64,000 bases of DNA from Hyphomicrobiales bacterium (lineage in GTDB: Bacteria; Pseudomonadota; Alphaproteobacteria; Rhizobiales; JAJFHC01): NCBI GenBank assembly GCA_965227875.1, contig OZ245783.1, positions 4,769,929 through 4,833,928 on the forward strand. Direction: 5' to 3'. Position numbers and translations under genes: made by a program. Within the stretch, counting starts at the first letter, position 1. Each line of letters opens with the position of its first letter. Positions 1-64,000 of this stretch are shown piece by piece. The notes beneath the pieces are model-generated. The model was given only the letters and a program-made list of their open reading frames with translations. It was not told the DNA's origin and did not search any database.

Positions 1-1
1 C

Positions 2-1531
2 GATGCGGACGCCCATTACGGCCTGGGGTTATGCCTGTCGGCGACAAAACGGCACGACGAGGCCATAGAGGAACTCCGGAAGGCCCACCAGCTTTCCCCT
101 CGCGACGCGGAAATTCTCAACGAACTGGGCAACACGATGGTGTCCGCCCGGATGTGCAAGGAAGCCGTCGAGGTCTTTCATACGGCCCTCGGGATCGACC
201 CTGCCTATCACGAAGCGTGGTTCAATCTCGGCGTGGCGCTCGCCGAACTCGACAGCTACGCCCCGGCCGATCGTGCGTTCGCGAAGGCTGAGTCCATCCG
301 ACCCGTGGACGCCAGGCTCCGCTGGAAATGGGCGCAGACCCAGGTGCGCATCGCCGAATACGAAAAGGCCATGGCCAACACCGAGGCCTCGATTGCCGAA
401 CATCCCGAAATACCTCACCCCTATTTCGTGCGCGGCATCATCCACGAACATTTCGGACGTTTCGGCGAAGCCGAGAAGGACTTCCTGAAGGCGCTGGCCA
501 TTCGCGAGGATATCCCGGAAGTCCACGAAAAGCTCACGCAAATGAGAAAGTTCGACGCAATGAACGAAACATTGCTCGAACGGATCCTCGACGACGCCGA
601 TGGCTATGCCCAGTCTTCGCGTGCTTCGGCGGGCTTTGCCCTTTATCATCACTTTCGGAAAGTCGCGGAACATGATCGCGCCTTCGACGCCCTCCGCAAG
701 GCGAACTCGATCAAGCACAGCCAGGACACGTTCGACATCGAGGAGCACACGCGTCTCATCGACGATGTCATCGGGTTCTTTTCGGCCGAATTCTTCGACG
801 AGCATCGAGGCTATGGCCACGAGACCGACAGCCCCATCTTCGTCTTCGGAATGCCACGTTCCGGAACCACACTTACCGAACAGATCCTGTCGGCCGTCCC
901 CGGCGTTTACGCCGGCGGAGAGCAGCTTGTGGTCGGCGACTTCATCAAGACCCTGGAGAAGTACCCGGACAGTCTTGCCGGACAGTCACGCGAATGGATC
1001 CGCGACAAGGCCCAGCAGGTTCTCGACGGATTGAGGCAACATGCAGGTGACGCCCCCTACGTGACCGACAAGACCCCGGGGAACTATCTGTGTCTCGGCC
1101 TGCTCGCCCTGTTGTTCCCGAAGGCGAAATTCGTGCACTGCGTCAGAGACCTGAGAGACGTCGGGTTCTCCTGTTACGAGCAGCACTTCAACGACGGTCT
1201 TACTTTCGTCTACAGTTTCGACGGCATCGCGCATACGGCACATTGCTACCGCAGAATCATGGAACACTGGAAAAGTGTCGTTCCCATAGAGATTTACGAT
1301 TCGGTCTACGAAAATCTTGTCGCAAATCCGGTCGAAGAAGGCAAAAAACTGGTGGAATTTTGCGGCTTTGAGTGGAATGATGCCTATCTGGACACGGCCC
1401 GAGTGGAACGTCCCGTCCAAACTGCGAGCGTGTGGCAGGTCCGGCAACCGATCAATACCTCGGCCGTCGCGAAATGGCGGCTCTACGAAAAGCAACTGGA
1501 ACCCCTTTTGAGCCAATTGGAAGACCTGTGA
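2..1531 (+). CDS. TPR-repeat + sulfotransferase-family protein (5' end outside window)
   Basis: The frame stays open to the window edge. Residues upstream of the first ATG at 137 (DADAHYGLGLCLSATKRHDEAIEELRKAH...) look like TPR helices. The C-terminal half has the sulfotransferase PAPS-binding loop 'FGMPRSGTTL'. Stop is TGA at 1529-1531. Confidence 0.8.
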   Translation, partial: DADAHYGLGLCLSATKRHDEAIEELRKAHQLSPRDAEILNELGNTMVSARMCKEAVEVFHTALGIDPAYHEAWFNLGVALAELDSYAPADRAFAKAESIRPVDARLRWKWAQTQVRIAEYEKAMANTEASIAEHPEIPHPYFVRGIIHEHFGRFGEAEKDFLKALAIREDIPEVHEKLTQMRKFDAMNETLLERILDDADGYAQSSRASAGFALYHHFRKVAEHDRAFDALRKANSIKHSQDTFDIEEHTRLIDDVIGFFSAEFFDEHRGYGHETDSPIFVFGMPRSGTTLTEQILSAVPGVYAGGEQLVVGDFIKTLEKYPDSLAGQSREWIRDKAQQVLDGLRQHAGDAPYVTDKTPGNYLCLGLLALLFPKAKFVHCVRDLRDVGFSCYEQHFNDGLTFVYSFDGIAHTAHCYRRIMEHWKSVVPIEIYDSVYENLVANPVEEGKKLVEFCGFEWNDAYLDTARVERPVQTASVWQVRQPINTSAVAKWRLYEKQLEPLLSQLEDL

Positions 1532-2376
1532 AACGACCGCTCCTGCTTCTTTCGATCTCGCTTGTCCTGTCCGGATGCCTCCAGTCGGAATCGGGACCCC
1601 GAAGTTTCGATATCAGCACCGTCACGGCGACGCCCGCCAGCGCCGCGCCCGAGGTAACTAAGAAACTGCTCACGGATACGAGCAATTCCTACGTCACCAT
1701 GGTCGTGTACGAAGCGTCGCTGCGTGAACTCCAGGCGTCCGACGACAAGGACCCCGAAGCGGTCACATCCGGCAGCGGTTTTGTCATCGACAACCAGGGT
1801 CACATACTCACCGCCGGCCACGTCGGCGTTTCCAAGGGCTGGTACGTGAACGTGACGGGGCCGAACGGGCGTGTCTTCAGAGGCAATGTCATGGCCATAC
1901 GTCCCGAAGCGGACATGGCGCTGATCAAGATCGCGGATCCGTCGGCCAATCTCAAACCGGTCGAGCCTGTGTCTTCCGCCTGCCTTCCGGTCGGCGAAGA
2001 CATTTTCTCGCTCGGCAAGCCGCGCCAGAAGACACACACAGCCCGTTTCGGAACCGTCGCATCGATGAGTTTCGGTCGCCCCGTAAAGTATCGCAGCTTC
2101 GGTTATCCCGACGCGATGGTCCTGCGCCTGCAGACGCGCAAGGGAGAATCCGGCGGCCCCGTCTTCGACAAGACGGGACATCTCGCCGGCATGGTCGTCA
2201 GCACGCTGTCCGACGGCACCGGACGTCATCTGGACCTCGCCCATGCAGTCACGGCGCCGATGCTCGCGGACTTCATCTGCACGACCGTCAACTGTTCACG
2301 TCAATGGCGTGCGCTCCGCGGCAAGTCGACATCGAGTTGTCCCCGCCGAACCGCGTCGGCAAGCACCCAGGGTTGA
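1528..2376 (+). CDS. Trypsin-fold (S1C/DegP-like) serine protease, lipoprotein
   Basis: GTG at 1528 overlaps the upstream stop (GTGA). Lipoprotein signal VKRPLLLLSISLVLSGC with lipobox LSGC. Triad motifs 'LTAGHV', 'DMALIKI' and 'GESGGPVF'. The ATG-1432 alternative would overlap the upstream gene by 100 nt. Confidence 0.8.
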   Translation: MKRPLLLLSISLVLSGCLQSESGPRSFDISTVTATPASAAPEVTKKLLTDTSNSYVTMVVYEASLRELQASDDKDPEAVTSGSGFVIDNQGHILTAGHVGVSKGWYVNVTGPNGRVFRGNVMAIRPEADMALIKIADPSANLKPVEPVSSACLPVGEDIFSLGKPRQKTHTARFGTVASMSFGRPVKYRSFGYPDAMVLRLQTRKGESGGPVFDKTGHLAGMVVSTLSDGTGRHLDLAHAVTAPMLADFICTTVNCSRQWRALRGKSTSSCPRRTASASTQG

Positions 2377-2445
2377 ACAGGCGGGGAAACCCGCGACGCC
2401 CTGCGGCATCTGCAGGTTTCCGATACGCTTTGTCAGTTGGGCCGA

Positions 2446-3423
2446 TCAGGCATCGGGCAGGATGACGCTTGCACCTGTCGTCTTGCGTCCTTCCAGTTCC
2501 TCGTGTGCCCGCCGCACCTCACTGAGCCCGTACTCCTGGTTGATCTCGATCTTCACCTTGCCGCTCGACACCATGTCGAACAGGTCACTGGTCGTGGCCT
2601 GCAGATCCTCGTCCGACGCCACATAGGTCATCAGGGTCGGACGGGTGACGTAGAGCGAGCCCTTCTGGTTGAGAATGCCGAGGTTGAAATTGGTCACGGC
2701 ACCGGACGCATTGCCGAAATTGACCAGCAGACCGCGCGGGCGAAGACTGTCGAGCGAAGCGTCGAGCATGGCCTGCCCCACCCCGTCATAAACGACGGGC
2801 ACGCCCACGCCGTCCGTCAGTTCCCGGACGCGGGCGGCGACATCCTCCTCGCGGTAGAGAATCGTATGGTGACAGCCGTGCGCTTTCGCAAGTTCCGCCT
2901 TTTCCGGACTTCCGACCGTACCGATAACGGTCGCGCCCAGGGCATTCGCCCACTGACACGCGATCAGGCCAACACCACCCGCCGCCGCGTGCAGCAGGAT
3001 CGTGTCGCCCGGCTGGACCTCGTAAGTCGCCCGCAGCAGGTAGCGCACGGTCATGCCCTTGAGCATCATGGCCGCCGCTGTCTTGTCGGAAATGGAGTCC
3101 GGCAGTTTCGAGACCCGGTTCGCCGGCACGTTGCACACCTGGGCATAGGCCCCGAGCGGTCCGGCCCCGTAGGCGATGCGGTCGCCCTCCGACAGACCGG
3201 TAACCCCTTCACCCGTGGCCTCGACGACGCCGGCGGCCTCCAGGCCGATCCCCGAGGGCAGCGGCAGCGGATACAGGCCTGACCTGTGATAGGTATCGAT
3301 GAAATTCAGCCCGATCGCCGTTTGCCGGACCCTTATCTGTCCGGGCCCCGGCTCTCCGGGGTCGGTATCGACCAGCGTGAGCACCTCGGGACCGCCCGGT
3401 TCGTTGAACTGCACTGCTTTCAT
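2446..3423 (-). CDS. qor: NADPH:quinone oxidoreductase (MDR / zeta-crystallin family)
   Basis: 325 aa. N-terminus 'MKAVQFNEPGGPEVL...IGLNFIDTYHRSGLYP' and nucleotide-binding 'HAAAGGVG' are typical of Qor-type medium-chain reductases. Confidence 0.85.
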   Translation of the reverse strand: MKAVQFNEPGGPEVLTLVDTDPGEPGPGQIRVRQTAIGLNFIDTYHRSGLYPLPLPSGIGLEAAGVVEATGEGVTGLSEGDRIAYGAGPLGAYAQVCNVPANRVSKLPDSISDKTAAAMMLKGMTVRYLLRATYEVQPGDTILLHAAAGGVGLIACQWANALGATVIGTVGSPEKAELAKAHGCHHTILYREEDVAARVRELTDGVGVPVVYDGVGQAMLDASLDSLRPRGLLVNFGNASGAVTNFNLGILNQKGSLYVTRPTLMTYVASDEDLQATTSDLFDMVSSGKVKIEINQEYGLSEVRRAHEELEGRKTTGASVILPDA

Positions 3424-3486
3424 GACTGTGCCTGTCTCCTTGGATCGAAAGTTGTCGTCGGATGGAGAATAGGCACAGGGCGCCGA

Positions 3487-3672
3487 TCAGACCAGCCCAA
3501 AGAGATCCGCTTCCGGCAGCCCTTCGAACGGGTGGTGCGGCGGAAGAACAGCGCTCCTGCCCTCGAAACGCGACTCCAGAGTGGAGATGAGTGAAACGGC
3601 CTCGACAATCTCGAAGCTCACGCGTGTCTCCTTCTGTCCCTGTGCGAGGGTCTCGGCTTGATGGCGGGGCAT
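3487..3672 (-). CDS. Hypothetical small protein (61 aa)
   Basis: Strong SD (GAGGAGG, 5-nt spacer) directly upstream of the ATG on the minus strand. Codons are GC3-rich. It lies 63 nt upstream of qor on the same strand. No family recognised. Confidence 0.45.
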   Translation of the reverse strand: MPRHQAETLAQGQKETRVSFEIVEAVSLISTLESRFEGRSAVLPPHHPFEGLPEADLFGLV

Positions 3673-3874
3673 GGCAACCTCCTCTTCTGCGTGGGTCGGC
3701 GTCTCATGCCTGTCGGACGCGGAGAAGACGGCCGCGGTTCAAAAAAACTGCGCCGAAGCGGCAAAAAAAATCTCGTCTGGTGATCTGGATCACATACATT
3801 CGCGGCTAGAATAGCCAGATTAGGCTTGGGCCATGGGATCTGCCCGACCGTGAGGGCTGACCGATGGTGACTGC

Positions 3875-3904
3875 TTGACACCGCAAATCGCGGAAAACGA
3901 TAAT
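3875..3904 (+). promoter_or_regulatory. Sigma70-like promoter candidate for the exported-protein operon
   Basis: TTGACA (3875-3880), 18 nt, GATAAT (3899-3904), about 60 nt upstream of the ATG at 3967. Prediction from sequence only. Confidence 0.4.
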
Positions 3905-3966
3905 TGTTGCGGGACAGCTCGTCCAAGGTAACCGTGCCGGTCATCCGGTGTTTGCGAGGCCATATT

Positions 3967-4503
3967 ATGATAACGAAAACAAAACGATCCGCGCTCACCC
4001 GCGGCATTGCCAACCGGCTCGGCGTCATCGCCGGGGTCGTGGCCATGGCGACCACCATGACTGTCGGATGCGCGTCGATGCCCGCCGATCACACGGTCAA
4101 GGCAACGGTCAGCAAGCCGGCCGCGGCGAAGTCTCGCAAGTCGTCCCGCCGGACCGCGAAAGCCGTTACGAGCAGATCCGCGAGGAGCATCTACGTGCAA
4201 CCGAAGGCACTCACCCTGAATCTGACCTACAAGGCCCGTGTGGCGGTCCCCAAGGGCAGCCGGATCAAGATCGACGTCGCGGACAAGAGCGGCCGGGTCC
4301 TCCGTACCGTGACGTCGCGGACCCTGACCGACGGGCCGCCCTATGCGGTCCGGGTCCCGATCGAAGACGTGTCGTCCTACCCGATCCGGATCAGCACCCG
4401 CCTGTCGTCCCCGGTCGGGCACGAGTTTGCCGGAAGCCTCTCGCTCACGCGTTCCCAGCTGGAAGCCAGCCAGCGGATTGACGTCAACATGGCAATCCAG
4501 TAG
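3967..4503 (+). CDS. Hypothetical lipoprotein (YbaY-like pattern, weak)
   Basis: ATG at 3967. Signal with Cys ('VVAMATTMTVGCASM'). The rest is beta-rich with a loose resemblance to YbaY-type lipoproteins. Confidence 0.6.
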   Translation: MITKTKRSALTRGIANRLGVIAGVVAMATTMTVGCASMPADHTVKATVSKPAAAKSRKSSRRTAKAVTSRSARSIYVQPKALTLNLTYKARVAVPKGSRIKIDVADKSGRVLRTVTSRTLTDGPPYAVRVPIEDVSSYPIRISTRLSSPVGHEFAGSLSLTRSQLEASQRIDVNMAIQ

Positions 4504-4532
4504 CGATGCCGGCACAGGGAGTTTGGAAAGAT

Positions 4533-5090
4533 ATGACAAGAATTACAAAGTTTTCGCTGGCGCTGGCCGTCGCAACCAGTTCGTTCCTGCTCGCTGCCGC
4601 TCCTGCGTCCGCCGGTTGCCTGGACCTCTGGACCATGGGGTACGACGACTGGCAGAAGGACAAGAAGACGAGGACCAAGTTCAGGTTCAACGAGCTTCTC
4701 GTCATATGCGTCAAGGTCAAGCAGGACTATCACATCACCATTTGGGACGCTCCTCCCAAGGGAGACTACGAACGCCTGTTTCCCAACCAGATCACCCATC
4801 CGAACAACCCCCAGGTCAAGGCCGGACAGATCAAGGCCGGAGAGACCAAGTGTTTCGGAACCAAGGACACGTTCCCGCTCTATTTCCCGAAGGAAGAAGG
4901 CAAGGGAGCAGGCAAGCTGTCGGTCGTCGCCACCAAGTCGATGGACGGCCAGGTTCCCGAAAACGACTACGCGATCCCCGGCCAGAGGGTTTCTCAGGAG
5001 AGCATGCGGCAATGGACCCGCAACTTCAGCCTCGGCGACCAGTGCAAGGCCGAAATGACGACCTATCTCGAATATTCCGTGTCGGACTAG
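4533..5090 (+). CDS. Secreted DUF4384-like protein
   Basis: ATG at 4533 follows AGGGAG. Signal peptide 'MTRITKFSLALAVATSSFLLAAAPASA'. The core 'YHITIWDAPPKGDYERLFPNQ' matches the 'LFPN' hallmark of DUF4384 as I remember it. Confidence 0.6.
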   Translation: MTRITKFSLALAVATSSFLLAAAPASAGCLDLWTMGYDDWQKDKKTRTKFRFNELLVICVKVKQDYHITIWDAPPKGDYERLFPNQITHPNNPQVKAGQIKAGETKCFGTKDTFPLYFPKEEGKGAGKLSVVATKSMDGQVPENDYAIPGQRVSQESMRQWTRNFSLGDQCKAEMTTYLEYSVSD

Positions 5091-5097
5091 GAAACAC

Positions 5098-6030
5098 ATG
5101 AACACGAACAGACACCTGGACGATCGCCGCGGAAAACAGAACTGGAGTCACACTGTGTCGGGACCGGAAATCAGAAACAGATTCAAACGCACGATCCGCA
5201 GCGCGGTTCTGGCCGTGATCGGGACGGGCATTCTCGCTCCCGCCCTCGCCGCAGAGGAATTCAGCTGCATCGAACCCAAGCAGCGCCAGGTGACCTACCG
5301 CATCGTCGGCGGACACGGCGCCAAACCCGCCGACTGGCCGTTCATCGTCGGTCTCAAGATCCGCAACAAGGCCAACTCGTTCTGCGGCGGAAGCCTGATC
5401 AACAACCAGTGGGTGTTGACCGCGGCCCACTGCACCAAACCGATCCTCGGCAAGGAATCGGCGATCGTCATTCACCGGGTCGGCCCGAGCGGCAAGTCCG
5501 ATGGACCCTCGGCGCGCATCGCGAAGATCTTCATTCATCCGAACTTCCGCAGCGACGCGAGAGGAAATCTCTTCAACGACATATCGCTCATAAAGCTCAG
5601 CCGGCCGATCCCCTTGCCCAACAGCAAACTCGCCCTGCTGCCCAAGGCATCGGTGGAACAGAAAGTCGCCAGGGACGGCGTTTGCGCCGCGGTCGCGGGC
5701 TGGGGAACCACGTCCGAGAAAGGCAGCCAGCCGACTTTCCTGCAGGAGGTGTTCGTGCCCACGCTGACGCTCGCGCAGTGCCGGTCGGGCTACGGTTCGG
5801 TGATTTCGTCCGCACCGCACCTTTGTGCGGGATACATGCCGGGCGGCAAGGACAGCTGCCAGGGCGACAGCGGCGGCCCGCTGATCGTGCGTGCCGGTCC
5901 GACGGGCTTCCTTCAGATCGGTGTCGTGAGTTATGGTCAGGGATGCGCCAGGGCGAACAAGCCCGGCGTCTACGCACGCGTGTCGACCTATCGGGACTGG
6001 ATTTTCCAGACGGTCGGACAGAACAAATGA
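5098..6030 (+). CDS. Secreted trypsin/chymotrypsin-family (S1A) serine protease
   Basis: Contains 'RIVGGHGAKPADWPF', 'WVLTAAHC', 'NDISLIKL', 'DSCQGDSGGPL' and 'PGVYARVSTYRDWI'. This is the complete canonical S1A motif set. Confidence 0.9.
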   Translation: MNTNRHLDDRRGKQNWSHTVSGPEIRNRFKRTIRSAVLAVIGTGILAPALAAEEFSCIEPKQRQVTYRIVGGHGAKPADWPFIVGLKIRNKANSFCGGSLINNQWVLTAAHCTKPILGKESAIVIHRVGPSGKSDGPSARIAKIFIHPNFRSDARGNLFNDISLIKLSRPIPLPNSKLALLPKASVEQKVARDGVCAAVAGWGTTSEKGSQPTFLQEVFVPTLTLAQCRSGYGSVISSAPHLCAGYMPGGKDSCQGDSGGPLIVRAGPTGFLQIGVVSYGQGCARANKPGVYARVSTYRDWIFQTVGQNK

Positions 6031-6059
6031 AGGCCTGAAACCGCGGAAACCCGGAGAAG

Positions 6060-6857
6060 ATGATCACGAGCAAGATACACGGCCCCGCTTCCGATGACAC
6101 AGGCGTCGCGCCCGTCCGGCGTCGCCTGCTCACCGGAATGTGCGCTGCGGTCTGCTCGTGCACGGCGGCCCGGGTGCCCGGCCTGTCCTCCGGGTTGGCT
6201 CTTGCCGCCCAGCGCCGCTACTGCCTCGACGCATCGTCCGCGCCATCGGCCAGTTCACTCAAGCCGCTGTCGGCGTTCAGCAATCCGGGGCTGGCGTTCT
6301 TCATCAACAAGGAAATCCACGACCTTCTGGGATCGTTCTTCAACCTGAAGTTCGATGTGGCGCTCGACCTCGCCGACCCGGGCGCCTACATGGCCGCGTA
6401 CGAAAAACCACGCGAAGGGCGTTACGGCGCCATCATCCTCGGTGACAGGTTCTTGCGCGAAAAGGGCAACGAGCCCTTCGGATTGCTGAAGACCGCGGGC
6501 ATCCTGTCGCATGAATGCGCCCACGTCTTCCAGGTCCGGTATGGCACGGACCGCCAGTTGCTCGGCAGCAAGGGCCAGGTGCGCATGGTCGAACTCCACG
6601 CGGACTACATGTCCGGCGGGTATATCGCCTGGCGGTCGGAGTTCCTGCGTTCCAAACCCGTGGAAGTCGCCGCGATGTTCTACAGTCTCGGCGACACGTT
6701 CGTGCACAGCAACCAGCACCACGGAACCCATTCCGAGCGTTTCAGGGCGTTCCGGGCTGGATATGAGGCATACTTCGAAATGAGAAAAACAAACCAGGGC
6801 GTAACAGTGGAGATGTTGGCAGAGAAAGGGCTGGATGATGTACTCGCTGCGTTTTAG
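6060..6857 (+). CDS. Hypothetical exported protein with HExxH metalloprotease-type motif
   Basis: Arg-rich, Tat-like N-terminus 'VRRRLLTGMCAAV'. Single 'SHECAHVFQ' (HExxH). No family recognised. Confidence 0.55.
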   Translation: MITSKIHGPASDDTGVAPVRRRLLTGMCAAVCSCTAARVPGLSSGLALAAQRRYCLDASSAPSASSLKPLSAFSNPGLAFFINKEIHDLLGSFFNLKFDVALDLADPGAYMAAYEKPREGRYGAIILGDRFLREKGNEPFGLLKTAGILSHECAHVFQVRYGTDRQLLGSKGQVRMVELHADYMSGGYIAWRSEFLRSKPVEVAAMFYSLGDTFVHSNQHHGTHSERFRAFRAGYEAYFEMRKTNQGVTVEMLAEKGLDDVLAAF

Positions 6858-7515
6858 GCAATTGCAAGGGCTGCGCAACCTGATGGCGGCGGCGGCCCTG
6901 TGCCTGGTCGGTATGGCCGTTTCCGGCGACGCCATGGCCCAGTACCGCATCAACACCGGGTGCCCGTCCATCGACCAGCTCCCCCCGAATGCCACCGCGG
7001 CCGATCTGAAGGGATGTTTTCCGACGTCCGGTCCCGCGACGCTGCATTGCGGCCAGCTCCGCGCCATCGCGCGCATATCCGTCGGCACGCCGGAAGGACA
7101 GGTGGCGCTGAACAACTACCAGCAGCAGTGTCCCAGCACGCCGCAGGGCTCCGGCTCCACGAGCACGGTCAGCACACCGACGCCACCGGTCGTGCCGCAA
7201 GGCATTTCCGTTCCCGACGGCGTCTATCAGGGATGGCGCGGCTACACCCGCCGGAACCATGGTGTGAGCCGACGGATCTGCAAGGACAACTACCAGTTCT
7301 ACGCCAACGTGATCCAGGGCTCGATCACGTTCGAGAGCGGCGGCCATACCTGGCGCGGCGTCGTGGCGGACAACGGGTGGATCCATATCGGGCGCGAGGG
7401 TGTCTGGCCGCGGCCGAAGAACCCGACCGCCATCCAGGGGCCGGCGAACCAGGCCCAGCTGTACAATGGCTACTGCGGCTGGGGTGAGTTCAGGCTTGGT
7501 CAGAAGCTACAATAG
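6835..7515 (+). CDS. Hypothetical secreted Cys-containing protein
   Basis: Signal peptide 'MMYSLRFRQLQGLRNLMAAAALCLVGMAVSGDAMAQ'. Overlaps the upstream gene by about 20 nt. Has a Ser/Thr/Pro linker. No family recognised. Confidence 0.55.
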   Translation: MMYSLRFRQLQGLRNLMAAAALCLVGMAVSGDAMAQYRINTGCPSIDQLPPNATAADLKGCFPTSGPATLHCGQLRAIARISVGTPEGQVALNNYQQQCPSTPQGSGSTSTVSTPTPPVVPQGISVPDGVYQGWRGYTRRNHGVSRRICKDNYQFYANVIQGSITFESGGHTWRGVVADNGWIHIGREGVWPRPKNPTAIQGPANQAQLYNGYCGWGEFRLGQKLQ

Positions 7516-7541
7516 GCCGACGGCGCCCGCGTTGGCCTGCC

Positions 7542-8510
7542 CTATCGCGGACAACGAGGCGCGGACGTGACCCATTTTTCTCTCGTGACCGGCCGGAAGC
7601 CCTGGGATTCGAGCAACAGATTGACCATGGTCATCTGCGTCGACGTCGCGCAGTGCTGGACCTCGATATTGTAGTAGTTGCCGGTCTGCGCGCCCCGTTC
7701 CGCAACGAGATAGTTCGAGAGCGAACAGTCGTTCCGCGCCCGTTTCACCTGTTCGTAGATCACGTTGATGCCCGCATTCGTGAAGTGGTTGACGAGCGCG
7801 GCCGCATTGCCTTCGTTCGCGGCTTCCGTTCCCGCGAGCAGGATCGCATTGTCGCCATCCGCCAGCGATCGCGTGCGAGGATTGGGCGACATGAAGCCGT
7901 GCAGCGCGCCCGCCTTCTTGCGTTCGGCGGAGATATGCCCGCGGCCGTTTCCGTGCCCGTCGTCGTTCGTGTGAAGCGACAGGAAGAGGTTGCCGGTCCC
8001 TGCGAACTCCATGACGGCCTTGGTGTAGGACGGAGACGCCACCCCGCGGCCCGTGCATTTCACTTTCGCCGACCCGAAAGCGCGGTTGGGGTCGACGCCA
8101 TTGGGCAGAATACGTTTTTCGGCATTCTCGACGGCGACAAACCCGCCGCCATAGGCGATCGCGGAATAGACGGCGGTGTCGAAGGCGGAGTCCTCGTTGT
8201 CATGGGGCACGACCCAGACCGGACCGCGCCGCCGCGCGGGGTTGGTGACGAACTGCAGCAGGACATCGGAGCCCTTGATGGTCACCGTCTCCTCGCGGTA
8301 GCACAGCCCGCCGCACCTGAACTTCTCCAGATTGACCCGTACGTCCGGATCAGACACGCGCGCGGGATTTATGCACCCGTCCGGGACGGCAAGCGGTTTG
8401 CAGGATTGTGCGGAAGCGGTGTGCGAACCGGCCAGAGCGGTCAGGACCAGTGCGGCGCACCGGAGCAGAAAACGCGATGTCACGGGCAATCTCCGTTGGG
8501 ATTCGGCCAA
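7542..8510 (-). CDS. Secreted protein, possible M14/AstE-AspA-like zinc hydrolase
   Basis: Signal 'LTALAGSHTASAQ'. Motifs 'VVPHDNEDSA', 'DPNRAFG' and 'LSLHTND' resemble the HxxE / NR / H ligand layout of zinc carboxypeptidase-like deacylases. The assignment is weak. Confidence 0.5.
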   Translation of the reverse strand: MAESQRRLPVTSRFLLRCAALVLTALAGSHTASAQSCKPLAVPDGCINPARVSDPDVRVNLEKFRCGGLCYREETVTIKGSDVLLQFVTNPARRRGPVWVVPHDNEDSAFDTAVYSAIAYGGGFVAVENAEKRILPNGVDPNRAFGSAKVKCTGRGVASPSYTKAVMEFAGTGNLFLSLHTNDDGHGNGRGHISAERKKAGALHGFMSPNPRTRSLADGDNAILLAGTEAANEGNAAALVNHFTNAGINVIYEQVKRARNDCSLSNYLVAERGAQTGNYYNIEVQHCATSTQMTMVNLLLESQGFRPVTREKWVTSAPRCPR

Positions 8511-8669
8511 TCCGCAAAGACTACATCACGAAACGGACCGCTGACAGCACCCTAACGCCGCAGGCCCGACGCTGCCCGCTCCCGCACCGCAGCCTTTTCG
8601 GTGCGGCAATAAAGAAAAATCGCGCAAATGTCCTTGAATCCCGCGCCGCACTCCCTTAGACACGGCGGT

Positions 8670-8760
8670 GGAGAGGTGGCCGAGTGGTCGAAGGCGCTCC
8701 CCTGCTAAGGGAGTAGGCGTCAAAAGCGTCTCGAGGGTTCGAATCCCTTCCTCTCCGCCA
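8670..8760 (+). tRNA. tRNA-Ser (anticodon GCU), CCA encoded
   Basis: GGAGAGG acceptor stem pairs with CCTCTCC. Anticodon stem-loop is CTCCC-CTGCTAA-GGGAG. Long variable arm (TAGGCGTCAAAAGCGTCTC), T-loop TTCGAAT, terminal GCCA. Confidence 0.92.
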
Positions 8761-8763
8761 TTT
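8744..8763 (+). repeat. attL-like direct repeat TCCCTTCCTCTCCGCCATTT
   Basis: Covers the last 17 nt of the tRNA plus 3 nt. Identical to 14425-14444. Confidence 0.85.
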
Positions 8764-8911
8764 CCCCGAAGACGTATTAGTATGAGTGATTTCAGGGTGT
8801 TAAGGATTGTGCCCTGAATGTCGGTGCCCCAAGTTGGTGCCCCAAGATTGCCACTCCCGGTCTGAAAGCCCGAGCCAACGCAGATCGGAAGTTGCCTGAA
8901 AGGCAGACGCA

Positions 8912-9757
8912 ATGGCCGCTGATGATGCAGAACTGGCAAGGCGCAAGAGTTTAACCTTCAAGGAGGCCGAGGGCTTGGTGCCTCTCCCCTCGCAACTAAA
9001 CCTGCGAAAAACGAGCCCAACCCTCAGAGCGCGGCTGTACGGCGTTGTCCATGATCGCCTGTTGAAAGATCGGGACAACTACTCGGCGAACTTGCGCGAA
9101 AAAAGCCTCGCCGTTATGCGCCACTACTGCATCAACAAGCTCGGCATGATGGCGGACGAACTCCCCCGTCATCGAAGCAAATGGCTGGAGTACGCGAAAG
9201 CGAACTATCAGGCAGATGACTACGGGAAGGTGTTTGACTTCACTCAGATCTTCTTGAGGTTAATGCAGGAAGAAGACCTGTCGCGGCAGGTATCCCATAT
9301 ATTGCAGGATGAGCGAGCAGCGTACCGACTGGTCGATGGCGACACCATAATGCCGATGTCCTCGGAGGAAGAGGGAGCGGCTTTGAATTCTGCATTAGGC
9401 GCCCTTGAGGCGGGCGAATTGGTGGGGCCGCGCAAGCACCTCGTTACCGCTGGGGCAAGATTGACTGAGGGAGACTATGCGGACAGCGTTCGGGAAAGTC
9501 TCCATGCCGTCGAGTCGCTGGCACGGTCCAAGACTGGCAAGAGCAAGTTTTCGGACGCACTGCGAGAACTGCACAACCAAATCCCCATGCACGGCTCGTT
9601 CAGAGCAGCCCTAGAGAAGCTCTATGGTTATGCAAGCGATGAGCCCGGGGTAAGGCACTCGAACTCGGAACAAGGAGAAGCCAAGGTAACAGAACGTGAT
9701 GCTCTGTTCGTCCTTGGGGTCTGCGCCTCCTTCATAACGTACCTACTTTCAGCCTAA
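8912..9757 (+). CDS. AbiJ-like protein (AbiJ-NTD4-type N-terminus, HEPN-type C-terminus)
   Basis: N-terminal 'LTFKEAEGLVPLPSQLNLRKTSPTLRARLYGVV' fits the remembered AbiJ_NTD4 pattern (F-x-x-R/A-x-G...Q...LRN-x-LW). C-terminal 'GDYADSVRESLHAVESLAR...LYGYASDEPGVRHS...ERDALFVLGVCASFITYL' fits the AbiJ HEPN-like tail. Confidence 0.55.
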   Translation: MAADDAELARRKSLTFKEAEGLVPLPSQLNLRKTSPTLRARLYGVVHDRLLKDRDNYSANLREKSLAVMRHYCINKLGMMADELPRHRSKWLEYAKANYQADDYGKVFDFTQIFLRLMQEEDLSRQVSHILQDERAAYRLVDGDTIMPMSSEEEGAALNSALGALEAGELVGPRKHLVTAGARLTEGDYADSVRESLHAVESLARSKTGKSKFSDALRELHNQIPMHGSFRAALEKLYGYASDEPGVRHSNSEQGEAKVTERDALFVLGVCASFITYLLSA

Positions 9758-9793
9758 TGGCGTGCTGCCAGAATGGCAGAAAGGCAGATAGAA

Positions 9794-9880
9794 GGTCGCT
9801 GCGCTCGACTGTGTCTAGCTGGTCGGGCTGGTCACCCTCCATTGGCTCGTATGGTTCGCCGTGACTTATAGTGGGTCGCC
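9794..9880 (+). repeat. Repeat module A, copy 1
   Basis: About 80% identical, in the same orientation, to 11027-11113. Shared core is GGTCGGGCTG.TC.CCCTCCATTGGCTCG. Confidence 0.8.
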
Positions 9881-10050
9881 GAGAGGCGCTGTCCGTCGGA
9901 GCGGGCGGGTTATGCTGCCCATCATCACCCCGCCACTGTGCTGGTTTCCCTGAGGCGTCTGGAGGCCATCTGTGTGACGATACTCGGGGCCGTTTTCCGG
10001 TGGCCCGCATAGCGGGTCACAATCGGGCGGACCTGTGTGGCTGCCACCGG
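9881..10050 (+). repeat. Repeat module B, copy 1
   Basis: About 70% identical, in the same orientation, to 10846-11010. Shared blocks are GCCCATCATCACCCCGCC and ATACTCGGGGCCGT..TCCGGTGG.CCGCAT. It ends 4 nt before the PLD-like gene stop. Confidence 0.75.
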
Positions 10051-10054
10051 ACCG

Positions 10055-10774
10055 CTATTGCTTAAAGTCAACGGTGCTGGATGCCCAAAGCCCCTCATAG
10101 GTCTGCTGAACCGCTGCAAATGTATCAGTGATCTCTGTCAGCGTCGTCGGCGCTTTCTTCGCGCCATCCTTGAATGAGGCGCCGGACTGGAAGCAACGGG
10201 CTTTGTCGATGAGGACGAAGCGATCATGGAAGTTCGCGGCCGAACGCACCTCCAATGAATGGCCGTACTGCTGAGCATAGGCTGTCGCTGCCGGGACTAA
10301 TGTGGCCTTCCTTTCTCTACACAGAAGTCGGACTGGAACGCTCTTGTCGATGTGAGGAATGTAGCGCGTCACGAACTCCGCATCCAAATAGGGATCGACG
10401 AACAGGACATCGGCTCGGGCACTCTCAATGACATTCCTAACGCCATCGAAGTAGTCGAACACCATCCCCCCATCGACGGCCAAGCCAGTTGGTCCACCAA
10501 TGTTCCGTTGGAGTCTCCAACGAGCCGCTCGGAGAAGTCGGCGGATTTCTACCTCGCTCGTGTAGCTCGTCAACCGGTCATAAAGGCCCCCTATCGCGGG
10601 ACCGATTGGCTTCGACAGAGGGGTCGGCAAATCCATGAAAGTGGCTTGCACACGGCCCAGCCAATCCAAGGTTGCATCATCATCATTGTCCATCTGGCCC
10701 AAAGCCGGTGATGTACGGATGATGTCTTCAATCTCTACTAACAGCTGCCTTTCGTCCAAGAACGCCTCCTCCAT
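10055..10774 (-). CDS. PLD-like (HKD-variant 'HDR') domain protein
   Basis: C-terminal 'VLFVDPYLD...VRLLCRE...FHDRFVLIDKARCFQSGASFKDGAKK' is a single phospholipase-D/nuclease-like repeat in which HDR replaces HxK. The N-terminal ~110 aa are unknown. Confidence 0.6.
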   Translation of the reverse strand: MEEAFLDERQLLVEIEDIIRTSPALGQMDNDDDATLDWLGRVQATFMDLPTPLSKPIGPAIGGLYDRLTSYTSEVEIRRLLRAARWRLQRNIGGPTGLAVDGGMVFDYFDGVRNVIESARADVLFVDPYLDAEFVTRYIPHIDKSVPVRLLCRERKATLVPAATAYAQQYGHSLEVRSAANFHDRFVLIDKARCFQSGASFKDGAKKAPTTLTEITDTFAAVQQTYEGLWASSTVDFKQ

Positions 10775-10845
10775 CTTCCATACGCTTTGTACCGGTCCAA
10801 CAAAGCTTATAAAGCGACCGCAACGCCTTGGCCAAGTGTCCCGCT

Positions 10846-11010
10846 AAGAGGCGTCGTCCGACAGCGCGGAGTGGCTCGCCCATCATCACCCCGCCTCTGC
10901 GCGGACTTTGCAGAGTCGGCTGAACGCCATCGGTGCGGCAATACTCGGGGCCGTCGTCCGGTGGTCCGCATGGAGGGGCACATTGGGACTGGTCCGATGG
11001 TGCTGCCCGG
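10846..11010 (+). repeat. Repeat module B, copy 2
   Basis: See copy 1. It lies 71 nt upstream of the PLD-like gene start. Confidence 0.75.
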
Positions 11011-11026
11011 CTCGGGTAGCTAGGCC

Positions 11027-11113
11027 GGTCGCTCCGCTCCCGCTGCTCTGATCGGTCGGGCTGATCGCCCTCCATTGGCTCGCTTGGCTCGCCCTGAGTC
11101 ACAGTGAGTCGCT
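11027..11113 (+). repeat. Repeat module A, copy 2
   Basis: See copy 1. Here A follows B, the opposite order to copy 1. Confidence 0.8.
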
Positions 11114-11210
11114 GACGGCAATGTTACAGTTTCAGGTGGGGAGACAATGCGGGCAAGCCTAACGGGCCTGCACAGGCTTCTATGAGGCTCCTGGGGGCCT
11201 TTCCTTGGGG

Positions 11211-11259
11211 CGGGAGATTGGCCCTCGGCTCCTCTTCTCCCCATCCCCTCGGTGGTTAC
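11211..11259 (+). repeat. Direct repeat C, copy 1 (flanks serine recombinase)
   Basis: CGGGAGATTGGCCCTCGGCTCCTCTTCTCCCCATCCCCTCGGTGGTTAC. Matches 12351-12399 at 47 of 49 positions in the same orientation. Weaker similarity extends about 15 nt upstream. Confidence 0.85.
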
Positions 11260-11457
11260 CTAGGACGGCCACACTATGCCGACTTGGCGTTGCCGCCCCG
11301 TGCCCGGCCTGTGCAGATAGACCCTGTTTCCCCGACGCGATGGATCGGCCTTGCGGTCTAGGCTTGGTGGCACGGGCCTGCGGTCAGGGCTTGAAGTCCG
11401 TGCCGTACCTAACCGCCTTCGGCCACTGATTCTATCTCAAGAGCGAGGGGTGCAGCC

Positions 11458-12012
11458 CTAAGTCGCCAATGCGCGATAGACGCTGCGCTCGCTGATGCCA
11501 AGCTGAGTGGCGATGGCTGTGCGGGTCACGCCTTGGTCTGCCAGCGACTTGATGGCGTCCCGTTGGGCCATGGCCTTAGGCTTCCTCCCTGTGTACTTCC
11601 CTTGCGCCTTGGCCTTCTCAATCCCGGCCCTCTGCCTCTCCAGCATCATGGTCCGTTCAAACTCAGCGAAGGCCGCGAACATGGCAAGCTGTAGCTTCCC
11701 TGTGGCCGACTTGGTGTTGATCGTCTCGCCAGCGAAGTCGAGTATGCGTAGCCCAATCCCCCGCTTCTCTAGGTCGTCCACAAGGGCGAGGAGGCTGCGA
11801 AGGTCTCTGGCGAGCCTGTCCATCTTCGTCACCACAAGCGTATCGCCCTCGCGGAGATATCTCAGGGCTTCGTCAAGCTGGTCCCTCTGTGAGGCCCCTG
11901 AGGCGTGTTCCTCAAAGATGCGCTCGCAGCCTGCCGCCATGAGTGCTTCACGTTGGGCGTCCAGTCCCGCTACTTGGTCAACCGTCGAGGTCCGTGCGTA
12001 GCCTGTGAGCAT
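11458..12012 (-). CDS. Small serine recombinase (resolvase/invertase family)
   Basis: 'MLTGYARTSTVDQ' holds the catalytic Ser motif. Also 'LVVTKMDRLARDL' and a C-terminal HTH 'GVTRTAIATQLGISERSVYRAL'. ATG at 12012 has AAGGAAGG 8 nt upstream. The ORF is open to 12039. Confidence 0.9.
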   Translation of the reverse strand: MLTGYARTSTVDQVAGLDAQREALMAAGCERIFEEHASGASQRDQLDEALRYLREGDTLVVTKMDRLARDLRSLLALVDDLEKRGIGLRILDFAGETINTKSATGKLQLAMFAAFAEFERTMMLERQRAGIEKAKAQGKYTGRKPKAMAQRDAIKSLADQGVTRTAIATQLGISERSVYRALAT

Positions 12013-12350
12013 AAGGCAATCCTTCCTTTGGTCTGCCATTAGGTTCTAGACCTTGGTTTGATGACATGACAAAAGGTGGAAGTCAACCCTAATGGCAGAC
12101 TTAATGGCTGCGGACCCTGACAGCATCAAGACCCTGCCAGAACCTTGCCCTATTGGCAGTACGGGGCGGCTTCGAGCGATGACACTGGACGGCACCCCCC
12201 GGTGTTGGAAAACGTTGGGGCGCTGGACAGTGCGAATGGCGCTGCGAAAACGTGCTGGCGGGGCCTATGGGGAAACTCGCCCATTGCTACGTAAAAGACG
12301 ACCACTCGAATGAGCGACCCGTCAGCAGCTACTCGGGGTTTCCTTAGTGT

Positions 12351-12399
12351 CGGGAGATTGGCCCTCGGCTCCTCTTCTCCCCTTCCCCTCGGTGGCTAC
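12351..12399 (+). repeat. Direct repeat C, copy 2
   Basis: See copy 1. The spacing of 1140 bp encloses the recombinase gene. Confidence 0.85.
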
Positions 12400-12508
12400 T
12401 TCGGGCCGATCTGTACGGTGACTTCATGGTCACTTTGATCATTGCGACAAGGCGCGGCATGAAGACGACCGCAACGCTAGGAGGGAGAGGAGAGATGGGT
12501 CTTCCCCT

Positions 12509-12523
12509 CCCACACAGTGTGGG
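12509..12523. promoter_or_regulatory. 15-bp perfect palindrome CCCACACAGTGTGGG
   Basis: Read directly. The arms are too close for a hairpin loop, so it is more likely a dimeric protein-binding site. Confidence 0.35.
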
Positions 12524-12526
12524 GAC

Positions 12527-12612
12527 CTCTATGGCTACTTAGTGTCGCGACTCTATGTATGCTACCAATAGACCGCTCATAGCCCCTTGAAAACACTCAA
12601 AGTCTCAACTCA
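12527..12612 (+). repeat. Repeat D, copy 1
   Basis: About 75% identical to 12669-12752. Each copy contains the sub-motif CTC(T/C)ATG(G/TAT)GCTAC twice, and the block CCCTTGAAA.C.CTCAAAGT. Confidence 0.75.
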
Positions 12613-12668
12613 GTGTTTTCTGCGGCCCTTCCAGCGGTCTTCACCGTGTCGCAGCCTTGAGGGATGGT

Positions 12669-12752
12669 CTCCATGGCTACCTGGGGGACCCTCTATGTAT
12701 GCTACTTATTAACGCCGCGTAGGCCCTTGAAATCGCTCAAAGTGCTAACTCA
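12669..12752 (+). repeat. Repeat D, copy 2
   Basis: See copy 1. It ends on the stop codon of the small ORF at 12750. Confidence 0.75.
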
Positions 12753-12971
12753 AGCCAATCTAGCGGCGGCGTTCCGCTGGTCCTCAATGAGCGCTTCGAG
12801 CCACGGTTTTAAGTCGGCTCCGCGTCGCCAGTCCCTCAGGAAGTCCGCCGTCTCGTAGTCGGGCAGGAAGTCTGGCGCAAAGGCGACGGCTGCGGTCAGT
12901 TCCTTCAGGTCGGCGGGGCCGATCTTGCTCAGGTCAGTGGCCATAAGGTCGCGGTCCTGATCGGTCATCAT
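12750..12971 (-). CDS. Hypothetical 73-aa protein translationally coupled to the integrase
   Basis: Its ATG (12969-12971) overlaps the integrase TGA (12968-12970) as ATGA. Acidic, no family recognised. Confidence 0.45.
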   Translation of the reverse strand: MMTDQDRDLMATDLSKIGPADLKELTAAVAFAPDFLPDYETADFLRDWRRGADLKPWLEALIEDQRNAAARLA

Positions 12972-14389
12972 TGGTCGGTGTCCTTGTGTTGGGCGAGGGA
13001 TTCGGGTGGAAGCTGGACGGCTTCGACGCAAGGACGCATGGCTTCAGGTGGCGTCTTGCCGGGGTAGTGACTCATGGTGAGGTGGAGCATTTGCTTGATG
13101 CCGCCGTCACTATGGCCAACCACATCGGCAATAACCCAAGGTGTGTATCCCGCTTCGGGGTTCGCCATTTCGTCTCGGGCCTTGAGGATGAACCACCTGC
13201 GGAACGAATGGAAATCGACGTTGGACTTCGCCTTGTCGTTTGGCCTTTCATCGACTCCAATGTTGCATCGGTATCTGCTGAAGCGCTTCGAGGCAGGATC
13301 GGAACGGCTGTCCCTTGACAGCGGCACGGGAGGCAGTTCTTCAATAAGGTAGTCCGTGGGCCGCTTACCTTCGATGCGACGATCTACGATGGCCACAAGG
13401 GCGCTGTGTACGGGAATGCGCCGCTTGGCGTTCTCAGTCTTGCCAGCGGGGATGCTGAATATGCCACCCTCGCAATCGGACACCCTAAGTTGGCATATCT
13501 CCTCAATCCTCATGCCGCTCAGCGCTGCAATGCGCATCAGGTCAGCCAGAATGGGCGGTGCGGGGCCATAGATCAGGGTCGCTAGCTCAGCGTCCGTGTA
13601 AGGTCGTTTGCCACCGTCTGGCTCCCCTTCATGGGCGACACGTCGCGGCGGCGATGGGAGGGCCAATCCGCGCCACGGGCTTTCGTGTTCAATGTGCCCC
13701 TGCTCCTCCATCCACTTCCAGTACTCACGGAGGAAGCCCAGGTAGGTGCCCGCCCTGTTCCGCGATAGCTTTCCTGCAAGCTCCTCCCGAATAAACCTTT
13801 TGGCGGCACTGCGGTCCAAGGCCTCAACGGTCGTGTGTAGGCTGTTCCGCTCTAGCCATTTGGCCAGCATGTCTAGGACGCGGGAGAAGTCCTTTGCGCC
13901 CTTGATGGTGTAGCTCTTGTGCGCCTTGAAGGCGTCTGCAAGGTAGTCGATTGGTGTCGCCCGTCCGCTGATCACCTGCCAGATTTCCTTTGCCCTCTCC
14001 TCCCCGTAGTCCTCCTCCACTTCGCGGACCAGATCGGGGATGGCGGCATTGGACACTTGCATGGGCATTGAGTAGTTGAGCCGGATGCGCAGAGCCTCGG
14101 CGTTGATTGGATCGCCCGCGTCAAGGGACTTCTGTGCGGCGCTGAGGATGCCCTTCAGCGTCGCCACCACGGGCCACTTCCGCTCGTTCGCTGCCCGAAG
14201 GTCTGCCGTGCCAAGTGATTGCTTCAGGAAAGTCTTACCAATGATCGGGACAAGCCGCTTGGGCACCCTGACCCGCACTCTCCATTGCTGGCCGTGCCAC
14301 TCTAGGTATTGCCGATTGCTGGTCACGCTTGCCCCGTTTGTGCCCCACCACAGTGCCCCAGCTTGGAGCGTAAACTGCAATAAAGTCAA
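12968..14389 (-). CDS. Tyrosine recombinase / phage-type integrase (DUF6538-like N-terminus)
   Basis: N-terminal 'YLEWHGQQWRVRVRVPKRLVPIIGKTFLKQSLGTAD'. Catalytic region 'LSGMRIEEICQL', 'HSFRRWF', 'VGHSDGG...MSHY'. There is no ATG at the 5' end, so the start is TTG 14389 or GTG 14326 (uncertain). Confidence 0.88.
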   Translation of the reverse strand: MTLLQFTLQAGALWWGTNGASVTSNRQYLEWHGQQWRVRVRVPKRLVPIIGKTFLKQSLGTADLRAANERKWPVVATLKGILSAAQKSLDAGDPINAEALRIRLNYSMPMQVSNAAIPDLVREVEEDYGEERAKEIWQVISGRATPIDYLADAFKAHKSYTIKGAKDFSRVLDMLAKWLERNSLHTTVEALDRSAAKRFIREELAGKLSRNRAGTYLGFLREYWKWMEEQGHIEHESPWRGLALPSPPRRVAHEGEPDGGKRPYTDAELATLIYGPAPPILADLMRIAALSGMRIEEICQLRVSDCEGGIFSIPAGKTENAKRRIPVHSALVAIVDRRIEGKRPTDYLIEELPPVPLSRDSRSDPASKRFSRYRCNIGVDERPNDKAKSNVDFHSFRRWFILKARDEMANPEAGYTPWVIADVVGHSDGGIKQMLHLTMSHYPGKTPPEAMRPCVEAVQLPPESLAQHKDTDQ

Positions 14390-14424
14390 CAGGTTCTAAC
14401 AATGAAGATGCGGGGGAGAGTGCC

Positions 14425-14444
14425 TCCCTTCCTCTCCGCCATTT
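14425..14444 (+). repeat. attR-like direct repeat TCCCTTCCTCTCCGCCATTT
   Basis: Exact copy of 8744-8763. It lies 36 nt from the integrase 5' end. Confidence 0.85.
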
Positions 14445-14640
14445 TCTTTCTATGCATCCAGGCTTCAGCCCTTCTGGCTTAATCGCCGCCGTGATAGTTC
14501 AGATCCGGCGTTCCACGAGCCTTCACGCCTTCAAAAGCGACTGCGCCAGAAGTGAACGCCCGCCGGAGATGGTCTCCGACGGGCGCCCGCCCCCGGCCCG
14601 CATGCACTTGGATCATCCGCTCAACCGGAACGGTACTCGC

Positions 14641-16002
14641 TCAGTAGGGCCGACGGATCGAGAGACGCTCGTAGTGCGTGGACCCCAGCATCCCGTTTTC
14701 CGGATACTCGCTGATGCGCACAGAGTCCGACTGGTTCCCGCCCAGCAACCTGATCTTTCCGTCGCTGGCGCCCGTCCAGAAACCCACATGGCCGCCGATG
14801 ACCGCGCCGCCGCTCGATCCCGAACGCCGCCGGAACACCGCGATGTCGCCTTCGCGGGGGTCCCCGGTGACATCCGTGCCCCAGCCGCTGTCGTGCCAGG
14901 ACATCGCCCACTTGTTGTCCGTCCCGTTGAGGCCGGCCTGCTCGACGCAGTAGTTGACGAATGACGAGCACCACGCGGTTTCGTCGGGATACGCGCCACC
15001 GTTCGTCGTCGCGTGGTACATGACGATTCGCGGGTTGTGCGCGCTGCCCGCGATTTCCCTGACGCCAAGCTTCATTTCCGCGTAGGCCACGTCTATGGGC
15101 CTGTCGTGGGTCGCCTCGATCGGGAAGCCGCCCGCCGACGGACGCAGGAACGCCCCATGCATGAAACCGTCGGCGACGCCGTCGCCCTCGAGGTCGACTT
15201 TCACCCAGTCCCCCGAACGCCCGATGGCCGAAACGATGGCCCCTTCCGGCAGACTCCCGCTGTCGGCATATTCGGTTCCTGGGCCCTTTCGGACCTTGAG
15301 GCCCGACCGCGCGGTGACCTCCATGAGGACGACCGTGGACGACAAGGTCTCCGGCGCCTCCCCGTCGAGGCGGAACTGCCCGAATTCGGCGAAGGCCGGG
15401 CTCACGATATTGCCGTCATAGGTGAACGCCCCGCCCGGCCAGGTCTTGTGAAGGTACTTCTGGAACACCGCCCAGCGGTCGGTCTTCAGCATGTCCCGCG
15501 TGCCCGACCATCCGGTCGCACCGGCGAGCCACGCAAGGTCGACGAGTTCCTTCTTCATCATGACTGTCGCGACCGTGCCCGAACCGTAGATCCCGACCCG
15601 GTAGTCGTTTCCAAGTGCGGCACGGACCTCCTCGAAATAAGGCACGATCCTGTCCAGCTCGCTCTGGCGGAAGTAGTCGTGGTCGACCGCGAAGTAGATG
15701 GCCGAGCCTTCCGGCTGCTCCAGTCCGCGCGCCAGTTGAAGCGCCCTCTTCGCGTCCGCCCTGCCGCTCTGCGCGTCGAGGTCGTCGATGTGTCCACCCG
15801 CCCCGCCGCGCTGCTGGAACACCACCGCGATGGCGAGGTTCGCCGCGGTGAGGGCCGCCGCCTCCTCCGGCTCGAGACGCTTGGTCGGCAAGTTGTTGCT
15901 GTTGCGGTGATTGTAGTAGCGGATGACCGTCTTGACCCCGCGTGCAGCAATGTCGTCCGCGTTGTCGGCTATGTTCATGGGAACGTCGATTGCGTCATAC
16001 AT
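14641..16002 (-). CDS. Multidomain peptidoglycan hydrolase: DUF1906 (GH25-like) + SH3 + TIGR02594/CHAP-like
   Basis: 'GVKTVIRYY...AIYFAVDHDY...YRVGIYGSG' (DUF1906/Rv2525c-like). 'GLKVRKGPGTEYADSGSLPEGAIVSAIGRSGDWVKV' (SH3b). 'DETAWCSSFVNYCV...GDIAVFRR...GHVGFW...LLGGNQSDSV' (TIGR02594 NlpC/P60-CHAP-like). No signal peptide. Confidence 0.85.
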   Translation of the reverse strand: MYDAIDVPMNIADNADDIAARGVKTVIRYYNHRNSNNLPTKRLEPEEAAALTAANLAIAVVFQQRGGAGGHIDDLDAQSGRADAKRALQLARGLEQPEGSAIYFAVDHDYFRQSELDRIVPYFEEVRAALGNDYRVGIYGSGTVATVMMKKELVDLAWLAGATGWSGTRDMLKTDRWAVFQKYLHKTWPGGAFTYDGNIVSPAFAEFGQFRLDGEAPETLSSTVVLMEVTARSGLKVRKGPGTEYADSGSLPEGAIVSAIGRSGDWVKVDLEGDGVADGFMHGAFLRPSAGGFPIEATHDRPIDVAYAEMKLGVREIAGSAHNPRIVMYHATTNGGAYPDETAWCSSFVNYCVEQAGLNGTDNKWAMSWHDSGWGTDVTGDPREGDIAVFRRRSGSSGGAVIGGHVGFWTGASDGKIRLLGGNQSDSVRISEYPENGMLGSTHYERLSIRRPY

Positions 16003-16037
16003 GCTTTAGTCCTCCTGAGTGAGGGACGTCCTCGGGT

Positions 16038-17174
16038 CTACTGGGCGCCGAGATTCCATTTCAGCGACACGTTTCCGAACGTGTCATCCTTTCCGAGCTT
16101 GCCTGTTGTCCGGCCGACCTCTGTTTCCAGCCAGAAGCCCTCCGTCAGGCGGAATTCGGCGCCTCCGGTAAACTGCGGGTAGGAGTCGTCGCGCCCGTCT
16201 TCGCGTTCGGAGTGGAAATAGGCCGCCTCCGCCGAGACGTTCCACAGGGGCGACCCGGCACGGAAGCGCGCCGCAGCGACGCCCGTGTCCTGCTCGATGA
16301 AGGCGCCCGACCGCGTCGTGTCCGCGACGACTTCATCGAGCCGGAAACGCCCGTGCAGGACGAACTGGCTGTCGAAACCGAGGGGCTGGGTGTGCAGGCG
16401 AATGCCGAGCGTGCTCCAGAAAGCGATGCCCGCCCAGTCGAGGTCGTCAAGCGAACCGGACTTGCTGATCGCAGCGGGCGTCACGCCAAGCGTCCACGCC
16501 GACGGGTTGTTGAACGCGGGGGCGAAATCCTCCTTGCAGCGCTTCTTTTTCAGCGCCTGCAGGAGCAGTTTCTCCTCCGCGTCCCGACGCCGGAAAGCCG
16601 GACCATCCCCGAGCGGGTTGAGCACATCTCCGGTGACATGCGGCGGTGGCAACTCGGCGAACGCCTCGGCGAGGCAGCCGAGATAATCCCCGTTGCGGCG
16701 CGGATCGTGTTCTTCGGCGATCCAGGGCGTGACATGCAGACCGAGCGCGATCTGCGTGGACTTGTTCGAGCCCTCCGTCGATTTTGCCGTCGCCAGCGAC
16801 ACCTGCGTGTTGGTCAGCAGCCTCGTCATGTAGCTGCCCTGATAGTCCCCGAGCGAAACGGCATCGCCGTAGAAGACCAGGTAGGGATTGGTATCCAGCG
16901 CGACACCGGTCTGCAGGTCCCCGTTCCTGTCGATGGCGTTGAGAAGCGAAGCGCCGAGTTCGGTCGCCGTCGACGGGTTCGACGCGTTCTGCGGCGAAAG
17001 CCCGAGGATCGTGAACGCCGGAGATTTCGGCACGGAGACATCGACCTCCGGCACGTCGCCCATGTAGTGGTTTCCCAGGTGCACGCTTCCCGACTGCGCC
17101 GCCGCCATCTGCGGGACCGGAGCCAGGCACGCAACCGCGGCGAGGCAGGCCCATGTCCTGTAAATGTCTTTCAT
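16038..17174 (-). CDS. Hypothetical exported protein, possibly outer-membrane beta-barrel
   Basis: Signal peptide 'MKDIYRTWACLAAVACLAPVPQMAAAQ'. The C-terminal third has alternating hydrophobic beta-strand-like segments and ends 'VSLKWNLGAQ'. No family recognised. Confidence 0.6.
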   Translation of the reverse strand: MKDIYRTWACLAAVACLAPVPQMAAAQSGSVHLGNHYMGDVPEVDVSVPKSPAFTILGLSPQNASNPSTATELGASLLNAIDRNGDLQTGVALDTNPYLVFYGDAVSLGDYQGSYMTRLLTNTQVSLATAKSTEGSNKSTQIALGLHVTPWIAEEHDPRRNGDYLGCLAEAFAELPPPHVTGDVLNPLGDGPAFRRRDAEEKLLLQALKKKRCKEDFAPAFNNPSAWTLGVTPAAISKSGSLDDLDWAGIAFWSTLGIRLHTQPLGFDSQFVLHGRFRLDEVVADTTRSGAFIEQDTGVAAARFRAGSPLWNVSAEAAYFHSEREDGRDDSYPQFTGGAEFRLTEGFWLETEVGRTTGKLGKDDTFGNVSLKWNLGAQ

Positions 17175-17185
17175 GGCCGCCTCCC

Positions 17186-17581
17186 TCAGGATGCCGACAG
17201 AACGAAGCCGACATCGAAGGCGGCCACACCGTTCTTCAGCATCATGCGCTTCGTTCTCGGGCTGCCGCCCGCGTCGTCACCGCCCTGCAGGAACGACACG
17301 GTGACGCTTGCGAAGTTCTCCGGTCCCTGCGGGTTGATCAGCGGGGAGATGAAGCGCGCGGAAAGCGTAATGCCGACACCGTCGAGAACGGCGGCCGACC
17401 CACCAAGAACATGTTCCGGATTGTCTCCGCCAATGACGGTTCCCGAGTGCAGCAGGACGGGATCGGGTTCGCCCGGCAGGAACTTGTACAACCAGTAATT
17501 GGCCGCGTTGGCCTGTCCGAACTTCAGGCGGCACACGGGCGCGTCTGCGTTGGTATCGAGTTTGATGCTGTAACCGGCCAT
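17186..17581 (-). CDS. Hypothetical 131-aa protein (first gene of the hydrolase operon)
   Basis: ATG at 17581 follows GGAGGGAG. It ends 11 nt before the next gene. No signal peptide and no family recognised. Confidence 0.55.
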   Translation of the reverse strand: MAGYSIKLDTNADAPVCRLKFGQANAANYWLYKFLPGEPDPVLLHSGTVIGGDNPEHVLGGSAAVLDGVGITLSARFISPLINPQGPENFASVTVSFLQGGDDAGGSPRTKRMMLKNGVAAFDVGFVLSAS

Positions 17582-17805
17582 GTCGGTCTCCCTCCTCTGC
17601 AAAAGCCATAGGGCACGCTTCCGCCAATCTTCACCGGCGCTGGCCATACGTTTTCGCGCAGCGTGCCGTGGTGAAGATCAAGACTAGGAGGGGGGAAATC
17701 CGGCCTGCTGTGAGTAATGTGTGAATTGTGACGTTCGACGACTGTTCCGCGCCAAAACAACGACGAAAGAACACAGCCGGCGAGGACTGCGCATCACGCG
17801 CGATA

Positions 17806-17826
17806 CGCCCTTTTCCCGAAAGGGCG
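17806..17826 (-). terminator. Hairpin downstream of the 66-aa gene
   Basis: CGCCCTTT-tcccg-AAAGGGCG (8-bp stem) lies 18 nt after the stop at 17844. There is no U-tract, so the terminator call is tentative. Confidence 0.3.
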
Positions 17827-17843
17827 AGCGATCCTTCGATCGA

Positions 17844-18044
17844 TTACTGTGACGGAGGCCGCGGCGCGAGGTCCGCCTGGCTGATCCGGTCGGCGAGAAT
17901 GATCAACCAGTGGACAACGGCCTTCTGGTGATCCTCGAGTTCGCTCAGTTGCGAAACCTCGACAGCGGACTCCCTGAATTCCGACCATCTGAGGAAGAAA
18001 TCCATCAGGTCTTTCACGCAGACCTCCCGGTCGACTTGCGCCAT
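17844..18044 (-). CDS. Hypothetical 66-aa protein
   Basis: ATG at 18044 follows GAGGTGG. Sequence 'MAQVDREVCVKDLMDFFLRWSEFRESAVEVSQLSELEDHQKAVVHWLIILADRI'. Divergent from the regulator gene. Confidence 0.45.
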   Translation of the reverse strand: MAQVDREVCVKDLMDFFLRWSEFRESAVEVSQLSELEDHQKAVVHWLIILADRISQADLAPRPPSQ

Positions 18045-18225
18045 TTCCGTACCACCTCGAGCATCATGTACTGACGCCAACCTAAGAGACAGCGGCACCG
18101 TCTACGGCGTGAATAAAGTGTGAGGCAGGTTGGCAGCTCCCGGGGCCGGTGGTATCGATTGAATTGATCATCATTAAATACCTATCGAAAAGTAGTGTAT
18201 TCTATAGTGATTTCGGGGGTGCGCC

Positions 18226-19875
18226 ATGGCAGACAAACAAAACAGGATTTTGTCGGTCAATCTGTTTGGGGCATGCTTCGTTCAATCTGCAACCGGTGAC
18301 AGCTTCAGCATCACGGGAGACAAGCATCGCGCCCTGGTGGCCCTGCTCGTCACCGCTCCGTTCGGCCGCCGGTCCAGAACCTTCCTGCAGGAAACGCTGT
18401 GGGGGTCCGCGAACTACGATACCGGACGCCAGAACCTCCGCCGGGCCCTCTCCGACATCAAGCGCAGGATCGGGCCGGCGTTCGAAGGGCTTTTCCGGTC
18501 GACCAATTCCGACATCACCATAGACCTGACGAAGATCGAGTTTCTCGGACGTCCCGGGTCCGGTATTTTCCTCGACGGCCTCGACATTCCGATGGTCCAG
18601 TTCCAGCGCTGGCGCAACGCGATCAGGGACAACCCCAGCCAGCTCTACGCGTTGTACAGCCTCGAGGCGAAACTGCCCGAAACACAGATCGTGCCGTCGA
18701 TCGCCATCCTTCCCTTCCGCGCCTTGGGCGGATCCGACATGGAAAGCGTGATGGGCGACTGGCTGGCGGAAGAAATCTGCAGGTCGCTGTCACGGTCGAA
18801 CCTGTTGCACGTCATCTCGCATCTTTCCAGCCGCGTGCTCGCGAAGCGCGTCGTCGACATCGGCATGGTGCGCGCTGCATTCAACGTCGACTATTGCGTC
18901 ACGGGCACCCTGCGTCATGTGGACGGCCACTGGGTCCTCGACACCGACTTCGTGGATGTCCGGTCCGGAAAACTGCTCTGGACCCGCCAGTTCAAGCGTG
19001 ACCAGGCGACGTTCTTCAGCACGTCGGCCCAGGGCATCGGCGAACTGATTTCGGCCATCGGACGCTCGATCGCGGACGAAGCCATACGTCATGCGACGCA
19101 GAACCGGATGGACAGTCTCCGCGATCACCAGATGCTGATGGCGAGCGTCAGCCTCATGCACAAGATGACCCTCGCGGAGTTTGCGCGCTCGCGCGAGTTG
19201 CTCGAGGAGCTTCTGCGCCGGGCCCCGCATGCCGCCGAGGCCCACGCCTGGCTGGCCGAATGGTACGTGATGTCCATCTTCAACGGCTGGAGCACGGACC
19301 GGGAGCGCGACCAGTTGCTGGCCTGCGACAGCATTGCAAGAGCCCTCGACATCGAACCTGAAAACGCCTTCTGCATCACGATCGACGGCGTGGTGAACAA
19401 CAACCTGCTGCACCGGCTGGACCTGGCCGAAGACCGGTTCGACCACGCCCTGGAACTAAATCCGAACCAGGCGATGTCGTGGCTGTTCAAGGGCGTCGCG
19501 CACGCCTATCGGGACGATGCGGAAGAGGCGGTGAGCTGCGCGGAGAAGGCGCGGCGCCTGTCGCCGTTGGACCCGCTCGAGTATTTCTTCGACTCGCTCA
19601 GTGCGACCGCTCATCTCGCGGCAGAGAATTACGACAGGGCGCTGGAACTCGCCGACAACGCAATCCGCCTGAACAGCCGCGAGATATCCTCTCTCAGGGT
19701 CAAGATTTCATCGCTCTACCATCTCGGCCGCAAGGCGGAGGCGGTGGCCATCGCAAATCATCTGCTCGAACGCCAGCCGGGATTCCGCCTCGACCGTTAC
19801 GTGGCGGAACACCCGGCCGCGAATTTCAAGGTCGGTCGCAACATGGCCGAGGCACTGAAAGCCTGCGGTCTCTAG
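18226..19875 (+). CDS. SARP/BTAD-type winged-helix transcriptional regulator with TolB-N-like and TPR domains
   Basis: N-terminal 'ILSVNLFGACFV...GDKHRALVALLV...FLQETLWG...RQNLRRALSDIKRRIG' is a SARP-type wHTH. 'IAILPFRALGG...WLAEEI' follows. The C-terminal ~200 aa are TPR-like. Confidence 0.75.
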   Translation: MADKQNRILSVNLFGACFVQSATGDSFSITGDKHRALVALLVTAPFGRRSRTFLQETLWGSANYDTGRQNLRRALSDIKRRIGPAFEGLFRSTNSDITIDLTKIEFLGRPGSGIFLDGLDIPMVQFQRWRNAIRDNPSQLYALYSLEAKLPETQIVPSIAILPFRALGGSDMESVMGDWLAEEICRSLSRSNLLHVISHLSSRVLAKRVVDIGMVRAAFNVDYCVTGTLRHVDGHWVLDTDFVDVRSGKLLWTRQFKRDQATFFSTSAQGIGELISAIGRSIADEAIRHATQNRMDSLRDHQMLMASVSLMHKMTLAEFARSRELLEELLRRAPHAAEAHAWLAEWYVMSIFNGWSTDRERDQLLACDSIARALDIEPENAFCITIDGVVNNNLLHRLDLAEDRFDHALELNPNQAMSWLFKGVAHAYRDDAEEAVSCAEKARRLSPLDPLEYFFDSLSATAHLAAENYDRALELADNAIRLNSREISSLRVKISSLYHLGRKAEAVAIANHLLERQPGFRLDRYVAEHPAANFKVGRNMAEALKACGL

Positions 19876-19893
19876 AATTGGGGAGGAATTTCT

Positions 19894-21003
19894 ATGTCCT
19901 ATTTTGGCGCAATGCACGGGATGCACGGCATGCATGGGATGCACGGCATGCATGGAATGCACGGCATGCACGGGATGCATGGCATGCACGGAATGCAGTC
20001 TTCAGGCGGCGGCTCCGGGTCGCTCCTCGGCCTGCAGTCGAGTGCCCAGGCCATCGTCCAGGTTGCCAAGGACGAATACCTCGCAGACAGCTTTCTCGGG
20101 ATCCACGACTCCGGCGCGGCACCGGTCAGCCGCTGGGAACCGTATGTCCGGCAGATGCTATATCAGGTCGAGTTCCTGAACCGCTACCGGTGCGAAGCCG
20201 GAACCGACGGCGAAAATGGGGTCTCCGGCGTCTCGGTTTCCTGGGCCGGCGAACAATTGCTTTCCCTCGGCAATCCGCCCGAGGCCACATTCATCGCCCA
20301 GCTCGGCAAGACGGCCGCGGAGGCCAGCCAGCGGGTTCAGCGCTACGACGAGATCATCTCGCAGGCAGGCGCGTTTCCCGATTATTTCGGCATGCTTCTT
20401 TCCCTGACCATGCCGCAGTTCACCCACACGTTCGAACTCATCCAGACTGTACACGTCCTGGCCGGCTACGCGTCCATGCCGCCCAAGCACCTGCTCGCGT
20501 GCCGGCGGCCGAGCGAGATCGACGGCCGCCTGATGACCCTGCTGCCCAATCCCGGCCACGGCAGCTTTCCGAGCGGACATGCGACGCAGGCGACGGCGGT
20601 CGCCACCGTACTCGATCACCTGCTCGACGTTGTCGCAGAGCACTACCCCGACACGGAAAACAGAAAGCGGCTGATGAGGAAGCAGGCGCGGAGGATCGCC
20701 ACCAACAGGACGGTCGCCGGAATCCATTTCCCGATCGACCACACGGCCGGCGAACTTCTCGGCAAGCGGGTCGGTATCATGCTGCTGAGGGCATGCGGGG
20801 TGGCTGCGGCGGACACGCCTGTGAAACGAGCGACCTATACCGCGTACAGTGGCGACGCCTACGCCCAGTCGGTGAATGAGCCCATCGAGAAGGCCACCGG
20901 TGTCTCCGAAGACGACGAAGAAATCGCATCCACGGACCGGATCGAGGTGTTCGAGTGGCTGTGGTCGAAGTCGGTCGATGAATTCATCCGCAGAGCGGCA
21001 TGA
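19894..21003 (+). CDS. PAP2 / vanadium-haloperoxidase-like protein with N-terminal (Met-His-Gly)x9 repeat
   Basis: GGGAGGA lies 6 nt upstream. N-terminus is 'MSYFGA(MHG)9MQSSGGGSGS'. PAP2 tripartite motif is 'CRRPSE' ... 'FPSGHAT' ... 'NRTVAGIHFPID'. No TM segments or signal peptide. Confidence 0.75.
   Translation: MSYFGAMHGMHGMHGMHGMHGMHGMHGMHGMHGMQSSGGGSGSLLGLQSSAQAIVQVAKDEYLADSFLGIHDSGAAPVSRWEPYVRQMLYQVEFLNRYRCEAGTDGENGVSGVSVSWAGEQLLSLGNPPEATFIAQLGKTAAEASQRVQRYDEIISQAGAFPDYFGMLLSLTMPQFTHTFELIQTVHVLAGYASMPPKHLLACRRPSEIDGRLMTLLPNPGHGSFPSGHATQATAVATVLDHLLDVVAEHYPDTENRKRLMRKQARRIATNRTVAGIHFPIDHTAGELLGKRVGIMLLRACGVAAADTPVKRATYTAYSGDAYAQSVNEPIEKATGVSEDDEEIASTDRIEVFEWLWSKSVDEFIRRAA
19912..19992 (+). 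repeat. 9-bp in-frame tandem repeat ATGCA(C/T)GG(N) x9
   Basis: Read directly. Units start at 19912, 19921, ... 19984. Variation is only at synonymous third positions. Confidence 0.95.
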
Positions 21004-23348
21004 CGATGGACGACATCGCGCCGATCACCGGGACATCGATCCCTCAGAAGAAACTCGGGCCCTATGAACGCTGGATGGCGGAATTCGGCAAGGACTACGA
21101 CCTGCCGCCCATGTCGCTGCAGCACCCGTCCTACCTCTCCGGGATTGCCCGTTTCTCCCGGGCCCAGCCCACACTCCCCGCTCCAAATGACATGGCGGAC
21201 ACCGCTGTCACCGTGGGAAGCATGGGATCGTGGCGCCCGACACTCTCGCCGGTGATGTGGCGGGGGCCGCAGGGTCGCGAGTTCCATTATTCGTTTCTTC
21301 CCATGCTCATGGAGGCAAGGACAGGGACAGAAGATCCGGCCGGGGTTTTCAATGCGCAGGTTTTCGAGTCGCTTGTCGCCAGTCTCCATGAGGACTACGA
21401 CGCGCACATCATGAGGCAGAAAGAAATTGCGGATTCGTCCGATCCTTTCCCGGAGTTACCGCCGGGCTACGAGGGGTTTCTGGAGGATTTTCTTAACGAG
21501 CCCCCGCCCGATTTCAGTTTCGGCTTCCCTCTCCAGGCCCGGTCGGTGAACGTGTCGCAGTCGCCAGACGCCCCTCGGACCGTCTCGCGGGCCACGAGAT
21601 CCCAGGCGGTCTTCAAAGACGACGCCTACAATCCGGAAAAGCCGCTCGTGATCGTCGCCGTGATCGACGATGCAATTCCGTTCGCGCACAAGGCCTTCAG
21701 ATGCAAGGGCAGCGGAAAGACGCGGATCGACTATTTCTGGAGCCAGTCGGCGGAGGCCGACGGCACGATGCTTTTCGGGCGAGAGTTGTCCGGCCGCGCC
21801 ATCGACGACCTCATCATGCAACAAGACGGCGACGAGGACGTCCTGTATCGGCGGGCCGGCGTCCTCGGCGGAAACGGCGGGCCGGTTTCCGCGCTTGCAG
21901 GCAACTTCTCCCACGGCGCCCATGTCGCCGGGCTTGCGGCCGGGGACTGGCCGGCCGACAGCGATGCCAATGTCCGGATCATCGCGGTCGACCTGCCCGT
22001 ATCGAGCAGTTGGGATACATCGGGCTTCGGCAAGGACATGTTCGTCCTCAGCGCCATGCACTATATTTTCGACCGTGCGGACAGGATCGCGGAAGCCTAC
22101 GGATCCGACACCCCTCCCCTGATCGTCAATCTCAGCTATGGCTATTCCGGCGGGCCGAAAGACGGGACCGGTCTCATCGAACTCGCGATGGGCGAGATGG
22201 TCCATCATCGCCGCAGCGTTGTCCGCGCCCCGACGGCCCTCGTCATGCCGAGCGGCAACATGTTTCTCGACCGGTTGCACGCCGTGGTCACCGAAAAGCA
22301 TATCGCGAAAGGCAAAACGGCGACGTTGCCCTGGCGGATCCTCCCCGATGACCGGACATCCAGCTTTCTCGAAATCTGGCTTCCGGCAGGTGTCGGGGCC
22401 GATGATTTCCGTCTTGTCGTCAATAGCCCGGACGGCACCAGGGTCATCGAGGAGACAGGAACTGTCGAGTTGCCACGGACCGTCGACATGGACGTCGACG
22501 GAAAGCGGGTCGGCCAGTTTTCCATCGACCAGCGCGACACCACGAACGCGGCCGCGCGCGACAGTGGCGTACAGCCACAGACACGCATCATGCTCGCCCT
22601 TGCCCCGACGGAAACCATGTGCCATCTGCCGGCCGCGCCTGCGGGCCTGTGGACGGTGGAAATCTCCTACGCGGATGGAGCCGAGGAAGGGAAACTGCAG
22701 GGCTACACCACGAACATCGTGGGTGAACGCGTCCCTGCGGATATCCGTTGCTGGATCCAGAGAGACGTCTCGTTCGGAACCAACGACATCGGCGCGAAGC
22801 AGAGCATTTTCGACGATCCGCTCAACACGCTCTACGACAGTCATGGACGCCCGCACGACACCGACTCGGTATGGCGGGACGACTTCCTGGTACGGCGCTT
22901 CGGCAGCATCAACGGAATGTCGACCCACCCCACGGTTCTGGTCGTCGGTGGCTACGTCCGCAACGAGTACCGTCCGGCACCCTACAGTTCCGCGGGCTTC
23001 CTGCGAAAGAACGAGGCCTCGGAGTGGGCCTGGCTGGCCGGCGACCAGGTCGACTGCGTGGCCCCGAGCGAGGAGTCATGGATCGACTTCGGGATTCCGT
23101 CCATCGGAACAAGGTCGGGAATGCATGCGCGCATGAATGGCACGAGCGTCGCAGCACCCCAGGTCAGCCGGCGTCTGGCCCTGTATTTTTCCGGGCAGGA
23201 CCAGGCCCGGATGTCGGACGGAGACTGGATCCGGGAGACCGGCAATTATGTCCGCAAGCTCGAGCCCGACCGGAAGAAGTACCAATCCGTTCATGGAACG
23301 ATAAAACAGAAGGACGAGGCCCTGATCGGCCAGGGCCTGATCGACTAG
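21000..23348 (+). CDS. Large intracellular subtilisin-family (S8) serine peptidase
   Basis: ATGA overlap with the upstream stop. Asp 'VAVIDDAIPFAH', His 'NFSHGAHVAGLAAG', Asn 'MPSGN', Ser 'MNGTSVAAPQVS'. No signal peptide. The ~220-aa N-terminal region is unknown. Confidence 0.85.
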   Translation: MTMDDIAPITGTSIPQKKLGPYERWMAEFGKDYDLPPMSLQHPSYLSGIARFSRAQPTLPAPNDMADTAVTVGSMGSWRPTLSPVMWRGPQGREFHYSFLPMLMEARTGTEDPAGVFNAQVFESLVASLHEDYDAHIMRQKEIADSSDPFPELPPGYEGFLEDFLNEPPPDFSFGFPLQARSVNVSQSPDAPRTVSRATRSQAVFKDDAYNPEKPLVIVAVIDDAIPFAHKAFRCKGSGKTRIDYFWSQSAEADGTMLFGRELSGRAIDDLIMQQDGDEDVLYRRAGVLGGNGGPVSALAGNFSHGAHVAGLAAGDWPADSDANVRIIAVDLPVSSSWDTSGFGKDMFVLSAMHYIFDRADRIAEAYGSDTPPLIVNLSYGYSGGPKDGTGLIELAMGEMVHHRRSVVRAPTALVMPSGNMFLDRLHAVVTEKHIAKGKTATLPWRILPDDRTSSFLEIWLPAGVGADDFRLVVNSPDGTRVIEETGTVELPRTVDMDVDGKRVGQFSIDQRDTTNAAARDSGVQPQTRIMLALAPTETMCHLPAAPAGLWTVEISYADGAEEGKLQGYTTNIVGERVPADIRCWIQRDVSFGTNDIGAKQSIFDDPLNTLYDSHGRPHDTDSVWRDDFLVRRFGSINGMSTHPTVLVVGGYVRNEYRPAPYSSAGFLRKNEASEWAWLAGDQVDCVAPSEESWIDFGIPSIGTRSGMHARMNGTSVAAPQVSRRLALYFSGQDQARMSDGDWIRETGNYVRKLEPDRKKYQSVHGTIKQKDEALIGQGLID

Positions 23349-23494
23349 CGGCCGGCCGTGCCGGTCCGGACCGTCTGACGTTTCACCGAACGCGGACCTG
23401 ATTTTCGGCTCTTTCTTGTCGCCTCGCGTCCGGCGAGATCCACGATCCCCATTGCGGCCATCCACGGAGCGTAGACCGTGCCGCTCGGCGAGCG

Positions 23495-23860
23495 TCAGAT
23501 CATCCACAACACGGCGCCGGACACCACCGAGCCAAGGCACATCAGAACGGTTATCACGCTCAGGTGCCTGCGCGAAACCGGTTCCGCCGTGTGCGCATCG
23601 AGCCGCTTGTACATGTTGACCGAGGCCCTGTAGGCCGACACGAACATGATGAGCGAAATGACGACAAAGACGGACGCGGCCGACTTGGCGACCCAGGTCG
23701 GGTCCATCGCACCGAACACGGCCTGCAGACCGATGGCGATCCCGAGCGCGCCCATTCCCGTTCTCATCCAGCCGGCGAACGTCCTCTCGTTCGCGAGGAC
23801 CGTGCGATCCTCTGCCCACTCGGTGCGTTCTCGGGCGAGTTCCTGCCTGTCCGCCGTCAT
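23495..23860 (-). CDS. DUF202 (YidH-like) membrane protein
   Basis: 'ERTEWAEDRTVLANERTFAGWMRTGMG' followed by three hydrophobic helices. ATG at 23860. Confidence 0.75.
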   Translation of the reverse strand: MTADRQELARERTEWAEDRTVLANERTFAGWMRTGMGALGIAIGLQAVFGAMDPTWVAKSAASVFVVISLIMFVSAYRASVNMYKRLDAHTAEPVSRRHLSVITVLMCLGSVVSGAVLWMI

Positions 23861-23898
23861 GCCGTGCCACGCCCCTTTATCTCGCCCCAAGTCGTCAT

Positions 23899-25290
23899 TC
23901 AGTGCGGCATCCGGTTGTAGGCGTCGAGCGCCGCGATCTTGTAGGCTTCGGCGAGCGTCGGGTAGTTGAACGTGTTCTCCACGAAATACTCCAGCGTTCC
24001 CTTCAGGTTGAGCACGGCCTGTCCGATATGGATAAGTTCCGTCGCCCCTTCGCCGACGATGTGACATCCGAGCAATCTCCGGGTCTTCAGTGAAAAGATC
24101 ATCTTCATCATGCCGGTATCGAGCCCCATGATATGGCCCCGGCTCGTCTCACGGAACCGCGCGACCCCGCATTCGTAGGGGATGCCCCGCTCGGCGACCT
24201 CCTGTTCGTTCATGCCGACCGTCGAGATTTCCGGCACGGAATAGATCCCATAGGGGAAGTACTCCGGCGGTGCGTGGCATTCCGCGCCCAGCGCATGACA
24301 GGCGGCGATCCTGCCCTGCTCCATCGAGGTCGACGCCAGGCTGGGAAACCCGATCACGTCGCCGGCGGCATAGATGTGGCTCACGTCCGTCTGGAAGGTC
24401 GCGGGATCGACGCTGATGCGCCCCCGGTGATCGGCCTCGAGTCCGCAGGCCTCGAGGCCCAGACTTTCGACAGCCCCCATCCGGCCCGCCGCGAACAGGA
24501 CGACGTCGGCGCGGACCATGCGGCCATCCTCGAGGTAGACCGTGCTCGGCCCCGCCACGCCACGTTCGATCCGCTGCACCTGGCAGCCCATGCGCAGGAT
24601 CACGCCGCGGTCGCGCAACTGGTGCATGAAGTCTTCGATCAGTTCCCGGTCGATGAAGTCGAGCATGGTCTTGCGCGGCTCCACGACCGTCACCTGGACG
24701 TCGAGCGCACTGAAGATGGTGGCATATTCGATGCCGATCACACCGGCCCCGATTACCGCGACGGACTTGGGAAGATCGCCGAGTTCGAGCACCTCGTCGC
24801 TGTCGATCACCGATCGTCCGTCGAAGGGAACGGAGTCCGGACGGAACGGCCTCGTCCCGACGCTGAGCACGAAACGGTCGCCACGGCAGACCACGTGCTC
24901 GCCATTCTCGCACTCCACCTCCACCGTGTTCGGGTCGCTGAAACGCGCCGAGCCCTTGAGCGTGGCCACGCGGTTCCGCGCAAACTGGTGCTCCAGGACC
25001 TCGACCTCGTGGTCGAGCGTGATATGCAGCCGTTTCCTGAGGTCCTCGGCCGAAATCTCCTGCTTCACGCGATAGGCCCGGCCGTAGAAGCCGCGTTCGC
25101 GCCACCCCGAAAGGTTGAGCACGGTCTCGCGCAACGTCTTGCTGGGAATGGTCCCGGTATGGACCGAAACGCCGCCGACCCGGCGCCCCTTTTCGATCAC
25201 CAGCACGTCACGGTCGAGTTTCGCGGCCTGGATGGCCGCACGCCGCCCGGCCGGCCCGCTGCCGATGACGATCAGATCATATGACTGCAT
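23899..25290 (-). CDS. sthA: Soluble pyridine nucleotide transhydrogenase
   Basis: 463 aa. 'YDLIVIGSGPAGRRAAIQAAK', 'TGTIPSKTLRE' and a C-terminal dimerisation domain 'FNYPTLAEAYK'. Lacks the redox-active CxxxxC, as is typical of SthA/UdhA. Confidence 0.85.
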   Translation of the reverse strand: MQSYDLIVIGSGPAGRRAAIQAAKLDRDVLVIEKGRRVGGVSVHTGTIPSKTLRETVLNLSGWRERGFYGRAYRVKQEISAEDLRKRLHITLDHEVEVLEHQFARNRVATLKGSARFSDPNTVEVECENGEHVVCRGDRFVLSVGTRPFRPDSVPFDGRSVIDSDEVLELGDLPKSVAVIGAGVIGIEYATIFSALDVQVTVVEPRKTMLDFIDRELIEDFMHQLRDRGVILRMGCQVQRIERGVAGPSTVYLEDGRMVRADVVLFAAGRMGAVESLGLEACGLEADHRGRISVDPATFQTDVSHIYAAGDVIGFPSLASTSMEQGRIAACHALGAECHAPPEYFPYGIYSVPEISTVGMNEQEVAERGIPYECGVARFRETSRGHIMGLDTGMMKMIFSLKTRRLLGCHIVGEGATELIHIGQAVLNLKGTLEYFVENTFNYPTLAEAYKIAALDAYNRMPH

Positions 25291-25410
25291 TCCCCAAGCG
25301 CCCCCGGCCGCTATCCCTCCAGGCGATTCTGCCCCACTTTGCGCCGTGTTCTTCGGGCGGATACGGCCGGTGCGGTCAAAAACCGACGCCGGCCATGTTC
25401 CACGTCCCGA

Positions 25411-25857
25411 TCAACGGCATACCCAGCGGAAATTCACGAAGAAGCACCTTGGGCGCCGCAGCGGCCTGACTGGCCTCACGAACAGCGGGCGAATCGACGT
25501 CCCATTTGATGCCGTTCTGCCGTTGCAGTAAACCCGGCGCCCATTTCTGTACCAGCGCGCGTTTCCCGTCGCGTAGCGGCAGACCGCACCGGGGTCCGCC
25601 CGGTGTACCGCGCGGCGCGATCCGAAATTCGTCACGAAGTGGCATCGCAACAGGGGACTGCCCCAGTTGTCCACGCCGATCTGGATGCGATTGAGACTGG
25701 CCCGGGCAAGGCCGAGCCTCGGCTTGATCGCATTGCAGTAACCACGCAGGGACCCTTGCGTGATCTGCGAGGCCGCTTCGGCCCCGGTCGAGCCGGACAC
25801 CGTCAGGACCGACGCCGCGGCAAGTGCCGCGGAGGCGGCAAGTAGCGTTTTCAACAT
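25411..25857 (-). CDS. Hypothetical small secreted Cys-containing protein
   Basis: AAAGGAGAA SD. Signal 'MLKTLLAASAALAAASVLTVSGSTGAEA'. The C-terminal ~35 aa are oddly Arg/Pro-rich, and an alternative frame looks equally plausible there. Confidence 0.5.
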   Translation of the reverse strand: MLKTLLAASAALAAASVLTVSGSTGAEAASQITQGSLRGYCNAIKPRLGLARASLNRIQIGVDNWGSPLLRCHFVTNFGSRRAVHRADPGAVCRYATGNARWYRNGRRVYCNGRTASNGTSIRPLFVRPVRPLRRPRCFFVNFRWVCR

Positions 25858-25993
25858 GGGGTTCTCCTTTCTCTGTCCTTCGTCCCCCGCGAACACCCTC
25901 ATCGGTCTGTCGGGCCGGACCGCAAAAGGGTTCAATCGGCACTGGTCGTGCTAATGTGCGGCCTGTCGGAAGGATCGATGGAGCGTCACGGAC

Positions 25994-26581
25994 ATGAACA
26001 GGTTTTCAGCGGTTTTGGCGGCCGTCGCAGCCAGCCTCTTTCTTGCGGGATGCATGGTCGAGACCGGCACGTTTCTGTCCGATCCCTCCGCCGGGTCCGC
26101 CGACGAACGGCTGATCGGCAACTGGCGGCCGGCCGACCCGGAGAAGGAAGACAACGGCTCCCTCGTCGTTTCGCGCCGGGACGGCGGACCCCGGGGCACG
26201 CTCGACGTCACGCTGGTCTCGCCGGATCCGAATGAAAAACCAGGTCGCATGACGGTCTGGACGACGAAGATCGGGAAACTCAGCTTTCTCAACGTCAAGG
26301 GTGAGGACCCTGACGGCGACGACGACCTGGCCACCGTGGTGGCCTACCGGTTCGCCGGGGCGGACATGCTCGAAATCGGCCTTCTCGACACCAAGGCATT
26401 CGCGGAACTGGTTGAAGCCGGCCGTCTGCAAGGCAAGGTCACGCGGAGTTTCGGTATCACGGGCGTCAAACTGACGGGCTCTCGCGAAGCGCTGATCCGG
26501 ACGCTCCGGAGACCGATCACCGACGGGCTCGTGTCATTTAAAAACACGTCAAACGTGCTCAGGATGCGAAAATCCAACTAG
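25994..26581 (+). CDS. Hypothetical lipoprotein
   Basis: Signal plus lipobox 'MNRFSAVLAAVAASLFLAGC'. No family recognised. Confidence 0.65.
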   Translation: MNRFSAVLAAVAASLFLAGCMVETGTFLSDPSAGSADERLIGNWRPADPEKEDNGSLVVSRRDGGPRGTLDVTLVSPDPNEKPGRMTVWTTKIGKLSFLNVKGEDPDGDDDLATVVAYRFAGADMLEIGLLDTKAFAELVEAGRLQGKVTRSFGITGVKLTGSREALIRTLRRPITDGLVSFKNTSNVLRMRKSN

Positions 26582-26800
26582 ACCGGTTGCAAATTCCGGT
26601 AACCGCACAACCCACGTACATAGAAGCGTGCCAAAAATGTCACGGCACGCTCAAAATCCTTAGTCTCCTGAAAACTTCATGCCTTCAAACTGTTGCAGAT
26701 ATTCGGACAACTTTGCAGACTTCTGGCAGGGGGGTGCCGAGACTTCTTTGAAGTCGGCAACATCGGCTCGAGAATTGGGGGAACATTCGTGCTCGTCGTC

Positions 26801-28744
26801 ATGTCGTGGAAACGTGCCGCGTTTCTGCTCACAGCCGGATTGGGGCTTGGCATCACACCTGCTCTTTCCCAAGAGGTGCTGCTGAACGGTGTTTCCCTGG
26901 GAGGTCCGATTGTCGCCGGTCAGGTCGCGATTCCGGACAATGGGCTTCTCAAGATCGAGAATGGAGCCAGCATCACCAACAACGGCGTCACCGTAATCGA
27001 CGCTGTGGACGGCTCCACGATCAACATCGACAACCTGGGCACGATCAACTCAACGGCCGGTGACGGCGTCAATGTCCTCGGCTCGACCCTCGTCCAGAGC
27101 AACTCCGGTACCGTCACCGCGAGTTCTTCCGGGATTGCCGCGCACTACATTACCAATCTTGTCAACTCGGGCACCATTCTCGGCACGAATTTCAACGGGG
27201 TATACCTACAGCCCGGCGTTGGCGTCATAACAAGCATGACGAACACGGGAACGGTCGCAAGCACATTCGGATGGGGCATCAATGCGCCAACCATTACGAA
27301 CCTGGTAAACGCCGGCGTCGTATCCGGAAGCAGCCGCGGGATCAGTGCAGACCTCATCACCAATCTCGTCAACTCCGGCACGATCACGGGAACAAACGGC
27401 GAGGCTATCAACACCGCTAGCCTCGTGAGCCTCACCAACACAGGAAGGATTACCGGGCAGAACGGCAATGCGGTTTCCGCGACAACAATCACGAGTTTCA
27501 CAAATGCCGGTACCATCATCGGCAGCAGCGGCACGGCTATTCGTGAGTTTGGCGCTGCAGACACGGTCCTGACTCTTCTTCCCGGCTCGAACATACAGGG
27601 TCTGGTCGACCTCGGCGGAGGCGTAAACACAGTTGTCGTTGGAAATGGCCTGAGCACGGCCACGACCTTTGCCGCGGCTCCCGACATTATAAATTCGTCG
27701 GGCCAGCCTTTCGCGCTTGCCGGCACGACGTTACATGTCGTGGACCCGACAGGGTTTTCAATGACCGGCAGTCAGCTTGCCGACACGACTGGAGCAATTT
27801 CGGACGTTCTTGCAGGTCAATTCGGCGGCGGATCCAGTGGTTCGGTTCAGGTTGCGATGGGGGACGGCACTGGGTTTTTGGTGACGCCGGTTTCCGACAA
27901 CGGTTTGACCGCTCGCGCATGGGCCGAGGTTTTCGGCGGTTGGAAAGACAGGGCCGGCGATGGTGCGGACGTCGGCTCCACGAACATTTTCGGCGGCATT
28001 GTCGGCGGTATTGAAATGGCGCGCGCCGACGCAGGCCGCATAGGCGTTTTTGTCGGCGGATCTGCCGGTGAAGTCGAGGTGGACAACAACGCACAAGATA
28101 TCGATACGGAAACTGTGTTCGGTGGCCTTTACGCGAGTCATGACAACGGGGTGATACGCCTTGATGCTGCAGTGACCGTCGGGCTCGCCGATTACGACTC
28201 CGACCGTTTCGTGGCAAACAACACGGCCGGCGGCGGAATACAGGTAGCCCGTGCGGAGTATGACGGTGTTTTCGTGTCTCCGGAGCTTACTGTATCGACA
28301 TCAATGACGATGGGACCTGCCACACTAAGGCCGTCGCTCAGAGTCCGCTATGCGGGCCTCTGGCTGGACAGTTATTCCGAATCCGGCTCCTCGTCCAACC
28401 TCTCTGTCGACGACCGCGAGGTGCATATCCTTGAAGCCCGCGCTCAGGTTTCCCTGCCGATGACAGTTGCGAGCGGCGAAAACGGAACGCTGACAACCGA
28501 AATCAGGACAGGCATTGATGTTCGCACGAAAATCGGTTCCGATCGCGTCGATGCCGTTCTTGTCGGACAACAGCTGTCGTTCGACTCTGGTGGTGACGAC
28601 GAGGTGCTGACGGCGTTCATCTCCGCGGCGTTCGCTATGGCTTTTGCCGACGCACTGACCGTATCGGGAGCGCTCGAAGGTGGCTACGGCACCGACGAAA
28701 CCGCGCACGCAATCGCTCGCTTGAGAGCGACTGTCGATTTCTGA
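26801..28744 (+). CDS. Autotransporter (type Va) with beta-helical passenger and C-terminal beta-barrel
   Basis: Signal 'MSWKRAAFLLTAGLGLGITPALSQE'. Repeated '(I/L)TNLVNSGT(I)xG(T/S)' passenger motifs. The C-terminal ~280 aa have an alternating beta-strand pattern and end 'ARLRATVDF'. Confidence 0.85.
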   Translation: MSWKRAAFLLTAGLGLGITPALSQEVLLNGVSLGGPIVAGQVAIPDNGLLKIENGASITNNGVTVIDAVDGSTINIDNLGTINSTAGDGVNVLGSTLVQSNSGTVTASSSGIAAHYITNLVNSGTILGTNFNGVYLQPGVGVITSMTNTGTVASTFGWGINAPTITNLVNAGVVSGSSRGISADLITNLVNSGTITGTNGEAINTASLVSLTNTGRITGQNGNAVSATTITSFTNAGTIIGSSGTAIREFGAADTVLTLLPGSNIQGLVDLGGGVNTVVVGNGLSTATTFAAAPDIINSSGQPFALAGTTLHVVDPTGFSMTGSQLADTTGAISDVLAGQFGGGSSGSVQVAMGDGTGFLVTPVSDNGLTARAWAEVFGGWKDRAGDGADVGSTNIFGGIVGGIEMARADAGRIGVFVGGSAGEVEVDNNAQDIDTETVFGGLYASHDNGVIRLDAAVTVGLADYDSDRFVANNTAGGGIQVARAEYDGVFVSPELTVSTSMTMGPATLRPSLRVRYAGLWLDSYSESGSSSNLSVDDREVHILEARAQVSLPMTVASGENGTLTTEIRTGIDVRTKIGSDRVDAVLVGQQLSFDSGGDDEVLTAFISAAFAMAFADALTVSGALEGGYGTDETAHAIARLRATVDF

Positions 28745-28784
28745 TCAAAGCCTATCCTCCAGATTATGAGATCGTTTGGGCCTT

Positions 28785-28801
28785 GACCGCATGGTGCGGT
28801 C
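28785..28801 (+). terminator. Weak hairpin after the autotransporter gene
   Basis: GACCGCA-tgg-TGCGGTC followed by TT only. Confidence 0.3.
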
Positions 28802-28853
28802 TTGCCGCCTATCGCATGCTTTGGCGATCAGCATTCCTGTCAGTTGTCGAATC

Positions 28854-28865
28854 TTGTATATACAA
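28854..28865. promoter_or_regulatory. HutC-type operator TTGTATATACAA
   Basis: Perfect 12-bp palindrome about 65 nt upstream of hutC. Identical to 43741-43752. Matches the TGTA-N-TACA core of GntR/HutC operators. Confidence 0.7.
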
Positions 28866-28931
28866 CCTAGCTGCAATGGTTTATAGCTTCTCTCCAGTGG
28901 AGCACGGTCAACCTGCGTGAGGCGTCACGAG

Positions 28932-29699
28932 ATGGACAATTCGCTGCCGAGATACCAGCAGGTTCAGCAGCATATCCGCGACCGCATCGCCGGCGGTGAG
29001 TGGGCCGTCGATCAACGCATTCCGTCCGAACACGAACTCGTCGCCGAACTCGGCGTGAGCCGCATGACCGTCAATCGCGCCGTGCGCGAACTCACCGACC
29101 AGGGAATCCTGCGCCGGGTTCAGGGTCTGGGGACCTTCGTCGCCGATCCCCGCCCCCAGGCCACCCTGCTCGAGATCCGCAACATCGCCGACGAGATCCG
29201 CGCACGCGGCGGCGATTATTCCTGTGAACTCGTTCGCCTCGGCGAGACGCCGGCCAACGACGACCAGGCGGCCCACATGAACCTCGCGCCCGGCGATGTC
29301 ATCTTCCACAGCCTGCTGGTGCATTGCGAGAACGGCGTCCCGATCCAGCTCGAGGACCGCCTCGTCAACCCGGCCGTGGGCCCGGACTATCTCGACGTCG
29401 ATTTTGCCGCCACCACACCCAACGAATACCTGATGAAGGTGGCCCCGCTCGCCAACGTGGAGCACATCGTGGACGCCGTCATGCCGGAAGCCGACACCCG
29501 CGAACTCCTGCGGATGCCCGAAGGCGAGCCCTGCCTGCTTCTGCATCGCCGCACCTGGGCTCTCGGCGCCGTCGCGTCGCTCGCCTGGCTGACGCACCCG
29601 TCCAGCCGGTATCGCCTGCGGGCCAGTTTTTCAGCCGAGGACGCCCGGCCCTACCAGCCCTTCCAGTCTCTCCCCAAAGGAGCTTTTTCCGCATCATGA
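28932..29699 (+). CDS. hutC: Histidine utilisation repressor (GntR/HutC family)
   Basis: '[67 protein letters not shown]' followed by a UTRA-like C-terminus. An alternative ATG is at 28917. Confidence 0.88.
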
Positions 29700-31372
29700 C
29701 GACAGGAACACGCATCGACAACACGCGCCACATCAGTGCGCCGCATGGCCCCGGCCTCACCTGCAAGTCATGGACGACGGAAGCCGCCATGCGCATGCTG
29801 ATGAACAATCTCGACGCCGATGTCGCGGAAAACCCGCAGGAACTTGTCGTCTACGGCGGCATCGGGCGGGCCGCGCGGAACTGGGAAAGCTTCGACCGCA
29901 TCGTGGCGTCGCTGAAGACCCTGGGCGAGGACGAAACCCTTCTCGTCCAGTCCGGCAAGCCGGTCGGCGTGTTCCGCACCCACCCGGACGCCCCGCGCGT
30001 GCTGATCGCCAATTCAAACCTCGTGCCAAACTGGGCGACGTGGGATCACTTCAACAAGCTCGACCGGGTCGGCCTGATGATGTACGGGCAGATGACGGCG
30101 GGCTCGTGGATCTACATCGGCAGCCAGGGCATCGTACAGGGCACCTACGAGACCTTCGTCGAGGTCGGCCGCCGGCACTATGACGGAGACCTCAAGGGAC
30201 GCTGGATCCTGACCGCGGGACTTGGCGGCATGGGCGGCGCCCAGCCTCTGGCCGCGACCATGGCAGGCGCCTCCATGCTCGCCGTGGAATGCCAGCCCAG
30301 CCGCATCGAGATGCGGCTGCGCACCGGTTATCTCGACCGCAAGGCGGACAGCCTCGACGACGCGCTCGCTCTCATGGACGACGCCAGGAAAACGGGCAAG
30401 CCGGTCTCGGTCGGCCTGCTCGGAAATGCCGCGGACATCTTTCCCGAGCTCGTGCGCCGGGGCGTCCATCCCGATGCCGTGACCGACCAGACCAGCGCGC
30501 ACGATCCGCTCAACGGTTACCTGCCCGCCGGCTGGAGCCTCGCGGAATGGGCGGACAGGCGCGAAAGGGACCCTGAAGGAACGACGAAGGCGGCGAAGGA
30601 ATCCATGGCGGTCCACGTCCGCGCCATGCTCGACTTCCATGCCGCCGGCGTCCCCACGCTCGACTACGGCAACAACATCCGGCAGATGGCGCTGGAAATG
30701 GGCGTCGAGAACGCGTTCGATTTCCCCGGTTTCGTCCCGGCCTACATCCGCCCCCTGTTCTGTCGCGGCATCGGACCGTTCCGCTGGGCAGCGCTTTCCG
30801 GGGACCCGGAGGACATCTACAGGACCGACGCGAAGGTCAAGGAACTGATCCCCGACGACCCCCATCTCCACAACTGGCTCGACATGGCCCGCGAGCGCAT
30901 CCATTTCCAGGGACTGCCGTCGCGGATCTGCTGGGTCGGCCTCGGCCAGCGCCATCGTCTGGGCCTCGCCTTCAACGAGATGGTCCGCACCGGCGAGCTT
31001 TCCGCGCCCGTCGTCATCGGACGCGATCATCTCGATTCCGGCTCGGTCGCCAGTCCCAACCGGGAAACCGAAGGCATGAAGGACGGCTCCGACGCGGTAT
31101 CCGACTGGCCCTTGCTCAACGCCCTTCTTAACACCGCGTCCGGCGCCACCTGGGTCTCGCTCCATCACGGCGGCGGCGTCGGCATGGGTTTTTCCCAGCA
31201 TGCCGGCATGGTGATCGTGTGCGACGGGTCGGAAGCCGCCGACCGCCGCCTCGAACGCGTGCTCTGGAACGACCCGGCGACCGGCGTCATGCGGCACGCG
31301 GATGCAGGCTACGAGGATGCGATCGCCTGCGCGCGCGAACACGATCTCAACCTGCCCTCCTGCTCACTCTGA
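29696..31372 (+). CDS. hutU: Urocanate hydratase
   Basis: ATGA overlap with the hutC stop. '[30 protein letters not shown]...[18 protein letters not shown]...' is canonical HutU. Confidence 0.95.
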
Positions 31373-31390
31373 TCGGGGAGACATCGACCC

Positions 31391-32185
31391 ATGCCCGTAA
31401 GCCAGCAGCAGATCGACGACTTCAACCGCGACGGCGCCGTCCTTCTCGAAGGTGTCTTCGCCGACTGGGTCGACGTGCTCGTCGACGGCATTGACTGGAA
31501 CATGGAAAACCCGTCCTGGCGCGAACGCACCTACCGTCCCGACGATGGCAGATCGCCTTTCTTCCAGGACTATTGCACCTGGGACAACAACCCGTTCTAT
31601 CGCCGTTTCGTCCGTGAGTCCCGTGCCGGCGAGATCGCGGCACGGCTCATGGGCTCGAAGACAGCGCGGATCTTCCACGACCATATTCTCGTGAAGGAAC
31701 CCGGCAACAGCGTGGTCACCCCCTGGCACCAGGACCAGCCTTATTATCTCGTGGAGGGTGACCAGAGCGTCAGCTTCTGGCTGCCGCTCGACCCGGTCCC
31801 CCGCGAGCGCACGATCGAATATGTCGCCGGCTCGCACAACTGGAACAAGTCGTTCCGCCCGATGCGTTTCGACGGCACGCCGCTTTTCCCCGACGACGAC
31901 AGCGAAGCGATGCCCGATGTCGACGCCCGACGAGACGACCTGGACATTGTCGGCTGGCCGGTCGAGCCCGGCGACGCCGTCGCCTTCAGTTTCCGCACGA
32001 TCCACGGCGCGCCGGCCAACCATTCCGACACCCGCCGCCGCGTGATCTCGACGCGCTGGGTCGGCGACGACGCCCGGTTCGTGAAGCGGCCGGGCACGAC
32101 GTCACCGGCATTCCCGGACCTCGAATACGAAGACGGCGCACCGTTCGGCGGCGCCGAGTTCCCCGTCATTTACCCCGCTGCCTGA
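31391..32185 (+). CDS. Phytanoyl-CoA dioxygenase (PhyH) family Fe(II)/2OG oxygenase
   Basis: 'QIDDFNRDGAVLLEGVF', 'TPWHQDQPYY', 'AVAFSFRTIHGAPAN' give an HxD...H facial-triad layout. Confidence 0.75.
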   Translation: MPVSQQQIDDFNRDGAVLLEGVFADWVDVLVDGIDWNMENPSWRERTYRPDDGRSPFFQDYCTWDNNPFYRRFVRESRAGEIAARLMGSKTARIFHDHILVKEPGNSVVTPWHQDQPYYLVEGDQSVSFWLPLDPVPRERTIEYVAGSHNWNKSFRPMRFDGTPLFPDDDSEAMPDVDARRDDLDIVGWPVEPGDAVAFSFRTIHGAPANHSDTRRRVISTRWVGDDARFVKRPGTTSPAFPDLEYEDGAPFGGAEFPVIYPAA

Positions 32186-32219
32186 TGCAGCGATCCATTC
32201 AGCAAACAGGGAGATCGAT

Positions 32220-33377
32220 ATGCATAGACGTATATTGCTGAAGACCACACTGGCCGCGCTTGCAGGTGCGGCACTGCTCGGAACCCCCGCACTGGCCGCC
32301 GACACGGTCAAGATCGGCTTCAACGCCCCGTTGACCGGCTTTGCCGCCGCCGATGGCAAGTCGGCCCTCACAGGTGCCGAACTTGCCGTCGAACAGGCCA
32401 ATGCGGCCGGCGGCATCGACGGCAAGATGATCGAACTCGTCGTCTATGACGACCAGGCGAGCCCTAAGGAATCCGTGCCCATCGCCACCAAGCTGATCGA
32501 ACAGGACAACGTCGTCGTCGGCATCTCGGGCAGCTATTCGGGCGCGACCCGTGCGGCGGCCGGCGTCTACCAGGATGCCAAGGTGCCCTATATTTCCGCC
32601 TTCGCCATCCACCCCGACATCACGCGTGCCGGCGACTACGTCTTCCGCACGTCCTTCATGGGCGAGGTTCAGGGCCGCGCCGGCGCCAAGCTGATCGGCG
32701 AGACCCTCGGTAAGAAGAAGGTCGCGGTGATCACTCTGAAGAACGATTTCGGGCAGTCTCTGGCGGCAGGCTTCAAGGAAGCCGCCTCCAAGTACGGCGT
32801 GGAGATCATTTCCGAATACGAATACGGCATCAAGGACCGCCAGTTCGGCCCGATCGTCACCAAGGTGAAATCCGAAAACCCCGACGCCATCTATGCGTCC
32901 GGTTACTTCTTCACCGCCGGCCCGCTCGTCAAGCAGCTGCGTGGCGCGGGCGTCGACGTGCCGGTGATCGGCCAGGAGGGGTATGACAGCCAGAAGTTCA
33001 TCGAGATCGCCGGTGCCGACTCCGAGGGCGTCATCATCACGACGTCCCTCGATCGCGACTCGAGTGATCCGGAAGCCAAGGCCTTCATCGCGGAATTCGA
33101 GAAGAAGGCCGGCTACAAGGCCGATATGGTCGGCGCCTCGGGCCATACGGCCGTCAAGGTCGTCGTTGCCGCTCTGAAGGCCGCCGGTACAACCGATCGT
33201 GCCGCGATCCGCGACGCGATCGCCAAGACCGACCTTGCCGTCTCGACCGGCCACATTTCCTTCAACGCTCTCGGGGAAGTGCGCAAGGACGTCCAGGTCC
33301 AGGTCGTCAAGGACGGCAACTGGCGCCATCATTCGGTGATCAGCGATCCGGAGCTGCTGGCTCCGCCCGCCGAGTAA
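32220..33377 (+). CDS. ABC transporter substrate-binding protein (Liv/branched-chain amino-acid type)
   Basis: Signal peptide 'AALLGTPALAADTVKIGFNAPLTG'. Type I periplasmic-binding fold pattern. Confidence 0.85.
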   Translation: MHRRILLKTTLAALAGAALLGTPALAADTVKIGFNAPLTGFAAADGKSALTGAELAVEQANAAGGIDGKMIELVVYDDQASPKESVPIATKLIEQDNVVVGISGSYSGATRAAAGVYQDAKVPYISAFAIHPDITRAGDYVFRTSFMGEVQGRAGAKLIGETLGKKKVAVITLKNDFGQSLAAGFKEAASKYGVEIISEYEYGIKDRQFGPIVTKVKSENPDAIYASGYFFTAGPLVKQLRGAGVDVPVIGQEGYDSQKFIEIAGADSEGVIITTSLDRDSSDPEAKAFIAEFEKKAGYKADMVGASGHTAVKVVVAALKAAGTTDRAAIRDAIAKTDLAVSTGHISFNALGEVRKDVQVQVVKDGNWRHHSVISDPELLAPPAE

Positions 33378-33446
33378 ACCCGCAACACCGGAGCCGGCCA
33401 CCCGCCGGCTCCGGTTGTCCGGCTCCCTTTCCGGCCCGCAGGAAAC

Positions 33447-34313
33447 ATGCTCTATCTCGAACTCGCCATACAGGGAGTCGTCCAGGGCGCCATATACGCC
33501 CTCGTCGCTCTCGGCCTGACGCTGGTCTACGGCCTGCTCCGCATCCTCCATGTCGCGCACGCCGCGCTGTTCACGCTCGGCGGGTACATCGGCGTGCTGG
33601 TGACAAACGCCACCGGATCTCTGGCTCTGGCCATGCTGGTGGCCGCCCTCGTCGTCGGGCTGGCCGGAATGGCCGTCTACCGCATCGCCTACGAACCGCT
33701 GCTCGACAAACCGCCCTTCATCGCGCTCATCGCCTCGATCGCCCTGTTCATCGCCGCGGAAGAAATCTACCGCATCGTCTTCGGCGCCTACGGCATGTCC
33801 TACGCGAACCCGCCGCTGCAGGGCGCCTGGGCGGTCCCGGGAACCACCATTTTGCTCAAGCACGGCGAAATGCTGGTCATGGCCCTGGCCATCGTGCTGC
33901 TGCTCGCGCTCGCCAGTTTCTCCCAGCGCACGCGCACCGGCATCGCCTGGCGCGCCACCGTCACCGATCCGGTCATGGCGGAATCCTTCGGTGTCGACAT
34001 CCGCAAGATCCGCTATCTGAACTTCTTCGTCGGATCCGCGCTCGCCGCCGTCGCCGGCGTCATGGTCGCCCTGCTCAACAACCTCGTCGAGCCCACCATG
34101 GGCAGCGTGCCGTCCTACAAAGCGCTCGCCATCATCGTGCTTGGCGGTCTCGGCAGCATCCGGGGCACGCTGATCGCGGCGCTCATGCTGGGCGTCATCG
34201 AGGCCTTCGGAACCATCTACGCCGGCAACCTGCTCGACCGCGACGCGATCGCTTTTGCCTTTCTCATCCTTGTTCTCATGATCAGGCCCCAGGGCCTGCT
34301 GGCGAGGAGCTGA
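33447..34313 (+). CDS. ABC transporter permease (LivH-like)
   Basis: 'MLYLELAIQGVVQGAIYALVALGLTLVYG', multi-TM. Confidence 0.85.
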   Translation: MLYLELAIQGVVQGAIYALVALGLTLVYGLLRILHVAHAALFTLGGYIGVLVTNATGSLALAMLVAALVVGLAGMAVYRIAYEPLLDKPPFIALIASIALFIAAEEIYRIVFGAYGMSYANPPLQGAWAVPGTTILLKHGEMLVMALAIVLLLALASFSQRTRTGIAWRATVTDPVMAESFGVDIRKIRYLNFFVGSALAAVAGVMVALLNNLVEPTMGSVPSYKALAIIVLGGLGSIRGTLIAALMLGVIEAFGTIYAGNLLDRDAIAFAFLILVLMIRPQGLLARS

Positions 34314-34317
34314 CCCG

Positions 34318-35163
34318 ATGGCCTACGAGATAAGCCTTGCCACCGCCATGGGCATTTCCGTCCTGTTTGCGCTCAGCCTCAACTTCGTCACCGGGTTCTG
34401 CGGCCAGATCTCGCTGGGCCATGCCGCCTTCTTCGGCATCGGCGCCTACACTTCCGCCCTTCTGATGAAGGCCGGATGGCCGATGATCCTCACCCTGCCC
34501 GTCGCCGCCCTGCCCGCGGCCGCTGTCGGCATCGTCGTCGGGCTGGCGAGCCTGCGGGTCCGTCACGACTTCCTCGCCATAACGACCATGGGGGTCGGCT
34601 TCCTCTTTGTCGGCATCGTCCGCCAGCGCGACGCGCTCGGCGGCGAGCTCGGCATCTCGGGCATTCCGTCCTTCGCTTTCGGCAAACCCGGTTTCCTGGT
34701 CCTCGTTCTCGTCTGCGTCGCTCTTTTCGCCGCGTTCAGCCTGTTCGTTCGCCGGTCGTGGATGGGGCGGGCCTTCGACGCGATCTCCGAGGACGAGGAC
34801 ACGGCACGTACGCTCGGCATCGACGTGCCGAACTACAAGCTGGCCGCCTTCGCCATCGGCACAGGCGTCGCCGGCATGGCCGGCGCGCTCTATGCCCAGA
34901 ATGTCCGTTTCATCGGCCCGGACAGTTTCGGCTTCGTGGAATCCGTCACGGTGCTGGCCATGGTCATCGTCGGCGGTGTCGGGTCGGTGGCCGGCGTCAT
35001 GATCGCCGCCGCGCTGCTGAGCGCCCTGCCGCTCTGGTTCCAGTTCCTCGACGACTACAAGCTCCTGTTCTACAGCGCCCTGCTCTTCGCCATGATGCGC
35101 TATTCGCCCGACGGTCTCGCCGGACTCTACCGTCGCCTGACGGGCAAGGGAGCGCGCGCATGA
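34318..35163 (+). CDS. ABC transporter permease (LivM-like)
   Basis: 'GQISLGHAAFFGIGAYTSALL', multi-TM. Confidence 0.85.
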   Translation: MAYEISLATAMGISVLFALSLNFVTGFCGQISLGHAAFFGIGAYTSALLMKAGWPMILTLPVAALPAAAVGIVVGLASLRVRHDFLAITTMGVGFLFVGIVRQRDALGGELGISGIPSFAFGKPGFLVLVLVCVALFAAFSLFVRRSWMGRAFDAISEDEDTARTLGIDVPNYKLAAFAIGTGVAGMAGALYAQNVRFIGPDSFGFVESVTVLAMVIVGGVGSVAGVMIAAALLSALPLWFQFLDDYKLLFYSALLFAMMRYSPDGLAGLYRRLTGKGARA

Positions 35164-35921
35164 CCGATCTGCTCAGACTGGACGGGATCACCGTCCGCTT
35201 CGGCGGTGTGGTTGCCGTCGACGATGTTTCCCTCGTGGTCGGCGAAGGCGAACTCCTGGGATTCATCGGCCCCAATGGCGCTGGCAAGACGACGCTGCTG
35301 CGCGCCATCACCGGCATTGTCCGGCCCCAGTCGGGCACGGTGACGCTCGCCGGTCGCCGCATCGACCAGCTTTCCGTCTCCCAGCGCGTGCATGCGGGGC
35401 TGGGATTGGCCCAGCAGATCGTCGCCCCCTTCCGCACCATGTCGCTGACCGACAATGTGGCGCTCGCCGCGGCGTCGGCCAAGATCCGCGCACCGCTGAC
35501 CGCCATGTTCCGGCACGACCGGACCGCGGAGCGGGCCACGGCGCGGGAACTCCTGGCGCGTGTGGGGCTTGGCGACGTCGCCGACCAGAGCCCCTCCTCC
35601 ATGCCACTCGGGTTTCTCAAGCGGCTCGAACTCGCCCGCGCGCTGGCGCTCAAGCCACGCCTGCTCCTGCTCGACGAACCCCTCGCCGGTCTCAACCAGG
35701 CGGAGGCCGAAGCCATGGCGGACACCATCCGCGAAATCCATGCCGGCGGGCAATCGACGATCCTGATAGAGCACAACCTTCGCGAGGTCACGCGCATCTG
35801 TCCGCGTCTCTACGTGCAGGACAATGGCCGCAAACTCGCCGACGGGCCAACGGGAGACGTCATGCGCGACCAGGACGTGCTGCGCGCCTATCTCGGGAGC
35901 GAACACCATGCTGTCGCTTGA
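35160..35921 (+). CDS. ABC transporter ATP-binding protein (LivG-like)
   Basis: ATGA overlap with the upstream stop. Walker A 'GPNGAGKTT', 'LLLLDEPLAGL'. Confidence 0.9.
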   Translation: MTDLLRLDGITVRFGGVVAVDDVSLVVGEGELLGFIGPNGAGKTTLLRAITGIVRPQSGTVTLAGRRIDQLSVSQRVHAGLGLAQQIVAPFRTMSLTDNVALAAASAKIRAPLTAMFRHDRTAERATARELLARVGLGDVADQSPSSMPLGFLKRLELARALALKPRLLLLDEPLAGLNQAEAEAMADTIREIHAGGQSTILIEHNLREVTRICPRLYVQDNGRKLADGPTGDVMRDQDVLRAYLGSEHHAVA

Positions 35922-36618
35922 TCACGTCAGCGCCGGCTACGGCGACATCCTCGCGGTGGACGACATCTCCTTCGAGGTGCCCAGAGGCAAGACGTTCGCC
36001 CTGCTCGGCGCCAACGGCGCGGGCAAGACCACGACGATCCGCACGATCGCGGGCCAGGTCATGCCGAAATCGGGCACCGTGACGTTCAAGGGCGAAGATC
36101 TCGCCGGAACGGGCGCATCGAAACGCGCCGCGCTCGGCATTGCCTTGTCGCCGGAAGGCCGGCGCCTGTTTCCCGACCTCACCGTTGCGGAGAATCTCGT
36201 CGTCGGCGGCTATTGCCGTGACAGATCGAGACAGGCCGCCAACGCGGAACGGGTGACCGGCTATTTCCCCCGTCTTGCGGAGCGCTACCGACAGCGGGCC
36301 GGATCGCTTTCGGGCGGCGAACAGCAGATGCTTGCCATAGGACGCGCGTTGATGGCGGAGCCGGAACTGCTTCTCGTCGACGAACTGTCCCTCGGCCTGA
36401 TGCCCAAGGTGATCGACGACTGCTACCGGGTCATCGATGCCCTGAAACGCGACGGACTGACGATCCTGCTCGTGGAACAGAACACGGAACGTGCCCTGTC
36501 CGTCGCCGACCATGTGGCCGTGCTGGAATCGGGCCGCCTCGCGTGGTCGGGCACCGCGGAAGACGCCGTACAAAACCAGGATCTCGTCGCAACACTGCTT
36601 GGCCTGTCCGCGGCCTGA
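35908..36618 (+). CDS. ABC transporter ATP-binding protein (LivF-like)
   Basis: Walker A 'GANGAGKTT', signature 'LSGGEQQML', 'LLLVDELSLGL'. Confidence 0.9.
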   Translation: MLSLDHVSAGYGDILAVDDISFEVPRGKTFALLGANGAGKTTTIRTIAGQVMPKSGTVTFKGEDLAGTGASKRAALGIALSPEGRRLFPDLTVAENLVVGGYCRDRSRQAANAERVTGYFPRLAERYRQRAGSLSGGEQQMLAIGRALMAEPELLLVDELSLGLMPKVIDDCYRVIDALKRDGLTILLVEQNTERALSVADHVAVLESGRLAWSGTAEDAVQNQDLVATLLGLSAA

Positions 36619-36648
36619 ACCGCGGGACAAATCGGGAGGAGCGCACCA

Positions 36649-38187
36649 ATGACCGGACCCCTGAAATTCGAACCGGGACACCTCTCACTCCGCGACGCGA
36701 GACGAATTCTGGAGGGCACGGCCTTCGACCTTGCCGACGGCTGGTCCGCGAATGTCGAACGCGGCCTGAGAACCGTTTCGGACGTGGTGAAATCCGGCAG
36801 GACGGTTTACGGCATAAACACGGGATTCGGCCTTCTGGCCCGCAAATCCATTCCGCTCGACCAGCTTCGCGACCTCCAGGTCCGGCTTGTGCGCAGCCAC
36901 CAGGCCGGCACCGGCGAACCGCTCGATGACGACACCGTCCGGCTCATCCTCGCCCTCAAGGCCAACTCGCTGGCGCGCGGACATTCCGGCGTGCGGCCGC
37001 TCATCGTGGAGCGACTGGTCGAGATGGCGCGCGTCGGTCTTCATCCCGTGATCCCGTCCAAGGGATCCGTCGGAGCGTCCGGCGACCTCGCCCCGCTGGC
37101 GCATCTCTCGGCGACGTTGATCGGGGAAGGACAGATCCGGTGCCGCGGAGAGCTCTTGCCCGCCGCCGACGCCCTCTCCCGCGCCGGTCTCGAACCGGTG
37201 CAGCTCGAAGCCAAGGAAGGGCTCGCACTCCTGAATGGAACGCAGGTGTCGACGGCGCTCGCACTGCGGGGCCTGTTCGGCGCGGAGGACGCCTTCTGCG
37301 GTGCGCTCGTGGCTGGAGCCATGTCGGTCGAAGCGATGAAGGGAAGCGACACGCCGTTCGATCCCCGCATTCACGACATCAGGGGCCACCGGGGCCAGAT
37401 CGACGTCGCCCGGGCGCTGCGCAGTCTCATGGCCGGCAGCAAGATCCGGGAGAGCCATGTTGACTGCGACCGCGTGCAGGACCCCTATTCGTTGCGCTGC
37501 CAGCCCCAGGTGATGGGCGCCTGTCTCGATCAGTTGCGCCAGGCAGCCTCGACGCTTCGCATCGAAGCCAACGCCGTGTCGGACAATCCGCTCGTCTTCC
37601 CCGACGAGGGCGAAATCCTTTCGGGCGGAAACTTCCATGCCGAACCGGTGGCCATGGCGGCGGACCAGATCGCCATCGCCCTGTGCGAGATCGGCGCCCT
37701 GTCTGAGCGGCGCATGGCGCTGCTCGTCGATCCGAACATGAGCGGACTGCCCGCGTTTCTCGTCCCCGAACCCGGCCTGAATTCCGGTTTCATGATCGCC
37801 CAGGTGACGGCGGCAGCCCTCGCCAGCGAGAACAAGACGATGGCCTTTCCCGCAAGCGTCGACAGCCTTCCGACGTCGGCCAACCAGGAAGACCACGTAT
37901 CCATGGCGACCCACGGCGCGCGAAGACTGAAGGTCATGGCCGTGAACACGGTCGGGATCGTCGCGATCGAGATGCTCGGCGCCGCCCAGGGCCTCGATTT
38001 CCACCGCCCGCTTGAAACGTCGGCCCAGCTCATGCCGGCCTGTCGCGCGATCCGTGATGCCGTCCCCGCGGTGGCGGACGACCGTGCGCTGTCGGACGAT
38101 ATCGAAAAGGCGCGCGTAATCATCGCCGGCCGCTCCGGCTTCCACCCCGTGGTCGAGGACCTGTTGCCCTCCGCGACGGAAGGGTGA
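36649..38187 (+). CDS. hutH: Histidine ammonia-lyase
   Basis: MIO-forming '[15 protein letters not shown]', 'YGINTGFG', 'NQEDHVSMA'. Confidence 0.95.
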
Positions 38188-38191
38188 AGCC

Positions 38192-40864
38192 CTAACGATA
38201 CCCGAGCGTCAGCCGATAGGGCGCGACGCTGCGCCCGCCCTTCCCGTCCGTCACGCGCAGGACATAGCGGCCGGGTTCGGCGATATCGACCGCGAGGGTC
38301 CCGTCCCCGCCGGGCGACTTGTCCGGAAGCCAGTTTCCGCCGCTCGCCCGATGCACACCCAGGTTGACGGCCATGCCCTGCGGCTGGCCCGCAATCGCGA
38401 TGGTCCAGCGTCCGGCTCTCGTCAGATTGGCGACGTAGAAGTCGGCATCCCCCTTGGGGAGGATCGTTCCGCTGATCTCGCCGTCAGGCGAAACGGGACT
38501 CGCGGACGCGGCCGAATTGTTCGGTTCGCGACGATCCGGGCTCGGCGTGTAGCGTGCGGCGAAACTGTAGGCGTCCGCGTTCCGGCCCGCCTTCGCGTCG
38601 GTCGCCCGAAGCACATACCGTCCGGGGCCCGGCAGATCGACGACCAGCCGCCCGTCTCCTTTCGGCGAACGGTCCGTGAACCAGTTGCCGCCCGATGCCG
38701 CATGAACGCCGTAGGCCATCTGAATGCCCGCCGGGGCTCTGATCGTTTCGATCGACCACTCGCCGTGGGTCGGCACGTCGATCGCGTAATAGTCCGCGTC
38801 GCCGGACGGCAGGATCGTCGCCGTCACCCTTGCATCCGGCCCGATCGACCGGGCCTGGGCGGCAGAACCATTGGGCTCGAAACCGTCGTCACTCGGCTTC
38901 CACGACAGGCCGACACGGTATTGTCCGGCGGACCGTCCGCCCTTGGTATCCGTGATGCGCAGGACGTATTCACCGGGCTCCGGAATGTCCACGACAAGTT
39001 TGCCGTCGTCCTTCGGAGACCGGTCCGACAGCCAATTGCCCCCCGCGGCGGGATGCACGCCGAAGGCCAGCGACATGCCGGCCGGCTGTGCCTGTCTCTC
39101 GATGGTCCACTCGCCGTGCCGGGGGAAGCGGACCTTGAAGAAGTCGGCGTCACCCGCCGGCAGGATGGCCCCGGTCAAGGTCTCGTCCGGCCCGACACTC
39201 GCGGCAGTGGCGGCCGACTGGTTCGGCTCGTGCATATCGCCGGTTTCGGCATAGGCCAGATCGAGCAGGTAGGGGTCGACGCTCCGCCCTCCGGCCCCGT
39301 CGATCACGCGAAGCACGTACCGGCCGGGTTCGGGCAGATCGACCACGAGCTTTCCATCCCCCTTCGGCGAGCGGTCCGCCAGCCAGTTCCCGCCACCGGA
39401 ATGGTGCACCCCGAACTGCAGCTTCATGCCGTCGGGACGGGCCCTGTCGGCGATCGTCCATTCGCCCTGGCGGGCAACGTCCACCTGATAGAAGTCCGCA
39501 TCCCCGCGAGGCAGGATCGTCCCAACGAGCGACCCGCTTGCCGGAGTCGCGGCGGCAGTCGCCGCAGCGGGGTTGGGTTCGCCGCGATCCGGACTTGGAC
39601 GGAAGACGGTTTCCAGCGAATAGGGCATCGCCGCCGCGGACTTGTCCGTTCGGGTCGCCCGCACGACAAAACGGCCCGGTGCCGGCAGATCGAACACCCA
39701 TTTGCCGTCGCTCCTGGCGGACTCGTCCTTGATCCAGTTCCCGCCCTGCGCCGGGTGCACCCCGACCTGCAGCGACGCACGACCGGGGTTCAGCACCTGC
39801 AGTTCACCATGCCTGCCGACTTCGATGCTGAAGAAATCGACGTCGCCTGTCTTGTCGAACACCGCATCGATCGTGCCCGATGGCGGCACCGGCGTTGCCA
39901 CGGCGGCGCTGTCGTTGGGTTCCTGTTCACCCGTCGAGCCGGCGGAGGGAAGCGCGCCCGTGGTACCTGCCGTGCTGCCCGACGGAAGCAGGGGCGTGGG
40001 GCTGCCCGGCAGTCCGGGTGCAAGAACGGCAGGCCCCGGAAGAACTGGCGCACCCTGGGATCCGGAACCGGCGGTACCCTGCCCGCTCGGAAGTTGACTG
40101 CCGCTGCCGTCGGCGGTTACGGCGGAACGCAGGGGGCATTCGAACTCGAAGCTCCAGCGCGTACCGGAGGTATTGCCGTCACAATTCGGAAACACGGTCA
40201 CCGAAGCGGTTCCGGCGCCCGCGGGGATGTCCAGTTCGAACGTTCCCGTGCCGCTCACACAGCCGGTGGACTTCGTGACCGTACCGACCGTGACGTCCAT
40301 CCGGTCCTTGATCCTGAGCATTCCCCATGAAAACCCGGCCTTGCCGACAAACCCGCCGAGGTCGACCGTCACACCGCCTCCCGCATCTCCTCCCTGCTCC
40401 ACCGCGGAATTGCATTCGGCGGTCCCGGCCTCGTCCTCTTCCGTCTTCACAAACCCGATTTCAAGGTCGAAACGACCGACCTTGATGCTTCTGGGTTCGG
40501 TAACGAACAGAGAGACAATCTCACTTTCGCCGTCGGGCGCCTCATCACGGATGGAGAATTCGAACACGATCTCTTGCGTCGCACCCGGTTCGAGCGAAAA
40601 CCGTCGCGGCTCCAGTGTCGTCATCTCGACATAGTGAAGCGGCAGTACGGGTACGATGTCATAATCCGGTATCGTCAGATTGGTGTCATTCCGTATTGTA
40701 ATCACAATTACGTTTTTACTGGACCCGATCTTGAACTGGTCGGAGTGCTGGCCACTCAGGCCCGGTTCGAAGGACTGCTGACTGAAAGCCGAAAAACAGA
40801 AAAAGAGCAGGAGCAGGATCGCGAACATGATCGTGCGAACCGTGAGGGCAGATGAAGTGTTCAT
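38192..40864 (-). CDS. Large exported protein: N-terminal CARDB/NEW3-like and Cys-rich domains, P/G/S linker, five PPC-type (pre-peptidase C-terminal-like) repeats
   Basis: ATG at 40864 overlaps the upstream stop (ATGA). Signal/TM 'TIMFAILLLLFFCFSAFSQQ'. Five repeats each carry 'EPNxSAAxA...GD(A/V)D(F/Y)(F/Y)...GxW...GGNW...PGRYVLR...Y'. Confidence 0.75.
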   Translation of the reverse strand: MNTSSALTVRTIMFAILLLLFFCFSAFSQQSFEPGLSGQHSDQFKIGSSKNVIVITIRNDTNLTIPDYDIVPVLPLHYVEMTTLEPRRFSLEPGATQEIVFEFSIRDEAPDGESEIVSLFVTEPRSIKVGRFDLEIGFVKTEEDEAGTAECNSAVEQGGDAGGGVTVDLGGFVGKAGFSWGMLRIKDRMDVTVGTVTKSTGCVSGTGTFELDIPAGAGTASVTVFPNCDGNTSGTRWSFEFECPLRSAVTADGSGSQLPSGQGTAGSGSQGAPVLPGPAVLAPGLPGSPTPLLPSGSTAGTTGALPSAGSTGEQEPNDSAAVATPVPPSGTIDAVFDKTGDVDFFSIEVGRHGELQVLNPGRASLQVGVHPAQGGNWIKDESARSDGKWVFDLPAPGRFVVRATRTDKSAAAMPYSLETVFRPSPDRGEPNPAAATAAATPASGSLVGTILPRGDADFYQVDVARQGEWTIADRARPDGMKLQFGVHHSGGGNWLADRSPKGDGKLVVDLPEPGRYVLRVIDGAGGRSVDPYLLDLAYAETGDMHEPNQSAATAASVGPDETLTGAILPAGDADFFKVRFPRHGEWTIERQAQPAGMSLAFGVHPAAGGNWLSDRSPKDDGKLVVDIPEPGEYVLRITDTKGGRSAGQYRVGLSWKPSDDGFEPNGSAAQARSIGPDARVTATILPSGDADYYAIDVPTHGEWSIETIRAPAGIQMAYGVHAASGGNWFTDRSPKGDGRLVVDLPGPGRYVLRATDAKAGRNADAYSFAARYTPSPDRREPNNSAASASPVSPDGEISGTILPKGDADFYVANLTRAGRWTIAIAGQPQGMAVNLGVHRASGGNWLPDKSPGGDGTLAVDIAEPGRYVLRVTDGKGGRSVAPYRLTLGYR
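38195..39922 (-). repeat. Five tandem ~342-351-bp coding repeats (111-117 aa each)
   Basis: Repeat starts are at protein residues 315, 429, 546, 663 and 780, counted from the translated ORF. The repeats have diverged and are not identical at DNA level. Confidence 0.85.
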
Positions 40865-42195
40865 TGTCCCTTGGCCTTCGTGCCGACGGCCGAACTCGTT
40901 TTCGGATCGCACAAGGATGCGCGGCGCCACTCGAAGAAGTTGTCGACGTAGGTCCCCAAGCCGGTTCCGTCGTTCGTCGGCTTGAGTTGGTCGAGCGCGA
41001 AGAATCCGTGCCGCATGAACGTGTTGTCGCGGCCCGTCGCTTTCGCGATGTACCAGACCACATGCTTCTGCAGCACACGTTTGAGAAACACCCTCCAGTT
41101 AAGCTGAACCCCTTTGCATGTTGAGACCTCCGCGAGCCTGTCGCGGTCGAGAATGAGTTCGGCAGGGTCGAGAACATCCCCCTCTCCCTTGTCCGCGGAG
41201 ATAACGATCTGGATGGTCTGGCCGGGTGTGAGATAAGTCGTGCCCCGCAGGGAGGAACTGAAACTGTGCCCGTTCATCGGCTCTACCAGAGGGTCGACAG
41301 GCGGTGCCAGCGCCCCTGACCAGCGCCAGTGCATGTGCACGCAATCAAAGGCATATTCGCGGCAGCCGGGGATGACCATCGTCCGCTGGCCATCATTGTC
41401 GAGCGCGGTATGGAGATTGTCGAAGTCGCCTGTCCGGCCGTCGATCTGGGCGAAAAACGATCTCTCTGATGCAAAGACCGGAGCGAGCCCCGCAGTCAGG
41501 AATGAGTTGACAGTATAGTCATAGTCGGAAGTTCCACCGATACCCACACTGCCATAATCGATCCGATAATAAGCGGTTACCGAGACATCATCGTCGGTGA
41601 CCGTCGGATCATCGGCTTCCCACCAGTAATGAACCAGTGGAATGAAACGATAACAGGTCCGAGCGAAAAACATGCTCGCAGCCATGCGCTGACCACCAGC
41701 GCAACGACTCTCCCCGTCACCGAACCGGTAAAGATAGGTGGCAATAAAAGTGCCACGTACGGAACCCTTCGTGAGCTTCTTTACAAAGCGCCACTCGATG
41801 GTCCGTCCGCCGTCTTTGATGACAGAGTCATGGTTTTGCGCCAGGTCGCTTGCGCAAAACTGGACGACCTCGGAGTCCCATTCGCCACCCGTGCGCTGGG
41901 CGACTACGAAATGCGGTACCCGCACCGCAGGCAGAAACAGCTTTCCTCCTGCCCGGATTTCGGTGAAGACGAGCCCCTTGGTGTTTTGCACTTCGTATCG
42001 TGCACTCCACGGCGCAGCGTTGACCGTACCGCTGCCCAAAACATACGGATCCTCGTCGGCACACGTCCTGGGCACATCGAACTTCGCCCTGATCGTACTG
42101 GCATCAGCCCCCGCGACATCGAGCATCGTCGCGACAATGACCAGGATGCCGCCAAAAGCTGACAAGAGCAAACAACACCTGACCAATGCATTCAT
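40861..42195 (-). CDS. Hypothetical 444-aa exported/membrane-anchored protein (unknown family)
   Basis: GGAGGA lies 7 nt upstream of the ATG at 42195. N-terminal hydrophobic segment 'MNALVRCCLLLSAFGGILVIVATML'. Motifs 'KGLVFTEI', 'GTSDYDYTV' and 'CVHMHWRW'. G+C is visibly lower than in the flanking hut genes. Confidence 0.65.
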   Translation of the reverse strand: MNALVRCCLLLSAFGGILVIVATMLDVAGADASTIRAKFDVPRTCADEDPYVLGSGTVNAAPWSARYEVQNTKGLVFTEIRAGGKLFLPAVRVPHFVVAQRTGGEWDSEVVQFCASDLAQNHDSVIKDGGRTIEWRFVKKLTKGSVRGTFIATYLYRFGDGESRCAGGQRMAASMFFARTCYRFIPLVHYWWEADDPTVTDDDVSVTAYYRIDYGSVGIGGTSDYDYTVNSFLTAGLAPVFASERSFFAQIDGRTGDFDNLHTALDNDGQRTMVIPGCREYAFDCVHMHWRWSGALAPPVDPLVEPMNGHSFSSSLRGTTYLTPGQTIQIVISADKGEGDVLDPAELILDRDRLAEVSTCKGVQLNWRVFLKRVLQKHVVWYIAKATGRDNTFMRHGFFALDQLKPTNDGTGLGTYVDNFFEWRRASLCDPKTSSAVGTKAKGQ

Positions 42196-42336
42196 GCGAC
42201 CGTCCTCCGTCGCCTCCTCAGGCGCCAGCCGCAATCCGGAATGGACAATGGTGTTTGACGATGGCCGGCGCCGACCATGATTGCCACCGTTAAGTATGAC
42301 TCCGTAGAAAAAGCGATTGCAAGCAGGAGAGCGGAA

Positions 42337-43716
42337 TCAGGATTGCAACAGTTTTTCCATCGTTCTCCGGAAACGATCGGCGATGCGGTCCTCATCCGCG
42401 TGCCGGCCGTCCGCGATCACCTGCCGTCCGCCGCAGACCACGTCGCGCACGGGGCTCGCCTGGCTGGCGAAAATCCAGGCATCCGCGAGTTGATCGCCGG
42501 TCCGCGCGGCGAAGGCCGGAAGGTCCGTGTCCACCGCAACGAGGTCGCAGGGCGAACCGATGGCGAGCGCCCCGCCTCCACGCCCCAGGGCCCTTGAACC
42601 GCCTTCGAGCGCGGAACGATAGAGGCTCGCACCTGTGGATTTCCCCTCACCGCCGCCCAGCACGTTGCGCTTGCGGTAAAGCAGCCGCTGACCGTACTCG
42701 TAGGTCCGCAATTCATCCGCGACGCTGACCGCGATATGGCTGTCCGAACCCACGCCCCACGCGCCATTCCGCTCCCGGTAGCGTACGGCCTGGAAGAAGC
42801 CGTCTCCGAGGTTCGCCTCGGTTGTCGGGCAAAGCCCGGCCACCGCGCCGCTGGCCGCGAGCCGGTCGGTTTCCGCGTCGTCCATGTGCGTGGCATGGAT
42901 CAGGCACCATGCATCGTCGACCGCGAAGTGATCGAACAGATAGTCCACGGGCCTGCGGCCGCACCAGGCCATGCAGTCGTCCACTTCCTTCGTCTGTTCC
43001 GCGATATGGATATGCACCCTGCCCTGCGGGTCCATCCCCCGGAACCCGACAAGCACCTCGTCGAGAAGATCTTTTGTCACCGCGCGTAGCGAATGCGGTG
43101 CGATGCCCACCCGCACTTGGGGATCGTCCGCGTGGCGGCTGCGCAAAGTGTCGACGATCGTGAGAAACTGGTCTGCATCATTGAGGAAGCGCCGCTGGCC
43201 TTCGACCGGAGCCTGGCCGCCGAAACCGCCGAACGCGTAGAGGACCGGAAGATGGGTGATCGCGATACCGGTCTGCCTGGCCGCTTCAATGACGCGGTCC
43301 GAGAGTTCCGTGAGGTTTTCGTACGGTTCCCCGTTGGGTCCGTGATGGACATAGTGGAACTCCCCGACGGCCGTGAAACCTGCCTTCAGCATGTCGATAT
43401 AGAGCTGGGCGGCGATTGCCTCCACATGTTCCGGCGTCAACTGTCCCAGAAAGCCGTACATGACCTTGCGCCAGGTCCAGAAACTGTCGTCGCTCGGACC
43501 GGACACTTCCGCCAGCCCCGCCATGGCCCGCTGAAACGCGTGGCTGTGCAGGTTCGGCATGCCGGGAAATACCGCACCGTGAAGACGGACGGCATCCGCG
43601 GGCGGGGTCTCGCCGGTCAGGATCTGCTCTATGCGGCCATCCGCACCGGCGGAGATCAGGACATCGTTCGCCCAGCCGGTTTCAAGCAGAGCCTGCGTGC
43701 AATAAAACGTAGCCAT
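42337..43716 (-). CDS. hutF: Formimidoylglutamate deiminase
   Basis: Amidohydrolase-superfamily 'PGMPNLHSHAFQRAMAG', 'HIHIAEQ', 'LIHATHM', 'GSDSH'. ATG at 43716. Confidence 0.88.
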   Translation of the reverse strand: MATFYCTQALLETGWANDVLISAGADGRIEQILTGETPPADAVRLHGAVFPGMPNLHSHAFQRAMAGLAEVSGPSDDSFWTWRKVMYGFLGQLTPEHVEAIAAQLYIDMLKAGFTAVGEFHYVHHGPNGEPYENLTELSDRVIEAARQTGIAITHLPVLYAFGGFGGQAPVEGQRRFLNDADQFLTIVDTLRSRHADDPQVRVGIAPHSLRAVTKDLLDEVLVGFRGMDPQGRVHIHIAEQTKEVDDCMAWCGRRPVDYLFDHFAVDDAWCLIHATHMDDAETDRLAASGAVAGLCPTTEANLGDGFFQAVRYRERNGAWGVGSDSHIAVSVADELRTYEYGQRLLYRKRNVLGGGEGKSTGASLYRSALEGGSRALGRGGGALAIGSPCDLVAVDTDLPAFAARTGDQLADAWIFASQASPVRDVVCGGRQVIADGRHADEDRIADRFRRTMEKLLQS

Positions 43717-43740
43717 GGAGCACTCCCCGCGATAATCTAA

Positions 43741-43752
43741 TTGTATATACAA
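43741..43752. promoter_or_regulatory. HutC-type operator TTGTATATACAA in the hutF/hutI divergent region
   Basis: Same perfect palindrome as 28854-28865. It is centred in the 58-bp gap between the divergent hutF and hutI starts. Confidence 0.75.
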
Positions 43753-43774
43753 GACGGAATACGGAGCGGTTGCA

Positions 43775-45004
43775 ATGGAATTCGGCGATTGGGACGGATT
43801 GTGGATACATGCGGGCCTCGCCACCATGCAGCCGGGCGAGAAAGCTTATGGCGCCGTCGAAAACGCAGCGATCGCGGTCAAGGACGGCCGCATCGCATGG
43901 CTGGGTGGGATGGACGAATTGCCCGCACCGTCCGGCGAACTCGCCGAGGAGGTCCATGATGTCGGAGGACGCTGGATCACGCCAGGTCTCATAGACTGCC
44001 ACACCCACGTCGTGTTCGGCGGCAACCGTGCGGCCGAGTTCGAAATGCGTCTCGAAGGCGCGACCTACGAGGAGATCTCGCGCGCCGGCGGGGGGATCCG
44101 CTCGACCGTGACGGCAACCCGTTCGGCCAGCGAGTTCGAACTGGTCGCTTCCGCCCTGCCCCGCGTCGACCACCTTCTCGCGGAAGGCGTCACCACGCTC
44201 GAGATCAAGTCCGGCTATGGCCTGGATGTCGAAACCGAATGCCGGATGCTTTCCGCCGCGCGGCAGATCGGTCAGGAACGGAATGTATCCGTCGTTACAA
44301 GTTTTCTCGGCGCCCACGCCCTGCCGCCGGAATACGAAGGCCGCGATGACGACTACATCGACTTCGTATGTGCCGAGGCCCTGCCCGAAGTGGCGAGGCT
44401 CGGCCTCGCGGACGCCGTGGACGGTTTCAGCGAGGGCATCGCCTTCACCCCCGAACAGATGTCACGGGTCTTCGACAAGGCCAGGGAACTCGGCCTGCCC
44501 GTCAAGCTTCACGCCGAGCAGCTCAGCGATCTCAAGGGTGCCGTCATGGCCGCTTCCTATAGTGCTCTCTCCGCCGATCATCTGGAGTATCTTGCCGAAG
44601 ACGGCGTCAGGGCGATGGCCGATGCCGGCACTGTGGCCGTTCTCCTGCCGGGCGCGTTCTATTTCCTTCGCGAAACGCAGTTGCCGCCTCTGGACCTGCT
44701 GCGCGAGCATGGTGTTCCCATCGCACTGGCGACGGACTGCAACCCGGGCAGTTCGCCTGTCACGTCGCTTCTGCTGACGCTCAACATGGCCTGCACCCTC
44801 TTCAGGATGACGCCCGAGGAGACCCTGACCGCCGTGACGCGCAATGCAGCCCGCGCGCTTGGCCTGGACGACAGGGGCGTACTGGCGCCGGGACTTCGTG
44901 CCGACTTCGCGGTCTGGAGCATCGAGCGCCCGGGGGAACTCTCCTACCGTGTCGGCTTCAATCCGCTCTACCAGACCGTCTTCGGCGGAAAGGTGCGGAA
45001 CTGA
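43775..45004 (+). CDS. hutI: Imidazolonepropionase
   Basis: '[19 protein letters not shown]', 'KLHAEQLS', '[10 protein letters not shown]'. Confidence 0.93.
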
Positions 45005-45807
45005 TGGGCGACATCTACGATTTCAAGCAGGGCAGCATTCCCCTGCTCGTCAGTTCGCCCCACTCGGGCACGAAGGTTCCCGACGCGATCATGGACCGTT
45101 TCACCGAGAAGGCGGCAGTGCTTCACGACACCGACTGGCATATTCCGGAACTCTACGATTTCACCGGGGAACTCGGCGCCAGCCGGATCGAGGCCCGTTA
45201 CAGCAGGTACGTGGTCGATCTCAACCGCCCGCCCGACGGGGCGAGCCTCTATCCCGGCCAGGCAACGACGGGCCTGTGCCCGGAAACGCTGTTCGACGGC
45301 GACCCCATTTACCGCGACGGCCAGGCGCCGGACGGTGAGGAGATCGCTTCGCGGGTCGAAACCTACTGGCGGCCCTATCACGACTGCATAGCGCGCGAAC
45401 TGGCCCGCCTGCGCGACAGGTTCGGTTATGCCCTGCTCTATGACTGCCACTCCATTCGCTCGGTCATCCCCCGCCTTTTCGACGGCCGTCTCCCGACACT
45501 CAACCTCGGCACCAACGCCGGGCAGAGCTGCGATGAGCGTATCGAAACGCATATCGCGCGTGTGATGTCGGAATCGCCCTACAGCCAGGTGGTCAACGGA
45601 CGCTTCCGCGGGGGATACATCACCCGGCAGTACGGTCGACCGGACAAGGGCGTACATGCGATCCAGATGGAACTGACCCAGGCCGACTACATGCTCGAGG
45701 AGCCTCCCTACACCTACCTGCCGGACCGTGCGGACGGTCTGAAAACGACTTTGAAACAGGTCGTTACGGAGTTTACCAAGATCGCGAAAACTTTGATCGC
45801 AAAGTAA
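45004..45807 (+). CDS. hutG: N-formylglutamate amidohydrolase
   Basis: 'PLLVSSPHSGTKVPD', 'DTDWHIPELY', 'YALLYDCHSI'. Overlaps the hutI stop by 1 nt. Confidence 0.88.
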   Translation: MGDIYDFKQGSIPLLVSSPHSGTKVPDAIMDRFTEKAAVLHDTDWHIPELYDFTGELGASRIEARYSRYVVDLNRPPDGASLYPGQATTGLCPETLFDGDPIYRDGQAPDGEEIASRVETYWRPYHDCIARELARLRDRFGYALLYDCHSIRSVIPRLFDGRLPTLNLGTNAGQSCDERIETHIARVMSESPYSQVVNGRFRGGYITRQYGRPDKGVHAIQMELTQADYMLEEPPYTYLPDRADGLKTTLKQVVTEFTKIAKTLIAK

Positions 45808-45880
45808 AAACTCCCCCAATTGGCCGGGATAGATGCTATCCCCTACCTGTTGCGTAATCAGAAGTACGGAGCGAGTAGGC

Positions 45881-46915
45881 ATGAAACCGCTTTTGCCCGG
45901 CACCAGGTACGAATGGTCCGTGAGTCCGACAGCGGGAGATACAGCTTCGGCCATCGGCAATGACGGCGTCGATGTCGTCTCGACCCCCGCGACGATCGGC
46001 TTTCTCGAAATGACCTGCCACAACATGCTGTCGGATGCCTTCGACCCCGGCGAGGCAAGCGTCGGCATCGCGGTCGACATCCGGCATCGCGCAGCGGCCT
46101 TTCCCGGCACGGACCTGAACTGCACCGCGGAACTGCTTTCCGTCGATGGCGTCCGATACGCTTTCGCGGTCGAGGCCCGCCAGGACGGTCGGCTCATCAT
46201 GGACGGCCGGCACGAACGTGCCATCGTCCACCTTGAGGATTTCCTGCAGACGAAACCCGGAGACCGGCCGGCCGGCGGGGAACCATCCGCCGGTGGCGAA
46301 CAGGAACCGATCCGGTTCTGGTTCGACATCCAGAGCCCGTGGTCCTATCTCGCCGCCACGCGCATCGATGCGATTGCAAGACGTGCCCGCAGGAAGGTCG
46401 ACTGGATGCCGTTTTCCCTGCCACGGGTCGTCGCCGCCATCAACGGCCGCCGACCGCTGGAGGAAAGCCCGGCCTTTGTCGACTGGTACAACCGGGATCT
46501 GCAGGACTGGGCGGACATGGAAGGCCTCGAAATCGCCTTCCATCCCGAATACCCGTTACGCAATTCCCGCGCGCTGCGCGTCTGCCTCATGGCCAAGGAT
46601 CATGGCTGCGTGCAGGACTTCGCGCTGAAACTGTTCAACGCCTATTGGGGCGAAGCATGCGACATTACCGATCCCGCCCTGCTCGGCAGGCTGGCCGAGG
46701 AATGCGGTCTGGACCCTGAAGCGGCGCAGGCCGCGGCGGTCTGCCCGGAGCACAAGAGCCGCATCGAACGGAACAACGCGTTGGCGATCGAGCGCGGCGT
46801 GTTCGGCGCTCCCACCATGGAGTGCGATGGCCGGCTGTTCTTCGGCAATGACCGCCTCGCCATGCTCGAACGCCATCTCAGCCGGCGCACCCGCACGGCT
46901 GCCACCGACGTCTGA
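45881..46915 (+). CDS. Fusion: hotdog-fold thioesterase-like domain + 2-hydroxychromene-2-carboxylate isomerase/DsbA-like domain
   Basis: N-terminal 'TPATIGFLEMTCHNML...VGIAVDIRHRAAAFPG...' is fluoroacetyl-CoA-thioesterase-like. C-terminal 'IRFWFDIQSPWSYLA...VFGAPTMECDGRLFFGNDRL' is the HCCA-isomerase/DsbA family. Confidence 0.65.
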   Translation: MKPLLPGTRYEWSVSPTAGDTASAIGNDGVDVVSTPATIGFLEMTCHNMLSDAFDPGEASVGIAVDIRHRAAAFPGTDLNCTAELLSVDGVRYAFAVEARQDGRLIMDGRHERAIVHLEDFLQTKPGDRPAGGEPSAGGEQEPIRFWFDIQSPWSYLAATRIDAIARRARRKVDWMPFSLPRVVAAINGRRPLEESPAFVDWYNRDLQDWADMEGLEIAFHPEYPLRNSRALRVCLMAKDHGCVQDFALKLFNAYWGEACDITDPALLGRLAEECGLDPEAAQAAAVCPEHKSRIERNNALAIERGVFGAPTMECDGRLFFGNDRLAMLERHLSRRTRTAATDV

Positions 46916-46936
46916 GCGAGGCTTGCCGTAGGGTCG

Positions 46937-47782
46937 TCAGCCCGCCGTGGCCTTCTCGACATAGAGTTCGCGAAGTCGCCGTGCGATCGGCCCAGGCTGC
47001 CCGCCCCCGATACGCCGGCCGTCGATCTCCACGACGGGCGCCACCAGCGTCGACGCCGATGTCACGAAAGCCTCCTGCGCGGCATAGGCCTCCTCCGGCG
47101 TGAACGCGCGCTCCTCGAGTTCGAGATCCAGCTCCGCGAGCAGGTCCATGATCGCCAGGCGCGTCACACCCGGCAGCACGCTCGTACTGAGTTCTCGCGT
47201 GACCAGCGTGCCGTCTTCGTTGACGATGAACGCCGTCGATGACGTGCCTTCGGTGATCTTGCCGTCCTCGACCATCCAGCCTTCGAACGCGCCCTGCTCT
47301 TTGGCGGCCTGCTTGCCCAGAACCTGCGCCAGCAAGGCGACGCTCTTGATGTCCCGGCGCGCCCAGCGGATTTCGGGAACGGTCACCACCTTGACGCCGG
47401 TCCGCGCCATGTCGGGGTTCCGGAGTTCCTTCTTCTGCGTGAACGCAACTACGGTTGCGTCCACCCCTTCGGGGAACGTGAAATCCCGGTCCGCGGCGCC
47501 ACGCGTGACCTGAAGATAGACCATTCCGTCCTGCAGGGAATTGCGTTCCACAAGCTCCTCGTGGAGCTTTTTCAGCGCCGCACGGTCCATGCCGGACGTG
47601 ATCTGCAGTTCGCCAAGGCATCTCTCCAGCCGGTCGCAATGCCTCTCGAAGTCGACGAGCCTGCCGTCGAGCACCGCGGTCACTTCGTAGATGCCGTCAG
47701 CAAACAGGAAGCCCCGGTCGAATATCGAAATACTGGCCTCGTTTTCCGGTACATACCGGCCATTGACATAAACCGTCCTCAT
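46937..47782 (-). CDS. Class IV aminotransferase (D-amino-acid/branched-chain type)
   Basis: 'MRTVYVNGRYVPENEASISIFDRGFLFADGIYEV', 'RRDIKSVALL', 'LPGVTR'. Confidence 0.85.
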   Translation of the reverse strand: MRTVYVNGRYVPENEASISIFDRGFLFADGIYEVTAVLDGRLVDFERHCDRLERCLGELQITSGMDRAALKKLHEELVERNSLQDGMVYLQVTRGAADRDFTFPEGVDATVVAFTQKKELRNPDMARTGVKVVTVPEIRWARRDIKSVALLAQVLGKQAAKEQGAFEGWMVEDGKITEGTSSTAFIVNEDGTLVTRELSTSVLPGVTRLAIMDLLAELDLELEERAFTPEEAYAAQEAFVTSASTLVAPVVEIDGRRIGGGQPGPIARRLRELYVEKATAG

Positions 47783-47972
47783 GACGACACACCCCTGGAA
47801 AGTCGTAAAATCCGCTAAGTCGCTGCTTGAGCGCCGCAAGCCGGCGTCTTATCCGCCGGCGGCGTGAATTGCAACAATACCGTTCCGCGCCAAATACGCC
47901 GCATTGAAGTCTTGCCGGCTTTACGAAATAGTCCCGAAACGCTTTTCGACCGCCAGGCGACAACAAAGAACA

Positions 47973-48938
47973 ATGAAACTGCCCCGTTCCTTCGATCTGC
48001 GGTCCCTGTCGGTCTTCACCGCCGTCAAGGAAGCCGGCAGCATGACGGCAGCCGCCGACCGGCTGGGCATGACGCAATCCGCGGTATCGCAGGCGATCCA
48101 CGCCATGGAAGACGGCCTCGGCGTGACCCTCGTCGACCGGACGGTCCGGCCGCTGGCCCTGACGCCCTCCGGCCGCATCCTCTATGACCGCGCGTCCAAC
48201 ATTCTCGCGGAAGCCGACAGTGCGGTGGATCTTGTGCGCAATGCCGCCGATACGCTGCCCCCGTTTCTCAGCATCGCCATGATCGACTCGTTCGTGTCCG
48301 TCGTCGGCCCGCATATCTTTCCCGCTTTCGGCCGCATCGCACAGCATTGCCGGGTCTGGTCGGGCCTTTCACCGATGCTGATTGACCATTTCGCATCGCG
48401 CCGCGTCGATATCATCATCACGACCGGCGAAACGCTTCCCGACAGCCTCGCGGCGACCAGCTACGATCTGCTGATCGAACCCTACCTGCTCGCGCTGCCC
48501 AGGCGATATGACGGACCGCTCGACGATCTGGCCGCCCTCGCAAGGGATTTCGACATCATCCGGTTCTCGGAACGGTCCAATATCGGCCGGGACATCGAAC
48601 AGCACCTGAGGCGCCTGCGACTGCAACCTCCGCACCGGATGGAATTCGACTTTTCCGATTCCGTTCTGTCGATGGTCGGCAACGGCGCGGGATGGGCGAT
48701 CGCCACGCCGCTTTGCTGCCTCCAGAGCGCGCCTTACCTTCAGGACGTCCGCCTCGCACCGCTTCCCGGCCCCGGTCTGAACCGACGCGTGACCCTGCAG
48801 GTCCGGGACCCCCAGTTTGCAGAAGCTGCACGCATGATTGCGGAAGAATGCCGCCATGTACTGAATGAAGTGCTGGTCCCCAGATTCCTAGCGGAAGCGC
48901 CGTGGTGCGGCGACATGATCACGGTGGGACCGACCTGA
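47973..48938 (+). CDS. LysR-family transcriptional regulator
   Basis: 'LRSLSVFTAVKEAGSMTAAADRLGMTQSAVSQAIHAMEDGLGVTLVDR' is the wHTH. ATG at 47973; the ORF is open from 47904. Confidence 0.88.
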   Translation: MKLPRSFDLRSLSVFTAVKEAGSMTAAADRLGMTQSAVSQAIHAMEDGLGVTLVDRTVRPLALTPSGRILYDRASNILAEADSAVDLVRNAADTLPPFLSIAMIDSFVSVVGPHIFPAFGRIAQHCRVWSGLSPMLIDHFASRRVDIIITTGETLPDSLAATSYDLLIEPYLLALPRRYDGPLDDLAALARDFDIIRFSERSNIGRDIEQHLRRLRLQPPHRMEFDFSDSVLSMVGNGAGWAIATPLCCLQSAPYLQDVRLAPLPGPGLNRRVTLQVRDPQFAEAARMIAEECRHVLNEVLVPRFLAEAPWCGDMITVGPT

Positions 48939-49074
48939 TCGCGCAAGCCCGCCGCTTGCATCGAATTAGCCGTCCTAATACACATCCGAAAATTGTCTTA
49001 TAGCTCCAAATTCCGCTACATGTCGGCAAGGGGCCACACTATTGTCTGCCGCCAGCAATTCACGGAGGCTTTCC

Positions 49075-50337
49075 ATGCCGATCAGCGGCTATTCCGGTTT
49101 TCAGCTTCTGCGCCATGCCCTGACCGGGCACAGGAACTGGCCGCGCGCGTGGCGTGACCCCGAGCCCCGCGAGCAGTACAAGGTGATCATCGTCGGCGCC
49201 GGCGGACACGGGCTCGCCACCGCGTACTACCTCGCCAAGGAACACGGCATCTCGGACATCGCCGTGCTCGAGAAAGGCTGGCTCGGCGGCGGCAACACCG
49301 GCCGCAACACCACCATCGTGCGATCCAATTACATGATGCCCGGTAACACGCTTTTCTACGAAAAGGCCATGAAGCTGTGGGAGGAACTCAGCCGCGACCT
49401 CAACTACAACGTCATGTTCTCCCAGCGCGGCATCATCAACCTCGCCCACTCCGACGCGCAGATGGACTCCTACGCCCTGCGCGGCAACACGATGCGCCAG
49501 AACGGCATCGACGCCGAACTGCTCACGCGTGAGGACGTCCGGCAACAAATTCCCGAACTCGACTTTTCCGACAATGCCCGCTTTCCGATTCATGGCGGCC
49601 TGTGCCAGCCGCGCGCGGGGACGGCACGCCACGACGCGGTGGCCTGGGGATACGCCCGCGCCGCCGACCGGCTCGGGGTGGACATCATTCAGCAGTGCGA
49701 GGTGACCGGCTTCCTGAGAGACAAGGACCGCATCGTCGGTGTCGAGACGACCAGAGGGCCGATCAAGGCGGGAAAGGTCGGGCTCGCCGTTGCCGGAAGC
49801 ACCGGCCTCCTCGCGGAAAAGGCGGGCCTGCGCCTGCCTATCGAGAGCCATGTTCTCCAGGCGTTCGTGTCCGAACCGCTCAAGCCGCTCGTCGACACGG
49901 TGATCACCTTCGGAGCCGGCCATTTCTACATCAGCCAGTCCGACAAGGGCGGTCTTGTCTTCGGTGGCGACATCGACGGCTATAACTCCTATGCCCAGCG
50001 CGGCAACCTGCCCGTGTTCGAGGATGTCATTAGCAGCGGTATGGCGCTCATGCCGTGTCTCTCCCGGCTGCGCCTGCTGCGGAACTGGGGCGGGATCATG
50101 GACATGTCGATGGACGGGAGCCCCATAATCTGCAAGTCGCCGATCGAAGGCCTCTATCTCAACACCGGCTGGTGCTACGGCGGGTTCAAGGCGACACCCG
50201 GTTCCGGCTGGTGTTTCGCCCACACGATCGCAAACGACCGGCCGCACGACCTCAACGCCCGTTTCACCCTCGACCGGTTCGAGCGCGGCTACCAGATTGA
50301 CGAAAAAGGCGCGGGCCCCGTGCCGAACGCTCACTGA
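49075..50337 (+). CDS. soxB: Sarcosine oxidase subunit beta
   Basis: 'FQLLRHALTGHRNWPRAWRDPEP...YKVIIVGAGGHGLATAYYLAKEHG'. An alternative ATG is at 49042. Confidence 0.92.
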   Translation: MPISGYSGFQLLRHALTGHRNWPRAWRDPEPREQYKVIIVGAGGHGLATAYYLAKEHGISDIAVLEKGWLGGGNTGRNTTIVRSNYMMPGNTLFYEKAMKLWEELSRDLNYNVMFSQRGIINLAHSDAQMDSYALRGNTMRQNGIDAELLTREDVRQQIPELDFSDNARFPIHGGLCQPRAGTARHDAVAWGYARAADRLGVDIIQQCEVTGFLRDKDRIVGVETTRGPIKAGKVGLAVAGSTGLLAEKAGLRLPIESHVLQAFVSEPLKPLVDTVITFGAGHFYISQSDKGGLVFGGDIDGYNSYAQRGNLPVFEDVISSGMALMPCLSRLRLLRNWGGIMDMSMDGSPIICKSPIEGLYLNTGWCYGGFKATPGSGWCFAHTIANDRPHDLNARFTLDRFERGYQIDEKGAGPVPNAH

Positions 50338-50349
50338 GGGATCGCTGCA

Positions 50350-50643
50350 ATGATACTGATCGACTGCCCTCACTGCGGTCTCCGCGACCAGACGGAATTC
50401 ACCTACGGCGGGGACGCGACGCGCTCCTTCCCGGGCCTCGACTGCACCGACATGGACACCTGGAACGAGTATGTGTTCCTGCGCGACAATCCGCGCGGGC
50501 GCCACAGCGAATACTGGCAGCACACGCAGGGTTGCCGCAGGTTCCTCAGGGTGGAAAGGGATACGGCGACGCACGAAATTCATTCGGTGACGGATGCCGC
50601 CGGCGCGCCCTCCGCCCGTGGAAAGGAGCAGCCGGATGACTGA
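50350..50643 (+). CDS. soxD: Sarcosine oxidase subunit delta
   Basis: 'MILIDCPHCGLRDQTEFTYGGDA...' is a Zn-ribbon Cys/His pattern. 97 aa. Confidence 0.9.
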   Translation: MILIDCPHCGLRDQTEFTYGGDATRSFPGLDCTDMDTWNEYVFLRDNPRGRHSEYWQHTQGCRRFLRVERDTATHEIHSVTDAAGAPSARGKEQPDD

Positions 50644-53629
50644 CCAGTCCCATCGTCTCGAACAGGGCGGCCTGATCGATCGCGACCAGCCGCTCCGGTT
50701 CACGTTCGACGGAAAGTCCTATGTCGGCTACCAGGGCGACACCCTCGCCTCGGCCCTTCTCGCCAATGGCGTGAAACTCGTCGGCCGCAGCTTCAAGTAT
50801 CACCGCCCCAGGGGGATCTACACGGCCGGGTCCGAGGAACCCAATGCCCTCGTGACCTTGCGGAGCGGCGCCAGATCCGAGCCCAATACGCGTGCGACAG
50901 TCGTCGAGCTGTATGACGGGCTCGTCGCGAGCAGCCAGAACCGCTGGCCCAGCCTCAACTTCGACCTGCTGTCGATCAACTCGCGGTTTTCCTCCCTACT
51001 GCCCGCGGGATTCTACTACAAGACCTTCATCTGGCCCGGCCAGAAAGGCTGGATGTTCTACGAGAAATTCATACGCCGCGCGGCAGGGCTCGGCGTGGCG
51101 TCGCGCGAACCTGATCCAGACCGTTACGAGAAATGCCACGCTTTCTGCGATGTCCTGGTGGTCGGCGCCGGGCCGGCCGGACTGGCCGCCGCACTGGCCG
51201 CGGGCCGCAGCGGCGCGCGGGTGCTCCTCGTCGACGAGAACCCGATCGTCGGCGGCTCGATGCTGCACGATACCCAGGATATCGACGGCCGCAGTCCGGT
51301 CGAGCTCTCCATAGATATCGGCCAGCAGCTCGCGGAACTGGACAATGTCCGCATCATGACCCGGACGACGGCCTACGGACTATTCGACAGCAACGTCGTG
51401 GGCATGATCGAACACCTGGAGGACGACAAACCCGTCCCCGATGCCCACATGCCCCGCCAGCGGAGCTGGATCGTGCGGGCCAGGCGCATCGTCTTCGCGA
51501 CAGGCGCCATCGAGCGTCCGCTGGTCTTCGGCAACAACGACCTCCCCGGCATCATGCTGGCCCAGGCTGCGCGGCGCTATGTCAACCAGTACGGCGTCCG
51601 GGTAGCGAAACGCGTGGTGTTCTTCACCAACAACGACAGCGTCTACGAGACCGCGATCGACTTTGTCGAGGCCGGCATCGAAGTGGCCGCCATCATCGAC
51701 GCACGCGCCTCATTGCCCTCGCACCTGTCCGATTTCAAGGACCGTTTCGGCGTCAATGTCGTGCGCGGCCACGTCGTGACGAAGGCCCGAGGCGGCAAGG
51801 AACTCCGCTCGGTCGAAATCGCCGCCCTGTCGGCCGACGGCACGGTCTCCTCCCCCAAGAAGGTCAGCTGCGACCTGTTGTGCGTCTCCGGCGGATGGGC
51901 GCCCAACGTTCACCTTCACAGCCATCTCGGCGGCCGCCCGGTGTTCGACGACGCCCTGTTGACCTTCGTCGCGCCCGAGGACGCCAATGGCCGGTTCAGT
52001 GCAGGCGCGGTAGCCGGCCGCTGGGAACTAGGCGAATGCCTGAACATGGGTCTGGACGCGGGCCAAGCGGCGGCGGCGTCTTGCGGTCTCCCGGCCGAGG
52101 AACTGGCGCGCTACGAATCCGACGGCCCCGACACCGGCAATACGCTGGCGCTGTGGGAGGTTCCCGCACGCGGCCGCACCAAGAAGTTCGTGGACATTCA
52201 GGACGATGTCGCGGCAAGCGACGTGGCGCTCGCCAGCAGCGAGGGATACAGGTCCGTCGAGCATCTCAAGCGCTATACGACGCTCGGCATGGGGACCGAC
52301 CAGGGCAAGACGTCGAACATCAACGGCCTCGCGATACTGGCCCAGAAACGCGGCGAGACGATCCCCGCGGTGGGCACGACCACTTTCCGCCCCCCTTACG
52401 TCCCGGTCGCGCTGGGCGCCATCGCCGGCGAGGAAACCGGACGCCACTTCCGTCCGACGAGGCTCTCGCCCATCCACGGGTGGCACGAACGCCATGGCGC
52501 CGTGTGGATCACGGCCGGCGCATGGCTTCGCCCGCGATATTACCCGCGCGGCAGCGAAAGCCTGACCGACGGGTACATCCGCGAAATGAAACACGTTCGC
52601 GAGAAGGTCGGCATGGTGGACGTTTCGACGCTGGGCAAGATCGATATCCAGGGACCGGATGCCGGAGAATTCCTCAACAGGATTTACGTCAACGGATTCG
52701 GGAAACTGCCGGTCGGCAAGGCCCGATACGGGATCATGCTGCGTGAAGACGGCATCGTCAATGACGACGGAACCACCTCGCGGCTGTCCGAAAACCACTA
52801 TTTCATGACCACCACGACGGCCAATGCCGCCGGCGTCATGGCGAAACTCGAATACTACCTCCAGGTCATCTGGCCGGACCTGAAGGTGGACGTCACGTCC
52901 GTGACGGAACAGTGGGCGGGGATGGCGATCTCCGGTCCGAGATCGCGTGACGTGTTGTCCGGCGTTCTCGACGGCAACGCGCTCGATAACGAGAGCCTGC
53001 CCTTCATGGGCGTGGCCCGCGGAAGGCTCGACGGCGCACCGGTCATGATCCTGCGCATCAGTTTCTCGGGCGAACTGGCCTACGAGCTCTATACCCCTTC
53101 CGGTTTCGGGGAAGCCGTATGGGCCCGGATCATGGAAGCGGGCGCCACCCACGAGATCATTCCCTACGGCACGGAGGCGCTTGGCGCCATGCGCATCGAA
53201 AAGGGCCACGTGGCAGGGCCCGAACTCGACGGCCGCACCACGCTCGAGGATCTCGGCCTCGAAAAGATGGCAAGCCGCAGGAAACCGTTCATCGGCAACG
53301 TCCTGCGGATGCGCGAAGGCCTGCAGGCGGCCAACCGGGAACGTCTCGTCGGGCTTCGTCCCCTTTCGAAAAACGAAAAACTCCGTCAGGGCGCGCTCGT
53401 CGTGGAGCAGGACGCCGCGCACATGGACAGCTACAGCATCGGCAAGGTCACATCGACCACCTTCAGCCCCGCCGCCGGTCAGGACGTCGCGCTCGGCCTC
53501 GTCCGCGGAGGCAAGTCGAGGATCGGCGATGTCGTCGACGTGATCTATCCCTTGCGCGACGAACGCGTGGCGGCGGAGATCGTCGATCCGGTGTTTTACG
53601 ACAAAGACGGAGACAGGCTCCATGCTTGA
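50636..53629 (+). CDS. soxA: Sarcosine oxidase subunit alpha
   Basis: AAAGGAG SD. 'FTFDGKSYVGYQGDTLASALLANGV', 'DVLVVGAGPAGLAAAL', and a C-terminal GcvT-like folate-binding domain. Confidence 0.92.
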   Translation: MTDQSHRLEQGGLIDRDQPLRFTFDGKSYVGYQGDTLASALLANGVKLVGRSFKYHRPRGIYTAGSEEPNALVTLRSGARSEPNTRATVVELYDGLVASSQNRWPSLNFDLLSINSRFSSLLPAGFYYKTFIWPGQKGWMFYEKFIRRAAGLGVASREPDPDRYEKCHAFCDVLVVGAGPAGLAAALAAGRSGARVLLVDENPIVGGSMLHDTQDIDGRSPVELSIDIGQQLAELDNVRIMTRTTAYGLFDSNVVGMIEHLEDDKPVPDAHMPRQRSWIVRARRIVFATGAIERPLVFGNNDLPGIMLAQAARRYVNQYGVRVAKRVVFFTNNDSVYETAIDFVEAGIEVAAIIDARASLPSHLSDFKDRFGVNVVRGHVVTKARGGKELRSVEIAALSADGTVSSPKKVSCDLLCVSGGWAPNVHLHSHLGGRPVFDDALLTFVAPEDANGRFSAGAVAGRWELGECLNMGLDAGQAAAASCGLPAEELARYESDGPDTGNTLALWEVPARGRTKKFVDIQDDVAASDVALASSEGYRSVEHLKRYTTLGMGTDQGKTSNINGLAILAQKRGETIPAVGTTTFRPPYVPVALGAIAGEETGRHFRPTRLSPIHGWHERHGAVWITAGAWLRPRYYPRGSESLTDGYIREMKHVREKVGMVDVSTLGKIDIQGPDAGEFLNRIYVNGFGKLPVGKARYGIMLREDGIVNDDGTTSRLSENHYFMTTTTANAAGVMAKLEYYLQVIWPDLKVDVTSVTEQWAGMAISGPRSRDVLSGVLDGNALDNESLPFMGVARGRLDGAPVMILRISFSGELAYELYTPSGFGEAVWARIMEAGATHEIIPYGTEALGAMRIEKGHVAGPELDGRTTLEDLGLEKMASRRKPFIGNVLRMREGLQAANRERLVGLRPLSKNEKLRQGALVVEQDAAHMDSYSIGKVTSTTFSPAAGQDVALGLVRGGKSRIGDVVDVIYPLRDERVAAEIVDPVFYDKDGDRLHA

Positions 53630-54215
53630 GCGCGCCTCTGCCCTCACCAACATCATCAAGCCCGGTCGATACGGGAACCCGGCGCCCGAGGCGACGCCGA
53701 TCCTCATCGCGGAAATGTACGGCCGGCGCATCACGCAGGTCACGGCATGGCCCGACACGCTGCAGGCTGTGCAGGGTGCCATCTCGGACGCTTGCGGCGT
53801 ACCGTGCCCCGCGGAATGCGGCAGGGCGGAGACGCTCGACCGTAAATCGGTCGTTCGGCTGGGCCCTTATCGCTACTGGATCATCGCCGATCGCGAAAGC
53901 CAGCCGGAACTGTCCGGATTGGGCGCGGAAACCGCAGCTGTCGTCGACCTGACGGACAGCAGGACCGTCCTCCGCATACAGGGCAACTGGCCCAGGAAGA
54001 TCCTTGCGAAGGGATTTCCCGTCGATACCCACCCCAGCGTATTCCCGGTCGGATCGATGGCCCAGGGCGCAATCGGCCATGTCGGCGTGCTCGTCCACTA
54101 CGTCTCGGCCGGATCCGGCGACATGTTCGATATCTACGTCGCGTCCGGTTTCGCCCGCTCCTTCTGGGACTGGCTGACGACGGCAAGCCTCGAGTTCGGC
54201 TACGAAATCGCCTGA
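53622..54215 (+). CDS. soxG: Sarcosine oxidase subunit gamma
   Basis: Overlaps the soxA stop. Its size and position complete the soxBDAG order. Confidence 0.85.
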   Translation: MLERASALTNIIKPGRYGNPAPEATPILIAEMYGRRITQVTAWPDTLQAVQGAISDACGVPCPAECGRAETLDRKSVVRLGPYRYWIIADRESQPELSGLGAETAAVVDLTDSRTVLRIQGNWPRKILAKGFPVDTHPSVFPVGSMAQGAIGHVGVLVHYVSAGSGDMFDIYVASGFARSFWDWLTTASLEFGYEIA

Positions 54216-54410
54216 GCGGCACTCCAGGGTTTTCGTTCGTTGCGGACCTGTCCGCCTGCGTGTGCCTGTGGCGACAATGTCCCACAGCCGAACTAATTTG
54301 CCGGAACCGGCCAGTTTTGTATTAACCAACGGCGTTTTTCTGCTAACAATCACACACTAAAGGCATTTTTGGGCGAATCAGTCGCCGGACAGAACAACGG
54401 ATACCGGATT

Positions 54411-54707
54411 ATGAAACTTATCGCGTCAACGGCATTTCTCGCGCTGGGGTTGTCCATGTTCAGCGTTGGCGCATCGGCTCCGGTGTCTGCGGAAGAGTAT
54501 TTCATTCCGATGGGCAAGGCGTATTCGCCAAGCCAGAACCGGTTGCCGAAGTCCTATTCGAGGCAGTCGCGGGTCTACAAGCAGACCGACATTCTCGAAA
54601 CCGAGATCTACCGCCGCAAGCAGGCCGACAAGGCGTTTTTCGAACACTTCCGGACCTTCATCGACCGGGACCTGTTCTATCCCGGCCGGTCCTATTCGGA
54701 CTACTGA
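54411..54707 (+). CDS. Hypothetical small secreted protein
   Basis: Signal 'MKLIASTAFLALGLSMFSVGASAPVSA'. Lower G+C. No family recognised. Confidence 0.5.
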   Translation: MKLIASTAFLALGLSMFSVGASAPVSAEEYFIPMGKAYSPSQNRLPKSYSRQSRVYKQTDILETEIYRRKQADKAFFEHFRTFIDRDLFYPGRSYSDY

Positions 54708-55048
54708 CCCGCGGGCACCGCGCGCACATCGCTTCATCCCGCTCCAAGTAACCGGAAGGACAATCGCTGCGGTGGCGGTTTCTCTTGAAAAATGCATGTA
54801 CGATAACCGGTTGCGGCGTGTTCTGCATGCATTACATGAGCAAGACTGAAACCTGACTTTGGTTTTCAGCTCCATTCCGGATATATTCACTACAGAGCGC
54901 AAGTTGCCCTAATGCATCACCGTGGCGGTGAATTGGGTTCATCGGGCATTCATGCTTGCATGCCTATCCTCGTGACAGGCACCATGTTCGCTAAGTCATA
55001 GGAATTTCGTCCGGATTCGTATGTGGCCGGACCGGAAGGGGCGTTGCG

Positions 55049-56968
55049 TTGAGTAAGTCCGTCGATAGGGCAATTGCGGTCCTCATGACCGTGGTGTCCG
55101 CAGTCTCGCTCTGCGGAATCGGCGGCCTGTCCCGTGCTCATGCCTTCGAGATCTTCGGCATCACGCTTTTCGGCGAGTCGGCTGAGGAAAAGGCTGCGAA
55201 GGCGGCGAAACTCTACTACAAGGTCGAGTTCGACATCCGCCCGGCCAACGACGACATCCGCGAAAAACTCGAGGCCGTTTCCACGTTGCATAACCTGCGC
55301 AACCGGCCGCCCGCCGACGTTCCCGCATTGCGGGCCCGCGCGGAGGCCGACGTCCCGCGCCTGGTTGCCGGCCTCTACACGGAAGGCCGTTACGGTGGAA
55401 CGGTGGACATTTCGATCGCAGGACGGCCGCTTGCCTCGATCCGCCCCTCCACACCGCTTAGCCGCGGCAAGGAACCCCTGCCGATACGGATCGTCGTCGA
55501 AACCGGGCCCGAGTTCGTTTTCGGGTCCGTCCGGATCCGCCAACCGTCGGAGCGCGACGGCGCGCCGTCCGCAGATCCGAGGCTCTATGGCATCGAACCC
55601 GGACAAACGGCCCGATCCGACGCCGTGCTCGATGCGGAAAACAAGATCGTCAGGGCCTGGCGCGAAGCCGGATATCCCCTGGCGGAAGTGACCGACCGCG
55701 ATGTCGTGGCCGACCACAAGACGGCACGTCTCGACGTCGTCCTGAACGTTCGCTCGGATCGCCGAGCGGATTTCGGCGAGGTGACCGTCGACGGCACCGA
55801 ACACATGGATACAGCCTTCACGGCCCGGCATACCGGCATCGTCGCCGGCACCCGCTACTCGCCTGTCGACGTCGAGGAAGCCCGCGAAAGACTGCGTCGC
55901 CTCGATGTCTTCGAGAGCGTGCGCATCACGGAATCGAACGCATTGACGAAGGGCGACCGTCTCCCCTTGGCCGTGACCGTGACCGAACGCAAGCGGCGCA
56001 TCATCGGGGCCAACGTCGGATGGTCGAGCATCGACGGTGGCGAGGTCGAGGCCTACTGGGGGCACCGGAACCTCTTCGGCCGTGCAGAGCGCGTTCGGAT
56101 CGAGGGCACCGTGGCGCAGTTCGGCGCCCGCCCCTTCGATGAGCTCAAGTACCGTATCGCCGTCGCGTTTCTCAAGCCGGGCGTTCTCGACGTCGACACC
56201 GACCTCTTCGCGAATGCCGTCTTGCTGCGCGAACATCCCGAAGCCTACGAGAGCCGGTCGGCGACCGCCGAACTGGGTCTGCGCCACCGCTTCACGAGGC
56301 ACCTCACCGGGAGCATCGCCGGCGAGGTCGAGGTGTCCGAGACCGACGATGCGTTCGGAACGGAGACTTTCACGCTCGTCGGCCTGCCCGCCGCCCTCAC
56401 CTATGACAGCCGCGACAATCTCCTCGACCCGACCAGAGGGTTTCTTGGCACCGCCCGGTTCGAGCCATTCTACGACCTGCTGAACGACAATGTCTTCTTC
56501 GTCTCGCGCGCGGACCTGGCCGCCTATCGTGGCCTGGACGAGGACAACAAGTTCATCGCGGCCGGTCGTATCGGCGTCGGGACGATCGCCGGCGCACATC
56601 TTGACGAGATCCCCGCTGAACGCCGGTTCTTCGCAGGCGGCGGCGGTTCCATCAGAGGTTATGCCTACCGCAATGTCGGACCAAGGAGGAATGGTGAGGT
56701 CGTGGGTGGCCGGAGCGTCGTGGAAGCCAGTGCGGAACTGCGCGCGCGGATAACCGAGACGGTCGGCATTGTGCCGTTCATCGATGCCGGTCTTGTCGCG
56801 AAGGACCCCGTTCCCGGCTCTGACGTGAAGTTCCAGGTAGGTGCGGGTATCGGCCTGAGATATTATACCGCGATCGGCCCGGTAAGGTTCGATCTCGCGG
56901 TCCCGTTCGATCCCGAAGACGACGATCCGGACTTCGCCTTCTATGCCGGGCTCGGACAGGCGTTCTGA
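55049..56968 (+). CDS. tamA: Translocation and assembly module outer-membrane protein (Omp85/BamA family)
   Basis: TTG start. POTRA-like N-terminus. C-terminal barrel 'FFAGGGGSIRGYAY...RFDLAVPF...YAGLGQAF'. Paired with tamB. Confidence 0.85.
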   Translation: MSKSVDRAIAVLMTVVSAVSLCGIGGLSRAHAFEIFGITLFGESAEEKAAKAAKLYYKVEFDIRPANDDIREKLEAVSTLHNLRNRPPADVPALRARAEADVPRLVAGLYTEGRYGGTVDISIAGRPLASIRPSTPLSRGKEPLPIRIVVETGPEFVFGSVRIRQPSERDGAPSADPRLYGIEPGQTARSDAVLDAENKIVRAWREAGYPLAEVTDRDVVADHKTARLDVVLNVRSDRRADFGEVTVDGTEHMDTAFTARHTGIVAGTRYSPVDVEEARERLRRLDVFESVRITESNALTKGDRLPLAVTVTERKRRIIGANVGWSSIDGGEVEAYWGHRNLFGRAERVRIEGTVAQFGARPFDELKYRIAVAFLKPGVLDVDTDLFANAVLLREHPEAYESRSATAELGLRHRFTRHLTGSIAGEVEVSETDDAFGTETFTLVGLPAALTYDSRDNLLDPTRGFLGTARFEPFYDLLNDNVFFVSRADLAAYRGLDEDNKFIAAGRIGVGTIAGAHLDEIPAERRFFAGGGGSIRGYAYRNVGPRRNGEVVGGRSVVEASAELRARITETVGIVPFIDAGLVAKDPVPGSDVKFQVGAGIGLRYYTAIGPVRFDLAVPFDPEDDDPDFAFYAGLGQAF

Positions 56969-59900
56969 TGATTTCGAAACCCAGGAAAAGAAAGTGGCTC
57001 CGCTGGTTGTTGATCGCCGGAGTCCCGCTCCTCGCTGTCATCCTCCTGATTGCCGGACTGCTGTTCACGCTGCCCGGACGAAATCTTCTCGCGGGCGTGG
57101 CGGAAAAACTCGTGAGCAGTCCAGGCCAGGTGGTCGACATCGGCCGGATCGGCGGGGAGTCGCTCTCCTCGCTGGATGTGAATCACGTCACCGTTTCGGA
57201 CAGTGACGGTCCTTGGTTCCAGTTGCGCGACGTGACCCTCGACTGGTCGCCCTGGGACCTGCTCTCGGGCAGGCTGACGGTTGAAAGTTTCAGGGCGAAA
57301 AACGCGGTCATCGCCCACCTGCCCCCCGACCAGGCGCAGGAAGACGACTCCGGGAGCGCAAGCCTCCCCGTCTCCATCGATGTCCGCGAACTTGCCCTTG
57401 AACGCATCGACCTTGGCCAGTCGGTCCTTGGCACGTCCGCCGCGGTCGCGCTCACCGGTTCTGCCCGGATCGACGACCTCGCGAGCGGGATTGACGGGAA
57501 ACTGGCGCTCCGCAGGCTGGACGCGCCAGGCAATGTCGAAGGAGAATTCCTCTACCGGCCTTCCGACGCCCGGCTGACCACCCGCCTGACGGCAAGCGAA
57601 CCGGAAGGCGGCCTGATCGTCCGTAGCCTGGCGATCGAAGGCCTCCCCTCCCTGACGGCATCGATCGACGGTGACGGAACGCTCGACGACTGGCGCACGG
57701 ATCTGAAGGTCGACATCGGCGGCGACCGGCTGCTGGAAGGCGAGGCAGGCATTCGCAAACAGGATCAGGGACACCGCCTGTCCTATTCGCTCAAGGCGCG
57801 CCCGTCGCCACTGCTCGCATCGAACATCCGCAGTCTCTTCGACGGGGAGCTCGTTGTCGACGGCGCCGCGAACCGGTCCGGCGAGGGTCAAATAGAGCTC
57901 GAAACGACACGGATATCGAACCGGCGCCTGACGGCCGACCTTGCCGCACGGATGTCGCCGGACGGCGCCCTGCGCGACGCGAAGATCGTCGCCGATCTTC
58001 ACGCCGAAACGGCACCGCATGAGGTGCCACTGGGCGACGGGGAACGCATCGCGGTCGGGTCAGGACGCCTCGAAGTCACCGCGAGGACCTCGGACGGCAT
58101 CCTGGGGATAATCGGCTCGCTGGGTGCGGCCAACCTCGAGGCGCCCGACGTCGCGTCGGGACGGCTGAACGCCACGTTCGAAGCCGCCGCTGATCCTCGC
58201 ATTCTCTCGGGAACGACTGCCCTCGACCGGTTCGAAATCACCGCGGAAGCACAGGACATAAGCCGACTGCCGGCGGAACTCGCAGAAGTGGTGGGTCGCA
58301 ACGTGACCGTTGAGGCCCGCGGTGCATTCCGCGATGGCACGGTGCAGGTCGCAACGGCCAATATTACGTCCGAACTCGGCGACGTTGCCCTGGAAAACAG
58401 CGTCATCGACCGCGAACGCTTCTCCGGCCGATTCTCGGCACTGTTGCCGGACCTGTCCCGGCTGACGCCACTCGTCAGCCAGGCGATAGCGGGTCGTCTC
58501 GAGATCGGCGGAGACGCGGAGGTTGCGTTTGCCGATGCAGGCGCGCGGCTCGACATTGAAGGCAACACAAAAGGTCTTGTCACCGGCATCGCCCAGGCGG
58601 ACGCCCTTCTGGGAGACGTCGTAAATCTTCGTGGCGGCGTGGCGACTTCCGGCAACGTGGTCTCCTTCGAAAGCCTCCGCATCACGGGCAGGCACCTGAG
58701 CGCCTCCGTCGACGGAACGATTGGCGGCGCGACCGCCAGACTGTCCGCCCAGGGCCAGATCGGCGACCTGTCGGTCGTCTCCCCGGAACTGGCCGGATCG
58801 ATCGGCTTCGATGCGTCCGTGGTCGGCAGCCGCGACAACGCGAAAATGTCCGCCGTCCTCTCCGGGACGGCAATCACGGTGAACGGCAGATCCTTCAGCA
58901 ATCCGTCCATCCGCTTCGACGGCTCCGGCCCCATCGATGCGCCGACAGGAAAACTGGCCATTGCCGGGGAATTCGCCGACCGCAAGCTGGCCGGGAACGG
59001 CGACGTCACGGTAACGCAGGCCGGTGCGGGAAAGGTCGAGAACCTCGTGCTGACATATGGCGAGGCCAAGGCAAGCGGCTCGGTCGCCTATGTCCCGTCG
59101 GAAGGACCGTCGGGTGCGCTCTTGCTGAGTTTGCCGGACCTGAGCGCATTCAACGACTTGACCGGTGTCGCCGTCGCCGGATCCCTGACGGCGGATGCGG
59201 CACTGGCCCGTGAAGACGGCAAGGTGTCGCTCCGGGCCGAGGGCTTCGCGGAGAACCTGGTTTACGAGAACGTGCAAATCCGCCGCATCGACCTGAACGG
59301 ACGGGTTGGCGACATCTTCTCGCGTCCGGTTGCCGAGGGTCGTGCAGACATCCTCGACCTCGTTTCGGATGGCACCCGCTTGCCCAACACCCGGATCACC
59401 GCCATTGCGGGCGAAGACACCACACGACTCACGGTGGCGACACGGGTGATGGATACAGACCTCACGGCCGGCGGCGGTGTGCTGGTCGACGGTCAGCGAA
59501 TTACGGTGTCCCTGCGCGATGCCAGCGCGACCAGGGGTGGACAGACCGTCACCCTTGCCCAACCCACGGATATTCTCGTCGAAGACGGACGTGCGATTTT
59601 GAGGAATGTCCGTCTATTGGCCGGCAACGGCACGGCGACGATCAATGGTACGGCGAGCCAGACACTCGACATCACGACGAGCCTCGTCAGGTTTCCCGTC
59701 GGCCTGGCAAATGCCTTCGTGCCCGATCTGGGCGCGGAAGGTGAGATCTCCGGAACGATTCAGGTGACGGGCCCGGCCTCGGCGCCTGCCGGCCGGTATG
59801 ACCTGACCGCCACCGGGATATCGCTGGCAGCCATGCGTCAGAACGGACTTGCGCCCCTGTCCGGTCGTGCGGACGGTCGGTTGACGGACGGTCGGCTGAC

Positions 59901-61251
59901 CGTCGACGGGCGGATTACCGGCCGGGACGGCATGGCGCTCGACCTTTCCGGAAGCCTGCCGGCAGGGTCCGACACACCACTCGATCTCAAGGCGGCTGGC
60001 AGCGTACCGCTCGCCCTCGCCGACCCGGCGCTGGCCACCCGCGGCGGGTCGATCAGCGGTCTCCTGCGCGCCGATATCACTGTGACCGGCCCACCCGCAG
60101 CGCCGGTCGTCGAAGGTGTCTTCACCACCACGGACGCCCGTCTCCGCGACCCGGAATCCGGAATCGACATTTCCGGCATCTCGGCGCGCGTCCGGATGGA
60201 CACCGAGACCGTCACGATCGAGCAGTTCACCGGCAGCACGGCCCGCGACGGACGCATTTCGGCCGGCGGTCGCATCGGACTCGCCGCCGGCAATCCTGCC
60301 GACGTGAAGATCACTGCCCGGAACTTCAACATCGAGAACGAGCAACTGGTCAAGGGGACGCTCGATGCGGACCTCGCGCTGACCGGCCCGCTCACGGCGG
60401 GACCGTCGCTTGGCGGCAAGATCGACATCTCACGGCTCGACATCACCATTCCCGACGCGCTGCCGCCGTCGGTGCGCAAGCTCGACGTGCGTCACAAGAA
60501 CGCGCGGCCGGCCGTACGCCGGCAGGCGGAAGCCTTGCGCAAGAAGGAAAAGGACGGGCCGTCCCTCCCCGTATCCCTGGACCTGCGCATAAACGCGGCA
60601 AACAGGATCTTCGTTCGCGGACGCGGCATCGATGCGGTGCTCGGAGGCAGTGTCGGTCTTTCCGGCACGACCAACGATCCGGTGATCGACGGCGCCTTCA
60701 GACTGGCGCGCGGGCGACTCGACATTCTCGATCGCCGGCTCGATTTCTCCCGCGGCAATGTGGAATTCACGGGCACCGCGGATCCCCAGCTCGACTTCGC
60801 GGCCGGGACGATCACTTCGGCGGCACAGGTATCCATTCTGGTGAGCGGCCCGGCCAGCGAACCGAAGTTCACGTTCGAATCCGCGCCCGAACTGCCCCAG
60901 GACGAGGTTCTGGCCCAGCTGATCTTTAACCGCTCCGTCTCGGAACTCTCACCGCTTCAGATCGCGCGCCTGAGCAGTGAAATCGCCCGTCTCGGCGGGC
61001 TTGCCGGCGGCACCAGCCTGCTCGGCGAACTGCAGAACGCCCTCGGTATCGACGAACTCGACCTGTCCGGCGGCGGGGCGAGCGCCGGACGTTACGTCAA
61101 CGAGAACGTTTATCTCGGCGTGCAGCAGTCCGGCACGGACTCCGGCAGCGCGGTCATCGACCTCGATATCACCAAAAACCTGAAAGCTCGCGGCGAGTTC
61201 GGCTCGGATGGCAATTCCAAGGTCGGTGTCGGCGTCGAATTCGAGTACTGA
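56968..61251 (+). CDS. tamB: Translocation and assembly module inner-membrane protein (DUF490)
   Basis: 1427 aa. N-terminal TM 'WLRWLLIAGVPLLAVILLIAGLLF'. C-terminal DUF490-like 'VSILVSGPASEPKFTFESAPELPQDEVLAQLIF'. ATGA-type overlap with tamA. Confidence 0.88.
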   Translation: MISKPRKRKWLRWLLIAGVPLLAVILLIAGLLFTLPGRNLLAGVAEKLVSSPGQVVDIGRIGGESLSSLDVNHVTVSDSDGPWFQLRDVTLDWSPWDLLSGRLTVESFRAKNAVIAHLPPDQAQEDDSGSASLPVSIDVRELALERIDLGQSVLGTSAAVALTGSARIDDLASGIDGKLALRRLDAPGNVEGEFLYRPSDARLTTRLTASEPEGGLIVRSLAIEGLPSLTASIDGDGTLDDWRTDLKVDIGGDRLLEGEAGIRKQDQGHRLSYSLKARPSPLLASNIRSLFDGELVVDGAANRSGEGQIELETTRISNRRLTADLAARMSPDGALRDAKIVADLHAETAPHEVPLGDGERIAVGSGRLEVTARTSDGILGIIGSLGAANLEAPDVASGRLNATFEAAADPRILSGTTALDRFEITAEAQDISRLPAELAEVVGRNVTVEARGAFRDGTVQVATANITSELGDVALENSVIDRERFSGRFSALLPDLSRLTPLVSQAIAGRLEIGGDAEVAFADAGARLDIEGNTKGLVTGIAQADALLGDVVNLRGGVATSGNVVSFESLRITGRHLSASVDGTIGGATARLSAQGQIGDLSVVSPELAGSIGFDASVVGSRDNAKMSAVLSGTAITVNGRSFSNPSIRFDGSGPIDAPTGKLAIAGEFADRKLAGNGDVTVTQAGAGKVENLVLTYGEAKASGSVAYVPSEGPSGALLLSLPDLSAFNDLTGVAVAGSLTADAALAREDGKVSLRAEGFAENLVYENVQIRRIDLNGRVGDIFSRPVAEGRADILDLVSDGTRLPNTRITAIAGEDTTRLTVATRVMDTDLTAGGGVLVDGQRITVSLRDASATRGGQTVTLAQPTDILVEDGRAILRNVRLLAGNGTATINGTASQTLDITTSLVRFPVGLANAFVPDLGAEGEISGTIQVTGPASAPAGRYDLTATGISLAAMRQNGLAPLSGRADGRLTDGRLTVDGRITGRDGMALDLSGSLPAGSDTPLDLKAAGSVPLALADPALATRGGSISGLLRADITVTGPPAAPVVEGVFTTTDARLRDPESGIDISGISARVRMDTETVTIEQFTGSTARDGRISAGGRIGLAAGNPADVKITARNFNIENEQLVKGTLDADLALTGPLTAGPSLGGKIDISRLDITIPDALPPSVRKLDVRHKNARPAVRRQAEALRKKEKDGPSLPVSLDLRINAANRIFVRGRGIDAVLGGSVGLSGTTNDPVIDGAFRLARGRLDILDRRLDFSRGNVEFTGTADPQLDFAAGTITSAAQVSILVSGPASEPKFTFESAPELPQDEVLAQLIFNRSVSELSPLQIARLSSEIARLGGLAGGTSLLGELQNALGIDELDLSGGGASAGRYVNENVYLGVQQSGTDSGSAVIDLDITKNLKARGEFGSDGNSKVGVGVEFEY

Positions 61252-61260
61252 AACCGTCGT

Positions 61261-61530
61261 TCAGTGCGTCTGCAGCCATTCCCGGGCGCGGCGCTGCGCT
61301 TCGGCGATCTCGTCCGAGCTCATTTCACTGGCGATCTCCGCGCGGTAATCACGTGCAGCATCATTCCCCTTGAGTGCTGCGAGATTGAACCACTTGTGCG
61401 CGGACACCAGATCCTGCTCCACGTCCATGCCTGCCGAATACAGCAGCCCCAGACCGAACAGCGAGTCGGCGGTCGCCGCCGGCACCGAAATTTCGTCTTT
61501 GTCGATTTCCGAAAATGCAATACGAGCCAT
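61261..61530 (-). CDS. Sel1-repeat (TPR-like) small protein
   Basis: 'LGLLYSAGMDVEQDLVSAHKWFNLAALKGNDAAR' is the Sel1 consensus. Confidence 0.75.
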   Translation of the reverse strand: MARIAFSEIDKDEISVPAATADSLFGLGLLYSAGMDVEQDLVSAHKWFNLAALKGNDAARDYRAEIASEMSSDEIAEAQRRAREWLQTH

Positions 61531-61838
61531 GAGTCTTCTCCCTCGTTCCCTTCATCCCAGTTGCAACCTGTGGCTGCAGATCAAGATTTAAGCTCCTGTA
61601 GGCTTCCTGCCTGTTTACGAGCATGATCGTGGGATGACCGCGTACAAAATCGGGTTAAACAGCACGCTTAACGAGTATTGAATCTCGCCGTAGGCAATTC
61701 TTAGGTTTATCTTTCGTTGACCCTGTTATCCGCAATTTTCAGCCACTTTTAGGACAATTTGCCGGATTTGGACGCAATGGCCGGTAACCTTTCGCTAAGC
61801 ACGTCAGTGTTTTCGCCGTTCATCGGCTGAAATTTTCC

Positions 61839-61896
61839 GACCGCCGAAGCCCCTGTCCGGGACCTCCCGAAACCCGGTATCTCGGGGTCGGCGGTC
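61839..61896 (+). other. Nested GC-rich hairpin 28 nt upstream of the DMT transporter start
   Basis: Outer stem GACCGCCGA(AG)CCCC / GGGGTCGGCGGTC. Inner stem CCGGG / CCCGG. Read directly. Confidence 0.5.
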
Positions 61897-61924
61897 TGCA
61901 CGTCAAACGCCGTGGGAAACGAAG

Positions 61925-62845
61925 ATGACAAACGACCGCCACTCCCTGCTGCCTTCGGTGATCGTGCTCGGCACGGGCGTATTCTGGGGCTTTTACTGGA
62001 TCCCGGTCCGGTCCCTGATCGAACACGGGCTGACGGGAGCCTGGGGCACGGTCGCCATCACTGTTTCCGCTGTATTCCTTCTGCTTCCCGCCGCGCTGCT
62101 TCGCCTGCCCCTGATCCTCCGCGCCGGCCCCGTGGCGCTGTCGTCCGTTGCCCTCGGCGGAGCCGCCTTTGCACTCTACTCCATCGGCTTCGGATACGGT
62201 CGCGTCGCGATCATCATCCTGCTCTATTTCCTGACGCCGGTGTGGAGCACGCTGATCGCCCGCTATGTCATGGGCTGGCATACACCGCGCATGCGGATCG
62301 TCGCCATCGCGATCGGGCTGGCCGGGCTGGCCGTCATGCTCAGCGCGAACGGCGAGTTGCCCCTGCCCCGCAGCATCGGAGAGTGGCTGTCGCTTTTTGC
62401 CGGGATATCCTGGTCCGTGGCCACCACCGGCATCCGGGCCAGACCGAACATCGGCCCGTTCGAAGCCACGTTCGTCTTCGCCTGTGGCGCGGCCGCCATC
62501 TCGCTTCTGCTGGCACCCGTGCTCGGCCTGCCCGCGAGCGGGCACCCCGGGACCGACGTCGACTACGGGTACATCGCCATGGTGTCGATCGGAACCGGCG
62601 GTGTCTGGTGGGCACTCTCCATCGGCGGCCTCATGTGGGCCACGCCCAGGCTGGAACCCGCGCGGGTCGGCATATTGCTCATGATCGAGGTCCTCGTCGG
62701 CGCGGTGTCCGCGGCAGTGCTCGCGGACGAATACCTGACGATCCTCGAAATCACGGGCGGCGCGCTGGTGCTCCTGGCCGGAATCCTCGAGCTCTGGCCT
62801 GTCCGGAAGGAAACCCGGCGACCGAAGAGCGGAGCGGACGATTGA
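61925..62845 (+). CDS. DMT-superfamily (EamA-like) transporter
   Basis: About 10 TM helices and two EamA-like halves. Confidence 0.8.
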   Translation: MTNDRHSLLPSVIVLGTGVFWGFYWIPVRSLIEHGLTGAWGTVAITVSAVFLLLPAALLRLPLILRAGPVALSSVALGGAAFALYSIGFGYGRVAIIILLYFLTPVWSTLIARYVMGWHTPRMRIVAIAIGLAGLAVMLSANGELPLPRSIGEWLSLFAGISWSVATTGIRARPNIGPFEATFVFACGAAAISLLLAPVLGLPASGHPGTDVDYGYIAMVSIGTGGVWWALSIGGLMWATPRLEPARVGILLMIEVLVGAVSAAVLADEYLTILEITGGALVLLAGILELWPVRKETRRPKSGADD

Positions 62846-62871
62846 TCGTCGCGTTGCCCCGGCAATGCAGC

Positions 62872-63136
62872 AGAGCGTATCTCGCTTACATGGAAGCGCT
62901 TTGACCGCGTTTTTGCGTCTGCCGGCAAGGCGTGCGACCCGCCGTGGTCTGGTTGACCATAAGGGGAGCACAACGCAGTCCGGCGGGCGCAAAAACACGG
63001 CCTTCGGTGGGCCAAATCCGTCCGTCGGCCACGTTGCGGCGCTTGCGAGATATCCCGCATCGCGCTGCGCACCGCGCCTTGCCGAACGAACGGATTTGGA
63101 ACCATCAAACGATTCCATGTAAGCGAGATACGCTCT
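62872..63136. repeat. 265-bp element with 24-bp perfect terminal inverted repeats (MITE-like or long structured intergenic element)
   Basis: AGAGCGTATCTCGCTTACATGGAA (62872-62895) is the exact reverse complement of 63113-63136. There is an internal imperfect inverted pair, CCAAATCCGTCCGTCGGC / GCCGAACGAACGGATTTGG. Confidence 0.7.
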
Positions 63137-63183
63137 AGGATCGCGTTGTCTCTGGAACGCACGCCTTTGAGGAGATCCCCGAA

Positions 63184-64000
63184 ATGCTGAGCGCATCGCA
63201 GATTTCGTCCTACAGGGAAAACGGTTACCTTCTGGTCGAAGACGCCGTTTCAGCAGACCAACTCGATCGCCTGAGGGAGATCACCTACGACCTGATCGAG
63301 CGCTCCCGCAATGTCACGGAAAGCGACGGTGTCTACGATCTCGACGAAGGACATTGCCCGGAACAGCCGCGACTCACCCGCATAAAGCTTCCGCATCGAC
63401 AGCACCCGTATTACTGGGACGTGCTCCGGAACTCCGCGATGACGGAGGTCCTGACCTCGCTTCTCGGTCCCGACACGATGATCCAGACCAGCAAGCTCAA
63501 CACCAAGGCGCCCGGAGGCGGCGCTGCGGTCGAGTGGCACCAGGACTGGGCCTTCTACCCGCACACCAATGACGACATGCTGGCCTTCGGCCTGATGCTC
63601 GAAGATGTGGACGAGGCCAACGGTCCGCTCCAGGTCATCCCCGGTTCCCACCAGGGTCCGGTTCTGTCGCACATGAATGCGGACGGGGTCTTCTGCGGCG
63701 CGGTCGATCCGGCCGATCCGGATTTCCACGCCGACCGGGCCGTCACCCTCACCGGCAAGGCCGGGTGCATGACGGTACATCACGTCCGCATGCTGCATGG
63801 TTCCGCTCCGAACATGTCGGATCGCAACCGCCTCGTCCTGTTCTACGAATGCCGTGCAGCCGACGCCTGGCCTCTGCTCGGTTCGGGTTCCTATGTCGGG
63901 TCGGCAGCGACACAGCAGGCGCTGTGGGACACCATGCAGGAAAGCGTGATCACCGGCCATTTCGCCGGTGTGCCCCGCATCGAGAAGGTACCGGTCCGTC
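63184..64000 (+). CDS. Phytanoyl-CoA dioxygenase (PhyH) family protein (3' end outside window)
   Basis: 'MLSASQISSYRENGYLLVEDAVS', 'VEWHQDWAFYPHTN', 'MTVHHVRMLHGSAPN'. The frame is open to the window edge. Confidence 0.8.
   Translation, partial: MLSASQISSYRENGYLLVEDAVSADQLDRLREITYDLIERSRNVTESDGVYDLDEGHCPEQPRLTRIKLPHRQHPYYWDVLRNSAMTEVLTSLLGPDTMIQTSKLNTKAPGGGAAVEWHQDWAFYPHTNDDMLAFGLMLEDVDEANGPLQVIPGSHQGPVLSHMNADGVFCGAVDPADPDFHADRAVTLTGKAGCMTVHHVRMLHGSAPNMSDRNRLVLFYECRAADAWPLLGSGSYVGSAATQQALWDTMQESVITGHFAGVPRIEKVPVR

Follow-up and report, generated by a model that had tools for sequence, protein, structure and literature searches.

An accessory gene pair for a predicted exported protein and a modular scaffold between hutF and hutH of a Hyphomicrobiales bacterium

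The histidine-utilisation (hut) locus in the 64-kb stretch of DNA analysed here (the window) carries two genes, A and B, between hutF and hutH. This raises the question whether the pair belongs to histidine catabolism or reached the locus as cargo, and what its two products might do together.

An accessory insert at the hutF/hutH junction

The locus is laid out as follows.

36649..38187, plus strand: hutH, histidine ammonia-lyase, right flank of the insert and convergent with B (Pfam and NCBIfam equivalogs)
38192..40864, minus strand: gene B, open reading frame of 890 aa, ATG at 40864, stop at 38192
40861..42195, minus strand: gene A, open reading frame of 444 aa, ATG at 42195, stop at 40861
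42196..42336, minus strand: hutF-A spacer of 141 nt with a weak promoter-like element and a Shine-Dalgarno (SD) sequence, no terminator
42337..43716, minus strand: hutF, formimidoylglutamate deiminase, left flank of the insert (Pfam and NCBIfam equivalogs)
43741..43752, no strand assigned: putative HutC-type operator TTGTATATACAA in the promoter region from which hutF and hutI diverge

The first-pass annotation had described a two-gene minus-strand insert with an ATGA overlap, placed 4 nt from the convergent hutH stop and 141 nt past hutF, and all of its coordinates, features and distances were reproduced when measured again. A and B share a 4-nt start/stop overlap (ATGA), the SD sequence GGAGG of A lies at 42208-42204, 8 nt 5' of its ATG, and 4 nt separate the TGA stop of hutH (end 38187) from the stop codon of B (38192-38194). 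On the other side hutF ends at 42337 and is followed, on the same strand, by the 141-nt spacer and A. The identities of hutI and hutG are also borne out by Pfam and NCBIfam equivalogs, and a GntR/UTRA hutC-type regulator is encoded at 28917-29699. As dN/dS between two lineages is low (A, about 0.16; residues 151-890 of B, 0.05-0.11), both open reading frames are real genes under purifying selection.

In order to place the pair we compared four outgroup hut loci (L092, L173, L174/L175 and L090), the nearest of which have a hutF 65-67% identical to that of the window. In L092, L173 and L174/L175 hutF and hutH converge at a distance of 4-5 nt with nothing between them, and in L090 the junction holds unrelated cargo, an SDR and an SBF transporter. 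Since the junction is empty or occupied by other cargo, the pair is, as had been proposed at first pass, an accessory insert and not a hut component; among hut loci only those of the window, L001 and L002 carried it, and all four outgroup loci lacked it. No direct or inverted repeats were found at the insert boundaries and no integrase or transposase inside it; transposase fragments flank the A-B module in L003 and L005.

The two genes also occur together elsewhere. A adjoins B in the window, L001, L002, L003, L005 and L093 as well as in L004, where B is truncated, and three of these loci lie outside hut loci. The 4-nt overlap recurs in L001, L002, L004 and L005, and the B orthologues of L001 and L002 were called independently at 889-890 aa. 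Because L003, L005 and L093 carry a third gene 5' of A, encoding a 449-aa helical protein that is missing in the window, the two-gene form seen here may be incomplete. A role as anti-phage defence or as a phage-derived module finds no support, as neither PADLOC nor PHROG families gave a significant match to A, to B or to the 449-aa protein.

Whether the insert is nevertheless transcribed with the hut genes was approached through the HutC operator consensus TGTA-N2-TACA (PMC12977541). Perfect sites of this form occur twice in the window, compared with 0.14 expected by chance; upstream of hutF-A-B the box at 43741-43752 is the sole candidate for control by HutC, and no such box was found in the hutF-A spacer. 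The spacer contains no terminator-like hairpin or significant structure and has a weak promoter-like element, TTGCAA (42322-42317)-N18-CATACT (42298-42293), with 8 of 12 matches; a similar and likewise weak TTGCAT-N18-CACACT was read by eye in the spacer of L002. Read-through into A and B from the putatively HutC-controlled hutF promoter is possible, with the box at hutF/hutI and the terminator-free spacer pointing towards it and the promoter-like element inside the spacer pointing away from it.

A candidate metal-binding head and a modular scaffold

A is predicted to be an exported, Cys-rich, all-beta protein of 444 aa. Searches against Pfam, NCBIfam, PDB sequences, PADLOC and PHROG returned no match for it and, as judged from these comparisons, it is a rare, undescribed family. 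Across 34 sequences H262, H287, H289, D224, E244 and D259 are invariant together with C278 and C285, as is the motif DNxH...PGCR...FDCxHMHWRW, and further Cys residues are near-invariant, which would fit an oxidising compartment. The AF2 model of A (pTM 0.74, pLDDT 66) is poorest at the conserved motif (residues 277-303, <50). With this model a Foldseek search of the PDB library gave about 50 top matches that are nearly all copper amine oxidases (CuAOs), from six organisms, with E down to 4e-6 and a probability of about 1 at a TM of only about 0.3; human diamine oxidase, a histaminase, was the best of them, and the best match in the BFVD viral library is a CuAO as well. At the fold level the modelled A resembles the CuAO catalytic (D4) domain.

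Taken at face value, these matches would make A a true histaminase-like amine oxidase that feeds or complements the hut pathway, recruited into the locus, co-regulated by HutC and with B as its periplasmic partner, all the more as A follows hutF on its strand after a terminator-free 141 nt, and the HutC box sits at the hutF promoter. We regard this as very unlikely. The TPQ consensus N-Y-D/E-Y is not kept in the A family, where the protein of the window has SDYDY at residues 223-227 and only D224 is invariant, the Tyr positions being variable; Pfam Cu_amine_oxid found no match at E<=1 in any of the 34 members, and a PDB profile search with A none at E<=10. An hhalign comparison of A with an alignment of 11 CuAO sequences gave only a 35-residue local match (A 61-95 to the start of TynA D4, E=0.0017), one with TynA alone gave nothing, and the HxH of A could not be placed on that of CuAOs. 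H287-x-H289 is invariant, and H262, the third invariant His, precedes it by 25 residues, whereas the third His of CuAOs follows about 160 residues downstream; the downstream H396 of A is not kept (W in P0004 and P0005). At 444 aa, A is furthermore too short for the N2 and N3 domains, and the pair is missing from four of four outgroup hut loci but present in three non-hut loci.

The likeness to the CuAO D4 domain (Pfam Cu_amine_oxid; TynA, human diamine oxidase, Pichia lysyl oxidase) is one of a predicted extracytoplasmic, about 400-aa all-beta supersandwich with an HxH motif, whose first strands match weakly (GPW...GLV..I...VPH in A, W.F...G..L..V...VPY in D4). In contrast to CuAOs, A has the motif PGCR/FDCxHMHWRW and two additional invariant Cys and is paired with a scaffold gene.

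This scaffold, B, starts with a signal peptide, which is followed by four parts.

40415..40759, minus strand: Ig-like N-domain, B residues 36-150, variable among homologues
40130..40414, minus strand: 4-Cys beta domain, B residues 151-245, CNSAV..GGDxGGGVTVDLGGF...FECP
39926..40129, minus strand: Pro/Gly/Ser-rich flexible linker, B residues 246-313, from its sequence and a pLDDT <30
38195..39925, minus strand: five tandem PPC/collagen-binding-type repeats of 114-117 aa, B residues 314-890

Two copies of the Ig-like N-domain occur in L003, L005 and L093, and P0284 has a different domain in its place; the likeness of the N-domain to DUF11/CARDB lacks significance (hhalign E=0.02, probability 2%), and the N-terminal model of B is poor (pLDDT 52). 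The 4-Cys domain is nearly invariant among proteins that are elsewhere just 45-49% identical (dN/dS 0.05), and a low-confidence model of it gave tentative CUB/VesC-like jelly-roll matches. The repeats form five copies with a period of 351 nt. B of the window itself stays below the Pfam PPC threshold and matches the ColH collagen-binding domain 3jqw at E=0.007; its orthologue in L003, 35% identical over 890 aa, matches Pfam PPC at 2e-17 with 64 bits (cutoff 25.9), and faint PPC matches occur in the orthologues of L001 and L002. From these similarities we assign the repeats to the PPC/collagen-binding type. In the repeat alignment EPN and GDxDxY are present in five of five copies, and we take them to correspond to the Ca2+-chelating residues of ColG/ColH. 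For neither A nor B did we find a secretion system or an anchor signal.

In distant homologues the A-like domain stands in cis with DUF11 and Big_7 arrays, cohesin, SLH, PG_binding_1/3 or OmpA, and in P0107 it is fused with BACON, PPC and HYR domains. Together with the supersandwich, a galactose-mutarotase-like fold for which a GH94 match appeared among the CuAO matches, the PG_binding and OmpA fusions could also suggest that A is a carbohydrate-active hydrolase or lyase, acting on an extracellular or envelope polysaccharide, and that the PPC array of B is its substrate-binding arm. The aromatic-rich HWRW, the invariant D224, E244 and D259 and also W381 would agree with such an enzyme, and PPC domains of secreted enzymes are known to bind insoluble polymers (PMC3327674, PMC6168687). 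We consider it quite unlikely, as glycosidase matches are far fewer and lower-ranked than those to CuAOs and no member of the A family carries a CAZy-type Pfam domain.

A divergent allele block within the insert

The insert had been suspected of horizontal acquisition on account of a low G+C content, and this holds in part. Acquisition agrees with its absence from the outgroups, and windowed G+C is indeed low at 40250-42250 (0.55-0.60, compared with 0.65-0.69 in the flanks); the stretch 40401-42350, at 0.568, is the joint lowest of its length (1.95 kb) in the window (mean 0.630, sd 0.025). This marks a sub-block of 1.95 kb and not the whole insert, since the 3'-terminal 2 kb of B (38192-40250) are as rich as the hut genes, with a G+C of 0.68 and a GC3 of 0.81 compared with 0.77-0.85. 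GC3 deviates only in A (0.68) and in codons 1-150 of B (0.67), while residues 151-890 of B are host-like at 0.73-0.81.

Comparison with L002, a relative with 92% identity and the same insert, delimits the following feature.

40400..42350, minus strand: divergent allele block comprising the spacer, A and codons 1-150 of B, coinciding with the low-G+C block

Inside the block nucleotide identity to L002 is 45-70%, on both sides 92-96%, and the edges are sharp. The pS values are 0.73-0.76 inside, which is saturation and includes the N-domain of B, and 0.16-0.24 outside. Because synonymous sites in the block are saturated while the rest of B diverges from L002 at the rate of the hut genes (dS about 0.2), the block is a deeply divergent allele brought in by recombination and not as the signature of the original insertion. 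Rapid divergence in place under positive selection, with no recombinational replacement, would likewise give a sharply bounded block at the same position in both lineages. It is hardly credible next to a pS of 0.73-0.76 that comes with a dN/dS of only about 0.16, a non-coding spacer that is just as unalignable with L002 as the coding part of the block, and a GC3 that differs between the two alleles of A (0.68 in the window, a host-like 0.78 in L002).

The joint exchange of A and the N-domain of B, the adjacency of A and B and the recurring overlap are all in line with a pair that behaves as a unit.

Exposed antigens or receptors typically show polymorphism as deep as that of A and the N-domain of B. 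It could be explained by phage or predator pressure if the pair were a non-catalytic surface or matrix module (an adhesin, S-layer-like protein or receptor) with A as its binding head and with a structural metal or a ligand bound by the invariant His and acidic residues. The presence of A-like domains in giant proteins that combine Ig arrays with SLH, cohesin and PG-binding anchors agrees with this, as does the supersandwich, which also serves as a carbohydrate-binding domain (for example in the GH94 matches). On the other hand, the invariance of three His, three acidic residues and two Cys down to about 20% identity is more typical of a catalytic or metal centre than of a surface for binding, and neither A nor B showed an anchor signal. 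We therefore regard this module as unlikely.

The explanation we prefer, to which we give about an even chance of being right, is that of an exported, metal-dependent head, A, docked on the scaffold B, standing apart from histidine catabolism and present as swappable alleles. A small accessory islet entered the junction at which hutF and hutH converge with their 3' ends, and it would encode a two-protein extracytoplasmic module, whose A:B proportion would be fixed via the ATGA overlap. A would be the functional head, a disulfide-rich beta-supersandwich with its own invariant His3/Asp/Glu site and most likely a metal-dependent enzyme, for which copper is plausible. It would dock on the variable Ig-like N-domain of B, probably together with the 4-Cys domain, and the flexible linker together with the five PPC-type domains, which Ca2+ probably stiffens, would hold the complex on an insoluble polymer or on the envelope. 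We infer the contact between A and B from their co-inheritance in a single pairwise comparison and from the analogy to domain fusions. The segment of A and the B N-domain exists as deeply divergent alleles that are exchanged by homologous recombination, with the conserved hutF at one end and the conserved region coding for the Cys domain at the other, and the allele pattern suggests that an exposed pair of matched partners is under balancing or diversifying selection.

Relation to known systems

The sharp-edged, saturated block between flanks of about 92% identity resembles hypervariable loci such as surface-antigen or receptor cassettes, all the more as both A-B alleles are under purifying selection. 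The A-B cassette differs from these in that it consists of one entire gene and one domain of the next, and it is known from two sampled alleles. With the PPC and ColG/ColH collagen-binding domains B shares the tandem arrangement; it differs in having five copies and in lacking a protease domain or any other that could be recognised as catalytic. The candidate for catalysis, A, is encoded by a separate, translationally coupled gene. Giant surface proteins, none of them characterised, carry a homologous A-like domain (E 1e-10 to 1e-90) followed by DUF11 and then Big_7 domains. They lack the 4-Cys domain and PPC repeats of the B type, have all their modules in one polypeptide of 700-3200 aa and come for the most part from soil metagenomes, but a head followed by Ig-like modules and repeats follows the same logic as A and B.

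Layout of the hut locus and the hutF/hutH junction

The window carries a full hut cluster in the order hutC-type regulator, hutU candidate, PhyH-family gene, five-gene ABC transporter and hutH, followed on the opposite strand by B (the gene of the 890-aa exported multi-repeat protein), A (that of the 444-aa exported protein) and hutF, and then by the divergent hutI-hutG. The first-pass annotation had placed A and B in a two-gene minus-strand operon coupled by an ATGA overlap, and its coordinates are exact: 4 nt separate the end of the hutH stop (38187) from the stop codon of B, and a gap of 141 nt lies between the end of hutF (42337) and A downstream of it.

28854-28865: TTGTATATACAA palindrome, copy 1, upstream of the hutC-type regulator
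28917-29699: hutC-type regulator, GntR/UTRA
about 29.7-31.4 kb: ORF that is likely hutU, placed by synteny with the outgroup hut loci L090 and L092
40864 (ATG) to 38192 (stop), minus strand: B, 890 aa, ATGA overlap with A
42195 (ATG) to 40861 (stop), minus strand: A, 444 aa, GGAGG 8 nt upstream
43741-43752: TTGTATATACAA palindrome, copy 2, in the hutF/hutI divergent spacer

The PhyH-family dioxygenase gene between hutU and the ABC transporter (31391-32185, plus strand) is also present in L001, which carries A-B, and in L090, and is absent from L092. Directly after hutG a FlK-type thioesterase is fused to a DsbA-like domain (45833-46915, plus strand), and this fusion holds the same position in all six related hut loci examined (L001, L002, L090, L092, L173, L174). 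An Arg/Gly/Pro-rich plus-strand ORF of 659 aa (38351-40330) was rejected as a gene since homologues and purifying selection back the frame of B, of whose G+C-rich repeats it is an antisense shadow.

Synteny was drawn from hutF homologues and their contigs, which form two groups: a tight one with the 5.3-Mb chromosome of the window and two Logan contigs, and a next group that is only 65-67% identical; the nearest named homologues (Pelagibius, Kiloniellaceae, Rhodospirillaceae) are found at about 58-60%. The order hutF-A-B-hutH of the window recurs in L001, which is 98% identical throughout, and in L002, with a DNA identity of about 92%. In the 65-67% outgroup the entire locus is syntenic with that of the window, but the pair is missing from the junction: only 4-5 nt separate the convergent hutF and hutH in L092, L173 and L174/L175, and L090 carries, in place of A-B, genes for a 275-aa short-chain dehydrogenase and a 360-aa transporter of the SBF family (L090 11472-13457). 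As the outgroup loci are syntenic but lack the pair, these comparisons argue that A-B entered a permissive 3'-3' junction after the narrow clade had separated from its relatives; the pair is an insert, as proposed earlier. The same junction is used by other lineages for different cargo and seems to have served repeatedly as a landing site. Neither repeats at its boundaries nor a mobility gene were found in the A-B insert.

The palindrome TTGTATATACAA fits the HutC consensus TGTA-N2-TACA (PMC12977541) and occurs exactly twice in the 64-kb window against 0.14 copies expected by chance. Around its second copy (43700-43799) the hutF/hutI spacer is 98% identical to L002. In the hutF-A spacer no hairpin resembling a terminator was seen, and its predicted folding is no more stable than that of shuffled sequence. 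A weak TTGCAA-N18-CATACT in it is a candidate promoter, read by eye, and a similar element is present in the L002 spacer, though the rest of that spacer is unalignable. With a candidate HutC box in the hutF/hutI spacer and no terminator in the hutF-A spacer, read-through from hutF into A-B is possible, judged from the sequence.

Composition and exchange of an allele block

Large parts of the insert had been described as A+T-rich, and this was taken as a sign of horizontal acquisition. G+C is indeed 0.55-0.60 across 40250-42250 compared with 0.65-0.69 in the surroundings, and no 1.95-kb stretch of the window is lower than 40401-42350 (0.568, a tied minimum; window mean 0.630, sd 0.025), but the 3' 2 kb of B has a G+C of 0.68 and is not A+T-rich. 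GC3 deviates in A (0.68) and in B codons 1-150 (0.67), compared with 0.81 in B residues 315-890 and 0.77-0.85 in the hut genes. The low-G+C patch does not mark the whole of the insert.

A second stretch of equally low G+C in the window (about 0.57) follows tRNA-Ser(GCT) at 8670-8760 and includes genes for an AbiJ_NTD4-domain protein (8912-9757) and, on the minus strand, for a tyrosine integrase of phage type with DUF6538 (12968-14389). The region 8670-14389 has the look of an integrative island linked to a tRNA gene, possibly with an abortive-infection gene aboard. Adjoining it, a 453-aa protein with Rv2525c-like glycoside-hydrolase-like, SH3_3 and CHAP domains (14641-16002, minus strand) is likely a peptidoglycan hydrolase. 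Just upstream of the hut cluster lie genes for a protein of 782 aa that weakly matches subtilase (S8) at its C-terminus (21000-23348, plus strand) and for a 683-aa autotransporter beta-domain protein (26693-28744, plus strand); several exported proteins are encoded in this part of the chromosome.

Between 49500 and the hutF stop the DNA of the window matches that of L002 at 92-96%, as it does from about 40400 to the end of B, whereas identity is only 45-70% between 42350 and 40400, with sharp edges. At the protein level A is 52.5% identical, compared with 89-96% for hutF, hutI, hutG and B.

Nei-Gojobori estimates of divergence, window versus L002
Region; synonymous divergence; dN/dS
hut genes; dS 0.26-0.30; 0.07-0.20
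B residues 151-890; dS 0.18-0.24; 0.05-0.11
A; pS 0.73 (saturated); about 0.16
B residues 1-150; pS 0.76 (saturated); not computable

Taken together, the saturation at synonymous sites, a spacer that cannot be aligned and ongoing purifying selection mean that the low-G+C block is an old divergent allele brought in by recombination and not an insertion scar. Divergence of the block in place by positive selection, with no recombination involved, is a misfit with these same three observations and seems to us hardly credible. Of the two alleles it is the window's that is foreign in composition, that of A in L002 having a host-like GC3 of 0.78. On the side of B the crossover falls at the exact start of an ultra-conserved 4-Cys domain. 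A whole gene and one domain of its neighbour were replaced between conserved flanks in a clean natural cassette exchange. For annotation, the lesson is that a low-G+C patch can flag a secondary allele replacement and not the boundaries of the original insertion.

The A family, the B scaffold and the pair outside the hut locus

The protein A starts with a hydrophobic, signal-like segment, contains many conserved cysteines and has no match in Pfam, NCBIfam, PADLOC or PHROGs; against PDB sequences neither phmmer nor a 34-sequence profile gave a match. It is rare, with 8 clusters in an index of 5.8 billion proteins, and a profile run against all 1.84 billion representatives recovered 351 proteins at E<=0.001, which amounts to about 350 clusters at the 50% identity level. 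In 34 members, with identities as low as about 20%, ten residues never vary (D224, E244, D259, H262, G277, C278, C285, H287, H289 and W381), and they make up the motif DNxH...PGCR...FDCxHMHWRW. The AlphaFold2 model is all-beta (pTM 0.74, pLDDT 66), and nearly all of its top 50 Foldseek matches in the PDB are copper amine oxidases (CuAOs) from human, yeasts, E. coli, Arthrobacter, cattle and Aspergillus (E to 4e-6, probability about 1, TM only about 0.3); a CuAO was again the best match in a viral structure library. Using hhalign and a CuAO alignment of 11 sequences from plasmid records, the A profile gave a single local match of 35 residues (A 61-95 to 356-399 of the E. coli CuAO TynA, E=0.0017), which covers the first strands of the CuAO catalytic domain. 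No match was obtained against TynA alone, and a forced global alignment of the A family with CuAOs was uninformative.

The protein B is built from N- to C-terminus as follows:

before residue 36: signal peptide
residues 36-150: variable Ig-like domain, present twice in some orthologues and exchanged for another domain in the homologue P0284
next 95 residues: 4-Cys domain, almost invariant in proteins whose remaining sequence is only 45-49% identical
between 4-Cys domain and repeats: Pro/Gly linker
after the linker: five repeats of 114-117 aa each

The repeats match the collagen-binding domain of the clostridial collagenase ColH, and those of the 35%-identical orthologue from L003 match the Pfam bacterial pre-peptidase C-terminal (PPC) domain at 2e-17. 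All five repeats of B keep EPN and GDxDxY, which correspond to the Ca2+ site of the ColG/ColH structures. For the repeats of the L003 orthologue (11145-14564) the score against the Pfam CopC copper-binding domain exceeds the threshold as well (5e-13), and they read GDYDHY in place of GDADFY; next to a CuAO-like partner this score is intriguing, though it may reflect only beta-sandwich similarity. A homologue search with B residues 1-300 found only two proteins, the model of this part was too poor for interpretation, its CUB/VesC-like matches being unreliable, and the similarity of the N-domain to DUF11 was not significant.

Examination of the pair's co-occurrence elsewhere, as called for earlier, showed A and B adjacent, usually overlapping by the same 4 nt, in the window, L001, L002, L003 (Psychromarinibacter sp. 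C21-152), L005 and L093; in L004 A is present and B is truncated at the contig end. L003, L005 and L093 are non-hut loci, the first two adjoining transposase fragments. All three have a third gene upstream of A (L003 8424-9773, L005 1312-2661, L093 about 3809-5095; 50-86% identity among them), which the window, L001, L002 and L004 lack. It encodes a mostly helical 449-aa protein with RR in its N-terminus (MGRRAFRRVLL...) and no Pfam, PADLOC or PHROG match. A literature search returned nothing on the A-B pair.

Proposed function and comparison with known systems

We give an even chance to an overall picture in which A-B would be an exported head-and-scaffold module: A would act as a metal-dependent enzyme, the N-terminal part of B would dock it and the Ca2+-stiffened PPC domains of B would tether it, and A with the B N-terminal segment would persist as divergent, partner-matched alleles recombining between conserved flanks. 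A more specific version, in which A is a new class of extracytoplasmic metallo-oxidase (a CuAO supersandwich lacking TPQ, the CuAO quinone cofactor, with an H262/H287/H289 site beside a Cys278-Cys285 pair) that is active only when docked on its cognate B with allele-specific recognition, is a long shot as a whole. Such recognition would account for A and the B N-domain being inherited and exchanged as one cassette, and if the reading is true, A could oxidise or cross-link a PPC-held polymer or B itself. A carbohydrate-active enzyme, which would likewise be an enzymatic head on a scaffold, is set against the CuAO-like structural matches of A and appears rather improbable. A non-catalytic adhesin or receptor, less in keeping with the invariant His, acidic and Cys residues of A, we regard as unlikely.

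Compared with CuAOs, A shares a predicted CuAO-like all-beta fold, but the TPQ motif is not conserved in its family, its third invariant His lies on the opposite side of HxH and the N2/N3 domains are missing. On these grounds A has, by its model, a CuAO-like fold but is most likely not a CuAO. A true histamine or amine oxidase in the service of the hut pathway would suit both the fold and the location, but given these differences and the non-hut loci we find it very unlikely; a link of A-B to histidine catabolism is unlikely in general, and the pair probably has no bearing on histidine metabolism. The insertion is real and what it brought in is new, namely a family not described before with a PPC scaffold as its partner; the cassette exchange is clear. 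A defines an undescribed domain family that has, by its model, a known fold and a different conserved putative metal site, and is a concrete target for finding new extracytoplasmic chemistry. In distant relatives the A-like domain is found inside proteins of 700-3200 aa with DUF11, Big_7 arrays, cohesin, SLH, PG_binding or OmpA, and in the homologue P0107 together with BACON, PPC and HYR domains. These giant surface proteins follow in one chain the same logic of a head plus an Ig/repeat stalk as the split A and B, which thus offer a tractable two-gene system for a domain otherwise embedded in chains that reach about 3,200 aa.
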